Assembly (NCBI GenBank): GCA_021798985.1
Contig: JAJZBI010000006.1
Location: 74,716 to 138,715 of the forward strand
DNA: 64,000 bases
Direction: 5' to 3'
Origin: Actinomycetes bacterium
GTDB taxonomy: Bacteria; Actinomycetota; Acidimicrobiia; Acidimicrobiales; Bog-793
The number at the start of each line of letters is the position of its first letter. Positions within the stretch are counted from its first letter, which is position 1. Below, piece by piece: positions 1-64,000 of this stretch. A program made the translations under genes and the position numbers. The notes beneath the pieces were generated by a model. That model was given only the letters and a program-made list of their open reading frames with translations, did not search any database and was not told where the DNA came from.

Positions 1-959
1 CGGTCGCCGCACTGGTCAACCAGCACTTTGCGCCGCTGCTCATCGGTCGTGACGCACTCGCCACCGAGATGCTGAACGACATTATGTGGCGCTCGACAAA
101 ACGACATGGCTCAGTTGGACTGTCAGCGATTGCCCAGAGTGGCATTGACTTGGCGCTGTGGGATCTCAAAGGAAAGCTCTTCGGTGAGCCGGTATACCGG
201 TTGATCGGCGGCCCGTCGCGAGAGAGCGTGCGATGCTATTGCACGAGTGACGATCTCGATTGGTCGCTCGAGCTGGGGTTTGACGCGTTCAAGCTAAGCA
301 ATCCGGTGTTTTACGAGCAAGGCAATCGAGGTCTCGACCTGATCGAGGAGAAGATTGCGGCGGGACGCGCAACAGTCGGGGCTTCGGCCGAGTTGATGTT
401 CAATCCGGTGATGGCGTTCAATGTCCGCTTCGCTATCGAAGTATGCGAGCGCGTTCGGCCATATCGCCTCAGCTGGCTCGAGGAGCCGCTGATACCTGAA
501 GACCTCGAAGGACACCTTCAGCTCCGCTCGGCTGTTCCCTGGATGGGAATTGCAACCGGCGAGGACCATCACACTCGGATCCCCTTCCGGCAGCTGATTG
601 AGAGGCGTGCCGTTGACGTCGTCCAGCCCGACCTCCAATGGTGTGGGGGGCTGACTGAAGCACTCAAGATCTATGCAATGGCAGAAGCCGCCGGAATCCG
701 AACCATTCCCCACGCTGGCTGTAACTCGCCTTTTGGCCAACACTTTGCGTTTGCGATGCCGGACTGTGATCTCGGCGAGTTCCACCTTTCCAGTCCGATC
801 GGTGTGCCGCTCGCTGAATGGAACTCGATTCCCGGCATGGCAGTCCCGGAGAAGGGACGCCTTGTGCCATCGGACGCCCCAGGATTTGGGATGGATATCC
901 CGCAGGACTGGCTTGAGCCATGGACGACCGACGCAGCGAATGGCGTGGGTGTCTGGTAG
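1..959 (+). CDS. Enolase-superfamily (mandelate racemase/muconate-lactonizing family) sugar-acid dehydratase-like enzyme, 5'-truncated by the window edge
   Basis: The frame is open from nt 3; VAALVNQHFAPLLIGRDALATE precedes the first Met. Motifs DLALWDLKGK, IATGEDHH and VVQPDLQWCGGLTE are typical of the MR/MLE barrel. Confidence 0.85.
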   Translation, partial: VAALVNQHFAPLLIGRDALATEMLNDIMWRSTKRHGSVGLSAIAQSGIDLALWDLKGKLFGEPVYRLIGGPSRESVRCYCTSDDLDWSLELGFDAFKLSNPVFYEQGNRGLDLIEEKIAAGRATVGASAELMFNPVMAFNVRFAIEVCERVRPYRLSWLEEPLIPEDLEGHLQLRSAVPWMGIATGEDHHTRIPFRQLIERRAVDVVQPDLQWCGGLTEALKIYAMAEAAGIRTIPHAGCNSPFGQHFAFAMPDCDLGEFHLSSPIGVPLAEWNSIPGMAVPEKGRLVPSDAPGFGMDIPQDWLEPWTTDAANGVGVW

Positions 960-1243
960 ACGGGCTTCCGCAAGCTAAAGCGGGCGGGCGGTGCTCGCGT
1001 AGAGGATTCGATTGGGGCCGCCAGCGACCGCCAGGGCACCTCGTGAGCGCGTGGTGGGCTGAGCGGATCCCATGGGCGAATACGAAGGCGTGCTTTCGAC
1101 TGAGGGTCGCCCCGGCCTGGTTGGCCGGCCGATAACTGGCGGATCCCTCGACGGTGGTGCTGCGACCGATCGCGGAATAGGTTGGAGCACCTGGCGCGCT
1201 GGTGGATGTGCAGGCGCGACGGAGGGGGAGACTGCCGATCGAT

Positions 1244-2155
1244 CTATTCGGCGAGACGATAGACCCGCACGGTATTGCGATAGAAGAAGCTATCGAGTTC
1301 AGTATCGGTCATGGGGGGGAGCGCTTCGAGCGTCAGTTCGACCAGGCGAGGAAGCGTGATTGTCCGGCGCTCGACGGGGTAGTTGCTCCCGAATAGGACT
1401 CGATCGACGCCGAAGCAGTCGAGCAGGCTCTGGAGGAAGAATCGGTAGCGATCGAATGACCACGAGGGGTCGACGACCTGAAATCCTGAGGCCTTGACCG
1501 TCACGTTCGGACACTGTGCCAACCGGCGAATGCCATAGATCCAGAACTGCTCGTTCTCTTCCGAGTGGGGAACGAGGTAGCCGCCGTGGTTCAAGACAAT
1601 GGGGACCTCTGGATAGCGGTCGGCGATGCCAGCGAAATCGCCAAGCTGCGGCGGCAGGATTTGTAGGTCAAAGGACAAGTTGTAGTCCGCGAGCGCTGCA
1701 TATCCAGCTCGCCACTGTTCATTGCTGATCAGCGTGGTTAGCTCACGCTGCCCGGTGTTGCGATTGCGATCGAGCATCTGCCGTACGCCGCGGACTTGGT
1801 GCACCGTGACCTGGCGTGCGAGCTCGTCGGTGACCCGAGGGTCCTCGAGGCACGCGTTGCACACAAACGCGTCAAGGAGGAGATCGCCGTCGCCGTTCTG
1901 GCTGGCGAGCCAGTGTGTTTCCTGGAACGCCGCCTCAGGGGCGGCCGCGGCTTCGACATGCACCGATCGGATAAGCGGCAGGCCTTGCGCGTCGGCGCGA
2001 TAGTCGGGCAGGAGGTATTGACGCGAATAATCAGGAGTTGTTCCCGGACTTCCGCTCTCTGGCGCGTTGCGTACCTTGGCGGGATACGGCAAGACGCGAT
2101 CGTCCCAGAGGTGGTGGTGCGCGTCAGCAATCCGCGTCAGCATGCTCGTCTCCAC
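1244..2155 (-). CDS. Amidohydrolase-2 family metal-dependent hydrolase (sugar-lactonase-like)
   Basis: N-terminal IADAHHHLWD metal-binding motif and about 300 aa TIM-barrel hydrolase size. Start is GTG at 2155, or ATG at 2143 preceded by GGAG. Confidence 0.8.
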   Translation of the reverse strand: METSMLTRIADAHHHLWDDRVLPYPAKVRNAPESGSPGTTPDYSRQYLLPDYRADAQGLPLIRSVHVEAAAAPEAAFQETHWLASQNGDGDLLLDAFVCNACLEDPRVTDELARQVTVHQVRGVRQMLDRNRNTGQRELTTLISNEQWRAGYAALADYNLSFDLQILPPQLGDFAGIADRYPEVPIVLNHGGYLVPHSEENEQFWIYGIRRLAQCPNVTVKASGFQVVDPSWSFDRYRFFLQSLLDCFGVDRVLFGSNYPVERRTITLPRLVELTLEALPPMTDTELDSFFYRNTVRVYRLAE

Positions 2156-2190
2156 TTCTCATGACGCGCGGCTGGCGCTGACTCGAATGA

Positions 2191-3168
2191 TTAGTGAGCC
2201 AGCAGTTCCTCGCAGCGATTCAACAACGAAAAGAAATGCATTGCACCTAAGAGTTCCTGGACCTCGCGCCGAATCCGCGCTTTCGCCAGGGTGCGATGTG
2301 GACGGCGCAGATTCGATGTGGAGAGAACCCCTCGCTCGATAAGAATCACTTTTTGTACGTAGAGAAACGTATCAAAGTCGCGATTACCGAGCTGAATTAA
2401 TGGCAAGATCCGCGCGAACATCTGCAGCGCGTCGGACCGCTCGCCTTGGTCCCAGAGATGGCCCACGGCGCGAAAGATCTCCGGAAACGCTGGACCGGGC
2501 ATCGAGCCAATCGCACCGGATTCGAGTTCGTGAGGATAGTCCTGACCCCCGGCGCCGCCAAAGATGGCGACGTTGGGTACTGTGGCGAGCGAGATAACCT
2601 GTTCAATCTTGTGTGCTGCACCTCCGGGTGCTTCTGTTTTCAGTGCGATAGCTTGCGGTATTTCGCTTAACACGCGCGCCAAGAGGCGTGGCGACAAGGA
2701 AACGCCTGTCTGCAGCGCATCTTGCAGCACGATCGGTATGCCGGCTTGCTGAGCGACGGAAGCGATGGCGTCGAAGAGCTCGCCTTCTTCGACTCCTTCG
2801 AAGCCTCGTAGTCGAAGCATGCCCGCGTGTGCCCCTGAGTCCTGGGCGTTCGTGAGTTGCTCGACGCCACCTACGACGCTCGACATCTCGGCATTACCGA
2901 CGATCATGAGCTCGCCGTTCCCTCGCGCAGACGCGAAGGCGGTGACTTGCGTCAGCTCCTCGCTTCCCATGCGCGCACACTCGCTGCCATAGCCGAGCCC
3001 AGCCCAGCGAAAGCCTGCGGCGCGCAGGAAGTCGATCTCCGCGCCGAGCTGGTCAAGATCCACGTGGTCGTCGTCGGTGAACGGTGTAACCACAATGGGG
3101 ACTACGCCGCCAAATGGGAACGGAGCCTTCTTGTCGACAGTCGCCGTGTTTGTACCGCGCTCCGTCAC
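2191..3168 (-). CDS. DapA/DHDPS-family (2-keto-3-deoxy-acid) aldolase-like protein
   Basis: FPFGGVVPIVVTPFTDDDHVDLDQL N-terminus and AIALKTEA Lys region. The 412-aa ORF was trimmed to GTG 3168, preceded by TTGGGGGGAAAC on the coding strand. The upstream 87 aa look non-protein-like. Confidence 0.75.
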   Translation of the reverse strand: MTERGTNTATVDKKAPFPFGGVVPIVVTPFTDDDHVDLDQLGAEIDFLRAAGFRWAGLGYGSECARMGSEELTQVTAFASARGNGELMIVGNAEMSSVVGGVEQLTNAQDSGAHAGMLRLRGFEGVEEGELFDAIASVAQQAGIPIVLQDALQTGVSLSPRLLARVLSEIPQAIALKTEAPGGAAHKIEQVISLATVPNVAIFGGAGGQDYPHELESGAIGSMPGPAFPEIFRAVGHLWDQGERSDALQMFARILPLIQLGNRDFDTFLYVQKVILIERGVLSTSNLRRPHRTLAKARIRREVQELLGAMHFFSLLNRCEELLAH

Positions 3169-3297
3169 GTTTCCCCCCAACTGTCGTGCAACCGATGCGC
3201 ATATGGGCCTGTGGAACGCCAATGCGCATCGTGCCTTGGGGGGCGAGGCTAATCGGTGGCGCGATAGGCTTTCAAGATGAGGGGGAAGGTTTCGGAT

Positions 3298-4344
3298 ATG
3301 CGAAGCGAAAGCGGGGGCGAGATGGCGAATCGGGAAGAAGCTGCCGAATCGTGGAGTGTCGAGTTTGCCGCGCCGCGCTCGGCGCACATGGTGTCGGGCA
3401 GCGTCGACATGAGCGATATCGGACCACATGAGGTGGTAGTGCGAGCGCGTCGGAGCGTCATCAGCCCAGGAACGGAGCTGGCGTGGTATCGGGGTCAGTC
3501 CTTCGCCGGGACCAGCCCGCGGCGTGCCTTCCCACTTCGACCCGGCTATGCGATGGCCGGAACGGTGTTGAGAGCTGGAGTGGCGACCGGTCTAGAAGCC
3601 GACATGACGGTGCTGTCTTACACCCCTCACAGCTCGGTCGTGAGGTTCGACAAAGCGAACGTGGTGTGTGTGCCGATCGAGGGCGACCTCGCGCTCGCGG
3701 CGGTACCGTTCGCCCGGCTCGTTCAGGTGGGTGGGATTAGCCTTCTGGCGTCGGCTGCTCGGCCCGGCGACGTGGTCGTCGTGATGGGATTGGGTCCAGT
3801 TGGGAATCTTGTCGCGCAGCTCGCTGCGTGTTCGGGATTCGTTGTCGTTGGTGTGGAGCCGTCAGAGCAGCGTCGGCGTATCGCAGCCGACTGCGGTCTT
3901 CGCACGCTGGTATCACTCGATGACGCGGAGAGCGCAGTCGAGCGGCTCGGAGGCGCTCGCGTGGTGCTGGAGTGTTCGGGTAGTCCCTCGGCGCTGCTGC
4001 TCGCTACCGCGCTTTGTGCGCGCTATGGAGAGATCCTGACCGTTGGTGCACCCTGGGGAGCCGAGACCTCGGTTCACGTGAACGCCGTCATGGCCGGGGT
4101 CTTTGAGAAGTTTCTGGCGATTCGGAGCGGTTGGGAATGGCAATGGCCCCGCTACGACGACCGGACGGGCCGTTCCGTTGAATCCTGCGCGCAATGGGTG
4201 CTGAGAAGACTCTCGGACAACTCCATCGTCACCGCTCCGCTTGTCACCGACACGATCGGGCCCGATGAGATGCCGGAGGCCTACCGCCGCCTCGATAGCC
4301 ACCCCGATGAGAACCTGACGTTCCTGGTCGATTGGGAGCGATGA
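3298..4344 (+). CDS. Medium-chain (zinc-type) alcohol/sugar dehydrogenase family protein
   Basis: GPHEVVVRARRSVISPGTE N-terminal domain and the Rossmann motif VVVMGLGPVGNLVAQLA. ATG 3298 follows GGGGGAAGG with 8-nt spacing; ATG 3277 is an alternative. Confidence 0.7.
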   Translation: MRSESGGEMANREEAAESWSVEFAAPRSAHMVSGSVDMSDIGPHEVVVRARRSVISPGTELAWYRGQSFAGTSPRRAFPLRPGYAMAGTVLRAGVATGLEADMTVLSYTPHSSVVRFDKANVVCVPIEGDLALAAVPFARLVQVGGISLLASAARPGDVVVVMGLGPVGNLVAQLAACSGFVVVGVEPSEQRRRIAADCGLRTLVSLDDAESAVERLGGARVVLECSGSPSALLLATALCARYGEILTVGAPWGAETSVHVNAVMAGVFEKFLAIRSGWEWQWPRYDDRTGRSVESCAQWVLRRLSDNSIVTAPLVTDTIGPDEMPEAYRRLDSHPDENLTFLVDWER

Positions 4345-4345
4345 C

Positions 4346-5515
4346 GTGGAGGCGTCGGACGTCGCGTCCGGAGAACGCATCGCGGATGTGCGGAGCTATA
4401 TCTGCCAGGTGACGCCGCACCGAAGCCTTCACGTCGTGGTGGTCGAGACCGCCAGTGGTCACATCGGTGTCGGCGAATGTAGTCAGAGCGACCAAGATCT
4501 CGCAGTTCAGCAAAATCTCCGCGTGTTAACGGAGAAGGTACGCGGCTATAGCGTATTTGACTTGTGCGAGCGCCTTACGCCATGGCTCGCGTCAGGTCGC
4601 AGCGGGCGAGCTTGGGCGGTCGCGGTGAGCGGCGTCGAAATGGCGGTCTGGGACCTTCAAGCGAAGATTGTCGGGCGCCCTGCGTTCCAGCTCTGGGGAG
4701 GTTCGTGTCGCGAGCGAGTGCGTTGTTACGCGACCGTCGCGGTAGGCGTGGACACGACGTCGCAGGACGAGGTGTTCGCTGAGTGCGCGCGACTGATCAA
4801 TGACGGCTTTAGGGCCGTCAAGATCGTGCCATTCAGCGGACTATCGCGCGCAAAGCTCCTCGACCGAGAAACGCGTCTGGGGATTGGGAGAGGAATCGAA
4901 CTGCTGCGCGCGTTGCGTTCTTCGTATCCGGAGCTCGACATCGCCGTCGAGTCGAATTTTGCGTTCAGCGAGCGTGTCGCATCCTTGGTACTCCATGAAG
5001 TTGCCGAATTCGAGCTGCTATGGGTGGAGGCCCCTCTATGGTGGGATGATGAGCAGGCATTGAGTCGGTTGCGTTCCATCAGCGAAGTTCCAATCGCCTC
5101 TGGCGAACTCGGTCATGGCAAAACCGCCTATCGAGCGCTTATCGAGGCCAATGCAATCGATGTAATCCAACCGGACGTCAAATGGTGCGGAGGCTGTAGC
5201 GAGTTTCGCAAAATCGCGGCCTGGTCGGAGGTTCACCAAATATCGGTTGCACCCCATAACAACTCGGGCCCGATTGCCACCGCGGTGTCCGCCCACTTGG
5301 CAATGCACCTCTCCAATTGTGCGCTCTTGGAGGTCTCCTCGAGAATGCCCACTTGGGCAAACGAGTTGGGTATTGGCGCTGAAATGGTCGAGCACGGCTC
5401 GATTTCGCGCGACCGGCTCTGTTCGACGGCGGGATTTGGTGTATCCGTGCGAGAAGAGGTGCTGCGTGGGCTCCTTGATTCTCCACGGGAATCGAGCCCG
5501 TCGCTCATGAACTGA
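4346..5515 (+). CDS. Enolase-superfamily (MR/MLE) dehydratase-like enzyme
   Basis: GVGECS, VEMAVWDLQAKIVGRP, IASGE and IDVIQPDVKWCGG motifs. The GTG start lies 1 nt after the upstream stop. Confidence 0.85.
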   Translation: MEASDVASGERIADVRSYICQVTPHRSLHVVVVETASGHIGVGECSQSDQDLAVQQNLRVLTEKVRGYSVFDLCERLTPWLASGRSGRAWAVAVSGVEMAVWDLQAKIVGRPAFQLWGGSCRERVRCYATVAVGVDTTSQDEVFAECARLINDGFRAVKIVPFSGLSRAKLLDRETRLGIGRGIELLRALRSSYPELDIAVESNFAFSERVASLVLHEVAEFELLWVEAPLWWDDEQALSRLRSISEVPIASGELGHGKTAYRALIEANAIDVIQPDVKWCGGCSEFRKIAAWSEVHQISVAPHNNSGPIATAVSAHLAMHLSNCALLEVSSRMPTWANELGIGAEMVEHGSISRDRLCSTAGFGVSVREEVLRGLLDSPRESSPSLMN

Positions 5516-5804
5516 GCAAGCGCACAATCTTGGTTGATGAGTCGTCCGGGTCGAGGCCGACAGCACGGTCGGGAGGAACACGTGAGAACCAATGGATCGG
5601 TGCAAATCGCAGTGACAGACGGTACCAGGAGCGCTCCGCTGCGTGGAGCAGTGCGCCCGCACTGGTAGCCCGAGGACCACTCGCTGGCGCATATGGAATC
5701 GGCATCGCCATTCGCGCAACAGAGCATCCAGCGTCGTGCTGGCCTATAGACCAGCCGACGGTGAGTAGCTGGCAAGGTGGATCGGTGAAGAAGGAGATCG
5801 GCTG

Positions 5805-7343
5805 GTGCTGCCAAATATCTTGTGGATTCAAACCGATGAACATCGGCCCGACTCTCTCGGGTGCTACGGGTCTGCCTGGGCGCGGACTCCCGCGCTGGAT
5901 GCCCTTGCGCGCTCGGGAACCCGCTTTGAGAACGCGGTCTGCCAATCTCCCGTCTGCGTTCCCAGCAGGACGTCACAGCTGACGGCGCGCTATCCCCAAG
6001 AGGTCAACTGTCTCGGCAATGAAGTCGGCGAGTCTGAAATCGCCGGGACCGCCAATGCTGGTGTCGGCTCGGTTCTGCCGGCGGGTACCATGACGTTTCC
6101 TCAGCACTTCGCCCAGCACGGATATCAGACCGCGAGCTTCGGAAAGATTCATACACCAAAGAATCCAACGTGGCAGCTGGCCAAACCCCTGGTCAACGAC
6201 ACCACATATGCGGGCTATTTCGGCCTCGCGCCGGGCTTTGACGAGACCCAGCATCGGGTATTGCGTCCAGCGGGTGGATCACCGATCATCATCGCCGGCA
6301 CCTATCCGAACGACGCCGATACGCCTAGCAAGCAAGTCACCGACTGGGCGATTGAATGGCTCGAGCATGGTCGGGATAGCAACCGGCCCTTTCTGCTTCG
6401 TATTAGCCATAACTGGCCGCACACTCCGGTGTTGCCACCACCGCCGTACGATCGCATCTACGATGCGGTAGCGCTGCCCGTTCGGGGCTTCGACCGCGTG
6501 GCATATGAGACTCGCTCGGCTTGGGATCGCGAGATGGCTGATGTCCGGCATCTCGACTTGTTGACTGATGCGGAAATGGAGCATCAGTGGAAGAGCTACA
6601 TGGGGCTGTGTGCCTATGTCGATCTTGAGGTTGGGCGCGCGATTACGGCGCTGGAACGATGTGGCTTGCGTGAGAATACGATCATCGTCTTCTCCGCTGA
6701 TCATGGCAAGGCGCTTGGCGAATGGGGAGCGGGGGAAAAGGGTTTCTTTGACCAAGAGGTCTGGCGTGTCCCCTTCGTGTGGTCATGGCCGGGGCGAATT
6801 CCGGAGAACTCGGTCAGAACCAGTCCATGTGAGCTCCTCGACACGGCTGTGACGCTCTCGGAGCTCGCGGGGGTCGAACCGCACCCCTCCTGGAGAGGGC
6901 GTGATCTGTTCGGGGGTACAGGGGAGGTCGAAGCCGTCTTCGGTCAGATCGGCTGGCCGCGTGGATCATGGCATCGGGGTGCAAGCCAAGGGAGGATTGA
7001 CCCGTCGGAGGGCGTCGCGTTTGACGCCGATCCGAATGAGCTGAGAGGCGCCAATCGCCCGGCCCGTTCCGTGCGTTCCAACGCGCTTCGGGTGGCCGTG
7101 CGCACCCGTGACTTTCGGATGGACGAAACCTGGATGAAAGATGGAGTGCGGATTCAGCCGGACCAGGCCGATGGAAACCTGTTTGACCTGCGCGAGGATC
7201 CCGAGGAGCGTTGGAATCTCTGGAGCACGACGAAGCACGAAGCGACGCGGCGGCAGTTGCGAGCGCTTCTGCATGCCTGGTTTGAGCGGCTCGATCGACC
7301 CGTGGAGACCTTTGGGCCCAGCGGCCGACAGCACGAACGATGA
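5805..7343 (+). CDS. Sulfatase (Cys-type, formylglycine-dependent), no signal peptide
   Basis: N-terminus NILWIQTDEHRPDSLGCYG and the signature SPVCVPSRTSQLTARYP (C-x-P-x-R). GTG start is 8 nt after AAGGAG. Confidence 0.9.
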   Translation: MLPNILWIQTDEHRPDSLGCYGSAWARTPALDALARSGTRFENAVCQSPVCVPSRTSQLTARYPQEVNCLGNEVGESEIAGTANAGVGSVLPAGTMTFPQHFAQHGYQTASFGKIHTPKNPTWQLAKPLVNDTTYAGYFGLAPGFDETQHRVLRPAGGSPIIIAGTYPNDADTPSKQVTDWAIEWLEHGRDSNRPFLLRISHNWPHTPVLPPPPYDRIYDAVALPVRGFDRVAYETRSAWDREMADVRHLDLLTDAEMEHQWKSYMGLCAYVDLEVGRAITALERCGLRENTIIVFSADHGKALGEWGAGEKGFFDQEVWRVPFVWSWPGRIPENSVRTSPCELLDTAVTLSELAGVEPHPSWRGRDLFGGTGEVEAVFGQIGWPRGSWHRGASQGRIDPSEGVAFDADPNELRGANRPARSVRSNALRVAVRTRDFRMDETWMKDGVRIQPDQADGNLFDLREDPEERWNLWSTTKHEATRRQLRALLHAWFERLDRPVETFGPSGRQHER

Positions 7344-8220
7344 AGCGGATTAGACCACGGGGTCGGTGGCGCAGAGGGATGCATAGCTGGTTGACGATCC
7401 AGGGCGAGCTCAGGGTCGCCTTCGGGCGTGTGCGTGCGTGAAACGTCACGCGCGGAGGAGCGCGATGTATGGCGGGCTCCGAAGCACCCAACCCGGCGCT
7501 GCGGACTCCGCGCGGGTCTGCCGGAATCCTGGTGGCCGAGCGGCGCAATCAAGACCCGCACAAGGGCGCTCGATGGTTCGCCAGTCGACTCGGTGAAGCT
7601 CGTGAATGATCGCGCGCGGTCGGCGTAGAAGGCCAAAGTGAACATCTGCCGCGAGCCGGGTGTGCGGGACGAGCTCGTCCGGGGGGGAGAGCTCTTCGGA
7701 TGGGGCTCGGCCGCAATGAGCGTGTTTGGCGCTCGGGGCAATCGCGCGGAACGAGATAGACATCGCCGTGATCGTCGATGTGCTGAACCGTTCACGTGAG
7801 GAGGGATCCGCATCTCTGGCGAGGCGAGGGTCGTTGGCCCAGCGCTCCGACGGTCCTTGCGCGGTGATGAGTGCGATCTACCCGCGCGTCTTGCTGTCGT
7901 TGGCGATGGTCAGCTGGTGGCGTCCATGCGACGACCGAGCGGGCCATTGTGTTCCTGGCAACACGGTGCGAATGGATGCGATGTCAGTCGCGAGCGCAGC
8001 GTGATATTGCGTCGTTGCACCTTGACATGACGAGGCGAGCGGGCGGACAATGAGGCAGGTTCGCGGTGGAGCAATGGGCTTCAGATATGCGAAACCAGTC
8101 GCGGCTCGTCTCTAGCGGCGGCGCGACAAGTCGCCGCGGTAGCGAAGGCCGCTCAAGCGGCTGTTCGGGGAGAGATGGGTTCTGACGTATCGCGGTGATG
8201 TCCCGCGAGAGAGGACGACA

Positions 8221-10182
8221 GTGCGAACGCTGCACGTTGCACTCAATGGTCACGATGATGCTGATGGCGCGCCAGATCGCCCACTTCGCCGAATCCAGCG
8301 TGCTGCGGACCTCGCGATGCCGGGAGACGTGGTCGTTGTCCATGAAGGTGAATATCGCGAGTGGGTTCGGCCGAGGCGAGGGGGGCTCAGCGACCAGCGG
8401 AGGATTACCTACATGGCGGCCGTTGGAGAACGCGTGGTGATCAAGGGCTCGGAGCGGGTGACCAACTGGGAGCGGGAATCGGGCAGCGTGTGGCGTGCAA
8501 CCGTCCCGCACAGCGCCTTCGGCGAGTTTAATCCGTTCGCTGAAGAGGTGTACGGCGATTGGCTCTTTGAACCGAGTGGCCCCCCGCGGCGGCACCTTGG
8601 CGACGTCTACTTGAACGGTGTCAGCCTCTACGAGGTCGGCACTCTTGAGGAGCTGCAGGAACCTCTCCGCCGCACAGAGGTAATCGACTATCGGACCGGC
8701 CTAAGTGTTCCTGTGTTTGAGCCGGAGCGCACCTTGCTGGTCTGGCATTCAGAAGTTGGCGACGACGAGACGGTGATTTGGGCGAATTTCCAGGAAGCCG
8801 ATCCGAATCAAGCACTTATCGAGATCAATGTGCGACCATCGGTGTTCTCACCGCTTGCCCATCACCTCGACTTCATTACGGTGCGGGGCTTCGAGTTGGC
8901 GCAGGCTGCCACGCCGTGGGCGCCACCGACTGCCAATCAGGTCGGCCTGATCGGCCCGAACTGGGCAAAAGGCTGGGTGATCGAGGACAACATGATCCAC
9001 GACGCGAAGTGCTCGGGCATATCGCTTGGCAAAGAGATGTCGACAGGCGAGAACTTCTGGACGGAGCGTGGAGACAAGCCTGGCTATCAGTACCAGCTGG
9101 AGTCCGTTTTCGCTGCTCGCCAGATTGGCTGGGACCGCGAGCACATCGGGTCGCACCTTGTGCGGCGCAACACGATCTTCGAGTGCGGGCAGGCAGGCAT
9201 CGTCGGGCACCTGGGTTGTGTGTTCTCCACCATTGAGGACAACCACATCTCCAGGATTGCCTTGAAGCGGGAGTTCTATGGCGCGGAGATCGCAGGGATC
9301 AAGCTCCACGCCGCGATTGACGTCGAGATTCGCCATAACCGGATCCACGACTGCTCGCTCGGCATCTGGCTCGATTGGCAGGCCCAGGGAACTCGGGTAT
9401 CGCGGAACGTGCTCTATGAGAACGTGCGCGATCTGTTTGTCGAAGTGAGCCATGGTCCGTATTTGGTCGAGCACAACATCTTCGCGTCGCCCTTTGCGCT
9501 CGAGACCGCGAGCCAAGGTGGTGCCTATGTCCACAACTTGGTGGGGGGCTGCACGCGTCTGGTCCCAACGTTGGACCGACCGACTCCCTATCATGTGCCC
9601 CACAGCACCGAGGTCGCTGGATATGCGGCAATTTATGGCGGCGATGACCGCTATATCGCCAACATCTTTCTCGGCGGTCGCCTGCCCCGCGAGCCACGAG
9701 GCAACGACCAATTCCCTGTCGGGTATGGGACCGCGGCGTACGACGGGAGCCCCCCGACCTTCGAGGACTACCTGAGTCGACTCGCTGCTCAAGAAGCAAT
9801 TGAACTGCCCCGATATCGCGCAGTGCGGCAGCCGGCGTATCTGCGCGCCAACGTGTACGGCGCGGGCGCCGAGGCGTTCGCTGATGAGGATGCTGCGCTG
9901 CTCCTCGAGGCGGATCCCAGTTTCACCGTGGTTGATCGAGGCGCCGAGGTGTATCTCGAGGTTGATCTTCCTGAGCGGTTCGCAACGTCGCGTGTCGGCG
10001 TCGTGAGCAGTAGCGATCTGCCACGCGTGCGGTTTGTGGACGCCGAGTTCGAAGATCGAGACGGCGGCCCGGTGGTGCTGGATGTCGATCTGCTAGGCAG
10101 CTCGAAGCAGGTGGGCGAGTGCTATCCCGCAGGCCCGCTTGCGAACCTTGGTGCAGGAACTTCGCGAGTGCGGATCTGGTGA
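8221..10182 (+). CDS. Right-handed parallel beta-helix repeat protein (putative glycan lyase/hydrolase), no signal peptide
   Basis: N-terminus LHVALNGHDDADGAPDRPLRRIQRAADLAMPGDVVVVHEGEYRE is typical of DUF1565/pectate-lyase-fold proteins. Repeated I/V-x-x-N/H-x-I turns (IEDNMIHD, IEDNHISR, IRHNRIHD). GTG start follows GAGAGAGGA. Confidence 0.8.
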   Translation: MRTLHVALNGHDDADGAPDRPLRRIQRAADLAMPGDVVVVHEGEYREWVRPRRGGLSDQRRITYMAAVGERVVIKGSERVTNWERESGSVWRATVPHSAFGEFNPFAEEVYGDWLFEPSGPPRRHLGDVYLNGVSLYEVGTLEELQEPLRRTEVIDYRTGLSVPVFEPERTLLVWHSEVGDDETVIWANFQEADPNQALIEINVRPSVFSPLAHHLDFITVRGFELAQAATPWAPPTANQVGLIGPNWAKGWVIEDNMIHDAKCSGISLGKEMSTGENFWTERGDKPGYQYQLESVFAARQIGWDREHIGSHLVRRNTIFECGQAGIVGHLGCVFSTIEDNHISRIALKREFYGAEIAGIKLHAAIDVEIRHNRIHDCSLGIWLDWQAQGTRVSRNVLYENVRDLFVEVSHGPYLVEHNIFASPFALETASQGGAYVHNLVGGCTRLVPTLDRPTPYHVPHSTEVAGYAAIYGGDDRYIANIFLGGRLPREPRGNDQFPVGYGTAAYDGSPPTFEDYLSRLAAQEAIELPRYRAVRQPAYLRANVYGAGAEAFADEDAALLLEADPSFTVVDRGAEVYLEVDLPERFATSRVGVVSSSDLPRVRFVDAEFEDRDGGPVVLDVDLLGSSKQVGECYPAGPLANLGAGTSRVRIW

Positions 10183-10623
10183 GTCCAGGCGGAATGTGTG
10201 CTGTGTGGCTCATCCGCCATGATTCGGTCTTCGCGTGCCCTGGTTGGCGACGAGAGACGCTAATGATCACGATCATGAGATGAGATGCCCGGAAGGCGGC
10301 CGGTTGAGGGACCAAGGAGATCGCAGGCCGGCGTTGGTGGCGGCCTCGCGAATCCACCCTCGCCGGTGGGCTGCTGAGTGGAGGCGCACGCGAAAGCGCA
10401 GGAGTGCGGCGTCCGACATCTCAGGCGCGACGAGCTCGCGCAGAGCTGGGCGCCGGGGAGTTACCAAGCGTGTTGCGCTGCAGAGCCAGGGGGTGTGCGG
10501 TCCAGCAGGGGTGCCCCGCCACACGGCGCGGTCGCCCGGGAAGGTTTACGGATGCGCGCGTGCGCGCGAGTGGGTGTCGTGTCGTTACGTCGGGCATCGC
10601 AAAGCACCCGTATGGGGGAGGAG

Positions 10624-13323
10624 ATGGGGCACGTGAGGTTCATAGCCAAACGAGGTAGCGATCGGCTAAGGGCTGGCTTTAAATATGGCAAGGCAGCGGG
10701 GATCATTCTCGTTGGTGTGCTGGCTGGCGGCGTTGCGTCCGTCCCGATCGCCGCGGAGGCAAGCGCCGCTGGTGGTACTGCGTATTACGTGGACAACAGT
10801 GCGGGTGCGAACTGCAGTGACGCGAACCCGGGCACGTCAGCATCACAGCCATGGTGCGACTTCGCGCCGATCAATGCGATCTCTGCCGGCAGAGGGTTCT
10901 CTCCAGGCGACTCCATCAATCTTCGGTCTGGTGATACCTGGACAGGCCAGGAGATGACGCTCAGCGGCACCGGGACCTCTGCGAACTGGATCACCGTGAC
11001 CTCCTATGGATCCGGTAGTCGACCGTCGATCGTTGGTGAGGGAGCCGGTACGGCATCGATTGACGTGCTCGTCACGAATCCTGACTATTGGCAGTTCAAC
11101 AACCTCTCGGTCAGCCAGGCGGGTGAGGGAATCATGGCCTGGTTCTCGACCGGCGATCACCAGGGATTGCGATTTACGAATATTTCATCGAGCGGCATCG
11201 GTGGAACCAATATCAATGGACCGTTCGGGCCGCACACGCCCATTTACACCACGTACCACGTGACGCGGTCGTCGGCGATCGAGGTCGCCTCGTATGCCAC
11301 GTTCTCGCCGACGCAGTACGTCGATGAGAACATTCTGCTCTCGGATGTGTCGGGGATTGGCAACCAGGACACGGTATCCTTCCAATATCAAAATCCCGAT
11401 GCGACGGCGGGAGAGAATCCGTCCTTTTCTCCACCGGGTGACACGGCCTACAGCAATGTTACGGTCCGTGGTCTCGACCTACAGAACGGCGCGCAGAATC
11501 TCGCGAATGGAACGAGCGACGCCATTGACATATCAAACATCACGAATGGAACCGTCGTCGATTCAACGATCAACGATCAGTGCGCGTCGCATACGCGTAC
11601 CGGGACGGCGGCGGTGTTTACTGCACGTGATGTCAATGTGAACTTTGTCAACGACTCGATTACCAATGTTCCAAATACTGGTTCGTCGGATCAAACCGGA
11701 TTTGACTTTGAGAATACAAATGACCAGACCAACATTGTGAACAGCTACATCGGTGGCAATGCCGGTGCGGGTGTGGAAGTGCTCTCCATCCATGGTGGCG
11801 CGACCGAAAGCACTAATGTCGGTCTCTCGGGTAACCTGTTTGTCGACAATGGGGCGATATCGAACGGTTGCCGGGGAAGCATCTGCCAACTCGACTTGAA
11901 CCACACCGATTTGCCGACGGGTACGGTCAGCGACAATCTCTACGACGAGCCGAACGGGTTCCTCAGTACCGCTGGGACCGGGTCGTGGAGCGATTTCGCG
12001 ATTTCGAACAACGCAGCCGCCACGTCGGTCGCCAACGCCGGTTATGACTTCAGCGGCAACCAAGGCGGGTCGAACTGGTACTACCAGTCCAGCACGGATG
12101 GGAGCACCTGGACCTCGTTTCCCCAGAGTGACTACGTGAGCTCACTGAACCGCTGGAGTGATGGCGCGAGCGCGATTGGTCCGTACACGATGTTCGCCGG
12201 CGAGGGCGAGGTTGCGGCACGAACCTGGGTCGCGCCATCGAGCGGGGTGATCAACATCCGGGGAAGGGTGCTCAACCCTGCTGGTACCGATCAGGGCAAC
12301 GGCCTCGTCAGCACCGCGGGCGATCCTCTGGAGGTTCGGATCACGGAGAACGGTCGAACGATCTGGCCGACGGGCCAACGCCCTGCGGCGACGCCCGCGT
12401 CGACCCCGATCAGCACGCCCGGACGTTGGCAGACGGTTCAGGGCGCGAATTCGATCGGCGTGATCGCAAATGTCGACAATATCTCGGTGCAAAAGGGCGA
12501 CCAGTTGCGGTTCGAGGTGGCTCAGGTCGCGGGTGACCAGAACACGCCAGCAGCCGACACCATCAGCTGGGATCCCTCGATCGGCTATGTCGGTGCACCG
12601 GTCTCTAAGAGCTTCGCGGTTACGAGCGGCGGCAGCTACGGGGTTCACTTCTCAGCAGAGATTGGCCCCGGTCCATTTGTTGCGTCAATCGATGGCACCC
12701 GGGTCGGAACGTTTCAGTCGACGTCGGGTACCTACGCGTCCTACAACACGATGCCGACGAGCCTGACGGCCGGCACCCACACGCTCGAACTGCAGGAATT
12801 GACGCCGAGCACCAATACGGGGTTGATCAGCGAAGTCAATGCCATCGGAGTCAACACTCTGTTAGATGGGGATTTCGCAGCTCCAAATGTCAGCGGTACG
12901 CCCAGTGGGTATGCGTATGATCCCGCGGGAACGGCGTGGAACTACGCCGGACCGGCCGGGGTAGTGAAGCAATACGACAGACCGTGGGGAACGCCGGCAG
13001 CCCCAAGCGGGACGCAGATGGCACTGCTGCAACACGACGGAGCGATGAGCCAAAGCGTGGACTTCACCAGTGGCGGGAGCTACGTCGTTCAGTTCCAGTC
13101 GGCGATGCGAACCACGAGCGGTGGTCGGCAGACCTTCGAGGTGCTCGTCGACGGCCAAAGTGTAGGGAGCTTCTCGCCATCGTCAGGAAGATTCACGTCC
13201 TACGCCACAAGCGTGTTCAAGTTGAGCGCGGGTAGCCACACGATCGAGTTCGTGGGTACGTCATCGGGCGACGATACTGACTTCATCGGTGCGGTCGCCT
13301 TGGCACCGAGCTCACCGTCATGA
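10624..13323 (+). CDS. Exported beta-helix protein with two C-terminal carbohydrate-binding-module-like repeats
   Basis: Signal-anchor AAGIILVGVLAGGVASVPIAAEASAAGG, then YYVDNSAGANCSD and beta-helix-like repeats. The C-terminus carries duplicated SGGSYxVxF...G(T/S)HT(L/I)E domains. The start is uncertain (ATG 10612, ATG 10624 or GTG 10633, near GGGGGAGGAG). Confidence 0.75.
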   Translation: MGHVRFIAKRGSDRLRAGFKYGKAAGIILVGVLAGGVASVPIAAEASAAGGTAYYVDNSAGANCSDANPGTSASQPWCDFAPINAISAGRGFSPGDSINLRSGDTWTGQEMTLSGTGTSANWITVTSYGSGSRPSIVGEGAGTASIDVLVTNPDYWQFNNLSVSQAGEGIMAWFSTGDHQGLRFTNISSSGIGGTNINGPFGPHTPIYTTYHVTRSSAIEVASYATFSPTQYVDENILLSDVSGIGNQDTVSFQYQNPDATAGENPSFSPPGDTAYSNVTVRGLDLQNGAQNLANGTSDAIDISNITNGTVVDSTINDQCASHTRTGTAAVFTARDVNVNFVNDSITNVPNTGSSDQTGFDFENTNDQTNIVNSYIGGNAGAGVEVLSIHGGATESTNVGLSGNLFVDNGAISNGCRGSICQLDLNHTDLPTGTVSDNLYDEPNGFLSTAGTGSWSDFAISNNAAATSVANAGYDFSGNQGGSNWYYQSSTDGSTWTSFPQSDYVSSLNRWSDGASAIGPYTMFAGEGEVAARTWVAPSSGVINIRGRVLNPAGTDQGNGLVSTAGDPLEVRITENGRTIWPTGQRPAATPASTPISTPGRWQTVQGANSIGVIANVDNISVQKGDQLRFEVAQVAGDQNTPAADTISWDPSIGYVGAPVSKSFAVTSGGSYGVHFSAEIGPGPFVASIDGTRVGTFQSTSGTYASYNTMPTSLTAGTHTLELQELTPSTNTGLISEVNAIGVNTLLDGDFAAPNVSGTPSGYAYDPAGTAWNYAGPAGVVKQYDRPWGTPAAPSGTQMALLQHDGAMSQSVDFTSGGSYVVQFQSAMRTTSGGRQTFEVLVDGQSVGSFSPSSGRFTSYATSVFKLSAGSHTIEFVGTSSGDDTDFIGAVALAPSSPS

Positions 13324-13710
13324 CGAGGAACTGATCATCTGCGATGGCACGGGGCCCTTCGCCGTCCCGGGTTGGTGGTTGAACAAGCCGGCGAGCCGGG
13401 GAGGGTCCCGTGCGGCCCAGTATCCCGCGGGCCTGGGCCGGCGACGGTGTCTCGTGAGCGAGATGTCGCGCGTTGAGGGGCGTGGGACGCATGGCGCGCT
13501 GGTCCCCGGCGATGGCCCGCTGAGTCCGGCTCGATCGGACCGTGCGGTGCCGCCCGCGCGCCTGCTGTAGTTTGGGTTCTCCTTGCTCGTGGGCGCGATC
13601 GCACGTGGCACTGTGACCGGCGGTGGGAGATCCAGGGGGAGTCGGTGCGGCGGTCGGGCGACCAAAGCGCAGGCCGCCGCGCACGTGATGTGGCATTGAG
13701 GCTGGCGGTC

Positions 13711-14589
13711 TCAGTCCAGGCCGAACCAGCGCCTCGGGGTTTCCCAGAGGATCGCGTCGCGCTCGCGCGCCGACAGCGGCAGGTCGTACTCGACGTAGGC
13801 GAGCGCCTTGTCCAAGGGGACCTTGCGGTGCGCGCCGGGGAACCCGGTACCCCAGATCATCCGCTCGGCGGTGAAGTTCCTGCGCAGGAGCTCGACGAAG
13901 GGCCAGGTGTCGACCCATGGGTAGGCGAGGGCCGAGGCCTTCTCGTAGTCGCCGATCTTGATGATGCACGCCTCGTGCTCGGCGAGGCGCAGCACGGGCG
14001 CAAAGCGCGGGTAGGGGCTCGGCTCGGCGACGTCTGGCTTGGCGAGGTGGTCGATGACGACCCGTACGTCGGGGTAGCGCTCGAGCATCGCGGCGAGCGG
14101 GGCGGCGTTCTCGGGGACCATGTGGAACTGCAAGATCACGCCGAGGTCGCTGGCGGCGCCGAAGGCGCGCCGCGCCTCGTCGCTCTCCAGCCAGTGGACC
14201 ATTCCGGGGTAGAAGAGGTGGAAGCGAAAGCCCATCACCCCGGCGCGCGCCCAGGCCCCCATGGCCTCGGCAATGGCCGGATCGAACGGTTCGACCAAGC
14301 CGATCGCCCGGAAGGTCCCAGGGAAACGATCCACGCATTCGATGAGGTAGCTATTGTCGGCCCCGAGCGCGCTGTGCTGGACAAGCACGGCCGCAGCGAT
14401 CTTGTGCTCGTGCAAATCCTCGATCAGCCACTCCACGGGCGCGGATTGCTCGGGGATCCCCACGGACGCGTTGCGGAGCGGACGGAGGTCGGCATGGTCC
14501 TCGATGCGATAGACGTGGACGTGGGTGTCGATGCGCCGATGCGATTCCTCAGTAGGACCATCAAACTGGCGCTCCGTGCTCTGTGCCAC
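13711..14589 (-). CDS. Amidohydrolase-2 family metal-dependent hydrolase
   Basis: RIDTHVHVY metal motif, VVIDHLAKP and a TIM-barrel hydrolase length of about 290 aa. Confidence 0.8.
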   Translation of the reverse strand: MAQSTERQFDGPTEESHRRIDTHVHVYRIEDHADLRPLRNASVGIPEQSAPVEWLIEDLHEHKIAAAVLVQHSALGADNSYLIECVDRFPGTFRAIGLVEPFDPAIAEAMGAWARAGVMGFRFHLFYPGMVHWLESDEARRAFGAASDLGVILQFHMVPENAAPLAAMLERYPDVRVVIDHLAKPDVAEPSPYPRFAPVLRLAEHEACIIKIGDYEKASALAYPWVDTWPFVELLRRNFTAERMIWGTGFPGAHRKVPLDKALAYVEYDLPLSARERDAILWETPRRWFGLD

Positions 14590-14816
14590 GCTCCGTCTCC
14601 TGGTTGGCGCCGGCTCGGTGGAATAGCCGCTGCCAGGTCTGCGCGCTGCTCCCGGCGGCGGGCTCAGGCTACTGCGGCAAGCAGAAGCGATGGTGCCATC
14701 TTGTTCCTCACTGTTCGGGCCAACTCAGCCGGCGTCGGTTCCAAGGTGTTCGTCGCTGCGGGTAGTCGTTGTCCCGCAGTGCAGCCCAGCGCGCCGTGCC
14801 TTGAGCACGGCGTCGC

Positions 14817-15782
14817 TCAGTCGGACGGGTGGGTGTCAGGAGCGATGCCCCAGCTCATGGCGATCTCGTCGCCGACGCCGAGCGGGATCACGGCCTCGCC
14901 GCTTCGCAGGGCGTTGGGCGGACAGGTCATCGGCTCGAGCGCAAGGCCCCGGCGGCGCAGGTGTACGTCCATGTTGTCGCCGCTGTAGACCATGGCGTAG
15001 GCGAAGGCAGCGTCGGCCCACACGACGAGGTCGGGGTGCGGCGCGCGGCGGCGAAAGCGAGCGCGCCAGCGCCCGTCGTTCTCGGCTGATAGGTCGCCGA
15101 AGCAGTCGTTGATCACGAGCGTGCCGATCGGCGCGGCGCTCGGCCCGCGTACGAGGCGAGCGAATCCACTCGCTGCCGCCTCTTCGGTGCCGACGCGTTC
15201 CATGTCGGAATTGAGGCAGAGATGGCTGTTCGCGGGGAGCTCCAAGGTGCATCCCTCGATGGTCTCGGCGCCAGGGTGCAAATAGGCGTGGAAGCCGAGC
15301 CCGAAGGGCGCGACGACGTCACCGTGGTTGGCGATGCTGGCTTCGACCGCGAGGCCATTCTCGTCGAGGCGGTACTCGAGCTCGAGATCGACGCAGAAGG
15401 GATACGCGGGCTGGGCGTGGCAGGTGAGGCCGAGACGAACCCGCGCCGCGTCGTGGGCGAGCAGGCGCCACGGCTGCCAGCGCACCAGCCCGTGGTTGGC
15501 GCTCTTGGCCCCGGGGCCCTCGAGCGGCGCCTGGGCGTGGCGGCCGCCGAAGTCGAATGAGCCGCCGTTCAGCCGGTTGGGCCATGGCGCGAGCACCTGG
15601 CCCCGGCCACCGGTTGGGATCTCGTTGCGCCCGAAGCCCAAGATGAGCGGCGCACCGTCAAGCTCAAAGCTGCGCAGGGTCGCGCCGACCTCGGTGATGA
15701 CCGCCCGTTGGGCGCCCGAGGTGATCGCATACTGGCCTCCGCTGACCGGGCTCCAGGACGCATCGGCCAAGGATCGCACCAT
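14817..15782 (-). CDS. Aldose 1-epimerase (mutarotase) family protein
   Basis: GATLRSFELDG, GQVLAPWPNRL, GLGFHAYL and EPMTCPPNA motifs. Confidence 0.85.
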   Translation of the reverse strand: MVRSLADASWSPVSGGQYAITSGAQRAVITEVGATLRSFELDGAPLILGFGRNEIPTGGRGQVLAPWPNRLNGGSFDFGGRHAQAPLEGPGAKSANHGLVRWQPWRLLAHDAARVRLGLTCHAQPAYPFCVDLELEYRLDENGLAVEASIANHGDVVAPFGLGFHAYLHPGAETIEGCTLELPANSHLCLNSDMERVGTEEAAASGFARLVRGPSAAPIGTLVINDCFGDLSAENDGRWRARFRRRAPHPDLVVWADAAFAYAMVYSGDNMDVHLRRRGLALEPMTCPPNALRSGEAVIPLGVGDEIAMSWGIAPDTHPSD

Positions 15783-15851
15783 GTCAGCCGAGCGCGCCGG
15801 CGCGAGAGACGGCCGGCCACATCGCCAGGAGGCGCCGCGGGCTCGGCTCGC

Positions 15852-16379
15852 TCACGACCTCGGACCCGGGCCGATGATGTCGGCGCCGAGCGCCAGGCAT
15901 TCGGCACAGATCGCCGCGCCCGATCCGCTCGCCATGTCCGTCACCTGGGCGCGGCGCTTGCCACAGAAGCTGCAGACCTGCTCGACCTCCTCAGATGGCA
16001 CCGCGCGGGCGGGTGGCGCGGCGATCGCCGCGGCGCGCCCTTCGAGCATCGTGCCGATCGCGGCGATGCACTGGCCGCAGATGTAGCGGTTCGGTCCGGC
16101 GATGAGGTGGCTGACCTCGTGCTGGGCGCGCCCGCAGAACGAGCAGCGTCCCGAGTCGTGCTCGGCGGCAGGTGGGGAAGTGGGCGCATCGCCACCCGGG
16201 TGGGTGAGCCCAGCCATGCCGAGCGCTTCGGCGATCTCTTCGGGTGTGGCCCCGGAGCGCTCGAGTGCTTCGACGGCCCGCTGCAACGCGGCCTCGGCTG
16301 CCGCGAGGCGCTGGCGCGCCGCGGCGAGTGCCTCGTGGCGTGCGCTGGCCTCGGCGAGCAGGGCCGGGTCGAGCACCAT
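15852..16379 (-). CDS. Protein with an N-terminal helical region and two ClpX-type C4 zinc-finger domains, no AAA+ module
   Basis: CSFCGRAQHEVSHLIAGPNRYICGQCI and CSFCGKRRAQVTDMASGSGAAICAECL both match the ClpX N-terminal zinc-binding domain pattern C-x2-C-x18-19-C-x2-C. Confidence 0.75.
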   Translation of the reverse strand: MVLDPALLAEASARHEALAAARQRLAAAEAALQRAVEALERSGATPEEIAEALGMAGLTHPGGDAPTSPPAAEHDSGRCSFCGRAQHEVSHLIAGPNRYICGQCIAAIGTMLEGRAAAIAAPPARAVPSEEVEQVCSFCGKRRAQVTDMASGSGAAICAECLALGADIIGPGPRS

Positions 16380-16424
16380 GCCCGAAGGTTATGGACTGGC
16401 GCAAGCAAAGTCGACCCGCCCCGC

Positions 16425-17723
16425 TCAGTGCGCCTCCGCTCGCAGGCGCACGACCACGATGGCCATGTCGTCGCGGTCTTGGGGAGCACGGTGGTCGAGC
16501 ACGGCGCGCTCGAGCCGCCGGGCGACGCCCTCGGCCGAGCGGCCGACTGCCCCCGCCAAGGTGGCGAGTGCGCGCTCCTCGCCAAAGGGCTCGCCGCGCG
16601 CGTCGCGAGCCTCGAGGATGCCGTCGGTGTAAAAGACCAATGCGTCGCCGGCCTCGAGCTCGAGGCTTGCTTCACCGACGGGAGCGTCGGCCATGATCCC
16701 AAGGATGGTGCCCGTCTCGCTCGTCGCCGGGACCGCCTCGCCACCCGCGCGCAGCACGAAGGCGGGAGGGTGGCCTGCCGAGCCGAGCTCGACGTGAAGG
16801 CGCGCCGGGCGGTCCCGCTCGAGCCAGCAATGGGCGAGCACGGCGGTGCAAAAGCGCCCCTCGGAGGCGGCCCGGAGCAGGGCGAGGTTCATCTGGTCGA
16901 GCATCTCGGCGGGACGCGGCGCCTGATCGGCGAGCGCGCGGGCGGTGTAGCGGGCGATACCGGCGAGTCCGGCCGCCTCGGGGCCGATCCCGCTTGAGTC
17001 CCCTAACAGCACGTACCACCCCCCGGCGGGGTCAAAGAAGACGTCGTAGAAGTCGCCACCGACGAGATTGCCCGAGCCGCTCGGGCGGTACCGGGCGGCG
17101 AGGTCGACCCCGGCCACCGCCGGCAGCATGGGCGGGAGCAGCGTCTGTTGCAGCGCGGTGGCGATCCGGGTCTGCTCGGCGACGGCATCGCCCATCACCA
17201 GCATCTGGGCCAGGTGGCGCACGAGGGCGGTGGCGAGCGCGATCTGGCGCGGCGAGAAGGCCCGCGCCCGGTGGTGGCCGATGAGCACCGCGCCGATCGG
17301 CTCTTCTTCGCCGATCGGCAGCGCGAGCAGGCAGCGCAGGTCCCGGCCGTCCAAGGTGACGAGCCGCTGGTGTGCGGCCGCGGCGGGATCGAGATACGCG
17401 GTGTCGGCGACATGGACGAGCTGGCCGTCGAGCGCCGGCGCCAAGACGGCGAGACGGGCGGCGTCGATCTCACCGAGCCATTCGGCGTCGGGGCCGCCGA
17501 CCGCAGGGCGCGCCAGGCGCTCGGGTAGCACGACGAGGGCGACGCGCCCCCCGGTGATCGCCGCGGTGGCACCGGCGACGGTCCGCGCCAGGCCATCGAG
17601 GTCGCTCGACGGCGCGCCCGAGGCCAGCAGGGAGAGCACTCGCTCGAGGCGGTCGCGCTCGGCGATGGCGGCGAGCGCCCGGCTGCGATCGAGCCCGCCG
17701 AGGTCGCCGTGGTCGCCCTCCAC
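16425..17723 (-). CDS. GAF domain-containing PP2C (SpoIIE/RsbU-type) serine phosphatase
   Basis: N-terminal GAF-like region, then the PP2C motifs LVGGDFYDVF, YVLLGDSSGIG and LVFYTDGILEAR. Confidence 0.85.
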   Translation of the reverse strand: MEGDHGDLGGLDRSRALAAIAERDRLERVLSLLASGAPSSDLDGLARTVAGATAAITGGRVALVVLPERLARPAVGGPDAEWLGEIDAARLAVLAPALDGQLVHVADTAYLDPAAAAHQRLVTLDGRDLRCLLALPIGEEEPIGAVLIGHHRARAFSPRQIALATALVRHLAQMLVMGDAVAEQTRIATALQQTLLPPMLPAVAGVDLAARYRPSGSGNLVGGDFYDVFFDPAGGWYVLLGDSSGIGPEAAGLAGIARYTARALADQAPRPAEMLDQMNLALLRAASEGRFCTAVLAHCWLERDRPARLHVELGSAGHPPAFVLRAGGEAVPATSETGTILGIMADAPVGEASLELEAGDALVFYTDGILEARDARGEPFGEERALATLAGAVGRSAEGVARRLERAVLDHRAPQDRDDMAIVVVRLRAEAH

Positions 17724-17726
17724 CGA

Positions 17727-23625
<5,899 letters not shown>

Positions 23626-24025
23626 CTTTCGTCACCTCATCCAATCGAGCCAGCCCTGCGCTAGCGCACACTAGTCGCTCTTTGCTGCCATGCAAGCTGC
23701 CCGATCAGGCAACCCCCAGGTCGTAGGTTTGGCCGTATCGCAGAGCGGGAATGCAGCAGAGCGACGCAGTCGGGACCCGCCAGCCCTGATCTCTGCGTCC
23801 GGCGGCTCGGGCCGCTTGGTTTGTCGCGCCCGTTGATGCGCGCCGGGCGAGCTCGAGCATCACGTTCACCCCAAAGGCCCGCGGCGAGCGCTCGCCGCGG
23901 TCACCGCCCGAAGGGGCATCCCCACAACCTCGCTCGTTGGCGCTGGTGGCGCGCCGTGGCCCATGATCGCCGGGCAGCCGGGGTGCCACTGGGGACACCC
24001 CGGTCCGTCGTCTGGAGGACTTGGA

Positions 24026-24934
24026 ATGCGCCTCGCCACGGTGGCCTCACCTGATGGGCCGCGCCTCGTCGTCGCGTCGACGAGCGGCACGGGCTACGTC
24101 GACGTCGCCGAGGCGACCGGGATCCCTCGCTACCGCGACCTGAACGCGGTGCTCGGCGAGTGGGACGTGGCGCAACGCGCGCTTGGCGAGGCGGCAGCTC
24201 GCCCCGGCGTGAGCGTCGCGCCCGGCGAGTTCGCGCCGGCGGTGCCGGCGCCCCGCCGGGTGCTCTGCCTCGGGGTGAACTATGCCCAGCACGCCATCGA
24301 GCGCGGCAGCGGCGTCCCGAGCTGGCCGGAGTGCTTCGTGCGTGGGCCGGACTCGGTGGCTGCCCCTTACGGCGAGCTCCGCCGCCCGGCGCTGAGCGAG
24401 CGCTTCGACTTCGAGGGCGAGCTCGGGGTCGTGATCGCCAAGAGCGCCCGCCTCGTGCGGCGCGAGCGCGCGCTCGAGGTGGTCGCCGGCTACGTCGTGT
24501 TGAACGACGGAAGCGCCCGGGAGTGGCAGCGCGCCGCGACCCAGTGGACGCCGGGCAAGAACTTCGACGCCACGATGCCGATCGGGCCCGAGATCGTCAC
24601 CGCCGACGAGCTCGATGCGAGCGACCTCGAGCTCACGACGCTGCTGAACGGCGAGGTCATGCAGCACGCCCGGACGTCGCAGATGATCGTCGACATCCCG
24701 ACGACGATCGAATACCTCTCCTCGTTTACCACCCTGCGCCCTGGTGACGTGATCGCGACCGGGACGCCCGGCGGCGTCGGCCGAGACCGGACCCCGCCGG
24801 TGTTCTTGACCGCCGGCGACCTCGTCGAGGTGAGCATCGAGGGAATCGGCACGATCGCCAACCGCGTCGTCGACGAGGACCCGCTCGACGAGCCGTGGCC
24901 CTGGCAGCCCCTCGGGCGGACAACCGCCAGCTGA
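24026..24934 (+). CDS. Fumarylacetoacetate hydrolase (FAH) family protein
   Basis: FDFEGELGVVI, VLNDGSAREWQ, KNFDATMPIGP and GDVIATGTPGGVG motifs. ATG 24026 follows GGAGGA. Confidence 0.85.
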   Translation: MRLATVASPDGPRLVVASTSGTGYVDVAEATGIPRYRDLNAVLGEWDVAQRALGEAAARPGVSVAPGEFAPAVPAPRRVLCLGVNYAQHAIERGSGVPSWPECFVRGPDSVAAPYGELRRPALSERFDFEGELGVVIAKSARLVRRERALEVVAGYVVLNDGSAREWQRAATQWTPGKNFDATMPIGPEIVTADELDASDLELTTLLNGEVMQHARTSQMIVDIPTTIEYLSSFTTLRPGDVIATGTPGGVGRDRTPPVFLTAGDLVEVSIEGIGTIANRVVDEDPLDEPWPWQPLGRTTAS

Positions 24935-24986
24935 GCGAGGCGCCCGGCTGTGCGGGTGCGCCCGCACCCCCGGGCGCCCGGATGGC

Positions 24987-25442
24987 TCAGTCCGAGGCTG
25001 GCGCCGGCGCGACGGCCACCGTGTTGGCCGCTTCCTCGCCGGCCGGGCAGGAGGAGGCCACGCGCTCGAGGTCGCCGAGCGCGATCTCGCTCGTCATGTT
25101 GCCGCCGCACTGCTCGCACTGGGCGGTGTGGCGCCATGAACGCAGCAGCCGCGTGCCCGAGGCGTTCAAGATGACGACGAACGCATCGGACTCGGGATGC
25201 AAGATGAGGCGGTCATAGGCGCGCCACTCCGTGGCGACCGGACGGCCCATGTTCTTCAAGATCCTGCAGAACTGGCGTCGCTGCGTGTTGAACAGCCAGG
25301 TGCTATGGCAGGACTCCAGCACGAAGACCTGGTCGTTGCTGCTCGAGCCCATCAGCCGGGTGAGGCGCCCTTCCTCCTCGCCGCGATCGGCATGTGCGAT
25401 CGGACGTCGTAGTGCCTCGGTGAGTCGCGCGAAACTTCGCAC
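24987..25442 (-). CDS. Hypothetical protein (151 aa) with C-terminal CEQCGG motif
   Basis: The ORF has a plausible amino-acid composition, but I recognise no family. Confidence 0.45.
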   Translation of the reverse strand: MRSFARLTEALRRPIAHADRGEEEGRLTRLMGSSSNDQVFVLESCHSTWLFNTQRRQFCRILKNMGRPVATEWRAYDRLILHPESDAFVVILNASGTRLLRSWRHTAQCEQCGGNMTSEIALGDLERVASSCPAGEEAANTVAVAPAPASD

Positions 25443-25518
25443 CGTGCCTCCGTGTGGTCGCGGGCAAGATGCCCTCTCGTCGGTCGTGTACGGGACCCAT
25501 CACGATGGGTCGCGGCAC

Positions 25519-26049
25519 TCACCAGCTCGCTGGTCGCACCGAGTTCAACAGCGTTCGTACCGCGCCCTTGGTCGGAGCGGTTGCTCGCGCTGAGAGCAGG
25601 ACAAGGCGGTCTCCGAGCATAGAGCGCGCCCCGATGAGCATGCCGCCGCAGCGGATGGGACGGGGGAGCGCCGAGCAGGAGATGGCCTCGACGAGCGTCG
25701 TTCCCCGCTGGCCCGCGCCGACCCGACGGAATCGCCCGAGGCGGCTGACGGGCAGGGCCAGGCCGAAGCCAGGAGCCGGAACGTCTCCGCGGCGCCGGCG
25801 CACGAGGCCGAGCGCGGAGCGGCGGTGGACCGTGGCGACCTGGACGGCGAGTGCCTCGTCGCCGCGCCGGGCGAAGTAGCTCTCGCCGTCGCCGCGCACG
25901 AAACGGGCCGAGCGCGGACGCGCCGGAAAGGCCGCGACGAAGCGGCCATCAGGGGGACCGTAGCGCGGGGGAAGGAAGGCGGACTCGATCCCGACGCCGG
26001 TGCCGACCGAGATCAGCACGGCGGCAAGGAGGGTGCCGAACGCCGTCAC
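25519..26049 (-). CDS. Hypothetical N-terminally membrane-anchored protein (176 aa)
   Basis: Hydrophobic N-terminus FGTLLAAVLISVGTGVGI. No family recognised. Arg-rich, so the coding call is only moderate. Confidence 0.4.
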   Translation of the reverse strand: MTAFGTLLAAVLISVGTGVGIESAFLPPRYGPPDGRFVAAFPARPRSARFVRGDGESYFARRGDEALAVQVATVHRRSALGLVRRRRGDVPAPGFGLALPVSRLGRFRRVGAGQRGTTLVEAISCSALPRPIRCGGMLIGARSMLGDRLVLLSARATAPTKGAVRTLLNSVRPASW

Positions 26050-26153
26050 GGAGACCTAGCGTACAACATCGCGAGTTTGTCTGCCCGGTCGGGCAGGCAG
26101 ATGGCGCACAAACTCCCCGGCGCGCGCGATGCGGCGCCGGGGAGTCGAGCTGG

Positions 26154-27737
26154 TCAGACCTTGGCGGGTGCCGAGATCCCGAGCCGCTTGCCGGACAGGT
26201 CGAGCCCGGCGACGGCGACGTAGGACGCACCAGGGTGCACGGTGATCGCGGTCTCGAACCCGGCCTTGGGGACGACGGCGACCGGCTCGAGCGACTTCGC
26301 GCTGCTGCCAGCGAGGACCTGCCAGTAGGCGACGTTCGTGGCGCCGTTCCAGCTGACGTAGGCGGCGTACCCGCCGATGGCGTCCTGGTCCACGACCAGT
26401 TGGGGCGGACTTGCTGGGGTGCCGGTCCATTCGTAGCGAAAGGCGCGGTAGGACTGGTCGTTCGTCGGGAAGCGCACGTCGTAGATGAGGTTGCCATTCG
26501 GGTCGAACTCACTCGAGTATGGCTCGGTGCCCCAGCCCACGAACGCGTTCCCGTTCGCCAGCATCTGGATGCTGCCCTCGTAGTAGGTGAGCAGCTTGGC
26601 TGGGTGCGTGTAGGCCTTGGTCAGGCTCACCTTCTTGGCGCTCTCGTCGACCGCCAGCACGAGCGCCCTCGACTGGGGCTCTTCTGCGGGCGTGGCCGCG
26701 TCGTCAAACACTGTGATGCCGTTGTTGTAGCGCCGCACGTGGTGCTGCCATTCGAAGTTCGCCCCCTTTTCGATGGCGAAGTTGGAGCGCTTGCCGCCGA
26801 GGCGCCAGATGATGGCGCCGCTGCGGCGATCGATGCGGTAGACCGTCCAGGTGTTGCGCGCCGAGACCAAGAGGCTGTTGTCGTCCCACAGCGCAACGGA
26901 GTTGATGTGGAAGTAGTCGACGGGGGAATCCCCGGTAGCCTTGGTGTACGAATCGGTCACCGGCACGTGATCGAGGCTGTTCCATTGGAAGAGCACCTTG
27001 CCCGTCGCGATGTCGATCTCTTGGATGACGCCCTCGAAGACCGATCCGTTCTTCGGGCCGCCGATCGCCGAGACGTCCGTGGCGGACTTGCGGTAGGCGG
27101 TGACGAGCGCCGTGTTCTGCGGCGTCAGCGTCAGCTCGTGCAGGTCGACCTCAAGGCCGTTGCCGGCCTTGATCGTGGCGATGGTCTGGTACTGATGGTC
27201 GAGCAGGTAGCCCTTGCCATAGCCCATGCCGTTGACGATCTGGCCGTTCCAGAACGTAAGCACCGGCTGGCCCCGGTAGCTCTGGACCTGGAGGTTCGTC
27301 GCCAACTCGGTGGTCGGCTGGAACCAGATCACCTCGCCCCGGTTGTTGGCGATCATTACCCCCATCTGCCCTTTGCCCTTGGCCACGGCCTGGGCCTGGG
27401 AGAGCCCCCGCACCCCGGGCAGCAGGCTTGGTGTCAGCATCACGAGGCCGGACGCGGTGCCGGCGTCGAGGTCGACGACTTGAAGGCGCGGCGGGATGAG
27501 CCCGGGGCGTGTCTTGAAGTCACCCTCCGGCGGGGTCGCCGGTGCCGAGCTCTGCTCGTGGCTGGCATTCGAGCTGCCGATGCGAATGCCGCCGAAGGCG
27601 GAGCCGGCGAGCGCGGCGATGCCGATCGCCCCACCACCTCCGCTCAATAAGAGCCTGCGCCGGCTGATCGTGTGTCGATTGCCCGATTGGGCAGGAACAT
27701 CTTGGACATTGTCATCTGAAACGGACGGACCCGCCAT
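26154..27737 (-). CDS. Arylsulfotransferase (ASST)-like beta-propeller protein with twin-arginine signal
   Basis: The Tat-like SRRRLLLSGGGGAIGIAALAGSAFG is followed by YRGQPVLTFWNGQ, QEIDIATGKVLFQWNSLDHVP and DYFHINSV. Confidence 0.8.
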   Translation of the reverse strand: MAGPSVSDDNVQDVPAQSGNRHTISRRRLLLSGGGGAIGIAALAGSAFGGIRIGSSNASHEQSSAPATPPEGDFKTRPGLIPPRLQVVDLDAGTASGLVMLTPSLLPGVRGLSQAQAVAKGKGQMGVMIANNRGEVIWFQPTTELATNLQVQSYRGQPVLTFWNGQIVNGMGYGKGYLLDHQYQTIATIKAGNGLEVDLHELTLTPQNTALVTAYRKSATDVSAIGGPKNGSVFEGVIQEIDIATGKVLFQWNSLDHVPVTDSYTKATGDSPVDYFHINSVALWDDNSLLVSARNTWTVYRIDRRSGAIIWRLGGKRSNFAIEKGANFEWQHHVRRYNNGITVFDDAATPAEEPQSRALVLAVDESAKKVSLTKAYTHPAKLLTYYEGSIQMLANGNAFVGWGTEPYSSEFDPNGNLIYDVRFPTNDQSYRAFRYEWTGTPASPPQLVVDQDAIGGYAAYVSWNGATNVAYWQVLAGSSAKSLEPVAVVPKAGFETAITVHPGASYVAVAGLDLSGKRLGISAPAKV

Positions 27738-27892
27738 CTCGGCCTCCTCTCGCTACCGCGCCCTCAGGCTGCCCATCCCGTCTAAAATGAACAGCGCCCC
27801 CCGTTGTGCAGCGGCTGTTTTCGCGTGCATTTCGTTAACCCAATCTTTAGGCCGAGACCCTGTGAGTCCGTTGTGATGAAGGTGATGACCGT
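27738..27892. promoter_or_regulatory. Divergent promoter region between the two ASST-like paralogs
   Basis: A 155-nt spacer between divergent starts, locally AT-richer (tctaaaatgaaca, gcatttcgttaacccaatcttta). No specific boxes assigned. Confidence 0.4.
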
Positions 27893-29836
27893 ATGAGCCG
27901 CAAGCAAGAGGGCGCCGGCGGGGGGCGGGTGCCTGACCCCTTAAAACGCCGGATCGAGCGACGTCGCCAGTTCATTCGCCGGCGGATCGCGGTCGGCACG
28001 AGCGCCGCGTTGGTCGTAGCGGCGACGATGTTCGCCGTCAACCTGCGAGGTGGCGAGACGACGGCGAGCCGCAGCGCGATCCAGCTCACCGACGCCCAAC
28101 GCGGCCTCGTGTCGCCGGTCGCGATGCCCGGCGCTTCACTGCCCCAGGTGCCGGCGGGCGCCGTGACCGTGTCGCCCGAGCCGAACAGCCGGACGGCCGA
28201 CCCGCGCACCCAGATCAGCGTGCTCGGCGCGCCGTTGTCGGCATTGACCAACATCACCGTCACGGGCTCAAAGAGCGGCGTGCACCAGGGTCACTGGGAG
28301 GCCTACAAGAGCGCGACCGGCGCTAGCTTCCTTCCCAGCCGGCCCTTTGTGCCCGGTGAGACCGTGACGGTGAAGACGAACCTCACGATCGTCGGCTCGA
28401 ACAACGGCACCTATCAGTTCCAAGTGGCACACGTCTTGCATCTAACTGGCGATCTCACTGTGCCCGCCTCGCACACCAACGTCGCCGGCGTCCAGCACTT
28501 CGCCACGCAGCCGGCGATGTTGCCTCCCGCCATCACGGTCGCGAAGAGCGACTCCTCCCTCGGCCCGGACGAGTCGTTCCTGCTCTCGCCCAAAGGCGAC
28601 GTCGGCCAGCCCGGTCCGATGATCGTGGCACCCGACGGCTCGCTCATCTGGTTCGACAACCTCGCGAAGACCGGCCAGCTCGCCTTCGACCTGAACGAGC
28701 AGCGCTACCACGGCCAGCCCGTGCTCACCTGGTTCCAGGGCCAGGTGCGCTACGGCCACGGCGAAGGTGAAGGCATCATCATGAACGACCGCTACCAGGT
28801 GATCGCCAAGGTGCACGCCGGCAACGGGGTCCAGATGGACTTGCACGAGTTCCAGCTCACCTCGGCGGGACAGGCCTACATCACCGCCTACCGCACGGTC
28901 CGCTGGAACCTGTCGAGCATCGGCGGCCCGGCCAATGCCACCGTCTTTGACGGTGTGATGCAGGAGATCGACGTCGCGACGGGCCTCGTGATGGACGAGT
29001 GGGACAGCCTCGACCACGTTCCGACGACCGCCTCGTACTACGGCAAGCCACCGACGTCGAGCTATGAGTACGACTACTTCCACATCAACAGCATCCAGCC
29101 GCTGGCGGGGGGCGATTTGTTGATCGGGGCGCGCAACACCAGTGCCGCCTACGAGGTCGACCCGGCCGACGACGGTGCGGTGGTGTTCCAGCTCGGCGGC
29201 AAGACGCCGAGCGTCCCGATGCAGACCGGTTCGTTCTTCTGGTTCCAACACGACGTTCAGCTCCATGGCGGAGGCGTCTTCACCGTCTTTGACGACGGTG
29301 CCGCCCCGCCGCGCGAGCCGAGCTCTCGGGCGCTGTTCTTGCGCCTCAGCACCTCGGCCAAGCAGATCCAGTACCTGGGGGCCGACACGCACCCCGGCGT
29401 GCTCGCCTACGCGCTCGGCAACGTCCAAGAGCTCCCGCACGGCAGCGTCGAGGTCGGGTGGGGGACGGCGCCCTACTACTCGATCTATTCCTCGAGCGGA
29501 GCGCTCTTGTATGACGCGGCGATGCCCCAGGGCGACGACTCCTACCGCGCCTATCTCGACCGCTGGCAGGCCCAGCCCGAGACCAAGCCGACGATCGCGG
29601 TGGCGAACCTCGGCGGCAGTACGAGCGTGCGGGTCAGCTGGAACGGCGCGACCCAGGTGCACGCCTGGCGGCTGCTCGCCGGCCCGAGCCCGAACCGGCT
29701 CGGCCTCGTCACGACCGTGCCGAAGACCGGCTTCGAGACGGCGATCAGCGTGCCCAGGCACCCGGCGTATCTCCGGGTGGAAGCGGTCAACGGGGCCGGC
29801 CAGGTGATCGGCGGCTCGCTGCCGCACGCTGGCTGA
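27893..29836 (+). CDS. Arylsulfotransferase (ASST)-like beta-propeller protein with N-terminal anchor and extra N-terminal domain
   Basis: Basic/hydrophobic N-terminus RRRQFIRRRIAVGTSAALVVAATMFAV. Paralogous motifs YHGQPVLTWFQGQ, QEIDVATGLVMDEWDSLDHVP and DYFHINSI. Confidence 0.8.
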   Translation: MSRKQEGAGGGRVPDPLKRRIERRRQFIRRRIAVGTSAALVVAATMFAVNLRGGETTASRSAIQLTDAQRGLVSPVAMPGASLPQVPAGAVTVSPEPNSRTADPRTQISVLGAPLSALTNITVTGSKSGVHQGHWEAYKSATGASFLPSRPFVPGETVTVKTNLTIVGSNNGTYQFQVAHVLHLTGDLTVPASHTNVAGVQHFATQPAMLPPAITVAKSDSSLGPDESFLLSPKGDVGQPGPMIVAPDGSLIWFDNLAKTGQLAFDLNEQRYHGQPVLTWFQGQVRYGHGEGEGIIMNDRYQVIAKVHAGNGVQMDLHEFQLTSAGQAYITAYRTVRWNLSSIGGPANATVFDGVMQEIDVATGLVMDEWDSLDHVPTTASYYGKPPTSSYEYDYFHINSIQPLAGGDLLIGARNTSAAYEVDPADDGAVVFQLGGKTPSVPMQTGSFFWFQHDVQLHGGGVFTVFDDGAAPPREPSSRALFLRLSTSAKQIQYLGADTHPGVLAYALGNVQELPHGSVEVGWGTAPYYSIYSSSGALLYDAAMPQGDDSYRAYLDRWQAQPETKPTIAVANLGGSTSVRVSWNGATQVHAWRLLAGPSPNRLGLVTTVPKTGFETAISVPRHPAYLRVEAVNGAGQVIGGSLPHAG

Positions 29837-29868
29837 ACCAGCTGGCCTCCTGACGGGCGAGGCGGACC

Positions 29869-30792
29869 TCAGCGCGCGGCTGGCGAGTCGATCGCCCGTG
29901 CCGTGGCGCGCAGGAACGCCCGCAGCGCCCGGCGCGCGCGGCGCTCGAGCTCGCTGCGGCCGACGGCCTCCCGGGTGGACAGGGCGCGAAAGGTCCCCTC
30001 GACGGCGATCGCACAGCGTTCGGAGTCGATCGGGCCCACGGTGAGCGTGCCTTCGAGGCGGAGGGTCTCAATGTCGGTGAGCACCTCGGCCTCGAGGCGA
30101 TAGCGCCGGCTCGAAGCCTGCGCCGCACCTTTGGTCGCTCCGGCGCGGGCAAGGCGCGCCGCGACCGCTGGCACCGAGTCGTCGTCGCGAGCGCGCCGCC
30201 GGCCCGGGGCAGCCGCCAAGAAGGCCGGCACGGCGAGGGCGCCGAGCTCGCCCCGCAGCGAGCGCAGGCGCCGGTCGGCGAGCTCGAGGGGCGCCTCGAC
30301 CTCGACCCGGTCGGTGACAAGCACCTCGGTCGGCCGGGCCCGGTGCGAGTCCCCCTCGAAATGGTAGGTGCCGGCCTCGATCGCCGCGTCTCGCGCGGCG
30401 ACCTCGGCGAGGCTGGTTCGTGCCAACAGCTCGCGCAATGCCCCGGTCATCTCGAGCCACGTCTCGTGCAGCGGACACACCGCGTCCCAGCGGCACGGGC
30501 CCTCGCCGAGCGCGCAGCGCTCAGCGTGCAAGGTGCCCTCGGCTGCCTCGATCACCTCGAGCACGCTGATCTCCTCGGGCGAGCGGATGAGGCGGTAGCC
30601 GCCGTCGCGGCCGGCCCGCGACGACGCGAGCCCGGCGCGCACCAGGTCCGCCAGGATCTGGGAGGCGAACGTGGCCGGGATGGTGGTCTCGGCGACGACT
30701 TCACGGATCTTGCGCTGCTCTCCAGAGGCAAAGGCCCGCGCCAAGGTGATCGCCGAACGCATCACGTAGTCGCCGCGCCGCGACAAGGTCAT
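29869..30792 (-). CDS. Rrf2-family transcriptional regulator with Cys triad and a C-terminal extension of about 160 aa
   Basis: MTLSRRGDYVMRSAITLA...IPATFASQILADLVRAGL is a winged helix. The Cys triad is C-x6-C-x5-C (CALGEGPCRWDAVC). The 421-aa ORF was trimmed to ATG 30792. Confidence 0.8.
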   Translation of the reverse strand: MTLSRRGDYVMRSAITLARAFASGEQRKIREVVAETTIPATFASQILADLVRAGLASSRAGRDGGYRLIRSPEEISVLEVIEAAEGTLHAERCALGEGPCRWDAVCPLHETWLEMTGALRELLARTSLAEVAARDAAIEAGTYHFEGDSHRARPTEVLVTDRVEVEAPLELADRRLRSLRGELGALAVPAFLAAAPGRRRARDDDSVPAVAARLARAGATKGAAQASSRRYRLEAEVLTDIETLRLEGTLTVGPIDSERCAIAVEGTFRALSTREAVGRSELERRARRALRAFLRATARAIDSPAAR

Positions 30793-31112
30793 GTCCACCG
30801 GCCGAGCCACCTCCTCGGGCGTGCATGGTATCGGGGCCGGAGCCATCGCCCAGAGGGCGAGCGCACCCCGACGCCGAGCGCAGCCAGGCTGGCGCGCCGC
30901 CTGCCAGCTGGCCGCGTGGTGAGCGCGCGCATTAAGGTCAAGTCCGCAGCTTGAGGTAGAGAGGAGCGGGCCATGCACCACCACAGCGCGACCAGCCGGC
31001 GCCAGCGGCACGTGGCGGACCGCGCCCATCACGACGCTCGACCCCACTGCGCGCTGGCCGAGGTGCTGGTGCCGCTTCGGCAGCGATCGCAATCCGATCA
31101 GCGGGCCAAGGC

Positions 31113-32402
31113 GTGCAGGGCGCGAGAGGCGCACGGGTGAGCAACGCTGCAGCGCAGCGCGCCCGCGCGCTCGAGCGCCGCCGGCGCGCCCGGCGGATCG
31201 GCCACCTCCGCCTCGCCGGGCTCATCGTCCTCGTCACCCTGGCGATCGTGCTGCCGTTCGCGCTCAGCTCGCCGGCACCGGCCCGAGCGGTGAAGCAGGC
31301 GGGCGCGCTTGGGGGCGAGCGGACAGCGAAGGCGGCCGTGGCCGCTGCAGCGCGCCACCGGACGATCAGACCTGGCCCGAACCTCGCGCCGGGATCGAAC
31401 CCTTCAGTCCTTCCGGGCCCGGTGCTCGTCGCCGACGAGGAGAACAACCGGCTCTTGTTGATCTCCCCGAGCGGATCGATCCTTTGGCGCTTCCCCGGGG
31501 CGCATTCTCTTGCCCCCAATCAGAGCTTCTTGTCGCCAGACGACGCCTTCTTCACGCCATCGGGCAAGCAGATCATCGCGACCGAGGAGAACGATCAGGT
31601 CGTCTCGCTCATCCAGCGCCAGCCGTCGCACATCCTGTGGCGCTACGGCACGCCGGGGGTGCCCGGTGCTGGCCCGAACCACGTGGACAACCCCGATGAC
31701 GCGATGGTCATCCCCGGGCACCACGTGCTCGTCGCGGACATCAAGAACTGCTCGCTGCTGCTCCTCACACCGCCGAGCCACGTGGCGACGATGCGGATCG
31801 GACAGAACGACACGAGCTGTCTGCACCAACCCCCGCTGCGCTTCGGGAGCCCGAACGGCGCGTTCCCCATGACCAACGGCCACTACCTGATCACCGAGAT
31901 CAACGGGGACTGGGTCGACGAGATGACGTTGTCGGGCAAGGTGCTCTGGTCGACGCACCCGCCGGGCGTGGCGTACCCGAGCGACACGAACGAGGTGTCG
32001 CCGGGCGTCTACCTCACGGTCGACTACTCGACGCCCGGCCAGATCGTGGAGTTCAACCAACAGGGCAAGCTGCTGTGGCGCTACGGGCCCACGAGCGGCC
32101 CGGGGATGCTGTCGCATCCCTCGCTGTGCGAGCCGATCCCGACCAATGGGGACATCTTGTGCAACGACGACGGCAACGACCGGGTGATCGTGGTCGATCC
32201 GCACACCAAGACCATCGTCTGGCAGTACGGCCACACAGGCGTCTCGGGCAGCGCGCCCGGTTACCTCGCCGGACCCGATGGCGTCGACCTCGCCCCTCCG
32301 TATTCGATGCTGGTCCGCCACGCCCCGAGCATGGGCGCACCGCCGGCGTCGTGCCCCTCCTCGCTCCCAGCGGGTGCGTGCAGCGGTCCGGGTGCGGGGT
32401 GA
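31113..32402 (+). CDS. Membrane-anchored/exported beta-propeller repeat protein (ASST/NHL-like blades)
   Basis: Anchor LRLAGLIVLVTLAIVLPFALSS. About six repeats ending in (I/L)LWR(F/Y)G-type strands (SILWRFPG, HILWRYGTPG, KVLWSTHPPG, KLLWRYGP, TIVWQYGHTG). An in-frame GTG at 31137 after GAGAGG is an alternative start. Confidence 0.65.
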   Translation: MQGARGARVSNAAAQRARALERRRRARRIGHLRLAGLIVLVTLAIVLPFALSSPAPARAVKQAGALGGERTAKAAVAAAARHRTIRPGPNLAPGSNPSVLPGPVLVADEENNRLLLISPSGSILWRFPGAHSLAPNQSFLSPDDAFFTPSGKQIIATEENDQVVSLIQRQPSHILWRYGTPGVPGAGPNHVDNPDDAMVIPGHHVLVADIKNCSLLLLTPPSHVATMRIGQNDTSCLHQPPLRFGSPNGAFPMTNGHYLITEINGDWVDEMTLSGKVLWSTHPPGVAYPSDTNEVSPGVYLTVDYSTPGQIVEFNQQGKLLWRYGPTSGPGMLSHPSLCEPIPTNGDILCNDDGNDRVIVVDPHTKTIVWQYGHTGVSGSAPGYLAGPDGVDLAPPYSMLVRHAPSMGAPPASCPSSLPAGACSGPGAG

Positions 32403-32472
32403 GCGCGTGGCGCTGACTCGAACCGCAGGCGACCCGGGCGCGTGGCCGGGATGGAACGAGGCAAAGGGAGCA

Positions 32473-33693
32473 ATGGAAGAGATCCACGAGCACGGGCCGA
32501 GAGTCGGCCAGCATGCACCGGGAGGCTCGGCGTCGACCGGGGTGCGCCAGGTGCGCTTCCCGCTGGGTGCGCGGCCCTTCCTCGTGCTCATCGAGCTGAC
32601 GCGAGCGTGCGCGCTCGCGTGCGCGCACTGCCGCGCCGAGGCGATCGACACACCCGAGCCCGACGAGCTCTCGACTGCCGAGCTGCTCGCGCTCTTCGCG
32701 GATCTCGCATCCCTCGGCAGTCCGAGGCCCCATGTGGTCCTGTCCGGTGGCGATCCGCTTCGCCGTGGCGACCTGGATCAGCTCGTGGCCGCGGCGGCGA
32801 GCCACCATCTGGCCGTCGCCGTCTCCCCGGCGGGGACGCCGCTCGCCTCGAGCGAGCGGCTCGCTGCCCTGCGCGCCGCGGGCGCCGGTGCGGTCTCGTT
32901 CTCCCTGGACGGCGCGAGCGCGCTGACCCATGACGGCTTTCGCCGGGTCGCGGGCTCCTTTGCCTGGACGCTTGCGGGATGCGAGGCGGCCAAAGCCGCC
33001 GGGCTGCGCCTGCAGATCAACACGACCGTGTGCGAAGAGACGGTTGGCTCGCTGCCCGACATCGCCCGGCTCGTCGACGCGCTCGGTGCCAATCTGTGGA
33101 GCGTCTTCTTCTTGATCCCCGTGGGGCGCGGCGAGGCGCTCTCGCCGCTTTGTGCGAGCGATGCCGAAGACGTGTACGCCTTCCTCGCCGACCTCGCCGG
33201 GGTGATGGCACTGAAGACCACCGAGGCTCCCGCCTATCGCCGCGTCGTGCACGATCGTCTGGCGGGGAAGCGACGGGTAGGCGGACGGCGCTATCACGAG
33301 CTGTGGGAGCAGCTGCGCGCGACGTGGCCCGAAGGCGCGGCGCGCATCAAGGCGAGCCACGCGGTGGCGCCAGCGTCGCGGCGCGCGCCGCTGGCGGTTG
33401 GAGACGGCCGGGGCGTGGTCTTCGTCTCGCGCACCGGCGAGGTCTTCCCGAGCGGCTTCTTGCCGCTGCGCGCCGGGAGCATCCGAGAGCGCCGCCTCTC
33501 GGAGCTCTACACCAGCTCCCCGCTGCTTCGCGCGCTGCGCGATCCGGATCGACTCGGTGGGCGCTGCGGGCGCTGTGAGCTGCGCGAGCTGTGTGGTGGA
33601 TCGCGGGCGCTCGCCTACGCGGTTTCCGGCGATGCCTTCGGCGAGGATCCGTCGTGCAGCTATGAGCCCGCCCTCGTCGCCTCGGGGGCGTGA
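32473..33693 (+). CDS. Radical SAM enzyme with C-terminal SPASM/twitch-like Cys-rich domain
   Basis: LTRACALACAHC (C-x3-C-x2-C) lies near the N-terminus, with C-terminal CGRCELRELCGGSRALAY...DPSCSY. ATG 32473 follows AAGGGAG. The longer ORF from 32278 would overlap the upstream gene. Confidence 0.85.
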   Translation: MEEIHEHGPRVGQHAPGGSASTGVRQVRFPLGARPFLVLIELTRACALACAHCRAEAIDTPEPDELSTAELLALFADLASLGSPRPHVVLSGGDPLRRGDLDQLVAAAASHHLAVAVSPAGTPLASSERLAALRAAGAGAVSFSLDGASALTHDGFRRVAGSFAWTLAGCEAAKAAGLRLQINTTVCEETVGSLPDIARLVDALGANLWSVFFLIPVGRGEALSPLCASDAEDVYAFLADLAGVMALKTTEAPAYRRVVHDRLAGKRRVGGRRYHELWEQLRATWPEGAARIKASHAVAPASRRAPLAVGDGRGVVFVSRTGEVFPSGFLPLRAGSIRERRLSELYTSSPLLRALRDPDRLGGRCGRCELRELCGGSRALAYAVSGDAFGEDPSCSYEPALVASGA

Positions 33694-33699
33694 GCGGCG

Positions 33700-35259
33700 A
33701 TGCGCATCCACCTCGTCGAGCCCGCTCCTGCTGGCCACAACGTCTATGACCTCTCGCGCCTGCCACGCCTCGGCCTGCCGCTGATGGGGACCCTGCTCGA
33801 GCAGCAAGGTCACGACGTACGCGTCTCGGCTGAGGTGCTCGCCCCCGTCGACCTCGAGCGCTGCCTGCACGCCGACCTCGTCGGCATCTCGGCGACCACC
33901 GCCACCGCCCCGTCGGCCTATCGCCTCGCCGACCTGCTCGCCGAGGCGGGGGTGCCGGTCGTGCTCGGCGGCCCCCACGTCAGTTTCTGTGCGACCGAGG
34001 CGCTCGAGCACGCGCCCTTCGTCGTGCGCGGCGAGGGTCAAGAGACGATCCTCGAGCTCGTCGCGCGTCTTGAGGGCCACGGCGACCTCACCCAGGTGAG
34101 CGGGCTGTCGCGTCGCGGCGAGGACGGCGAGGTGGTGCACCACCCCGACCGGCCGCGCTGCAACCAGGCCGACTTCGAGCGCCTGCCTGCGCCGCGCCTG
34201 TCGCTCATCGACGGGCACCGGGCGATGTCGACCATGCCGGTGATGACGCAGTGGGGGTGTCCCTTTGACTGCGAGTTCTGCTCGGTGAGCGCCCAGTTCT
34301 CCCGCCGCGTCCGGCACCGTCGCGCCGATCAGGTGGTCGAGGAGCTGCGCGACCTCGAGGCGTCGCGGGTCTTCTTCTACGACGACAACTTCGTCGTGAA
34401 CAAGGCGCGCGCGACCACGTTGCTGCGCGCCATGCTCGAGGCCGACGTGCAGGTGCCGTTCTTCGCCCAGATGCGGGCGCAGGTGGCGCTGCGCAACGGT
34501 GCGGAGCGCCAGGCCGACGACGAGTTCTTGGCCTTGCTCGCCCGCGCGGGCGCCGAGATGGTCATGTTGGGCATCGAGACGATCACCGACGAGGCGCTGG
34601 CGGAGATCAACAAGCGCCAGAGCGTCGAGACCGTTGTGCGCGCGATCGGGGCGTTCCATCGCCACAAGATCGCGGTGCACGGGATGTTCGTCGCCGGCCT
34701 CGACGTCGACGACGCGAGAAGCGCCGAAGCGGCCGCGGACTTCGCCCGGCGCATCGGCATCGACACCTTCCAGCTGATGGTGGAGACCCCGCTTCCGGGC
34801 ACGCGGCTGTGGGAGCGCGTCGTCGCCGAAGAGCGGGTCTTTGCCGAGGACTGGTCGCTCTTTGACGGTCACCACGTGGTGATGCAACCGGCACAGATGA
34901 CCCCGCTCACGCTCCAGCTCTCGGTGCTGGCGGCGATGCGGCGCTTTTACTCCTGGCCGAGGATCGCCGCCTCGGGCCTTGCCACGGCGCTCGCGCATCT
35001 GCCCGACCTCGTCGGGGTGACCAACGCGAAGACGTTGTCGATGCTGCCCAAGCTCGCCCGCGCCGCCCGGGCACGGCGCTATGAGGAGGTGCCCGTCTTG
35101 TTGCGCGCCGCGGTGCCCGAGCGGGCGCTCGGCCGACTGACCGGTGCCTTCTGGCTGCCGGCACTGCGGCTGTACGCGCGGCTGCAGCTGCGTGCCCTGC
35201 AGGCCCAGCCGGCGACGCGTGCCCACCTCGCTGCGCTGGCGGCCCTGGAGGCCCGATGA
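33700..35259 (+). CDS. B12-binding-domain radical SAM protein (class B rSAM-like)
   Basis: N-terminal Rossmann-like B12-binding region (DLVGISATTATAPSAYRLADLLAEAGVPVVLGGPH), then GCPFDCEFCSV (C-x3-C-x2-C). Confidence 0.85.
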   Translation: MRIHLVEPAPAGHNVYDLSRLPRLGLPLMGTLLEQQGHDVRVSAEVLAPVDLERCLHADLVGISATTATAPSAYRLADLLAEAGVPVVLGGPHVSFCATEALEHAPFVVRGEGQETILELVARLEGHGDLTQVSGLSRRGEDGEVVHHPDRPRCNQADFERLPAPRLSLIDGHRAMSTMPVMTQWGCPFDCEFCSVSAQFSRRVRHRRADQVVEELRDLEASRVFFYDDNFVVNKARATTLLRAMLEADVQVPFFAQMRAQVALRNGAERQADDEFLALLARAGAEMVMLGIETITDEALAEINKRQSVETVVRAIGAFHRHKIAVHGMFVAGLDVDDARSAEAAADFARRIGIDTFQLMVETPLPGTRLWERVVAEERVFAEDWSLFDGHHVVMQPAQMTPLTLQLSVLAAMRRFYSWPRIAASGLATALAHLPDLVGVTNAKTLSMLPKLARAARARRYEEVPVLLRAAVPERALGRLTGAFWLPALRLYARLQLRALQAQPATRAHLAALAALEAR

Positions 35260-36236
35260 GCCCGGCGCACAGGGCGCCGCTTGCGTCGCGCGTCGGCGCG
35301 CTCGCCGTACTGTTCGCGACCGGCTCGCTCGTCTTGTTGGGGAGCACGGTGCGAGTCACCGAGTCGGGCATGGGGTGTTCGAGCTGGCCGTTGTGCAACG
35401 GTCAGATCGGGCCGATCGCGCAGTTCCACCCGCTGCTCGAGCAGTCGCATCGCTACCTCGCGGCGCTCGTCTCGATCGGCGTCGTGGTGCTGTATGTGGC
35501 CGCCCGCCGGAGCGGACCACTGGCGTTCCGGCGCTGGACGGCGGTCGGCACCGCCACGATCGTCCTCCAGGTGCCGCTCGGCGCCTTGACGGTCTTTGCC
35601 CACAACGCCCCGCCGACCGTGGCCGCCCATCTGCTCGGCGGCCTCGTGCTGCTCGCCGCGACGGCGCTCGCCGCGGCGGCGAGCTTCGGACTGCTCGACG
35701 ACCGAGCGTGGCGCCTTCGCACGCTGGACGCCGTCGCGATCGCGATGACGGCGCTCCTGCTCGTGTCGGGCACCGTGGTCGCCGACGGCGGGGCCGCGGG
35801 GGTGTGCCCGAGCTGGCCCTGGTGCGCCGCGCATCCGGGGGCTCCTTGGCATCTCGTCACCTTGCAGCTCGTCCATCGCACCATGGCGGGGCTGACCGCG
35901 CTCGTGCTCCTCGCCGCGGCCGGCGCCCGCCTGCGCGGCTCGGCGTGCCCGAAGAGCGAGCGGCGGCTGTGCTGGGGCCTCGTGGCGCTGCTCGGTGCCC
36001 AGGTCGCCGCCGGTGCGCTCGACACCTTGCTGCGGGCACCGGACGCGCTCCAAGACGTCCACATCGGCCTCGCCGGGGCGCTGTGGTGTCTCGCCGCGAT
36101 CATCTTCGTCGGGCGCGCGGGCGCGCCGATCACGGCGCCGCTACCAGACGACCAGGCGGCGCTCGGTGCGCCCGGCACCGAATCGCTGCGGAGCGGAGCG
36201 CTCACGAGCTCGGGGTCGCGCACCACCGCGCGCTGA
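35256..36236 (+). CDS. ctaA: Heme A synthase (COX15/CtaA family)
   Basis: VRVTESGMGCSSWPLCNGQ...EQSHRY, with a second half CPSWPWC...LVHR. Multiple TM segments. ATGA overlap with the upstream gene. Confidence 0.85.
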   Translation: MSPAHRAPLASRVGALAVLFATGSLVLLGSTVRVTESGMGCSSWPLCNGQIGPIAQFHPLLEQSHRYLAALVSIGVVVLYVAARRSGPLAFRRWTAVGTATIVLQVPLGALTVFAHNAPPTVAAHLLGGLVLLAATALAAAASFGLLDDRAWRLRTLDAVAIAMTALLLVSGTVVADGGAAGVCPSWPWCAAHPGAPWHLVTLQLVHRTMAGLTALVLLAAAGARLRGSACPKSERRLCWGLVALLGAQVAAGALDTLLRAPDALQDVHIGLAGALWCLAAIIFVGRAGAPITAPLPDDQAALGAPGTESLRSGALTSSGSRTTAR

Positions 36237-36289
36237 GGCCGAGTCGCGTCCCCCCCGCGCGCCAGCCCACCGGCCGCTAGCCTTCGCCG

Positions 36290-37735
36290 ATGTTTCGCTC
36301 CCGAGCGGCCCGTGCCGTGCTGAGCGCGGCGATCGCCGCCGTGGTCCTGTTCGCCATGGCGGCATCGGCCCCCGCCCAGCGCACGAGCCGGCACGCGCCG
36401 CGCGGCGGCATCCACAAGATTCGCCACATCATCATCATCATCCAGGAGAACCGCTCCTTCGACTCCTACTTCGGGACCTATCCCGGAGCCGTCGGGATCC
36501 CGATGCGCAACGGCACGCCGAGCGTCTGCTCTCCCGACCCGGCAACGGGCGCGTGCGTCGCGCCCTATGTCGACCACGCCGACCGCAACGGCGGCGGCCC
36601 GCACGACTCGGCCAACAGTGGGCCGGACATCGCCGGGGGAAAGATGAACGGCTTTGTCGCCCAGGCCCTGCGGGGCCGGCACCACTGCGCGGACCCGACC
36701 AATCCCGCCTGCGTGCACAGCGCGAGCCCGGACGTGATGGGCTACCACGTGCAAAGCGACATCCCGAACTACTGGGCCTGGGCGCGCAACTACGTGCTCC
36801 AAGACCATCTTTTCGAGTCGGTCCACTCCTGGAGCTTCCCCTCGCACCTGTACTTCGTCTCGGGCTGGTCGGCAAACTGCGCGACGTCCAACCCGATGAG
36901 CTGTCGCAGCTCGGTCGACCCGAAGAACCGCTCGATCGCCCGACCGACCCCGTTCTCGTGGACCGACATCACCTACCTCTTGCACCGCCACCACGTCAGC
37001 TGGGCGTGGTATCTCGACCACGGCGCCGCGCCCTCGCTCCACCTGTTCCGGCGCCGCGGCACGCTGACGGAGACCTTCGTGCCCGGCGTGCCGAAGATCT
37101 GGAACGTCCTGCCCGGCTTCGTCGACGTCCACCAGGACCACCAGACCGGCAACATCCAGAACGAAGGGGACTTCTTCCGCCACGCCCGCGCCGGCACGCT
37201 GCCGGCCGTCTCCTGGCTGCTGCCCGACGGCCCCGATAGCGAGCACCCCCCGGCGCTCGTGAGCACGGGGGAGTCCTACGTCACGCGCCTCGTCGACGCC
37301 GTGATGTCCTCCAAGGACTGGAAGTCGAGCGCGATCTTCATCACCTGGGACGACTGGGGCGGCTTTTACGACAACGTCGTGCCGCCAAAGGTTGACGCCC
37401 TCGGCTTTGGCATCCGGGTGCCGGGACTCGTCATTAGCCCCTACGCCAAGGCCGGCTTTGTCGACCACCAGACGCTCTCGTTCGACTCCTACCTCCGCTT
37501 CATCGAGAACGACTTCCTCGGCGGCCAGAGCCTGAACCCGAAGACCGACGGGCGCCCCGATTCCCGCCCAGACGTCCGTGAGACCCAGAAGATCCTCGGC
37601 TCGCTCGTCAAGGACTTCAACTTCCACCAAAAGCCACGCCCGCCGCTGTTGCTCGCGCCGTGCCCGAAGACCACGCTGACGGGCGTGCCGTCCCCCGCGC
37701 CGAACTGCTCGCTGCCGCCCGGGGTGCGGGGCTAG
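36290..37735 (+). CDS. Secreted phosphoesterase-family protein (phospholipase C / AcpA acid-phosphatase type)
   Basis: Signal peptide AVLSAAIAAVVLFAMAASAPA, then IRHIIIIIQENRSFDSYFGTYPG and ITWDDWGGFYD motifs. Confidence 0.85.
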   Translation: MFRSRAARAVLSAAIAAVVLFAMAASAPAQRTSRHAPRGGIHKIRHIIIIIQENRSFDSYFGTYPGAVGIPMRNGTPSVCSPDPATGACVAPYVDHADRNGGGPHDSANSGPDIAGGKMNGFVAQALRGRHHCADPTNPACVHSASPDVMGYHVQSDIPNYWAWARNYVLQDHLFESVHSWSFPSHLYFVSGWSANCATSNPMSCRSSVDPKNRSIARPTPFSWTDITYLLHRHHVSWAWYLDHGAAPSLHLFRRRGTLTETFVPGVPKIWNVLPGFVDVHQDHQTGNIQNEGDFFRHARAGTLPAVSWLLPDGPDSEHPPALVSTGESYVTRLVDAVMSSKDWKSSAIFITWDDWGGFYDNVVPPKVDALGFGIRVPGLVISPYAKAGFVDHQTLSFDSYLRFIENDFLGGQSLNPKTDGRPDSRPDVRETQKILGSLVKDFNFHQKPRPPLLLAPCPKTTLTGVPSPAPNCSLPPGVRG

Positions 37736-38310
37736 CAGCTGGCGTCGAGCCCCAAGAGCGCGAAGGCGGCGATCGTCCCCGCATCGACGATCTCGCCGGC
37801 TTGGATCATCGCCGTCACCTCGGCATCGGAAAAGAAGGCCTGGACCATGTCCTGCTCGCTCGGCTCGCGCGCGGGCGGCCCGGGCACGAGCCCGGTGGCG
37901 AGGAAGATGTCGATCGCCTGGGCGGAGAAGCCGTAGGCGGGGTAGAGGTGGCCGAGCTGGCGCAGCTCGGTGGCGGAAAAGCCGGTCTCCTCGCGCAGCT
38001 CGGCGGCGGCGAGCGCCGCCTGATCGCCCTGCGGCGGCCCGCTCCACGAGCCTTGGGGGAACTCCCAAGCCCGTCGATTCGGAACGTAGCGGTACTGCTC
38101 GACGAGCCAGACGCCGCCGGCCTCCCGGGGCATCACGAGGGCGAAGTCGGGCTTCTCGACGACGCCGTAGAGGGTGCCGACGCCGTCGCTTCGCACGATG
38201 CGGTCCTCGCGCACCCGCATCCAGGGGTTCTCATAGACGAGGCGGCTCGAGAGCCGCCGGGGCGCCCCCGCCACGGTCTTGGGACCAGCTCCGCTTGGCG
38301 TCGTGCTCAT
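37732..38310 (-). CDS. NUDIX hydrolase (ADP-ribose pyrophosphatase-like)
   Basis: Nudix box GDQAALAAAELREETGF, with LVYENPWMRVRED at the N-terminus. Trimmed to ATG 38310, which overlaps the upstream stop. Confidence 0.8.
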   Translation of the reverse strand: MSTTPSGAGPKTVAGAPRRLSSRLVYENPWMRVREDRIVRSDGVGTLYGVVEKPDFALVMPREAGGVWLVEQYRYVPNRRAWEFPQGSWSGPPQGDQAALAAAELREETGFSATELRQLGHLYPAYGFSAQAIDIFLATGLVPGPPAREPSEQDMVQAFFSDAEVTAMIQAGEIVDAGTIAAFALLGLDASC

Positions 38311-39278
38311 GGGCGGGGCGTGGCGCCGGTGAGCACGGTCGCCAGCCGGTCGCTGTCGACGTTGGCGCCGCTGTGGATGACCGCCACGCGCCGGCCGGCC
38401 ATCTCGGCTCGCTCGCGCTCCAGCCCGGCGAGCGCCAGCGCCCCCGCCGGCTCGGCGACGTTGTGGGTGCTCGCGTACATCAGCCGCATCGCCTCGGCCG
38501 CCTCGTCCTCGCTCAGCGCGATGACGCGGGCCGCCCCGGCGACGATCGCGGCGACGGCGTCGGGATCGGGGACCCGGCACGCCACGCCGTCGACGAAGGT
38601 CGCGGCCTCTTCGGTGCTAACGGCGCGGCGCGCCGCGAACGAGCGGGCCATCGCCGGGGCGTTCTCGGCGACCACCCCGATGATCTCGGTGGAATAGCCG
38701 AGGAGGTCGCGCACCGCGATCAGGCCGCAGATGCCCGAGCCCATCCCGACGGGGACGTAGATCGCGTCGAGCGGGCCGGTTGCCGCGAAGAGCTCGGCGG
38801 CATAGGTCGCCACGCCGAGCACGAGGTCGCGGTGAAAGGAAGGGACGACGAAGCGTCCGCCGCCGGCACCGAGTACCTCGGCGTGCTCGCGCGCGGCTTG
38901 GAAGTCGCGGCCGACGACGACGAGCTCGGCGCCAAAGGCGCGCATCGCGGCGTTCTTCTCCACGCTGTTGTGCTCGGGCACGACGATCGTCACCGAAAGG
39001 CCATGCGCGCGGCCGGCGAAGGCGAGGCTCTGGCCGTGGTTGCCCCGCGTCGCCGAGACGATGCCGGTGATCTCGGGGCGTGCGGCGCGAAGGCGCGCCA
39101 CGAGAACGAGACCGCCGCGGACCTTGAAGGACCCGGTCGGGGTGTGGTTCTCGTGTTTCACCCACACCTCGGCGCGATAGCGCTCGGCGAGCAGCGGCCA
39201 GGGGTACTGCGGCGTCGGCGGCACGTGGCGCCCGACGAGCTCTCGCGCGCCGGCCAGCTCCTCAACGCCAAAGCCCAT
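38307..39278 (-). CDS. PLP-dependent threonine dehydratase/ammonia-lyase family protein
   Basis: HENHTPTGSFKVRGG (PLP Lys) and GVVSATRGNHGQS-like motifs. Trimmed to ATG 39278. Confidence 0.8.
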   Translation of the reverse strand: MGFGVEELAGARELVGRHVPPTPQYPWPLLAERYRAEVWVKHENHTPTGSFKVRGGLVLVARLRAARPEITGIVSATRGNHGQSLAFAGRAHGLSVTIVVPEHNSVEKNAAMRAFGAELVVVGRDFQAAREHAEVLGAGGGRFVVPSFHRDLVLGVATYAAELFAATGPLDAIYVPVGMGSGICGLIAVRDLLGYSTEIIGVVAENAPAMARSFAARRAVSTEEAATFVDGVACRVPDPDAVAAIVAGAARVIALSEDEAAEAMRLMYASTHNVAEPAGALALAGLERERAEMAGRRVAVIHSGANVDSDRLATVLTGATPRP

Positions 39279-39295
39279 CCCGGCCAGCTCGGTCC

Positions 39296-40354
39296 TCACC
39301 GGGGTGCCGCCGCCCGTCGGGCCGGCGCCGCCACCCGGCGACCGGCGGTGCCGGCGAGCTGGCCGCAGGCCGCCGCGATCTCGCGCCCGCGCGTCTTGCG
39401 CACCGTCGCGTTCACCCCAAGGGAGGACAACGTGTCGCGAAAGGCGCGCACGGCAGCGGGCGGCGAGCCGAGCACGGGGTAGCCGGGGGTCGGGTTGAGC
39501 GGGATCAAGTTGACGTGCGCGCTGATCTGGTGGCAGAGCCCGGCGAGCTCCTCGGCATCGCGCGGGGTGTCGTTGACCCCAGCGATCAGCGCCCACTCGA
39601 ACGAGACCCGCCGGTGGGTCGCCTCGACGTAGTCCCGGCACGCCGCCATCAGCGCGCCGAGGGGGTAGCGGCGATTAAGTGGCACCAGCTCGTTGCGCAG
39701 CGCGTCGTTGGCGGCATGCAGCGAGACGGCCAGGTTGACCTGCAGCGGTGCTGCCGCCAGGCGCTCGATGCCGGGGATGACCCCGACGGTCGAGACGGTG
39801 ACGTGGCGCGCCGCCAGGTCGAGGTCAGAGACGATCCCCTCGATCGCCCGCCACACGGCGGCGAAGTTGGCGAGCGGCTCGCCCATGCCCATGAAGACCA
39901 CGTGGTCGAGGCGCCGGCCGGCGTCTTTGGCGGCGCGCGCGGCGCGCACGACCTGCTCGAGGATCTCCCCCGAGCGCAGTTGGCGGCGATAACCGCCCTG
40001 GCCGGTGGCACAGAACGAGCAGGCCATCGCGCAGCCCGCCTGGGAGGAGACGCACACGCTGCAGCGCCGCTCGGAATACATGAGGACGGTCTCGATCTGC
40101 TCGCCGTCGGCCAGCCGGAAGAGCCACTTGGCCGTCGCGCCGTCGTCGGCGAGCTGCTCGGTCACGAGCGCGAGCGCCGGGGCGAGCTCGGGGCGGGCCG
40201 CCAGCTCGGCGCGCAGCGCGGCGGGAAGGACGGTGAGCTCCTCGGGAGCGGCCAGCTGGCGGTACAGGCCGTCCCAGAGCTGGCGGACGCGATAGGCGGG
40301 CTCGGCGGCGAGCAGCTCGGCGAGCTCGGCCTTGGTGGCGTCGTAGCGGCTCAC
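39296..40354 (-). CDS. rlmN: 23S rRNA/tRNA (adenine-C2)-methyltransferase RlmN (radical SAM)
   Basis: SSQAGCAMACSFCATGQ, VVFMGMGEPLAN and SLHA...R..L.P motifs. About 350 aa. Confidence 0.9.
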   Translation of the reverse strand: MSRYDATKAELAELLAAEPAYRVRQLWDGLYRQLAAPEELTVLPAALRAELAARPELAPALALVTEQLADDGATAKWLFRLADGEQIETVLMYSERRCSVCVSSQAGCAMACSFCATGQGGYRRQLRSGEILEQVVRAARAAKDAGRRLDHVVFMGMGEPLANFAAVWRAIEGIVSDLDLAARHVTVSTVGVIPGIERLAAAPLQVNLAVSLHAANDALRNELVPLNRRYPLGALMAACRDYVEATHRRVSFEWALIAGVNDTPRDAEELAGLCHQISAHVNLIPLNPTPGYPVLGSPPAAVRAFRDTLSSLGVNATVRKTRGREIAAACGQLAGTAGRRVAAPARRAAAPR

Positions 40355-41277
40355 GTGCCGAGGGGGGTCACGTCGGTGACATAGGCCCGGTCATGGTGGT
40401 CGACCGCGAAGCCGAAGGACTTATACAGGTGCAGCGCCGCCTCATTCGAGGCGTCCACGTACAACATCACGCCATCACAGCCCACCCCGGCGAGGTGGCG
40501 GCACCCGGCGGCGAGCAGTGCGGCCCCGAGCCCTTCGCCGGCGAGCTCGGGGTCGACAGCGAGCACGTAGATCTCCCCGAGGCCGCGGTCCTCGGGCGTG
40601 TCCACCTTGGTCCAGCACGAGCCGATCAGGCGGCCGTCGTGCTCGGCGAGCAAGAGGCCGGCGGGATCGAACCAGGCCTGGTCCTCGCGCGCGGCCATCG
40701 TGTGGGCATCCCAGGCCCCCTGCTCGGGGTGATGGGCAAAGGCGCGGTTGTTCAGCGCCAGCCACGCCTTCTCGTCCTCGCCGACGCGAAACGCGCGCAG
40801 CGTGAGGACATCGGCGCGCGCGTCGAGTCCGGACTCGAGGGGGAGGAGGCGGCGCATCTGGTAGAGCTCGCGGCCGCGATTGAGGCCGAGCTCGGCGGCG
40901 ATCGCGTCGTCGGCCTCGCCCGCCTGGGCGACCCAGAAGTGCACATGTCCGCCGCCGTGCAGCTTGACCTCGGCGAGCGCAGCCCGGAGCAGCTCGATGC
41001 CAAGGCCCTGGTCGCGATGCGCAGGGTGGACGGCGACCTCGACCTGCCAATTTCCCTGACCCCGGCTGAGCTGGGCGTAGCCGAGGAGGCGCCGGTCGCC
41101 TCCGCGCCGGGCGACGAAGCCCGCGGAGCCGGTACGGCCCCCGTGCACGAGGTCCAGCCACTGGTGCTCGCCGAGCGCGGCGTGGTGATCGGCGGCCTCC
41201 ACCGCCGAGAGCAGGGCGGCGATCTCGGCGATGTCCTCCTCGCCCAGACGGCGCTTGACCTCGACGGCGTGCATCAT
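40351..41277 (-). CDS. mshD: Mycothiol synthase (tandem GNAT acetyltransferase)
   Basis: The two-GNAT architecture carries NNRAFAHHPEQGAW, AWFDPAGLLL, CWTKV and GLGEIYVLAVDP, which closely resemble M. tuberculosis MshD motifs recalled from memory. Confidence 0.85.
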   Translation of the reverse strand: MMHAVEVKRRLGEEDIAEIAALLSAVEAADHHAALGEHQWLDLVHGGRTGSAGFVARRGGDRRLLGYAQLSRGQGNWQVEVAVHPAHRDQGLGIELLRAALAEVKLHGGGHVHFWVAQAGEADDAIAAELGLNRGRELYQMRRLLPLESGLDARADVLTLRAFRVGEDEKAWLALNNRAFAHHPEQGAWDAHTMAAREDQAWFDPAGLLLAEHDGRLIGSCWTKVDTPEDRGLGEIYVLAVDPELAGEGLGAALLAAGCRHLAGVGCDGVMLYVDASNEAALHLYKSFGFAVDHHDRAYVTDVTPLGT

Positions 41278-41514
41278 TGCAGCGTATCGGCCTGAACTCC
41301 GTCCTCGCCGCCGAGCACCGGCACCGGGGAGCAGCCGGTGGTCACCTGCCGTCTGCAGTCGGGACTCGCGCTCAGGTTCTTCCGACGTCGCGCCTGGTGC
41401 GACAACGGGCGATCCTCGCCAGCCGCCTTGCTGCGCGCGCCGAGGGGCGCCGCCACCGCGTGACGCAAGATGGCATCGAGTGGGAACACGCGTGGCGCAC
41501 CGCTGCGCCTGGTG

Positions 41515-42669
41515 CTAACAGACGTTGCCGGTCCAGGCCCTTCCGTCCCAGTAGCGGTACTGCGGTTCGCCGGTGAAGTCGGGATACCAGCCTGCGGGCG
41601 GCAACGGGGTGGGGTCAGCCGGCGCCTCAGCAGCAGGTGCGGCCGCCGTCGGCTCGGCGGGCTCGTCGGTGTCGGCGCTCGCGCGCTGTTCAGTCGCAGC
41701 GCGCCGAGCGAGCAGGCGGATGTCGGCGACGGCGTCGCGCAGCTCCGCCGCCGAGCGCGCGAGGTCGCGCACGGCTGCGGTGTGGCTCTGCAGGTGGAGC
41801 GCGTACTCGCCGACGGCGGCGCGCAGGTCGGCAAGCTCCTTTTCCATCTGCAGGCTGCGGTGGTTGCTGTCGGCGACTGTATCGACGAGTCGCCGCAGCA
41901 GGTAAGTGTCCTCGCCCGAAGGGAGGCGCGGTGCCTCGCTGGCTGGCAACAGGACGGTTACCTTGCTCGGGCCAGCGCTCTCGGCCCCCGTGTCGCGCGC
42001 TGGCAGTCCAGCATCGGGCGGGCCCCGGGAGGGCGCGGTTTCGGCGATCGCCTGGCGCAGGCGTCCCGTCTCACCGATCAACGCCTCGAGGACGAGCGGC
42101 GTCGGGTCCTCCGAGCGCCGACGGTCGAACATGCCGAGCAGGACGTAGGCGATCCCGAGCAGCAAGGCGACGCCCAGGAAGATCAGCCCTTGGCGGCTGC
42201 GGACGAAGAGCACGAGGTAGCCGACGTCGGGAATTGTTCCGGCATACCGCCCGATCACATTGGCACCCGGCGTCGCGAAGACGTCGGGGCCGGGATTCGA
42301 ATCCCCCTTGGTCTGAAAGATCAGCTGCCCGTGCACCCTGGAGATGCTGATGACCCGGTGGACCACCTCGGCCGGCAAGCCGTACTTCTGCTGGTCTTGT
42401 TGCGGCACCGCCACGGCGATGATCTCGTGTAGGCGGATCTGGTCGGGTTGCACCCCGTGGAGCAGCACCAGATCTCCGGTCCGGAGCACCGGCAACATGG
42501 AGTGTCCCTCGACCGGCACGACCGGCGGGTTGACGTGCCAGGCGATGGCGGCCGCCACGTAGCCGCCGACCGCGCTCAGAGCGAGGAACGGAAACGACCA
42601 CCACAAGAGCACGGTCGCGAGCCGGCGCAGACGCCGTCTTCGCCCCCGGGCGTGGGCTGGTGCTCCCAT
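41515..42669 (-). CDS. SipW/archaeal-type signal peptidase I fused to a coiled-coil region and a C-terminal DUF2510-like motif
   Basis: Catalytic boxes VEGHSMLPVL (Ser), VVHRVI (His) and TKGDSN, flanked by TM segments. C-terminal GWYPDFTGEPQYRYWDGRAWT. Confidence 0.75.
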   Translation of the reverse strand: MGAPAHARGRRRRLRRLATVLLWWSFPFLALSAVGGYVAAAIAWHVNPPVVPVEGHSMLPVLRTGDLVLLHGVQPDQIRLHEIIAVAVPQQDQQKYGLPAEVVHRVISISRVHGQLIFQTKGDSNPGPDVFATPGANVIGRYAGTIPDVGYLVLFVRSRQGLIFLGVALLLGIAYVLLGMFDRRRSEDPTPLVLEALIGETGRLRQAIAETAPSRGPPDAGLPARDTGAESAGPSKVTVLLPASEAPRLPSGEDTYLLRRLVDTVADSNHRSLQMEKELADLRAAVGEYALHLQSHTAAVRDLARSAAELRDAVADIRLLARRAATEQRASADTDEPAEPTAAAPAAEAPADPTPLPPAGWYPDFTGEPQYRYWDGRAWTGNVC

Positions 42670-42673
42670 AACG

Positions 42674-43501
42674 CTAGGCGGCGCTCGCTCGGACGAAGAA
42701 GCTCAGGGTTCCGAGCTGACTCTGCTGGCCCGTTGGACTGTGTCCGGGCGTGAGGATCGAGAGTCCGACGAAGAAGATGCGCTGTGACCCGGCCTGCGAG
42801 GAGATGAGGCACGGAGTTGTTGACACCGCGGCGGAGCACGCAACCTCGGACCCCGAGAGGTCGGTGGAAGGCAGCAGGTAACCCGAGAGGAGGGAGGTGG
42901 AGAGGAAGAGCGCCGCTGCCCCAGTGGTGGGGTCCGAGCTGACCGACGAGGAGCCGGTTGCGGGCTGCAGCTGGCCGCAGTAGGGCATGTTGTTGGTCGC
43001 GGTGAAGCTGATGGTCTCGGGGGCCCCGCTCGGGGTGGTCGCCGTCGAGCCGCTGCATGATCCCGTCGCCACGGGCGCGTACAGCCCAACCGAGATCTGG
43101 GCATTGGGGTTGTTCAACACCTTCCCAGCATCGTTGGGGTCCAGCCAGCTGATCGAGACCTTGATCGCGTTCGCTTCGCTTGCCGCGGTGGTGACGGCGG
43201 CGATGACCAGGTCGTCTTGCTTCTGCGCAGCGCCCGTGCCCGCCGACATGGTCGCGCTCATGTCGGTCACCGAGGCGATCCCGCCGCTCGAAGGAACCCC
43301 GGCCGGAGGAGTGATGCTGAGCGAGCTTGTCCCCGTAGTCCCGAGGAAGAAGAGCGACCCTGTCGTCAGCGCGGTGAGTGCGACGATGGCGACCGCGATC
43401 GGCTTGCGCCGTCGAGCGAGGCGCGACGACCGCACCGAAGGTGCACCGAGTCCCGGGTGTCCGTCCGGGATCGGCGAACCGTTTGCGACGTCAGTGCCCA
43501 C
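42674..43501 (-). CDS. Exported Ser/Thr-rich protein, putative cargo of the adjacent signal peptidase
   Basis: A basic N-terminus and TM segment (IAVAIVALTALTTGSLFFLGTTGTSSLSITPP) are followed by Ser/Thr-rich, beta-rich sequence. The gene sits 5 nt upstream of the peptidase gene. Confidence 0.6.
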   Translation of the reverse strand: MGTDVANGSPIPDGHPGLGAPSVRSSRLARRRKPIAVAIVALTALTTGSLFFLGTTGTSSLSITPPAGVPSSGGIASVTDMSATMSAGTGAAQKQDDLVIAAVTTAASEANAIKVSISWLDPNDAGKVLNNPNAQISVGLYAPVATGSCSGSTATTPSGAPETISFTATNNMPYCGQLQPATGSSSVSSDPTTGAAALFLSTSLLSGYLLPSTDLSGSEVACSAAVSTTPCLISSQAGSQRIFFVGLSILTPGHSPTGQQSQLGTLSFFVRASAA

Positions 43502-43508
43502 CGCGCTC

Positions 43509-44330
43509 CTAGTAGGCCGTCGCGGTATAGAAGAACTCTGGCCCGAGGGCGCCGTTGGTGCTGGTCGTGCTAGTGCAGTAGAAGGAGCCCCCCTTCTCCA
43601 TCGTCAGCTCGTAATAGCCTGGTTGCGTCAGGTTGAGCTGGAGCGATCCGGAGTCGTTGGTGATGTAGGTCGAAGTCGACAGCACATCTGGCGCTTTCAC
43701 TGAACCGGCGTTGGCATCGCTTGGCACCGAGCCGTCGGCGGGCTCCCAGACACAGTCGGACGTGGTCGCGTCGGCGGTCGTCGTCACCGCCGAGCAGGTG
43801 CTCGATGATGTCGCCGGAGGACCGAGCGTGGCGGGCGAGGTGGTTGAGGTCCCGGTCAGCACCGTCGCCAGATACCAGACCTGGACGGGCAGCGCGAATG
43901 AGCTGTAGTCACTCTGCAAGGCGGGGAGGTTGGTGATGTAGGCGCTCACGTCCAAGCCGTCGCTGACTGCAGAGGCGTTGAAGAAGGCCAGGTCACCAGG
44001 CGTCGTGACGGAGCCCGCCGCCCCCGCTACCGGCGACCAGGAGGGTGGGGAGAAGGTCGTCGCGGGCGTCCCCGTCCCGTGGACGAGGGGCTCGGGCGCG
44101 ACCCCCGACGTGACCACGAAGTTGGACTCGGTGGCATTCGGGCTGCTGATCGAGATGCTGGTCGTTCCGGTGGATCCCAAGAAGGAAACACCGAGCGCGG
44201 CCCCGACGACGAGCAAGACGGCAAGCGATACGACCAGGAAGCGCTTGCGGGTCTTGGTCCGCTTCGCCGCACGTCGCCGAATCTCGTCCGTGAGCCGGAC
44301 CTCACCGGAATCGAGAGTGGCAAGACTCAT
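43509..44330 (-). CDS. Exported Ser/Thr-rich protein, putative cargo of the adjacent signal peptidase
   Basis: Basic N-terminus and TM segment (FLVVSLAVLLVVGAALGVSFLGSTGTTSISISSP). GGAGGGACCAG precedes the ATG on the coding strand. Confidence 0.6.
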   Translation of the reverse strand: MSLATLDSGEVRLTDEIRRRAAKRTKTRKRFLVVSLAVLLVVGAALGVSFLGSTGTTSISISSPNATESNFVVTSGVAPEPLVHGTGTPATTFSPPSWSPVAGAAGSVTTPGDLAFFNASAVSDGLDVSAYITNLPALQSDYSSFALPVQVWYLATVLTGTSTTSPATLGPPATSSSTCSAVTTTADATTSDCVWEPADGSVPSDANAGSVKAPDVLSTSTYITNDSGSLQLNLTQPGYYELTMEKGGSFYCTSTTSTNGALGPEFFYTATAY

Positions 44331-44438
44331 CTGGTCCCTCCGCGCAGCTCATTGACCCTGTGGTGACGGTGGCGTGGCACACGTTCTGTGTCGCTACCAC
44401 TATCGCATCGATTTAGTCCCAGCGTCGACCGGAATTTC

Positions 44439-44453
44439 GTGGCGCGATGCCAC
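44439..44453. promoter_or_regulatory. Palindrome GTGGC-N5-GCCAC upstream of the exported-protein operon
   Basis: gtggcgcgatgccac lies about 110 nt upstream of the 44330 start, in a locally AT-richer stretch. A possible operator; no function shown. Confidence 0.25.
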
Positions 44454-45250
44454 AATTAGTGGTGAGTTGGCCGCGACGCGTGGGCAAGCGCGAACGCGCC
44501 ATGCTGGTGCGCACAACCTCCGCACCACCGGGTAGGTCCGTCCTGGTTGCTCGTTCGAAGGCGAGGAAGGAGAGCGGTCCGCTTTGGCGGCCGCCTCGAC
44601 CTCCGGATCTTCCCGCTGGACGCGCCGCCCGGAGGTGGGTGCGCGAGGCCGAGCCACGGACGGGCGTCCTCTCGGCGGCGACGGTTCAAGGGCCGGAGCC
44701 CGGTCGTCGTGAACGATGGGCAGCCCGGTTTGTCAACGGCGCGCGGCCCTGCTGGCGACTGGTCGGCCGTCCGAAGGGGTCGTAACTGCGGTGTGCCCCT
44801 CGCCGGTCGCGGTCGGGGGCCACGCTGGCGAGGCGGCGCCCACCCCGAGGTGACGGCAGCGTCAGCGGTCCGGTGGTCATGGTGAGGGCTTGCCTGGCTT
44901 CAATCATTCCGGCCTCTCGCATCGGCTCGGTGCGGTGAGCGCCACCCAGGTTGCCGAGCCAGAAGACCGACGCGTGGCCGTCGCTCGGCGTCCGTGGCAT
45001 CTCGCGAGGTCGACCGGGCGCTCCGAGCCAGCGAGTCCAGGACCGCGGTCGGTGCGGCCCTCCCGGCAGGACCGAGCGGCGCGAGCGCGAAGCAGCACGA
45101 GCTGTGGGGCCGGCGACCGCTCGGGTGGTCAGCGTGGCGCTTGTGTTGAAGTGTGCTCGGCGGGGGCCGGGCGAGCTGGTCCGGCCGGATCGTCCCGGGC
45201 GCAGGGATGGGCGGGGGAACTCACCGGCGTCGGCGCGCAAGACTGAGGGC

Positions 45251-46204
45251 GTGACGCCCCGACGCAGTACCACTTCACGCGCTCGCACCACGGACTCGGT
45301 TGAAGCTTCGCGTGGGGCGAGCAGGGCGCGCCGCCCGGCCACGGCTGAGCCGTCCGCGGCGCGGGGGGCCGTTACGGCCCCCAGGGCGCGCCGGGTGCCC
45401 GAGACCGCAACCGCAGCGACGGCTGACTCACCGGGTGGCGCGCGCGTCTCGCCCAAGGTCAAGGCGACGGGCCGTTCGGTGCGCCCTGGCGCTGGCGCGT
45501 CGCCACGACGCGAGTCCAAGGCCGCCAAGGTGGCACGCGCGGCCGAGATCGTCGAGCGGCTGGCCGGCGCCTATCCCGGCAGCGCGACCGAGCTGTGCGC
45601 CCTCGTGCACGACGATCCCTTCGAGCTGTTGGTGGCGACGATCCTGTCGGCCCAGTGCACCGACGAGCGGGTCAACCTGGTCGCGCCATCGGTCTTCGCT
45701 CGCTACCCGACACCTGAGGACCTGGCGGGGGCCGAGCCGAGCGAGCTCGAAGCGCTCATCCGCTCGACGGGGTTCTTTCGCGCCAAGACCCAGAGCCTTC
45801 TCGGCATGGCAAAGGCGGTGACCGAGCGCTTCGAGGGGGAGATCCCGCGGGCGCTCGAGGACCTCGTGACCCTCCCCGGGGTCGGGCGCAAGACCGGCAA
45901 CGTCGTGCGCAGTGTTGCCTTCTCGCTGCCCGGGCTGCCGGTCGACACCCACGTGCTGCGCGTGAGCCGCCGCCTCGGACTCACCGCCGAGACCGATCCC
46001 GTCAAGGTCGAGGCTGACCTGTGCGCGCTCGTCCCCGAGCAGGAGTGGGGGGCGCTCAGCCTGCGACTGATCCTGCACGGCCGACAGGTCTGCGTGGCGC
46101 GGACTCCGCGCTGTGCGATCTGCATCCTCGCGGATCGCTGCCCCTCCGCTCAGCCCGCTCCAGAGCCGAAGGCCCCTCGCCCGCGCGCCCGCACCGCGCG
46201 CTGA
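45251..46204 (+). CDS. nth: Endonuclease III (Nth) with a basic N-terminal tail
   Basis: FELLVATILSAQCTDERVN, the HhH-GPD motif LPGVGRKTGNVV, and the C-terminal Fe-S cluster C-x6-C-x2-C-x5-C (CVARTPRCAICILADRC). GTG 45251 follows GAGGG. The upstream part of the 417-aa ORF is not protein-like. Confidence 0.85.
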   Translation: MTPRRSTTSRARTTDSVEASRGASRARRPATAEPSAARGAVTAPRARRVPETATAATADSPGGARVSPKVKATGRSVRPGAGASPRRESKAAKVARAAEIVERLAGAYPGSATELCALVHDDPFELLVATILSAQCTDERVNLVAPSVFARYPTPEDLAGAEPSELEALIRSTGFFRAKTQSLLGMAKAVTERFEGEIPRALEDLVTLPGVGRKTGNVVRSVAFSLPGLPVDTHVLRVSRRLGLTAETDPVKVEADLCALVPEQEWGALSLRLILHGRQVCVARTPRCAICILADRCPSAQPAPEPKAPRPRARTAR

Positions 46205-46239
46205 GCCGACCAGGGGAGCAGCCCCGGTCGCTGCCTCAG
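46201..46239. terminator. GC-rich hairpin spanning both stop codons of convergent genes (candidate bidirectional terminator)
   Basis: CTGAG-c-CGACC(a)GGGG-agcag-CCCCGGTCG-ctgc-CTCAG. There is no T-tract, which is common in high-G+C actinobacteria. Confidence 0.4.
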
Positions 46240-46424
46240 CGCGCGCCGAGCATCCGCTCGAGGCGTCGCCGGGCCGCGACGAGGGACCGCTCGACGGCGA
46301 ACAGGTCGCCGGCCATCTTCTCGTCACGGTCGCGCTGGGCCGCCTCGGCGAGGCCCGTGACCCGCTCTTCGAGCTGGGCGAGGCTGGACTGGAGCGAGGA
46401 GAGCTCGGCGCGATCGGCGGGCAT
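46236..46424 (-). CDS. Small (62 aa) coiled-coil hypothetical protein
   Basis: MPADRAELSSLQSSLAQLEERVTGLAEAAQRDRDEKMAGDLFAVERSLVAARRRLERMLGAR shows heptad-like character. AAGGATGGGG lies upstream of the ATG. The longer 137-aa ORF has a non-protein-like N-terminus. Confidence 0.35.
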   Translation of the reverse strand: MPADRAELSSLQSSLAQLEERVTGLAEAAQRDRDEKMAGDLFAVERSLVAARRRLERMLGAR

Positions 46425-46497
46425 GGCCCCATCCTTGCCCAGTTGGCGATCCTGACGCCGCACCGAGGGCGCGAGGTGGTGGTTTAGTCTCACCTGC

Positions 46498-47799
46498 ATG
46501 CTCAACTTCCTCGACCTTCGCGGCTGGCGCCCCGGCTCGCCGCTCGAGCTGCCGCGGCCCGACCTCGGGGGGGAGGGGCCGGTCGACGCCGTTCGGGCGA
46601 TCCTCGCGGAGGTGCGCAGCCGGGGCGACGCAGCGGTGCGCGAGTTCACCGAGCGCTTCGACCATGTGCGCCTCGATCAGCTGCGCGTCGAGCAGCAGGT
46701 GATCGACGCCGCGCTCGGGCGCCTGCCGAAGGAGCTCGTGGCCGCGCTGGAAGAGGCGCGTGACGCGATCGCCGCCTTCCACGCGCACCGCGGCGCCCCG
46801 CCGTCGACCTACGAGCGCGACGGGGTGGTGGTCGAGCACCTCGAGATCCCCGTCGAGCGCGCCGGCGTCTACGCGCCCGGCGGCCGGGCCAAGTACCCCT
46901 CGAGCGTCTTGATGACCGCCGTGCCTGCCAAGGTGGCCGGCGTCGGCGCCGTGGCCTGCTGCGTGCCGCCCGCCGCGGATGGCGAGCTGCCCGATGAGAT
47001 CTTGGCGGCCTGCGCGCTCGCCGAGGTCGACGAGGTCTACCGCATCGGCGGGGCCCAGGCGATCGCCGCCATGGCCTATGGCACCGAGAGCGTCGGCAAG
47101 GTCGACGTCATCGTCGGGCCCGGCAATAAGTGGGTCTCGATCGCCCAGCGCGAGGTGCGCGGGGTGGTCGGGGTTCCGGCCGCCTTCGCCGGGCCGTCCG
47201 AGGTCGTGGTGGTCGCCGACGCCTCGGTGCCCGCCGACTGGGCGGCGATCGACGTGATCGTCCAGGCCGAGCACGGTCCTGACGGCCTGGCGTGGCTGAT
47301 CACCTGGGACGAGGCCGTCGCCGAGGCCGTCTCGGCCGCGGTCGGCCGCCTGGTGGCGGCCTCGCCGCGGCGCGCCGAGACCGAGCAGACGCTCGCCGGC
47401 GGCGGCTACGCCGTGGTCGTGGATGGGCCCGAGGCGGCGATGGCGGTCGCCAACGCGATCGCGCCCGAGCACCTCGAGCTCCTGGCCGAGGACCCCGAGG
47501 GGCTGCTCGGGATGGTTCGCCACGCCGGGGCGGTCTTCATGGGCCGAAATGGCACCGCGGCGGTCGGTGACTACCTCGCCGGGCCGAGCCACGTGCTGCC
47601 GACCTTTGCCACGGCCCGCTTTTCGAGCGTGCTCGGCGTCGAGGACTTCGTCCGCCGGGTGCACGCGGTGCGCGTGAGCGACGCGGGGATGGCCCGCGTC
47701 GCTCACCACGTGGCGACGATCGCCTCGGCCGAGGGCCTGCCCGCCCACGGCGAATCCGCGCTGATGCGCGTCGACGCGGGGACCTGGAGCCGGCGATGA
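46498..47799 (+). CDS. hisD: Histidinol dehydrogenase
   Basis: Full-length match by eye to HisD (YAPGGRAKYPSSVLM, GPGNKWV, QAEHGPD, HVLPT). Confidence 0.95.
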   Translation: MLNFLDLRGWRPGSPLELPRPDLGGEGPVDAVRAILAEVRSRGDAAVREFTERFDHVRLDQLRVEQQVIDAALGRLPKELVAALEEARDAIAAFHAHRGAPPSTYERDGVVVEHLEIPVERAGVYAPGGRAKYPSSVLMTAVPAKVAGVGAVACCVPPAADGELPDEILAACALAEVDEVYRIGGAQAIAAMAYGTESVGKVDVIVGPGNKWVSIAQREVRGVVGVPAAFAGPSEVVVVADASVPADWAAIDVIVQAEHGPDGLAWLITWDEAVAEAVSAAVGRLVAASPRRAETEQTLAGGGYAVVVDGPEAAMAVANAIAPEHLELLAEDPEGLLGMVRHAGAVFMGRNGTAAVGDYLAGPSHVLPTFATARFSSVLGVEDFVRRVHAVRVSDAGMARVAHHVATIASAEGLPAHGESALMRVDAGTWSRR

Positions 47800-48908
47800 C
47801 CCTGCCGCCGCCGCGCGCCGATGTCGCCCTCATGGAGGGCTACCACTCCCCGCGTCTTGACGTGAAGGTGCGCCTCAACGTGAACGAGGCGCCCGAAGGG
47901 CCCCCGGTCGCCTTCTTGGAGGCCCTCGAACAAGAGGTGCAGCGCTCTGGGCTCAACCGCTACCCGGACCGCTCGGCGACGGCGCTGCGCGAGGCGATCG
48001 CCGCCCACCACGGGGTCCGGCGCGAGGAGGTCTTTTGCGCCAATGGCTCGAACGAGGTGCTCCAGAGCCTGCTGTTGGCCTTCGGTGGGCCGGGGCGCGC
48101 GGCGGCGGTCTTCTCGCCGACCTACGCGCTGCACTCCCACATCGCCGCGATCACCGGGACCGCGGTGTTGGAGGCCGAGCGCGACGAGGAGTTCTTGATC
48201 CACGCCGAGGCGATCGAGCAGGTGATGGCGCGCGGCGCGGCGATGCTCGCGGAGTCCGACCCGAAGGGCGCCTTCGGCACGCGCCGCGCCGTCAACCCGG
48301 TCATCACCTTTTGCTGCTCGCCGAACAACCCGACCGGTCGCCTCGAGCCCGACGACCGCCTCGACGCCGTCTTGACGCGCGCCCCGGGCCTCGTCGTCGT
48401 CGACGAGGCCTACGGCCAGTTCGCCCCGCGATCCGCGCTCGAGCGCCGCGGAGAGCACCCCGAGCTCGTGGTCGTGCGCACCTTCTCAAAGACGTGGTCG
48501 CTCGCCGGCCTGCGCCTCGGCTACGCCGTCGCCGATCCGTCGGTGATCGAGGCGATGGAGCGCGTGACGCTCCCGTACCACCTGGACACGATCAAGCAAG
48601 CTGCCGGTCGGCTCGCCCTCGACTTTGCCGGCGAGATGCAGGCACGCGTCGCCCGACTGGTTCACGAGCGCGGCCGCCTCTCCGCCGAGCTGACGGCGCT
48701 CGGCTGCTCGGTCGTCCCCTCGGACGCGAACTTCATCCTCTTCTCGCCGCCAGGTGACGCAAAGGCGGTCTGGTCGACCCTCGTCGAGCACTCCGTGCTC
48801 GTGCGCGACGTCTCCTCCTGGCCCCGTCTGGCGGGCTATCTGCGGGTGACGGTCGGCACCCCCGAGGAGGACGACGCGTTCTTGGCGGGCCTGCGCGCCG
48901 CGCTGTGA
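47796..48908 (+). CDS. hisC: Histidinol-phosphate aminotransferase
   Basis: LNVNEAP, YPD, NPNNPTG-like CSPNNPTGR, and RTFSKTWSLAGLRLGY (PLP Lys). ATGA overlap with hisD. Confidence 0.93.
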   Translation: MTLPPPRADVALMEGYHSPRLDVKVRLNVNEAPEGPPVAFLEALEQEVQRSGLNRYPDRSATALREAIAAHHGVRREEVFCANGSNEVLQSLLLAFGGPGRAAAVFSPTYALHSHIAAITGTAVLEAERDEEFLIHAEAIEQVMARGAAMLAESDPKGAFGTRRAVNPVITFCCSPNNPTGRLEPDDRLDAVLTRAPGLVVVDEAYGQFAPRSALERRGEHPELVVVRTFSKTWSLAGLRLGYAVADPSVIEAMERVTLPYHLDTIKQAAGRLALDFAGEMQARVARLVHERGRLSAELTALGCSVVPSDANFILFSPPGDAKAVWSTLVEHSVLVRDVSSWPRLAGYLRVTVGTPEEDDAFLAGLRAAL

Positions 48909-48924
48909 GCCCGGGGGGCACGCC

Positions 48925-48957
48925 GCGCGCTCGGCGCCGCGGCCGCGCGCCGAGCGC
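48925..48957. other. Perfect 12-bp GC hairpin in the hisC-hisB spacer
   Basis: cgcgctcggcgc (48925-48936) and gcgccgagcgcg (48946-48957) are exact reverse complements separated by 9 nt. Confidence 0.5.
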
Positions 48958-49014
48958 GACCCGCAACGGCGCCCCGGTGTCCGACGGGGGTCGGTGCGCG
49001 TGGGAGGCTATGGC

Positions 49015-49659
49015 ATGACGACGACGAGCCCCGTGCAGTCCGGAGTCGACGAGGAGGCGCCGGGTGGCGTCACCCGGGTCGCCGAGCGGCACCGTGCGAC
49101 CAAAGAGAGCGACGTCGCGATCCGCCTCGATCTCGCCGGTGGGGACGTCGAGGTGGCGACGGGCTTGCCCTTTTTCGACCACATGCTCCACCAGCTTGGG
49201 CGGCACGGCGGCTTCGGCTTGTACGTGCGCACGAGCGGGGACCTTGCCGTCGACGCCCACCACAGCGTCGAGGACACCGGCATCGCGCTCGGTGAGTGCC
49301 TTGCCGCGGCGCTCGGCGACAAGGCCGGGGTGCGGCGCTTCGCCTCGATCGCCGTGCCGCTCGACGAGGCGTTGATCGAGGTCGCGCTCGACCTGTCCGG
49401 CCGGCCGTACCTGTACTACGGCGTGGCGCTGCCGGCCGACGCGGCACCCCTTGGGACGCCGGGCTTCGAGCCCCAGCTTGCCGAGGAGTTCTGGCGGGCC
49501 TTTGTCACGAGCGCCCAGGTCACCTTGCACCTTGAGTCGCGCCGCGGCCGCAACAGTCACCATCTGATCGAGGCGTCCTTCAAGGCCGTCGCCCGCGCGC
49601 TGCGGGACGCGGTGCGCGTCGAGGGGGCGGCGATCCCCTCGACCAAGGGGGTGCTCTAA
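49015..49659 (+). CDS. hisB: Imidazoleglycerol-phosphate dehydratase
   Basis: RATKESDVAIRLDL, FFDHML, DAHHSVEDTGIALG and NSHHLIEASFKA motifs. ATG 49015 follows GGGAGG. Confidence 0.93.
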   Translation: MTTTSPVQSGVDEEAPGGVTRVAERHRATKESDVAIRLDLAGGDVEVATGLPFFDHMLHQLGRHGGFGLYVRTSGDLAVDAHHSVEDTGIALGECLAAALGDKAGVRRFASIAVPLDEALIEVALDLSGRPYLYYGVALPADAAPLGTPGFEPQLAEEFWRAFVTSAQVTLHLESRRGRNSHHLIEASFKAVARALRDAVRVEGAAIPSTKGVL

Positions 49660-49662
49660 GGC

Positions 49663-50334
49663 GTGATCGCCGTCTTGGACTACGGCATCGGCAACCTGCG
49701 CTCGGCGGAGAAGGCGCTCCAGCACGTCGGCGGCGACGCCCGCCTGATCACCGCCAGCGAGGAGGCGATCGGCGCCGAGGGGATCGTCCTTCCGGGCGTC
49801 GGCGCCTTCGGCGCCTGCGCCGAGGCGCTCGCCGGTAGCGGCCTCGAGCCGGTGGTGCGCGCCGCAATCGGTGCCGGGGTGCCCTTCCTCGGGGTGTGCG
49901 TCGGCTTCCAGCTCCTCTTCGAGGATGCCGAGGAGAGTCCGGGCACCCCGGGGCTCGGCATCTTGCAGGGGAGCGTGCGCCGCCTCTCCGGGAGCGTGAA
50001 GCTGCCCCAGATCCAGTGGAACACCCTCACGCGGACCGGCGCGCCCTCGGCGATGCTGGCGGGACTCGGCGAGGCGCCGTGGTTCTACTTCGTGCACAGC
50101 TACGCCCCCGTGCCCGCCGGCGAGGATGTCGAACACGTGGTGGCGACGTGTGACTACGGCGGCGAGGTGGTCGCGGCGATGGAAAAGGGCGTCCTGTGGG
50201 GCTGTCAGTTCCACCCCGAGAAGTCCGGGGCGACCGGGCTCGCCCTGCTCGCCAACTTCGTCGCCGCCACCCGACAGGCCGCCCGGCCGCTCGAGGCGCT
50301 GGCGCTCGGCGAGGCCGCCAAGGCGGCAAAGTGA
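49663..50334 (+). CDS. hisH: Imidazole glycerol phosphate synthase, glutamine amidotransferase subunit
   Basis: IAVLDYGIGNLRS, LPGVGAFG, GVCVGFQLL (catalytic Cys) and QFHPEKS. Confidence 0.93.
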   Translation: MIAVLDYGIGNLRSAEKALQHVGGDARLITASEEAIGAEGIVLPGVGAFGACAEALAGSGLEPVVRAAIGAGVPFLGVCVGFQLLFEDAEESPGTPGLGILQGSVRRLSGSVKLPQIQWNTLTRTGAPSAMLAGLGEAPWFYFVHSYAPVPAGEDVEHVVATCDYGGEVVAAMEKGVLWGCQFHPEKSGATGLALLANFVAATRQAARPLEALALGEAAKAAK

Positions 50335-51101
50335 CGGCCGGGCGTTCCCCCCTCGCCCTCCTGCCGGCGATCGACCTTGCCGGCGGGCGCTGCGTGCGCC
50401 TCGTGCACGGGGACTTCTCCGAGGAGACCGTCTACGGCGATGCCGTCGCGGTCGCCCGCGCCTACGCGGCGGCCGGTGCGGCGGGATTGCACGTCGTGGA
50501 CCTGGACGCGGCGCGAACCGGCGAGGCAGCCAACCGCGACCTCGTTGCCGAGATCCTCTCGGCCGTGCACCTGCCCGTCCAGCTCGGCGGCGGCCTGCGC
50601 GACGAGGCGGCGATCGAGGCGGCGATCACGCTCGGCGCGGCCCGCGTCGTCGTCGGCACCGCCGGGGTGGAGCATCCTGAGCTGCTCGCCGAGATGGCCG
50701 AGCGCTACCCGGGCCGGATCGTGCTCGGCCTGGACCACCGGCGCGGGGCCACCGGGCGCTCTCGGCGCGAGGTGGCGGTCCGCGGCTGGCAGGAAGGGAG
50801 CGGGATCGACCTCCTCGACGCGCTCGACGAGGTCGCCGAGGTGCCGCTCGGCGCCGTGCTCATCACCGACATCTCGGCTGATGGGACCTTGTCGGGGCCC
50901 GATCTCGAGGGCTACCGGCTCGTCCTCGCCAACAGCGCGCTGCCGATCCTCGCCTCGGGCGGGGTGGGCAGCGCTGGGGACCTCGCGGCACTGGCGGGCC
51001 TCGAACAAGCCGGGCGCGCCCTCGCCGGCGTGGTGGTCGGCAAGGCGTTGTTGTCGGGGGCGATCTCGCTGGAAGAGGCGGTGGCATCGTGCGCTCGGTG
51101 A
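50331..51101 (+). CDS. hisA: ProFAR isomerase (HisA; possible PriA-type)
   Basis: [46 protein letters not shown] and VVGKAL. GTG 50331 overlaps the hisH stop (GTGA). Confidence 0.9.
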
Positions 51102-51853
51102 GGATCATCCCGTGCCTCGACGTGAACGCCGGCCGGGTGGTGAAGGGCATCAATTTCCTCGGCCTGCGCGACGCCGGGGATCCCGTCGAGCTCGCCCGGC
51201 GCTACGACCACGACGGCGCCGACGAGCTCGTCTTCTTGGACATCAGCGCCACCAACGAGGGCCGGGCGACGACCGTCGAGGTGGTGCGGCGCACGGCCGA
51301 GGAGATCTTCATCCCCCTCACCGTCGGCGGCGGGGTGCGCAGCGTGGAAGCAGCGCGGCGCCTGCTCCGGGCCGGCGCGGACAAGGTCTCGCTGAACACC
51401 GCCGCGCTCGACCAGCCGAACCTCATCGAGGAGATCGCCAGCACCTTTGGCACCCAGTGCGTCGTCGTCGCGATCGACGCCCGCCGCTATCCGATGACGA
51501 GCGGCTTTGAGGTCTACACCCACGGCGGCCGGCGGCCCTTCCAGCGCGACGCCATCGAGTGGGCGGTCGAGGCCGAGCGGCGGGGCGCGGGCGAGCTGCT
51601 CGTCACCTCGATGGACCGCGACGGCACCGAGGAGGGCTATGACCTCGAGCTCGTGAAGGCGGTGACCGCCGCGGTCAACATCCCGGTCATCGCGTCTGGC
51701 GGGGTGGGCACCCTCGAGCACTTCGTCGAGGGGGCAAAGGAGGGCGCCGACGGCTTGCTGGCGGCCTCGATCTTCCACTACGGCCACCACAGCGTGGCGG
51801 AGGCGAAGGACTTCCTCGCGGCCAACGGCGTCGTCGTGCGCCCGGCGCGCTGA
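51089..51853 (+). CDS. hisF: Imidazole glycerol phosphate synthase, cyclase subunit
   Basis: [41 protein letters not shown] and ASGGVG. GTG 51098 (GTGA overlap with the hisA stop) is an alternative start. Confidence 0.93.
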
Positions 51854-51886
51854 GGCCGGCCGGCGCCAACACGACGAGGGAGTACG

Positions 51887-52249
51887 GTGCAGGTCATGGC
51901 AGATCCGGGCGACCAGCCACTCGAAGTCGTCGATGACATGAAGCGGGCGATCACGATGCTGAACGATCGCCTGCTCGTGCGCGAGCCGACCGAAGAGGGC
52001 GAGCGCCGCTCGCGCTCGGGGATCTTGATCCCGGCCACCGCCCAGGTGGCGCGTCGCCTGCGCTGGGCCGACGTCGTGGCCGTGGGTCCGCACGTGCGCT
52101 CGATCAAGGCGCACGACCGCGTGCTGTTCAACCCCGAGGACTGCTTCGAGGTGGAGATGCGCAGCGAGAACTACCTGATCGTGCGCGAGCGGGACGTGCA
52201 CGCCGTGGCCGCCGAGCGGCTGGACGGCGGCACCGGGCTCTACCTGTGA
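51887..52249 (+). CDS. GroES/Cpn10-family-like small protein embedded in the his operon
   Basis: LNDRLLVREPTEEGERRSRSGILIPATA...ADVVAVGPH...HDRVLF...YLIVRERDVHAV aligns by eye with the GroES pattern (L.DRV.V...E.K.ASGI.LP..A....G.V.AVG.G...GD.V.F.....YL...E.DI.A). GTG 51887 is 5 nt after GAGGGAG, and the stop overlaps the hisI start. Confidence 0.65.
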   Translation: MQVMADPGDQPLEVVDDMKRAITMLNDRLLVREPTEEGERRSRSGILIPATAQVARRLRWADVVAVGPHVRSIKAHDRVLFNPEDCFEVEMRSENYLIVRERDVHAVAAERLDGGTGLYL

Positions 52250-52677
52250 GTGCTCCGGCGGGCCGCGAGCTCGCCGGCGCGGGCGCCGCGGCGGGCCTCA
52301 GCGCGACGGCCGCACCGCTCATGGTCGCCTCCGAGGTGCTCGAGGCGGTGCGCTACGACGACGCCGGGTTGGTGGTGGGCATCGTCCAGGAGCAGGCGAC
52401 CAATGAGGTCTTGATGGTCGCCTACCTGGACGCCGAGGCGCTGCGCCGCACGATCGCGACGGGGCGCACCTGGTTCTACAGCCGCTCGCGCCAAGAGTAC
52501 TGGTGCAAGGGCGAGACCTCTGGGAACCGCCAGTGGGTGCAGCAGATCCGCGCCGATTGCGACCGCGACGCGCTCTTGATCACCGTCACCCAAGAGGGCG
52601 ACGGCGCCTGCCACACCGGCGAGCGGAGCTGCTTTTTCACCCCTCTCGCCGCGCCGGACCCCGAGACATTGCGGTGA
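52246..52677 (+). CDS. hisI: Phosphoribosyl-AMP cyclohydrolase
   Basis: LVVGIVQE, NEVLMVAYLDAEAL, WFYSRSRQEYWCKGETSGN, DCDRDALL and CHTGERSCF. Confidence 0.9.
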   Translation: MSAPAGRELAGAGAAAGLSATAAPLMVASEVLEAVRYDDAGLVVGIVQEQATNEVLMVAYLDAEALRRTIATGRTWFYSRSRQEYWCKGETSGNRQWVQQIRADCDRDALLITVTQEGDGACHTGERSCFFTPLAAPDPETLR

Positions 52678-54302
52678 GCGAGGACGGCTTTTCGCGCTTT
52701 GTCGAGCTGGCGGGGGAGTACAACCTTCTGCCGGTCACCGACGAGCGCCTGGCGGACGCGATCACCCCGGTCGGCGCCTTCCGCTCGATCGTCGGGGACG
52801 GGCCGGGCTTTTTGCTCGAGTCGGTCGAGCACGGCGAGCGCTGGAGCCGCTTCTCCTTCCTCGGCCGCTCACCGCTCGCCACGATGGTCGCCCGCGGCGG
52901 TGAGGTGGCGGTGACCGCCGGCGCGCTGCCCGATGCGGTGCCGCTCGGCGAGGGCGTTCTGTCCTGTCTGGAGGGCCTGCTCGGCGCCTACCGCGCGCCG
53001 CAGCTCTCGGAGCTCGCGCCCTTCACGAGCGGGCTCGTCGGCTACCTCGGCTACGACGTCGTGCGCGAGGTCGAGCGCCTCGGTCCTCCGCCGGCCGACG
53101 ACCTCGGCCTGCCCGACGCGGTCGTCTCGGTGGTCGGCGAGCTCGTCGCCTTTGATCACCACCGCCAGCGCGCCATCCTCATCGACAACGTGGCCCTGCC
53201 CGGCGGCGACGAGGACGGCCAGACCCGGAGCGCCGCGGAGCTCGAGCAGCACTACCGTGCCGCCCGCCAGCGCCTCGCCGCGTTGCGTCGCGACCTCGAG
53301 CGCCCGGTCCCCGAGCCGCTCGTCTCGCCGCCCGATCGGGGGGCGCACCTCGACCCCGACGCGGTCCGCTCGGTGATGGGCTCGGCCCGCTACCAGGCCG
53401 CCGTCGAGGCCGCCAAGGAGTACATCCTTGCCGGGGACGCCTTCCAGATCGTCTTGTCCCAGCGCTTTGACCTCGAGCTCGGCGTCGATCCCTTCGACGT
53501 CTACCGCGTGCTGCGCCAGGTGAACCCGAGCCCGTACATGTTCTTTCTGCGCCACGACGGGGTGTGCGTGGTCGGGGCCTCGCCCGAGCCGCTCGTGCGC
53601 CTGCAAGAGGGCCGGGTCATCTCGCGCCCGATCGCCGGCACGCGCCGGCGCGGCGCGAGCGAGGCCGAGGACCGGCGCCTTGCGGCCGAGCTCGTCGAGC
53701 ACCCCAAAGAGCGCGCCGAGCACGTGATGCTCGTCGACCTGGCACGCAACGACGTCGGCCGGGTCGTGCGCTTTGGCACCGAGCAGGTGGACGAGCTGAT
53801 GACGCTCGAGCGCTACAGCCACGTGATGCACCTCACCTCGCAGGTCTCCGGGGAGCTGGCACCGGGGCGGGGCCCGATCGACGTGCTGCGGGCGACGCTG
53901 CCCGCCGGCACGGTCTCGGGCGCGCCGAAGGTGCGGGCGATGCAGATCATCGACGAGCTCGAGCCGACCAAGCGCGGCCCGTACGCGGGGGTGGTCGCCT
54001 ACATCGACTTCTCGGGGAACCTCGACACGGCGATCGCCATCCGCACGATGGTGGTCGGCCCCGACGGGCGCGCCAGCGTGCAGGCGGGCGCGGGGATCGT
54101 CGCCGACAGCGACCCGGTCGCCGAGGACGCCGAGTGCCAGAACAAGGCGGCGGCGATCCTCGCCGCCGTTGCCGGCGCGCGCCGCCTCGCCGCCGAGCGC
54201 GCTTCGAGCCAGCTCGACGGCGACCTCGAGCTCGCCAGCACCGCGGGCACTGACGCGCCGGCGGGCACTGACGCGCCGGTGGGCGGCTCGGCACGGCGAT
54301 GA
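52674..54302 (+). CDS. trpE: Anthranilate synthase component I
   Basis: LLESVE, PSPYMFFL, GTRRRG, ERAEHVMLVDLARNDVGRV, GAPKVRAMQIIDELE and RGPYAGVVAY. GTG 52674 overlaps the hisI stop (GTGA). Confidence 0.93.
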   Translation: MSEDGFSRFVELAGEYNLLPVTDERLADAITPVGAFRSIVGDGPGFLLESVEHGERWSRFSFLGRSPLATMVARGGEVAVTAGALPDAVPLGEGVLSCLEGLLGAYRAPQLSELAPFTSGLVGYLGYDVVREVERLGPPPADDLGLPDAVVSVVGELVAFDHHRQRAILIDNVALPGGDEDGQTRSAAELEQHYRAARQRLAALRRDLERPVPEPLVSPPDRGAHLDPDAVRSVMGSARYQAAVEAAKEYILAGDAFQIVLSQRFDLELGVDPFDVYRVLRQVNPSPYMFFLRHDGVCVVGASPEPLVRLQEGRVISRPIAGTRRRGASEAEDRRLAAELVEHPKERAEHVMLVDLARNDVGRVVRFGTEQVDELMTLERYSHVMHLTSQVSGELAPGRGPIDVLRATLPAGTVSGAPKVRAMQIIDELEPTKRGPYAGVVAYIDFSGNLDTAIAIRTMVVGPDGRASVQAGAGIVADSDPVAEDAECQNKAAAILAAVAGARRLAAERASSQLDGDLELASTAGTDAPAGTDAPVGGSARR

Positions 54303-55243
54303 CCGCTCCCACCGCTTCGCTGGCTGACAGCTATGCCGCCCTGTCGGGCGGCGCCGTCGGCTTTGTTGGCCGCTGCGACCTCGTCACGGTGCGCGGCCCG
54401 GACGCCCGCAGCTACCTCCAGGGCCAGTGCACCCAGGAGGTCGCCGACCTGCACCCTGGCGAGGCGCGCTTCAGCTTGGTGTTGTCCGTCCAGGGCAAGG
54501 TGGAAGCGCTGTGCCGGGTCGGCGCGCTCGACGAGGAAACCTTCGTCCTCGACACCGAGGCCGGCCAGGGCGAGGCGCTCGTGGAACGCCTGCGGCGCTT
54601 CAAGATCCGCGTCAAGGCTGAGCTCTCCATGGACACGGTGCCGCTCGTGTGCGTGCGCGGCCCGCTCGCCCCGCCACCGCCGGATGCGGGCGAGGGGCGG
54701 CTCGTGCGCGTCCCCCTTTCTGGGCGCGCCGCTGGCTACGACCTGATCGGCGCGGGCGCCGAGGTCCCCGAGGGCGTCGTGGTGGGCGACGCCGAGGCGC
54801 TCGAGCTGGCACGCATCGTGGCGGGTGAGCCGCGGATGGGCCGCGAGCTCGACGAGTCCACGATCCCCTTCGAGGCGGGGATTGTCGAGGCGACGACGAG
54901 CTTCACCAAGGGCTGCTACACGGGCCAGGAGCTGATTGCCCGCCTCGAGGCGCGCGGGGCCAACGTCCCGCGCCGCCTGCGGGCGCTGCGTGGTGGGCCC
55001 GAGGTCCCCCTCGCGGTGCTCGCGCCGGGCGCCTCGGTGATTCTCGGCGACGCCGTCGTCGGCCGGGTCACCTCGAGCGCCGCGCTGCCCGGCGGAGCGG
55101 GGGCCGTCGCCCTCGCCTACCTCCAGCGCAAGGTCGTCCCACCGACCACCGCCACCGTCCGCCTCGACGAGGAGGTCGGTGGGGTCAGCGTCGAGGTCGA
55201 CGAGCTGCCCGGGCGCCTTGGCCCGAGCGCCACCGCGCGCTAG
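54299..55243 (+). CDS. YgfZ/GcvT-family folate-binding protein
   Basis: VRGPDARSYLQGQCTQ and the signature SFTKGCYTGQELIARL. ATGA overlap with trpE. Confidence 0.8.
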   Translation: MTAPTASLADSYAALSGGAVGFVGRCDLVTVRGPDARSYLQGQCTQEVADLHPGEARFSLVLSVQGKVEALCRVGALDEETFVLDTEAGQGEALVERLRRFKIRVKAELSMDTVPLVCVRGPLAPPPPDAGEGRLVRVPLSGRAAGYDLIGAGAEVPEGVVVGDAEALELARIVAGEPRMGRELDESTIPFEAGIVEATTSFTKGCYTGQELIARLEARGANVPRRLRALRGGPEVPLAVLAPGASVILGDAVVGRVTSSAALPGGAGAVALAYLQRKVVPPTTATVRLDEEVGGVSVEVDELPGRLGPSATAR

Positions 55244-55248
55244 GCGGA

Positions 55249-56868
55249 TCAGGCGAGCGGCGCGGCCGCCGGCTCGCTCGCCGGCGCCGCGACCCGCTGG
55301 ATCGCGAGCACGGCGACGTCGTCGTTCGCCCCTTCGACCCCCATCTGCTCGAGCGCGGCGTCCAAGGTGTCCTCGGGCGGACGGCTCGTATCGATCGAGC
55401 AGCGGAGGCGGTCCAGCCCGGTCGTGAGGATCTCGCCCCGCCGCTCGACGAGGCCGTCGGTGTAGGCGATCAGGGTCTCGCCTTCGCCGAGGGTCAAGAC
55501 CGACTCGGGATAGGCGGCGGCGCGCACCCCGATCGGCGGGCCGTGGGGGACCTCGAGGAGCTGGGCGCGCTCGGCGCTCACGAGGAGCGGGGGGAGATGG
55601 CCGGCGTTCGCGAGGCGCATCGCCCCGGTCGTGGTGTTGATCGTGCCGCACAACACGGTCGCGAAGCGGCCGTCGCGGATGGAGACGAGCGGAGCGAGCT
55701 GTCGCAGCACGGCGCCCGGCTGATGCCCCTCGTGGGCATAGGCGTTGATCGTGTTGCGCAGCGTGCCCATCAGCGCCGCCGCGCGGATCCCGCGCCCCGA
55801 GACGTCTCCGATCGAGAAGAACAGGTGCTCGTCGTCGACCTCGATCACGTCATACCAGTCGCCGCCGACCTCGGTGCCGACCGCCCCGGGGAGGTAGCGC
55901 ACGGCAAAGGCGAAGCCGTCACAGCGCGGCAGGGCCTCGGGCAACAGCGAGTGCTGCAGGGTGCGGGCGATCGAGCGCTCGACCTCGAGCAGCCGGCGGC
56001 TCTCAGCAGCGCGCTGCTCGGCACGGTCGCGCCGGCGGGCGAGGCGCTCGGTGCCGAAGGCGGCGAGGAGGCCGACGAAGAAGACGACCACGCCGATCCC
56101 CATCGGCGCGTACTCCGCCAGCTGGCCGCTGAGCGAGCGCCGCGGCGACATCACCAAGGTGAGCTTGGTGTTGCCGAAGGCGATGTGCTGGGTCGTGGTG
56201 TCGCCTTGTAAGGGCAGCGGGCTCGCCGAGTAGCGCTCGAGCAGCACGCCGTGGCGGACCGACGGCCCGAGGTAGAGGGCGAGGTTCATCGGGTGGATCG
56301 GCGAGCTCGCCGGGACGGCGGCCTGGCGGTTGGCGGGAAGGGGCTCTTCGGCGTAGACGGCGAGGTGGTGGCCGGCACCGGCCGCGACCACATAGGCGAG
56401 GCGCACCTTGCCGTGGTCCGCCAGCCGCATCGTGTCGAACGAGGCGCTCGGCGCCTGGCGGACAAAGCGGCGCGCCGCGGCCGAGCTCGGATCGAGCAGC
56501 GGCGCCGCGCCGATCTGGACGATCTCGTGGGGCTGTCCGGGACCAAGGCTCCACAGCGAGGCCGTGGCGAAGGGGCCCTTCTTGCCGACGATGCCCGCCA
56601 TGGCCTGGGTGAAGTTGCCCCGCGGTGCGGTGGTGCCCTCGGCGAGGTCGGCGGCCGCCGCCAGGTGCGCCTGGACGAAGAGCGGGTCCGCGCCGAGCGT
56701 GGCGGCGGTGAGGGCGCCCTGGGTGCGCACGAGGCGCTGCTCGGTGTGGCGATAGGCGGCCTCGGTCAACAGCGCGAGGGCGATCGCGAGGGCGATGCCG
56801 ATGGCGGCGACGATGAGCGTGGTGGCGTGCGGGCGCCGCCGGACCACCGGGGCGGGCGGGCTCGCCAT
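55249..56868 (-). CDS. Membrane-anchored sensor PP2C (SpoIIE/RsbU-type) serine phosphatase
   Basis: An N-terminal TM segment (TLIVAAIGIALAIALALL), an extracytoplasmic-like segment and a second TM are followed by PP2C motifs VGGDWYDVIE, FFSIGDVSGRG and LIAYTDGLVER. The start at ATG 56868 is uncertain. Confidence 0.8.
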   Translation of the reverse strand: MASPPAPVVRRRPHATTLIVAAIGIALAIALALLTEAAYRHTEQRLVRTQGALTAATLGADPLFVQAHLAAAADLAEGTTAPRGNFTQAMAGIVGKKGPFATASLWSLGPGQPHEIVQIGAAPLLDPSSAAARRFVRQAPSASFDTMRLADHGKVRLAYVVAAGAGHHLAVYAEEPLPANRQAAVPASSPIHPMNLALYLGPSVRHGVLLERYSASPLPLQGDTTTQHIAFGNTKLTLVMSPRRSLSGQLAEYAPMGIGVVVFFVGLLAAFGTERLARRRDRAEQRAAESRRLLEVERSIARTLQHSLLPEALPRCDGFAFAVRYLPGAVGTEVGGDWYDVIEVDDEHLFFSIGDVSGRGIRAAALMGTLRNTINAYAHEGHQPGAVLRQLAPLVSIRDGRFATVLCGTINTTTGAMRLANAGHLPPLLVSAERAQLLEVPHGPPIGVRAAAYPESVLTLGEGETLIAYTDGLVERRGEILTTGLDRLRCSIDTSRPPEDTLDAALEQMGVEGANDDVAVLAIQRVAAPASEPAAAPLA

Positions 56869-57485
56869 CACCAACGGGCGAGGGGGCGGTGCGCCCGCAC
56901 GGCGTCGGGTTGCCGGCGGCAGGCTCGGGCGGTCGGGGCGCTGCGCGGATCGCCCGGACGGCGGTGCGCCCGCTCGCTGCGGTGCGCGACGGGAGCGCTC
57001 GGGGCGGGCGGGCCATCGGGATCGGGGCTGGCGCGCCGGGCGCGCCGCCCTGCCGCGGCGACCGCGTCGTTGGCGACTGCGTCGTTGGTGGCCGCGTCGT
57101 TGGTGGCCGCGTCGTTGGCGATCAGGGTGACGGTGAACCAGACGGTCTTTGGCCCGCTCGCCGATTGGTCGATCCCCCAGTCGCGCGCCAGCATCTTGAC
57201 GATCTGCAGGCCGCGGCCGGAGAGCTCTTTCGGGCTCGGGCTGCGAAGGGTCGGCGTGCCGCCCCCCTCGTCGGTCACGGCGACCTTGAGCAACTGGTCG
57301 CGGCGCTCGAGGCTCACCTCGAAGGCGCTGCCGGCGTGGCGGATGGCGTTGGTCGCGAGCTCGGAGAGCATCAGCTGGATCTGCTCGACCAGCTCGGCGG
57401 GGACGCCAGCGCACTCCTCGGCCGCAAAGCGGCGGGCCGCAGCGATGGCGTGGGCGTCGTTGCGGAACCGCCGACGCGCGCTCAT
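56868..57485 (-). CDS. RsbW/SpoIIAB-type anti-sigma-factor-like serine kinase with a low-complexity C-terminal tail
   Basis: LMLSELATNAIRHA, VTDEGGG and GRGLQIV. ATGA overlap with the STAS gene. The tail holds (NDAxx) repeats followed by Arg/Pro-rich sequence, and whether that part is translated is uncertain. Confidence 0.75.
   Translation of the reverse strand: MSARRRFRNDAHAIAAARRFAAEECAGVPAELVEQIQLMLSELATNAIRHAGSAFEVSLERRDQLLKVAVTDEGGGTPTLRSPSPKELSGRGLQIVKMLARDWGIDQSASGPKTVWFTVTLIANDAATNDAATNDAVANDAVAAAGRRARRASPDPDGPPAPSAPVAHRSERAHRRPGDPRSAPTARACRRQPDAVRAHRPLARW
57064..57123. repeat. Four tandem 15-bp units (gcgtcgttgg[c/t]g[a/g][c/t]c) inside the RsbW-like gene
   Basis: Read directly from the sequence. 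On the minus strand it encodes NDAATNDAATNDAVANDAV. Confidence 0.85.
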
Positions 57486-57802
57486 GGGACGATCCGCAGC
57501 GTCTCGGTGAGCCCCATCGACTCCATCACGGCGCGGATGATCGGCCGCGGGTTGGCGAGCTCGAGCACTGGCACCTGATCGGCCGCCTCCAGCATGAGCG
57601 CGATCCCCGTCGAGTCCATGAAGGAGAGCTGGCTCACGTCCACGACCACGCGGGCTGGCCGCCGACCGATGACCTCGTCGAAGCAGGGCCGCACCGCCGG
57701 CGCGCTCGCGAGGTCGAGCTCTCCGCTGAGGGCGATCCTCCAGCCGTCGTGTTCGGCGAGGGGGGAGGAGGTGGCGGAGGCGCCCGCCTCGGCCATGCTC
57801 AT
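57482..57802 (-). CDS. STAS-domain anti-sigma-factor antagonist (RsbV/SpoIIAA-like)
   Basis: LSGELDLASAP...VVVDVSQLSFMDSTGIALML (phosphorylatable Ser context DST). Start is ATG 57802 or TTG 57838. Confidence 0.8.
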   Translation of the reverse strand: MSMAEAGASATSSPLAEHDGWRIALSGELDLASAPAVRPCFDEVIGRRPARVVVDVSQLSFMDSTGIALMLEAADQVPVLELANPRPIIRAVMESMGLTETLRIVP

Positions 57803-57999
57803 CGTGGACTCAGCCCCTCGAGATGACCCGGTGCCCAAGGGCGGTAGGAGGAGGGTCTCGAAGTGGCGATGCCCACGCGCGCAGCTCCCTTCTGATCCAT
57901 CTTGCGTACTCGTCAGCGGTGAGGCGCCAGGAAGGTTAGCAACGCTCCGTTGCGAGAACAGCGAGGCGGCCGCGGGTGCGCGCGCCCTGGTCCCGCCGC

Positions 58000-59427
58000 T
58001 CAGCGCGAGAGCGGCGCCGCGGAAGGGTGGATCGGGGTGCCGCTCGGATGGCCGGGGGGGCGCGGGAGGGGGAGCTCGACCACAAAGCGCGTGCCCCCGG
58101 TTGCGCTGAGGGGCGAGGTGAGCAGTACCTGTCCGCCCATGGCGGCGGTGAGCTCGGCGACGATCGCCAGGCCGAGGCCACTGCCGCCCGCCCGGGCCGC
58201 CCGGCGCTTGGAGGTGAAGAGGCGCTCGAAGACGTGGGGGCGGTCCTGGGGATCGATTCCCGGCCCGTCGTCCTCGACGCTCAGCGCGACGCCGCGGGGG
58301 CCATGGTCGGCCAGGGTGACGAGCACCACCGAGCGGGCGAACTTCAAGGCGTTCTCGACGAGGTTGGCGAGCACCTGGGCCACACGGTCGCCGTCGGCGA
58401 TGACGACGACGGGGGCCTCGGGCAGCGAGACGGTGAGCGAGACTCCCACGGACTCGTGCGCGAGGCGCAGCGCGTCGGTGGCCGCCAAGACGACGTCGGC
58501 GAGGTCGCAGCGCACGGCGTTCAGGGAGAACTGGCGGGCCTCGAGCTTGGCGAGGTCGAGGAGGTCGCGGATCAAGCGCTCGAGGCGGGTCGCCTCGGCG
58601 ACGACGACCGCGGCCGCCCGGCCGGGCTCGGCGACTGCGCCCTCACGGATCGCCTCGGCATAGCCGCGGATCGAGGTCAGCGGGGTGCGCAGGTCGTGGG
58701 AGATCGACAACAAGAACTCGCGTTCTTGGTCACGCGCCCGGGTGAGGTTCTCGGCCATCGTGTTGATGGCATCGTCCAAGCCCGCGAGCTCGGGGTAGGC
58801 GCGCTCGTCACGCTCGACGCGGGCGTCCAAGTCGCCGGCGGCGATCTGTCGAGCGGCGACCGAGGCGGCGACGACGCGGCGCGAGATGCGGCGCGCGATC
58901 ACCCAGATCACCGCCACGGCGACGAGCAGCGCGATGCCGCCACCGAGGAGGAAGTAGTAGATGCTGGCGTCGTTGCCGCTGACCGGGCGGGCGAACAAGA
59001 GCGCCAGGGTGATCGAGCCGCTGCCGCCGAGCACGCTCGTGTCGACCTTCAAGAAGGGCACCGCCGCGAAGGCCTCGTCGCCACTCGTGCCCGAGACGTC
59101 CTTGCCGGCCGCGAGCTTGTGGCCGTCGATGCGGTCGCGCAGGTCGGTGAGCGGCGCGAGCACCTTCAGCACCTGGCCGGTGCCACTCACGGTGACGACG
59201 CTCTCTTTCACCCCCGAGGTGCGGCGCAGCAAGGCGCTCACCGAGCGGTTGGTGAGCAGTTTCTCGTGGTGCGCGACGATGCTGCGCACCGTCGCCGCCT
59301 CGTGCAGGATCGTCGTGCGGTCGTTGTTGATCTGGGCTCGCTGGACGAGCGAGTAGCTGAGCGCGCCGGCGATGGCGAGCGCGCCGGCCAGGACTGCGAC
59401 GACGGCGAGGAGGATGCGGAGGCGCAC
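58000..59427 (-). CDS. Membrane sensor histidine kinase (TM-sensor-TM-HAMP-HisKA-HATPase)
   Basis: N-terminal TM ILLAVVAVLAGALAIAG with a second TM plus HAMP. H-box FLLSISHDLRTPLTSI, N-box NLVENALKF and G-box GSGLGLAIV. Confidence 0.85.
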   Translation of the reverse strand: MRLRILLAVVAVLAGALAIAGALSYSLVQRAQINNDRTTILHEAATVRSIVAHHEKLLTNRSVSALLRRTSGVKESVVTVSGTGQVLKVLAPLTDLRDRIDGHKLAAGKDVSGTSGDEAFAAVPFLKVDTSVLGGSGSITLALLFARPVSGNDASIYYFLLGGGIALLVAVAVIWVIARRISRRVVAASVAARQIAAGDLDARVERDERAYPELAGLDDAINTMAENLTRARDQEREFLLSISHDLRTPLTSIRGYAEAIREGAVAEPGRAAAVVVAEATRLERLIRDLLDLAKLEARQFSLNAVRCDLADVVLAATDALRLAHESVGVSLTVSLPEAPVVVIADGDRVAQVLANLVENALKFARSVVLVTLADHGPRGVALSVEDDGPGIDPQDRPHVFERLFTSKRRAARAGGSGLGLAIVAELTAAMGGQVLLTSPLSATGGTRFVVELPLPRPPGHPSGTPIHPSAAPLSR

Positions 59428-59439
59428 GGCTCAGCGCGC

Positions 59440-60153
59440 TCAGCCGCAGCGGTAGCCGACGCCCCAGATCGTCGCCAGCGGCAGGGCGTCGCCGAGCTTT
59501 CGGCGCAGCTGTCGGACGTGGACATCGACGGTCCGCTCGTCGCCGAACCACCCCGGGCCCCAGACGGCGTCGAGCAGCTGCTGGCGGCTCAAGACGATGC
59601 CTTGGTTCCCGACGAAGTGGGCGAGCAGGTCGAACTCGCGCGCCGTCAAGGCGACGGGATCGCTGTCGACCATCACCTCGCGCCGCAGCGGGTCCACGGT
59701 CACCGGCCCGATCGACAGCGGCTCCTCGCTCGGACGCTTGGCTGCCTCGGTTCGCCGCAGGATCGCCCGGACGCGGGCGACGAGCTCGCGGGGCGAGAAC
59801 GGCTTGGTGACGTAGTCGTCGGCGCCGAGCTCGAGGCCGAGCACGCGGTCGACCTCGTCGTCTCGGGCGGTGATCACGACGACCGGCACGTCGCTGCGCC
59901 GGCGCAGCTCGCGGCAGGCCTCGAGGCCGTCCATCGGCCCGGGCAGGCCGATGTCCATCAAGACGAGGCAGGGGTGCTCCTGGCCGACGAGCTCGAGGCC
60001 TCGCGCCGCGTCCCCGGCCTGGAGGACCCGGAAGCCGGCGTTGCGCAGGTAGAGGTCGACGAGCTCGGCGATGTTGTGATCGTCCTCGACGAGCACGATG
60101 GTGCCGTGATCGTCGCCGGCCCCGTCGCGGCCGTTCGTGCTGAGCATCGCCAC
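59440..60153 (-). CDS. OmpR/PhoB-family response regulator
   Basis: IVLVEDDHNI, LVLMDIGLPGPMDG, DDYVTKPFSPRELVARV and a winged-helix C-terminus (LTAREFDLL...VDVHVRQLRRKL). Confidence 0.9.
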   Translation of the reverse strand: MAMLSTNGRDGAGDDHGTIVLVEDDHNIAELVDLYLRNAGFRVLQAGDAARGLELVGQEHPCLVLMDIGLPGPMDGLEACRELRRRSDVPVVVITARDDEVDRVLGLELGADDYVTKPFSPRELVARVRAILRRTEAAKRPSEEPLSIGPVTVDPLRREVMVDSDPVALTAREFDLLAHFVGNQGIVLSRQQLLDAVWGPGWFGDERTVDVHVRQLRRKLGDALPLATIWGVGYRCG

Positions 60154-60263
60154 AGCCTCTCACGCGGCTGCCGCTGGTGTCGGGTTCTTCCTGCTCAATG
60201 GGCCCGACGGGCGCCCGCGAGGGCACCAACGTCGGTCGCGGCGGTGCGCATTAGGCTGCCGAT

Positions 60264-61064
60264 GTGGCGACCTACCTCGACGCGATCGTGGCGCACCACC
60301 GCGCCCGTGCCGGCGCGGATCGCCGCAGTCGCGCCGAGCTCGCCGAGGCGGCAGCTGCCGCGTCGGCGCCACGGGACTTCCTCGGGGCGCTCGCGGCGCC
60401 GCCGGGCGCCGTGGCGGTGATCGCCGAGATCAAGCGGCGCTCACCTTCCAAGGGCGACCTCGCCCCGGACCTCGACCCTGCCGGCCTGGCCGCCGCCTAC
60501 CGCGCGGGGGGCGCGGCGGCCCTCTCGGTGCTCACCGACGCCCCCCACTTTGGCGGGGGCGCGGCCGATCTCGTCGCCGCCCGCGCCGCGACGCCCCTCC
60601 CGGTGCTGCGCAAGGACTTCACCGTGGCGGCCCTCGACTGCTACGACGCCAGGGCGATGGGCGCCGACGCCGTGCTGTTGATCGCGGCAGCGCTGAGCGA
60701 CGGCGAGCTCGAGGAGCTCGCCGGGGTCGCCGGGGTCCTCGGCCTCGCTGCCCTGGTCGAGGTGCACGATGAGGCCGAGCTCGACCGGGCGCTTGGCATC
60801 GGCGCCCGGCTGGTTGGCGTGAACCAGCGCGACCTGCACACCTTCGAGGTCGACACCGAGCGGGCGCTGCGCGTCGGCGCTGCCATTCCGAGCGGGGTGG
60901 TCCGCGTCGCCGAGTCCGGGATTCGCGATCACGCCGACCTTGCCCGGCTCGCCCAGGGCGGCTTTGACGCCGTGCTCGTCGGCGAGCGCCTCGTCACCGC
61001 GCCCGATCCCGGCGCGGCCCTCGCCGCCCTGCGGGGCGCGAGCGCCCCGGCCGGCTCGCGCTGA
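60264..61064 (+). CDS. trpC: Indole-3-glycerol-phosphate synthase
   Basis: VIAEIKRRSPSKG, LSVLTD, LRKDFTV, VEVHD, GVNQRDL and ESGI. Confidence 0.92.
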   Translation: MATYLDAIVAHHRARAGADRRSRAELAEAAAAASAPRDFLGALAAPPGAVAVIAEIKRRSPSKGDLAPDLDPAGLAAAYRAGGAAALSVLTDAPHFGGGAADLVAARAATPLPVLRKDFTVAALDCYDARAMGADAVLLIAAALSDGELEELAGVAGVLGLAALVEVHDEAELDRALGIGARLVGVNQRDLHTFEVDTERALRVGAAIPSGVVRVAESGIRDHADLARLAQGGFDAVLVGERLVTAPDPGAALAALRGASAPAGSR

Positions 61065-61078
61065 GCCCGGCCGGCGCC

Positions 61079-61744
61079 GTGTTCGTCAAGATCTGCGGGA
61101 TCACGAGTGAGGAAGACGCGCTCTTGGCCGTCGCCATGGGGGCGGACGCCGTCGGCTTCGTCTTCGCCACCTCCTCGCGCCAGGTGACCCCGGCCGTCGT
61201 CTCCCACATCACCCGCCGGCTCCCTTCTGGGGTGATCACCGTCGGGGTCTTTCGAAACTCGCTTCCCGAGCGCGTCGTCGAGGTCGTCCAGCAGGCGGGC
61301 CTTCGTGCCGCGCAGCTGCACGGCCACGAGCGGCCAGAGGAGTGCGCGTACGTCGCCGAGCGGGTGCCGCTCGTGATCAAGGCCTTCGCGGCGGGCGAGC
61401 CGGCGCTGTTGGATCACGCCCGCTACCGCGCCGACGTGGTCATGATCGATGGGGCCGAGCCCGGCTCGGGCCAGCTCTTTGACTGGCGGCTCGCCGAGGG
61501 GGTGCCCCCGGCGCGCCGGGTGCTGCTGGCGGGCGGGCTGAACGCCGACAACGTCGCCGACGCGATCCGGACCCTTCGCCCCTGGGGCGTGGACGTGAGC
61601 TCGGGGGTTGAGCGCGCCCCGGGCCTGAAGGACCCGACGAAGGTGCGCGCCTTCATCCAGGCGGCGCGCGCCGCGCTTCCGACCGAGCCCGACGCCGCCG
61701 AGGGCGGCGGGCCCTATGACTGGCAGGAGGAGCTGGGATGGTAG
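61079..61744 (+). CDS. trpF: Phosphoribosylanthranilate isomerase
   Basis: [38 protein letters not shown] and GVDVSSGVE. Confidence 0.9.
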
Positions 61745-62919
61745 CTGCGCCCTCGCCCATGGGCGCGCCCGACGCGAGCGGCCGCTTCGGCAGCTTCGGG
61801 GGCCGGTTCGTTCCCGAGTCGCTCGTGCCGGCGTGCATGGAGCTCGAGACGGCCTTTTCCGAGGCCTGGGCGGATGCGGCCTTCCGCGCCCGCCTGGCCT
61901 CGCTGCTCGCCTCCTACGCTGGACGGCCGACGCCGATCACCGAGTGCCCGCGCCTTTCGGCCGAGCTCGGGGTCGAGGTCGTCTTAAAGCGCGAGGACCT
62001 CACCCACACCGGCTCGCACAAGATCAACAACGTGCTCGGCCAGGCGCTGCTCGCCGAGCGGATGGGCAAGCGGCGGCTGATCGCTGAGACCGGGGCGGGC
62101 CAGCACGGCGTGGCGACCGCCACGGCGGCGGCGTATTTCGGCATGGAGTGCGCCGTGTTCATGGGCGAGGTCGACGTCGAGCGCCAGGCGCTCAACGTCT
62201 TTCGCATGGAGCTGCTCGGCGCCACCGTCTACCCGGTGCGCTCGGGGAGCCGCACCCTCAAGGACGCGGTGAACGAGGCGCTGCGGGACTGGGTGGCGAG
62301 CGTCGAGACGACGCACTACTGCATCGGCTCGGTGATGGGCCCGCATCCCTATCCCTACCTCGTCCGCCAGCTCCAGCGCGTGGTCGGCGACGAGGCCCGC
62401 GAGCAGTACCGGGAGCGCTCTGGCGGGAGGGACCCTGACGTGATCGTGGCCTGTGTCGGCGGCGGCTCGAACGCGGCGGGCACCTTCGCCGGCTTCGCCG
62501 ACACCGCGGCGCGCCTCGTCGGCGTCGAGGCGGCCGGCGGCTCGGCCGTCGGCCACGGCGTGCCCGGGATCGTGCACGGCATGCGCTCGCTGTTCTTGCA
62601 GGACGAGGAGGGCCAAGTCCTCGAGGCAGAGTCGATCTCGGCGGGCCTGGACTACCCCGGCATCGGGCCCGAGCACGCCCACCTCGCCGAGCTCGGCCGG
62701 GCGACCTACGAGGCCGTCGGCGACGACGAGGTGCTCGCGGCGTTCCAGGTGCTGGCGCGCACCGAGGGCATCCTGCCGGCGCTCGAACCGGCGCACGCGC
62801 TCGCCTGGGTGATCCGGGCGGCGCGCGACGGCACGCTCGCGCCGGGTACCAAGGTGCTGCTCACCATGTCGGGCCGGGGGGACAAAGACGTCGCCCAGGT
62901 GAAGGAGATGCTGGCGTGA
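61738..62919 (+). CDS. trpB: Tryptophan synthase beta chain
   Basis: [29 protein letters not shown] (PLP Lys), [14 protein letters not shown] and SGRGDKD. Confidence 0.95.
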
Positions 62920-63731
62920 GCGTGCAGGCCCCACACGACGATGCCCGGACGCGGGCCACGGGCCGCCTCGAGTCGGCGCTTCGCGAGCGCCGGGCGGCGG
63001 GGCGCAAGCTCCTCGTCCCCTACGTGACCGGCGGCCTCGGGGCGGACTGGGTCGACATCGTGCGGGCGCTCGCCGCGGCGGGCGCCGATGGCATCGAGGT
63101 CGGCATCCCCTTCTCGGACCCGGTGATGGACGGTCCGGTGATCCAGGAGGCCTCCCAGCGGGCCCTCGCGCAGGGCGCGACGCCGCGCTCGGTGCTGGCG
63201 GGCATCGCGTCGGCCGAGGTGGACACGCCGATCGCCGTCATGACCTACTACAACCTCATCGCCCGGGCGGGCGACAAGCGCATGGCGGCCGAGCTCGCGC
63301 GCGCCGGGGTGGCGGCGGCGATCCTGCCGGACCTGCCGCTCGAAGAGGCGCGGCCGTGGTGCGCCGAGGCGGACGCCGCCGGGGTCGAGACGGTGATGCT
63401 CGCCGCCCCGACGACCCCCGACGAGCGCCTCGCCCGCCTGGCCCAGCGCGGCCGCGGCTTCCTCTATGCCGTCGGGCTGCTCGGGGTGACGGGGGAGCGC
63501 AGCCAGCTGGCCGAGTCGGCGCTTGCCATCGCGCGGCGCTGCAAGCAGGTGACCGATCTCCCCGTGCTCGTCGGCGTGGGGGTCTCCAATGCCAGCCAGG
63601 CGCGGGCGATCTGCGAGGTCGCCGACGGGGTCGTCGTGGGCTCGGCGCTCGTGCGTCGCATCCTCGAGGGCGCGGGGCCCGACGGCGCCGGCGAGTTCAT
63701 CGGCGAGCTGCGCCAGGCGCTCGACAGCTAG
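62916..63731 (+). CDS. trpA: Tryptophan synthase alpha chain
   Basis: [37 protein letters not shown] and [17 protein letters not shown] overlap with trpB. Confidence 0.93.
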
Positions 63732-64000
63732 GCGCCGCCGACGAGCGCCGCGAGGGCACCGCGCGCCCCGAGGCGGTGGAACGCGTCGAGCGCGAAGCGG
63801 TAGGCGGCGCCGAAGGCCTCGTGCGCCGCCAGGTCGCCGAACAGCGTCGGGTCCCGCACGAAGGCAAGGGGGTCGTCCCGCTGGGCTCGGGCCCGGCGCA
63901 TCACCTCGTCGCGCCGCGCGTCGACGACGATGAGCTCCTCGCCATCCTCGCCGCGCCCTTCGGCGTAGCGGGCCCAGCTGGCGAGGATCGCCGCGCCGAG
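63728..64000 (-). CDS. 3' end of an unidentified minus-strand gene running off the window
   Basis: My manual reverse translation gives about 90 stop-free codons, ...[90 protein letters not shown], with strongly G/C-ending codons. The stop overlaps the trpA stop (CTAG). It is absent from the ORF track because no start lies in the window. Confidence 0.4.
   Translation of the reverse strand, partial: LGAAILASWARYAEGRGEDGEELIVVDARRDEVMRRARAQRDDPLAFVRDPTLFGDLAAHEAFGAAYRFALDAFHRLGARGALAALVGGA

Follow-up and report, generated by a model that had tools for sequence, protein, structure and literature searches.

A candidate low-oxygen heme-cofactor operon of Acidimicrobiia that includes an orphan B12-domain radical SAM enzyme

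What joins a radical SAM enzyme with a B12-binding domain to a heme A synthase, in a run of genes divergent from an Rrf2-type regulator? The locus under study (WIN) lies in the window, the whole 64-kb stretch of DNA that was analysed, which derives from a MAG of an uncultured bacterium of Acidimicrobiia type, and was compared with homologous loci designated by L-numbers (L001 etc.). In the gene orders below, prop denotes the propeller gene, SPASM the TIGR04053 radical SAM gene, and B12 the B12-domain radical SAM gene. The features and the matches that identify them are as follows.

29869..30792, minus strand: Rrf2-family regulator, 307 aa (PF02082, TIGR00738)
30793..31112, no strand: divergent intergenic spacer of 320 nt, presumed regulatory region
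31113..32402, plus strand: membrane-anchored NHL-type beta-propeller, 429 or 421 aa (four-orthologue profile, PQQ_2)
32473..33693, plus strand: TIGR04053-family radical SAM enzyme, putatively AhbD-type (TIGR04053, 424.7 bits)
33700..35259, plus strand: B12-binding-domain radical SAM enzyme, 519 aa (PF02310 and PF04055)
35256..36236, plus strand: heme A synthase CtaA of the COX15/CtaA family, two-Cys-pair type (PF02628, 96 bits)
36290..37735, plus strand: secreted PF04185 phosphoesterase of the PLC/acid-phosphatase family (PF04185, 221 bits)

The gene order, spacer, gaps and ATGA overlap given in the preliminary description were confirmed by the open reading frames and by an independent gene call on contig DAHVUF010000002.1 (GCA_027357925.1), the ORFs and junctions of which matched. 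HMM searches of the locus returned PF02082, PF04055, PF02310 with PF04055, PF02628, PF04185, and TIGR04053. The spacer is 320 nt long if the propeller gene starts at GTG 31113 and 344 nt long if it starts at GTG 31137, the gene caller's choice. The propeller and TIGR04053 genes are separated by 70 nt, with AAAGGGAG immediately 5′ of ATG 32473, and a gap of 6 nt precedes the B12-domain gene, the stop codon of which falls inside its 4-nt ATGA overlap with ctaA (35256-35259). The phosphoesterase gene follows after 53 nt, or after 80 nt if it begins at 36317, as the gene caller has it. An ORF search agreed with the earlier remark that the 70-nt gap holds no obvious small precursor gene, as no ORF of at least 20 aa lies wholly within it, and only shadow ORFs, none of small precursor type, were found in the divergent spacer. 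A RiPP or peptide-maturase cluster would have an adjoining precursor ORF, and neither interval supplied one. No ctaB or cox genes were found nearby in the window, and no Rfam family, cobalamin riboswitches included, reached gathering score in 29500-38000.

The first radical SAM enzyme belongs to TIGR04053, as its score of 424.7 bits exceeds the curated cut-off of 395. Its score is lower than those of reference members from Thermus, haloarchaea and Bacillus (482-522 bits) and lies within the range of the homologues adjoining in L014, L019, L020, L025, L087, and L093 (415-469 bits). It carries the motif CALACAHC and a C-terminal C-x2-C-x5-C...C, one auxiliary-cluster motif, and residues C46/C50/C53 and C365/C368/C374/C395 were invariant in a seven-sequence alignment covering four phyla and including the Thermus, haloarchaeal and Bacillus members. 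The AhbD model TIGR04545 (cut-off 500) gave 268 bits, and the reference TIGR04053 members likewise fell below that cut-off (343-373 bits). By HMM score the nearest families, AhbD, NirJ, NirJ2, and AhbC, are all tetrapyrrole enzymes, with MftC and PqqE weak at about 100 bits, which places the protein in the AhbD/NirJ clade among the affinities previously proposed for checking (AhbD/NirJ, anSME, or a peptide maturase).

Elsewhere the family occurs with nirS/norCB in Thermus, with nirK/norB/halocyanin in Halogeometricum and Haloferax larsenii, and with adhE/nrdDG/FprA in B. cereus. Deletion of ahbD (HVO_2144) in H. volcanii blocked only anaerobic growth, which protoheme rescued (PMC5746218), and the nirK-halocyanin-norB context of HVO_2144 is that of the H. 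larsenii and Halogeometricum TIGR04053 genes. In Thermus, where the family member is called nirJ, its promoter is bound and activated by the Fe-S Rrf2 protein NsrR (PMC5748679). Judged by its family and by synteny with a gene that has been tested genetically, the first radical SAM enzyme most likely decarboxylates coproheme without O2, as a heme b synthase of the AhbD type, the WIN protein being linked to HVO_2144 by its family score and by the synteny of intermediates. The earlier assignment of this enzyme to a new pathway thus gives way to membership, by synteny, in the family of a tested haloarchaeal anaerobic heme synthase.

CtaA matched PF02628 at 96.2 bits (cut-off 29.9) and B. subtilis CtaA 6A2J at an E value of 2e-14. 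Residues C41, C47, H65, H125, C184, C190, H207, and H269 were invariant among 11 homologues, one of which adjoins Caa3_CtaG. The putative heme-ligand histidines lie in TM2/4/6/8 and the cysteine pairs in extracytoplasmic loops, as in type 1 enzymes. The four histidines and both cysteine pairs are kept, which marks CtaA as canonical and as the enzyme by which this organism ordinarily makes heme A.

Among the operon's enzymes, only the B12-domain radical SAM enzyme is unexplained. An N-terminal B12-binding domain (PF02310, 61.6 bits) precedes a radical SAM barrel (PF04055, 64.2 bits), and the cysteines of its CPFDCEFC motif (C187/C191/C194) are invariant. This is the class B (cobalamin-dependent) architecture, and cobalamin use is predicted. 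An AF2 model (pLDDT 87) gave AprD4, MgmA (9CCB), OxsB, TsrM, and CysS as top Foldseek matches, with E values of 1e-22 against MgmA, OxsB, and TsrM; AprD4, the top structural match, has the same domain yet is described as unrelated to cobalamin users (PMC12931638). When NCBIfam cut-offs were applied, no named family was reached. The best-scoring one was BchE (TIGR02026; 138.5 bits against a cut-off of 481), followed by HpnR and HpnJ (120.5 and 103.9 bits against 650 and 578); TIGR04072 (lipid-biosynthesis B12-radical SAM), ApyD, and TIGR03975 gave 82, 80, and 42 bits. Cobalamin-type radical SAM enzymes include many orphan families, and this one numbers thousands of proteins among the Actinomycetota and Chloroflexota of soil and peat. 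It also reaches Anaerolineae, Gaiellales (including anaerobic-digester MAGs), Spirochaetia, and Bacillota.

The neighborhoods of the B12-domain gene were compared in 80 species loci, 35 from other members of the Acidimicrobiia clade and 45 from elsewhere. Across these genomes it is mostly a stand-alone gene. Outside Acidimicrobiia it adjoins unrelated housekeeping genes (for example Lon, FtsZ/ParA, DegV), and no conserved neighbor was found in the 45 non-Acidimicrobiia loci (Solirubrobacterales, Anaerolineae, Gaiellales, and others). DegV, a fatty-acid-binding protein, is encoded upstream in the L021/L024/L029/L045 clade, a radical SAM gene weakly similar to Tes/HpnH adjoins in two Solirubrobacterales loci, and an anSME gene adjoins in five loci.

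Within the Acidimicrobiia clade, the TIGR04053 and B12-domain genes are adjacent in 7 of the 35 other loci (L001, L093, L014, L019, L025, L026, and L030) as in WIN, and the surrounding genes are of four or more distinct kinds. The gap is 2-21 nt in the seven pairs with an intact gene and 276 nt in L030, which has an apparent frameshift. The remaining 28 loci lack TIGR04053 beside the B12-domain gene, and about 31 of the 35 lack CtaA there. Overlap or abutment of the B12-domain gene and ctaA was found in six lineages (WIN, L001, L093, L002, L020/L094, and L089). The SPASM-B12, B12-CtaA and SPASM-CtaA adjacencies each occur separately, the trio is kept in L020 despite inversion of the SPASM gene, and adjacent cases are spread over several branches of the B12-domain enzyme tree. 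Operon versions include prop-CtaA, prop-SPASM-CtaA, prop-B12-CtaA, and all four genes; L087/88 has Rrf2|prop-TIGR04053-CtaA with no B12 gene, and L092 has Rrf2-RR, HK, and prop-CtaA. Homologues of TIGR04053 and CtaA lie mostly elsewhere, in unrelated contexts. The adjacency of the two radical SAM genes and ctaA, the conservation of which was earlier put forward for testing, extends beyond one contig and is confined to one class. The 4-nt overlap, once read as a sign of common function, is by itself no evidence for it.

The Rrf2 protein scored 93.7 bits with PF02082 and 93.8 bits with TIGR00738. Its translated N-terminal domain has the motif C-x6-C-x5-C-x2-H, putative Fe-S ligands, and this motif is also kept in the L175 homologue. 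The sequence is that of an Fe-S-type (NsrR/IscR/RsrR) regulator, with cluster binding putative. A C-terminal extension of ~170 aa gave no significant Pfam match in WIN and a weak Polyketide_cyc2 match in L175. The same regulator gene adjoins the propeller, TIGR04053, or B12-domain gene in L015 (Rrf2>B12), L087/88, L097, L098, L101, L104, and L175 (Rrf2|B12); in all, roughly nine loci have it next to one or more of the operon genes, with three orientations among them. This extended Rrf2 protein is the most constant companion of the operon genes. No sigma-70-like site was found in the divergent spacer, and no conserved operator was found between the WIN and L087 spacers.

The propeller protein is six-bladed, with an Arg-rich N terminus, one TM segment, and six conserved cysteines. 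Identity to the L002, L087, and L092 orthologues is 58-72%; a profile built from four orthologous sequences matched TRIM71 NHL domains (E value of 1e-11), and PQQ_2 gave 29 bits. The family is widespread and its homologues lie mostly in unrelated contexts without CtaA, at odds with the earlier link between the two. The phosphoesterase gene, earlier listed in the same run of genes, adjoins the operon only in WIN and its closest relative, L001, and lies 4 kb off in L022. It is probably not a conserved part of the operon but cargo that runs in the same direction.

The explanation we favor, with a probability of about 0.5, is a lineage-specific Acidimicrobiia operon of heme-cofactor enzymes, probably for low oxygen, under an Fe-S Rrf2-type sensor. 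The TIGR04053 enzyme would supply heme b where the route that depends on H2O2/O2 cannot run, and CtaA serves the organism's usual heme A synthesis. The Rrf2 protein combines a three-cysteine motif with a C-terminal domain that resembles a ligand-binding one; judged by its conserved linkage and by the NsrR-nirJ case in Thermus, it probably controls the operon in response to oxygen, NO, or redox state. The B12-domain gene would share a transcript with both heme-enzyme genes, probably with coupled translation, and its product most likely belongs to the same low-oxygen program, possibly acting on heme or porphyrin, and the NHL propeller may be an extracytoplasmic partner. Several observations speak against this explanation: all linkage lies within one class, so that much of it could be decaying synteny from a single ancestral operon; most Acidimicrobiia-clade loci lack TIGR04053 and CtaA beside the B12-domain gene, which outside the class has unrelated neighbors; the presence of O2-requiring CtaA in a low-oxygen operon is not self-evidently logical; the spacers yielded no conserved operator; and the WIN TIGR04053 protein scores below the reference members.

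For the B12-domain enzyme, a reaction on heme O or heme A is possible. To our knowledge, there is no oxygen-independent route to heme A. In the most attractive version of a heme-modifying role, the enzyme could be an O2-independent oxidase of the heme O C8-methyl group, using BchE-like chemistry and water-derived oxygen beside or in place of CtaA when O2 is scarce; in another, it could C-methylate heme to give a product not described so far. We hold such a role to be unlikely. Alternatively, the B12-domain enzyme could C-methylate or rearrange a membrane lipid or isoprenoid, in the manner of HpnR/HpnP or the ladderane B12-radical SAM enzyme, in a membrane-remodelling set with the phosphoesterase; even the farnesyl tail of heme O or A is a conceivable substrate. 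HpnR, HpnJ, and TIGR04072 are indeed among its best NCBIfam matches, and the PLC-family gene downstream in WIN and L001, the upstream DegV gene, and the Tes/HpnH-like neighbor point the same way. However, those scores all fall far below the family cut-offs and BchE scores higher. Linkage to DegV, like that to the phosphoesterase, is limited to one small clade, and the window operon has no lipid-synthesis genes. Lipid tailoring seems improbable.

A somewhat better prospect, though still doubtful, is that four unrelated housekeeping genes were joined once in an Acidimicrobiia ancestor and that the B12-domain enzyme has a non-heme substrate (RNA, protein, or a small metabolite), in which case the operon would not stand for a pathway. 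Such inherited synteny would account for the lack of a conserved neighbor across the 80 loci, for the unrelated contexts of most TIGR04053, CtaA, and propeller homologues, and for the overlap itself, given the frequency of 4-nt overlaps at high GC; an adjacency frequency near 20%, where the proteins are some 60% identical, also fits neutral decay. It sits poorly with the short gaps that the TIGR04053-B12 pair keeps across its flanking contexts, the separate occurrence of all three pairwise adjacencies, the survival of the L020 trio, the reuse of one Rrf2 regulator with differing gene subsets in three orientations, and the fact that two partners are both heme enzymes. Last, both radical SAM enzymes might modify a ribosomal peptide or protein, such as the propeller, CtaA, or the product of an unannotated small ORF. 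Faint resemblances to MftC and PqqE in one enzyme and to RiPP methylases (ApyD, TIGR03975) in the other, and the anSME neighbors, would suit peptide maturation. We nevertheless consider it very improbable, as both the 70-nt gap and the spacer lack a small ORF, the first enzyme exceeds the TIGR04053 cut-off and its tetrapyrrole relatives score two to three times the peptide maturases, and operon variants that have lost one or both radical SAM genes still contain the propeller and CtaA.

The recurrence of the B12-domain gene in an operon with two heme enzymes provides a concrete, testable substrate hypothesis for an orphan family. If the enzyme were a heme O oxidase, it would complete an O2-independent set in which a single Fe-S Rrf2 sensor governs the AhbD-type enzyme in place of ChdC and the B12-domain enzyme in place of CtaA; if its function lies outside heme metabolism, nothing sets the locus apart from other lineage-specific operons. 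The unnamed family TIGR04053 is now linked to the tested haloarchaeal AhbD and to Thermus 'NirJ', which suggests a name for a protein of many Gram-positive genomes. The O2-independent coproheme decarboxylase of these bacteria was still 'yet unknown' in a 2024 paper (PMC10965808).

Known systems resemble parts of the locus. Like haloarchaeal AhbD (HVO_2144) and TIGR04053, the first radical SAM enzyme has CxxxCxxC and four C-terminal cysteines in addition to its above-cut-off score. It is 39-47% identical to reference members. Whereas the family elsewhere occupies anaerobic or denitrification contexts, in WIN it stands beside CtaA and the B12-domain enzyme, not nir/nor. In the NsrR-controlled nic cluster of Thermus thermophilus (nirJ, norCBH, nirS), an Fe-S Rrf2 gene also neighbors a TIGR04053 gene, Rrf2 control of which is experimental, and in both systems that gene accompanies genes for heme-dependent respiratory enzymes; the WIN regulator differs in its 170-aa C-terminal extension, and WIN lacks nir/nor genes. 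The WIN CtaA shares the eight-TM two-half architecture, four histidines, and cysteine pairs of B. subtilis CtaA (6A2J) and actinobacterial COX15/CtaA, and is set apart by probable translational coupling to the B12-domain gene and by the missing ctaB/cox neighbors. Finally, BchE, the cobalamin-dependent radical SAM enzyme that acts as anaerobic Mg-protoporphyrin monomethyl ester cyclase, has the same domain order as the B12-domain enzyme. The score of 138 against 481 bits indicates that the two are not orthologues, HpnR and HpnJ score nearly as high, and the WIN organism is no phototroph. By analogy with BchE and AcsF, the B12-domain enzyme could be the O2-independent counterpart of an O2-dependent tetrapyrrole oxidase.

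The preliminary description had placed an Rrf2 regulator gene divergent from a run of genes for a beta-propeller protein, two radical SAM (rSAM) enzymes and the heme A synthase CtaA, and both the ORF table and the junction sequences reproduced this layout. Gene calling performed independently on a 149-kb contig belonging to MAG GCA_027357925.1 recovered the same genes. The features are as follows.

29869-30792, minus strand: Rrf2 regulator gene
Divergent spacer between Rrf2 and propeller genes: 320 nt, or 344 nt with the gene caller's propeller start at 31137
Ending at 32402: membrane-anchored propeller gene
Gap between propeller and first rSAM genes: 70 nt, containing the Shine-Dalgarno-like sequence AAAGGGAG
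32473-33693: first rSAM (SPASM) gene, followed by a 6-nt gap
33700-35259: B12-domain rSAM gene, with an ATGA overlap with ctaA
35256-36236: ctaA, followed by a PF04185 phosphoesterase gene

As had also been described, no precursor-peptide ORF fits the 70-nt gap, and ORF searches of that gap and of the divergent spacer found no small precursor ORFs. An Rfam scan at the locus returned no riboswitch or other RNA family at threshold. Downstream of the operon lie NUDIX, PLP enzyme, rlmN, mshD and his/trp genes, which mark that stretch as an Actinomycetota core region, and neither ctaB nor cox genes were found within the 64-kb window. Upstream, a divergent pair of arylsulfotransferase-like (PF14269) paralogues that are 42% identical (26154-27737, minus strand; 27893-29836, plus strand) directly precedes the Rrf2 gene and is missing in related loci. 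Farther upstream, a 1660-aa hybrid histidine kinase (18643-23625, minus strand) combines roughly nine HAMP repeats with GAF, HisKA/HATPase and receiver domains; next come genes for a receiver-HATPase_c_2 protein and a GAF-SpoIIE phosphatase. Positions 1-13300 have a GC content of ~0.61 and third-position GC of ~0.66-0.73, compared to 0.69-0.75 and ~0.85-0.95 in the remaining window; this block could have been acquired as an island, or the MAG assembly could be chimeric. It encodes a Zn-ADH, a sulfatase and a GH120-like beta-helix protein, as well as a 981-aa ORF lacking a Pfam match.

When compared with NCBIfam, the first rSAM enzyme scored 424.7 bits on TIGR04053 (cutoff, 395) and is thus a member of that family. 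The next-ranked families were AhbD (268 bits), NirJ (159), NirJ2 (156) and AhbC (136), all of which are tetrapyrrole side-chain enzymes, and peptide maturase models reached at most ~100 bits. In annotated plasmid and megaplasmid records, TIGR04053 genes were found in three settings: in the nic cluster of Thermus thermophilus, where an Rrf2 gene is divergent from genes for cytochrome c, a NorB-like protein, nitrite reductase, TIGR04053 and a second cytochrome c; in Halogeometricum and Haloferax larsenii, with nirK, norB-like, DUF2249 and halocyanin genes; and on Bacillus cereus-group plasmids, with adhE, nrdD/nrdG and FprA. These members scored 482-522 bits on TIGR04053, and all fell below the cutoff of the AhbD model. 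The haloarchaeal context is the same as that of Haloferax volcanii ahbD (HVO_2144), which is flanked by nirK, halocyanin and norB and the deletion of which impairs growth only anaerobically, a defect rescued by protoheme (PMC5746218). The Thermus TIGR04053 gene is the one called "nirJ," the promoter of which is bound and activated by the Fe-S Rrf2 protein NsrR (PMC5748679). AhbD-like genes occur in Gram-positive bacteria of the coproporphyrin pathway, according to reviews, and a 2024 paper still called the O2-independent coproheme decarboxylase of those bacteria unknown (PMC10965808). Literature searches on TIGR04053 and on rSAM enzymes together with heme A synthase found nothing relevant. On the basis of its TIGR04053 membership and of the synteny between members of that family and an experimentally tested ahbD, we assign the first rSAM enzyme as a putative AhbD-type O2-independent heme b synthase.

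The CtaA protein matched PF02628 with 96 bits, and the four heme-ligand histidines and both extracytoplasmic cysteine pairs were invariant in an alignment of 11 homologues that included one encoded beside Caa3_CtaG and one from Mycobacteriales. By these conserved residues, CtaA is an ordinary, canonical heme A synthase. The propeller is of the six-blade NHL type (E value of 1e-11 to TRIM71 NHL domains), and CtaA or rSAM genes were almost never present at 80 propeller-anchored metagenome loci. A general propeller-CtaA module was considered and dropped, because the metagenome scan showed a widespread propeller family with few CtaA-linked members. Most propeller homologues from soil metagenomes (L108-L170, e.g., L136 751-2781; L numbers denote relatives' loci) form the C-terminal half of ~700-aa two-propeller (Kelch plus NHL) proteins, the genes of which adjoin acyl-CoA synthetase or GntR genes.

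The B12-domain rSAM enzyme fell below the cutoff of every NCBIfam family, the best scores being 138 bits for BchE (cutoff, 481), 120 for HpnR (650) and 104 for HpnJ (578), and its nearest solved structure by sequence was the MCR glutamine methylase MgmA/QCMT (PDB 9CCB; E value, 3e-18). Modeling with AlphaFold from 14 homologues (pLDDT, 87) gave a Rossmann domain, a barrel and a helical C-terminal domain, and the model matched AprD4, MgmA, OxsB, TsrM and CysS with E values of ~1e-22. AprD4 contains the same domain, yet a recent review sets it apart from the cobalamin users (PMC12931638), and we therefore consider cobalamin use by the modeled enzyme no more than likely. The family comprised 1770 proteins at an E value of ≤1e-10 among the scored candidates, and a plasmid search gave matches at 25-30% identity only. 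Two MAGs each encode two paralogues on different tree branches (L009/L010 and L007/L013). In five Acidimicrobiia loci (L003, L004, L006, L026 and L078), an anaerobic sulfatase-maturating enzyme (TIGR03942; 414 bits) is encoded directly downstream of the B12-rSAM homologue at ~10600-11900, and L026 also has TIGR04053 upstream. A different rSAM enzyme of ~500 aa, the best NCBIfam matches of which were weak (~50 bits; tetraether lipid synthase Tes and AhbD), adjoins B12-rSAM in two Solirubrobacterales loci (L036 7415-8905; L037 10286-11815).

Gene neighborhoods were surveyed by clustering the ORFs of 80 species-level genome loci around B12-rSAM homologues, drawn from Acidimicrobiia, Solirubrobacterales, a few Actinomycetes, Gaiellales/Thermoleophilia, Anaerolineae, Dormibacterota, Eremiobacterota, Bacillota and Spirochaetia. 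No universal neighbor was found, and antisense shadow ORFs aside, nothing was common to more than 11 of the 80 loci; contexts included Lon protease in Anaerolineae, a two-component system with ParA-FtsZ in Gaiellales, DegV, and acyl-CoA dehydrogenases. Among 35 other Acidimicrobiia-clade loci, B12-rSAM was adjoined by TIGR04053 in six (L001, L014, L019, L025, L026 and L030) and by CtaA in three (L001, L002 and L020), with an inverted TIGR04053 gene two genes away in L020. The whole trio is present in L093; L089 has a truncated B12 gene overlapping CtaA; L087/L088 have Rrf2 divergent from propeller-TIGR04053-CtaA with no B12 gene; and L092 has an Rrf2-receiver fusion and a kinase preceding propeller-CtaA with no rSAM gene. 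Gaps between the SPASM and B12 genes were 2 to 21 nt where the gene was intact, B12-CtaA junctions were overlapping or abutting in every case, and the adjacent cases were scattered over several branches of a neighbor-joining tree of B12-rSAM. Three other Acidimicrobiia TIGR04053 genes and two other CtaA genes had unrelated neighbors. A distant B12-CtaA pair (P0113/P0338), suggested by contigs of matching length in the hit lists, proved on look-up to be a coincidence, and an Rrf2-B12 divergent pair was found instead. A 412-aa ORF upstream of TIGR04053 in L085 was not a propeller homologue. The rSAM-rSAM-ctaA arrangement thus recurs, including as the full trio, but the adjacency is confined to a single class, most genomes of which lack it. 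Because all three pairwise adjacencies occur independently and in different flanks, the comparison argues for functional coupling of TIGR04053, B12-rSAM and CtaA.

The window Rrf2 protein has an Fe-S-binding-type motif, C-x6-C-x5-C..H, as well as a C-terminal extension of ~170 aa (29869-30342, minus strand) for which a Pfam search gave no significant match. In a homologue encoded in L175 (242-1186, minus strand), the C-terminal domain weakly matched Polyketide_cyc2 (SRPBCC), which suggests that the extension may be a ligand-binding module. When tblastn was performed with both proteins, long Rrf2 genes were found divergent from the propeller gene (the window, L087/88 and L097), upstream of it (L098 and L101), upstream of the B12 gene (L015), near propeller-CtaA (L104), and divergent from a solitary B12-rSAM gene (L175) whose product is only 54% identical. 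In L092, on a contig shared with L104, a 476-aa protein (3830-5260) joins an Rrf2 domain with a response-regulator receiver and a GerE HTH; its gene is followed by those for a PAS/HisKA_3 kinase and then propeller-CtaA. Long Rrf2 is the most constant companion of the operon genes, and so the comparative evidence supports the earlier proposal of Rrf2 control, but a conserved operator was not found: alignment of the window and L087 spacers and an inverted-repeat search gave nothing convincing. Promoter and terminator consensus scans stayed at background level.

The sequences show the gene order, the family memberships, the conserved residues and the comparative linkage. Beyond this, we propose that the genes form a single transcription unit under an Rrf2 sensor, in which the TIGR04053 enzyme would supply heme b without O2 or H2O2, CtaA would provide the heme A of an A-type oxidase whose genes lie elsewhere, and the B12-domain rSAM enzyme would act in the same physiological program as the heme enzymes. 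Since two heme enzymes flank it and its weak similarities rank BchE first, we favor a porphyrin as its possible substrate. In the BchE reaction, water supplies the oxygen for the oxidation of a methylene into a keto group, and by analogy the B12-domain enzyme might oxidize the C8 methyl of heme O, an idea that we regard as improbable. The broad distribution of the B12-rSAM family, tied to no particular context, speaks against the family in general having a role specific to heme A.

The logic of Rrf2 with TIGR04053 is already known from Thermus, and the first rSAM belongs to an enzyme class already described in haloarchaea. What is new here is the joining of Rrf2, TIGR04053 and CtaA genes with an orphan B12-domain rSAM gene, together with the variable composition of the operon in Acidimicrobiia.
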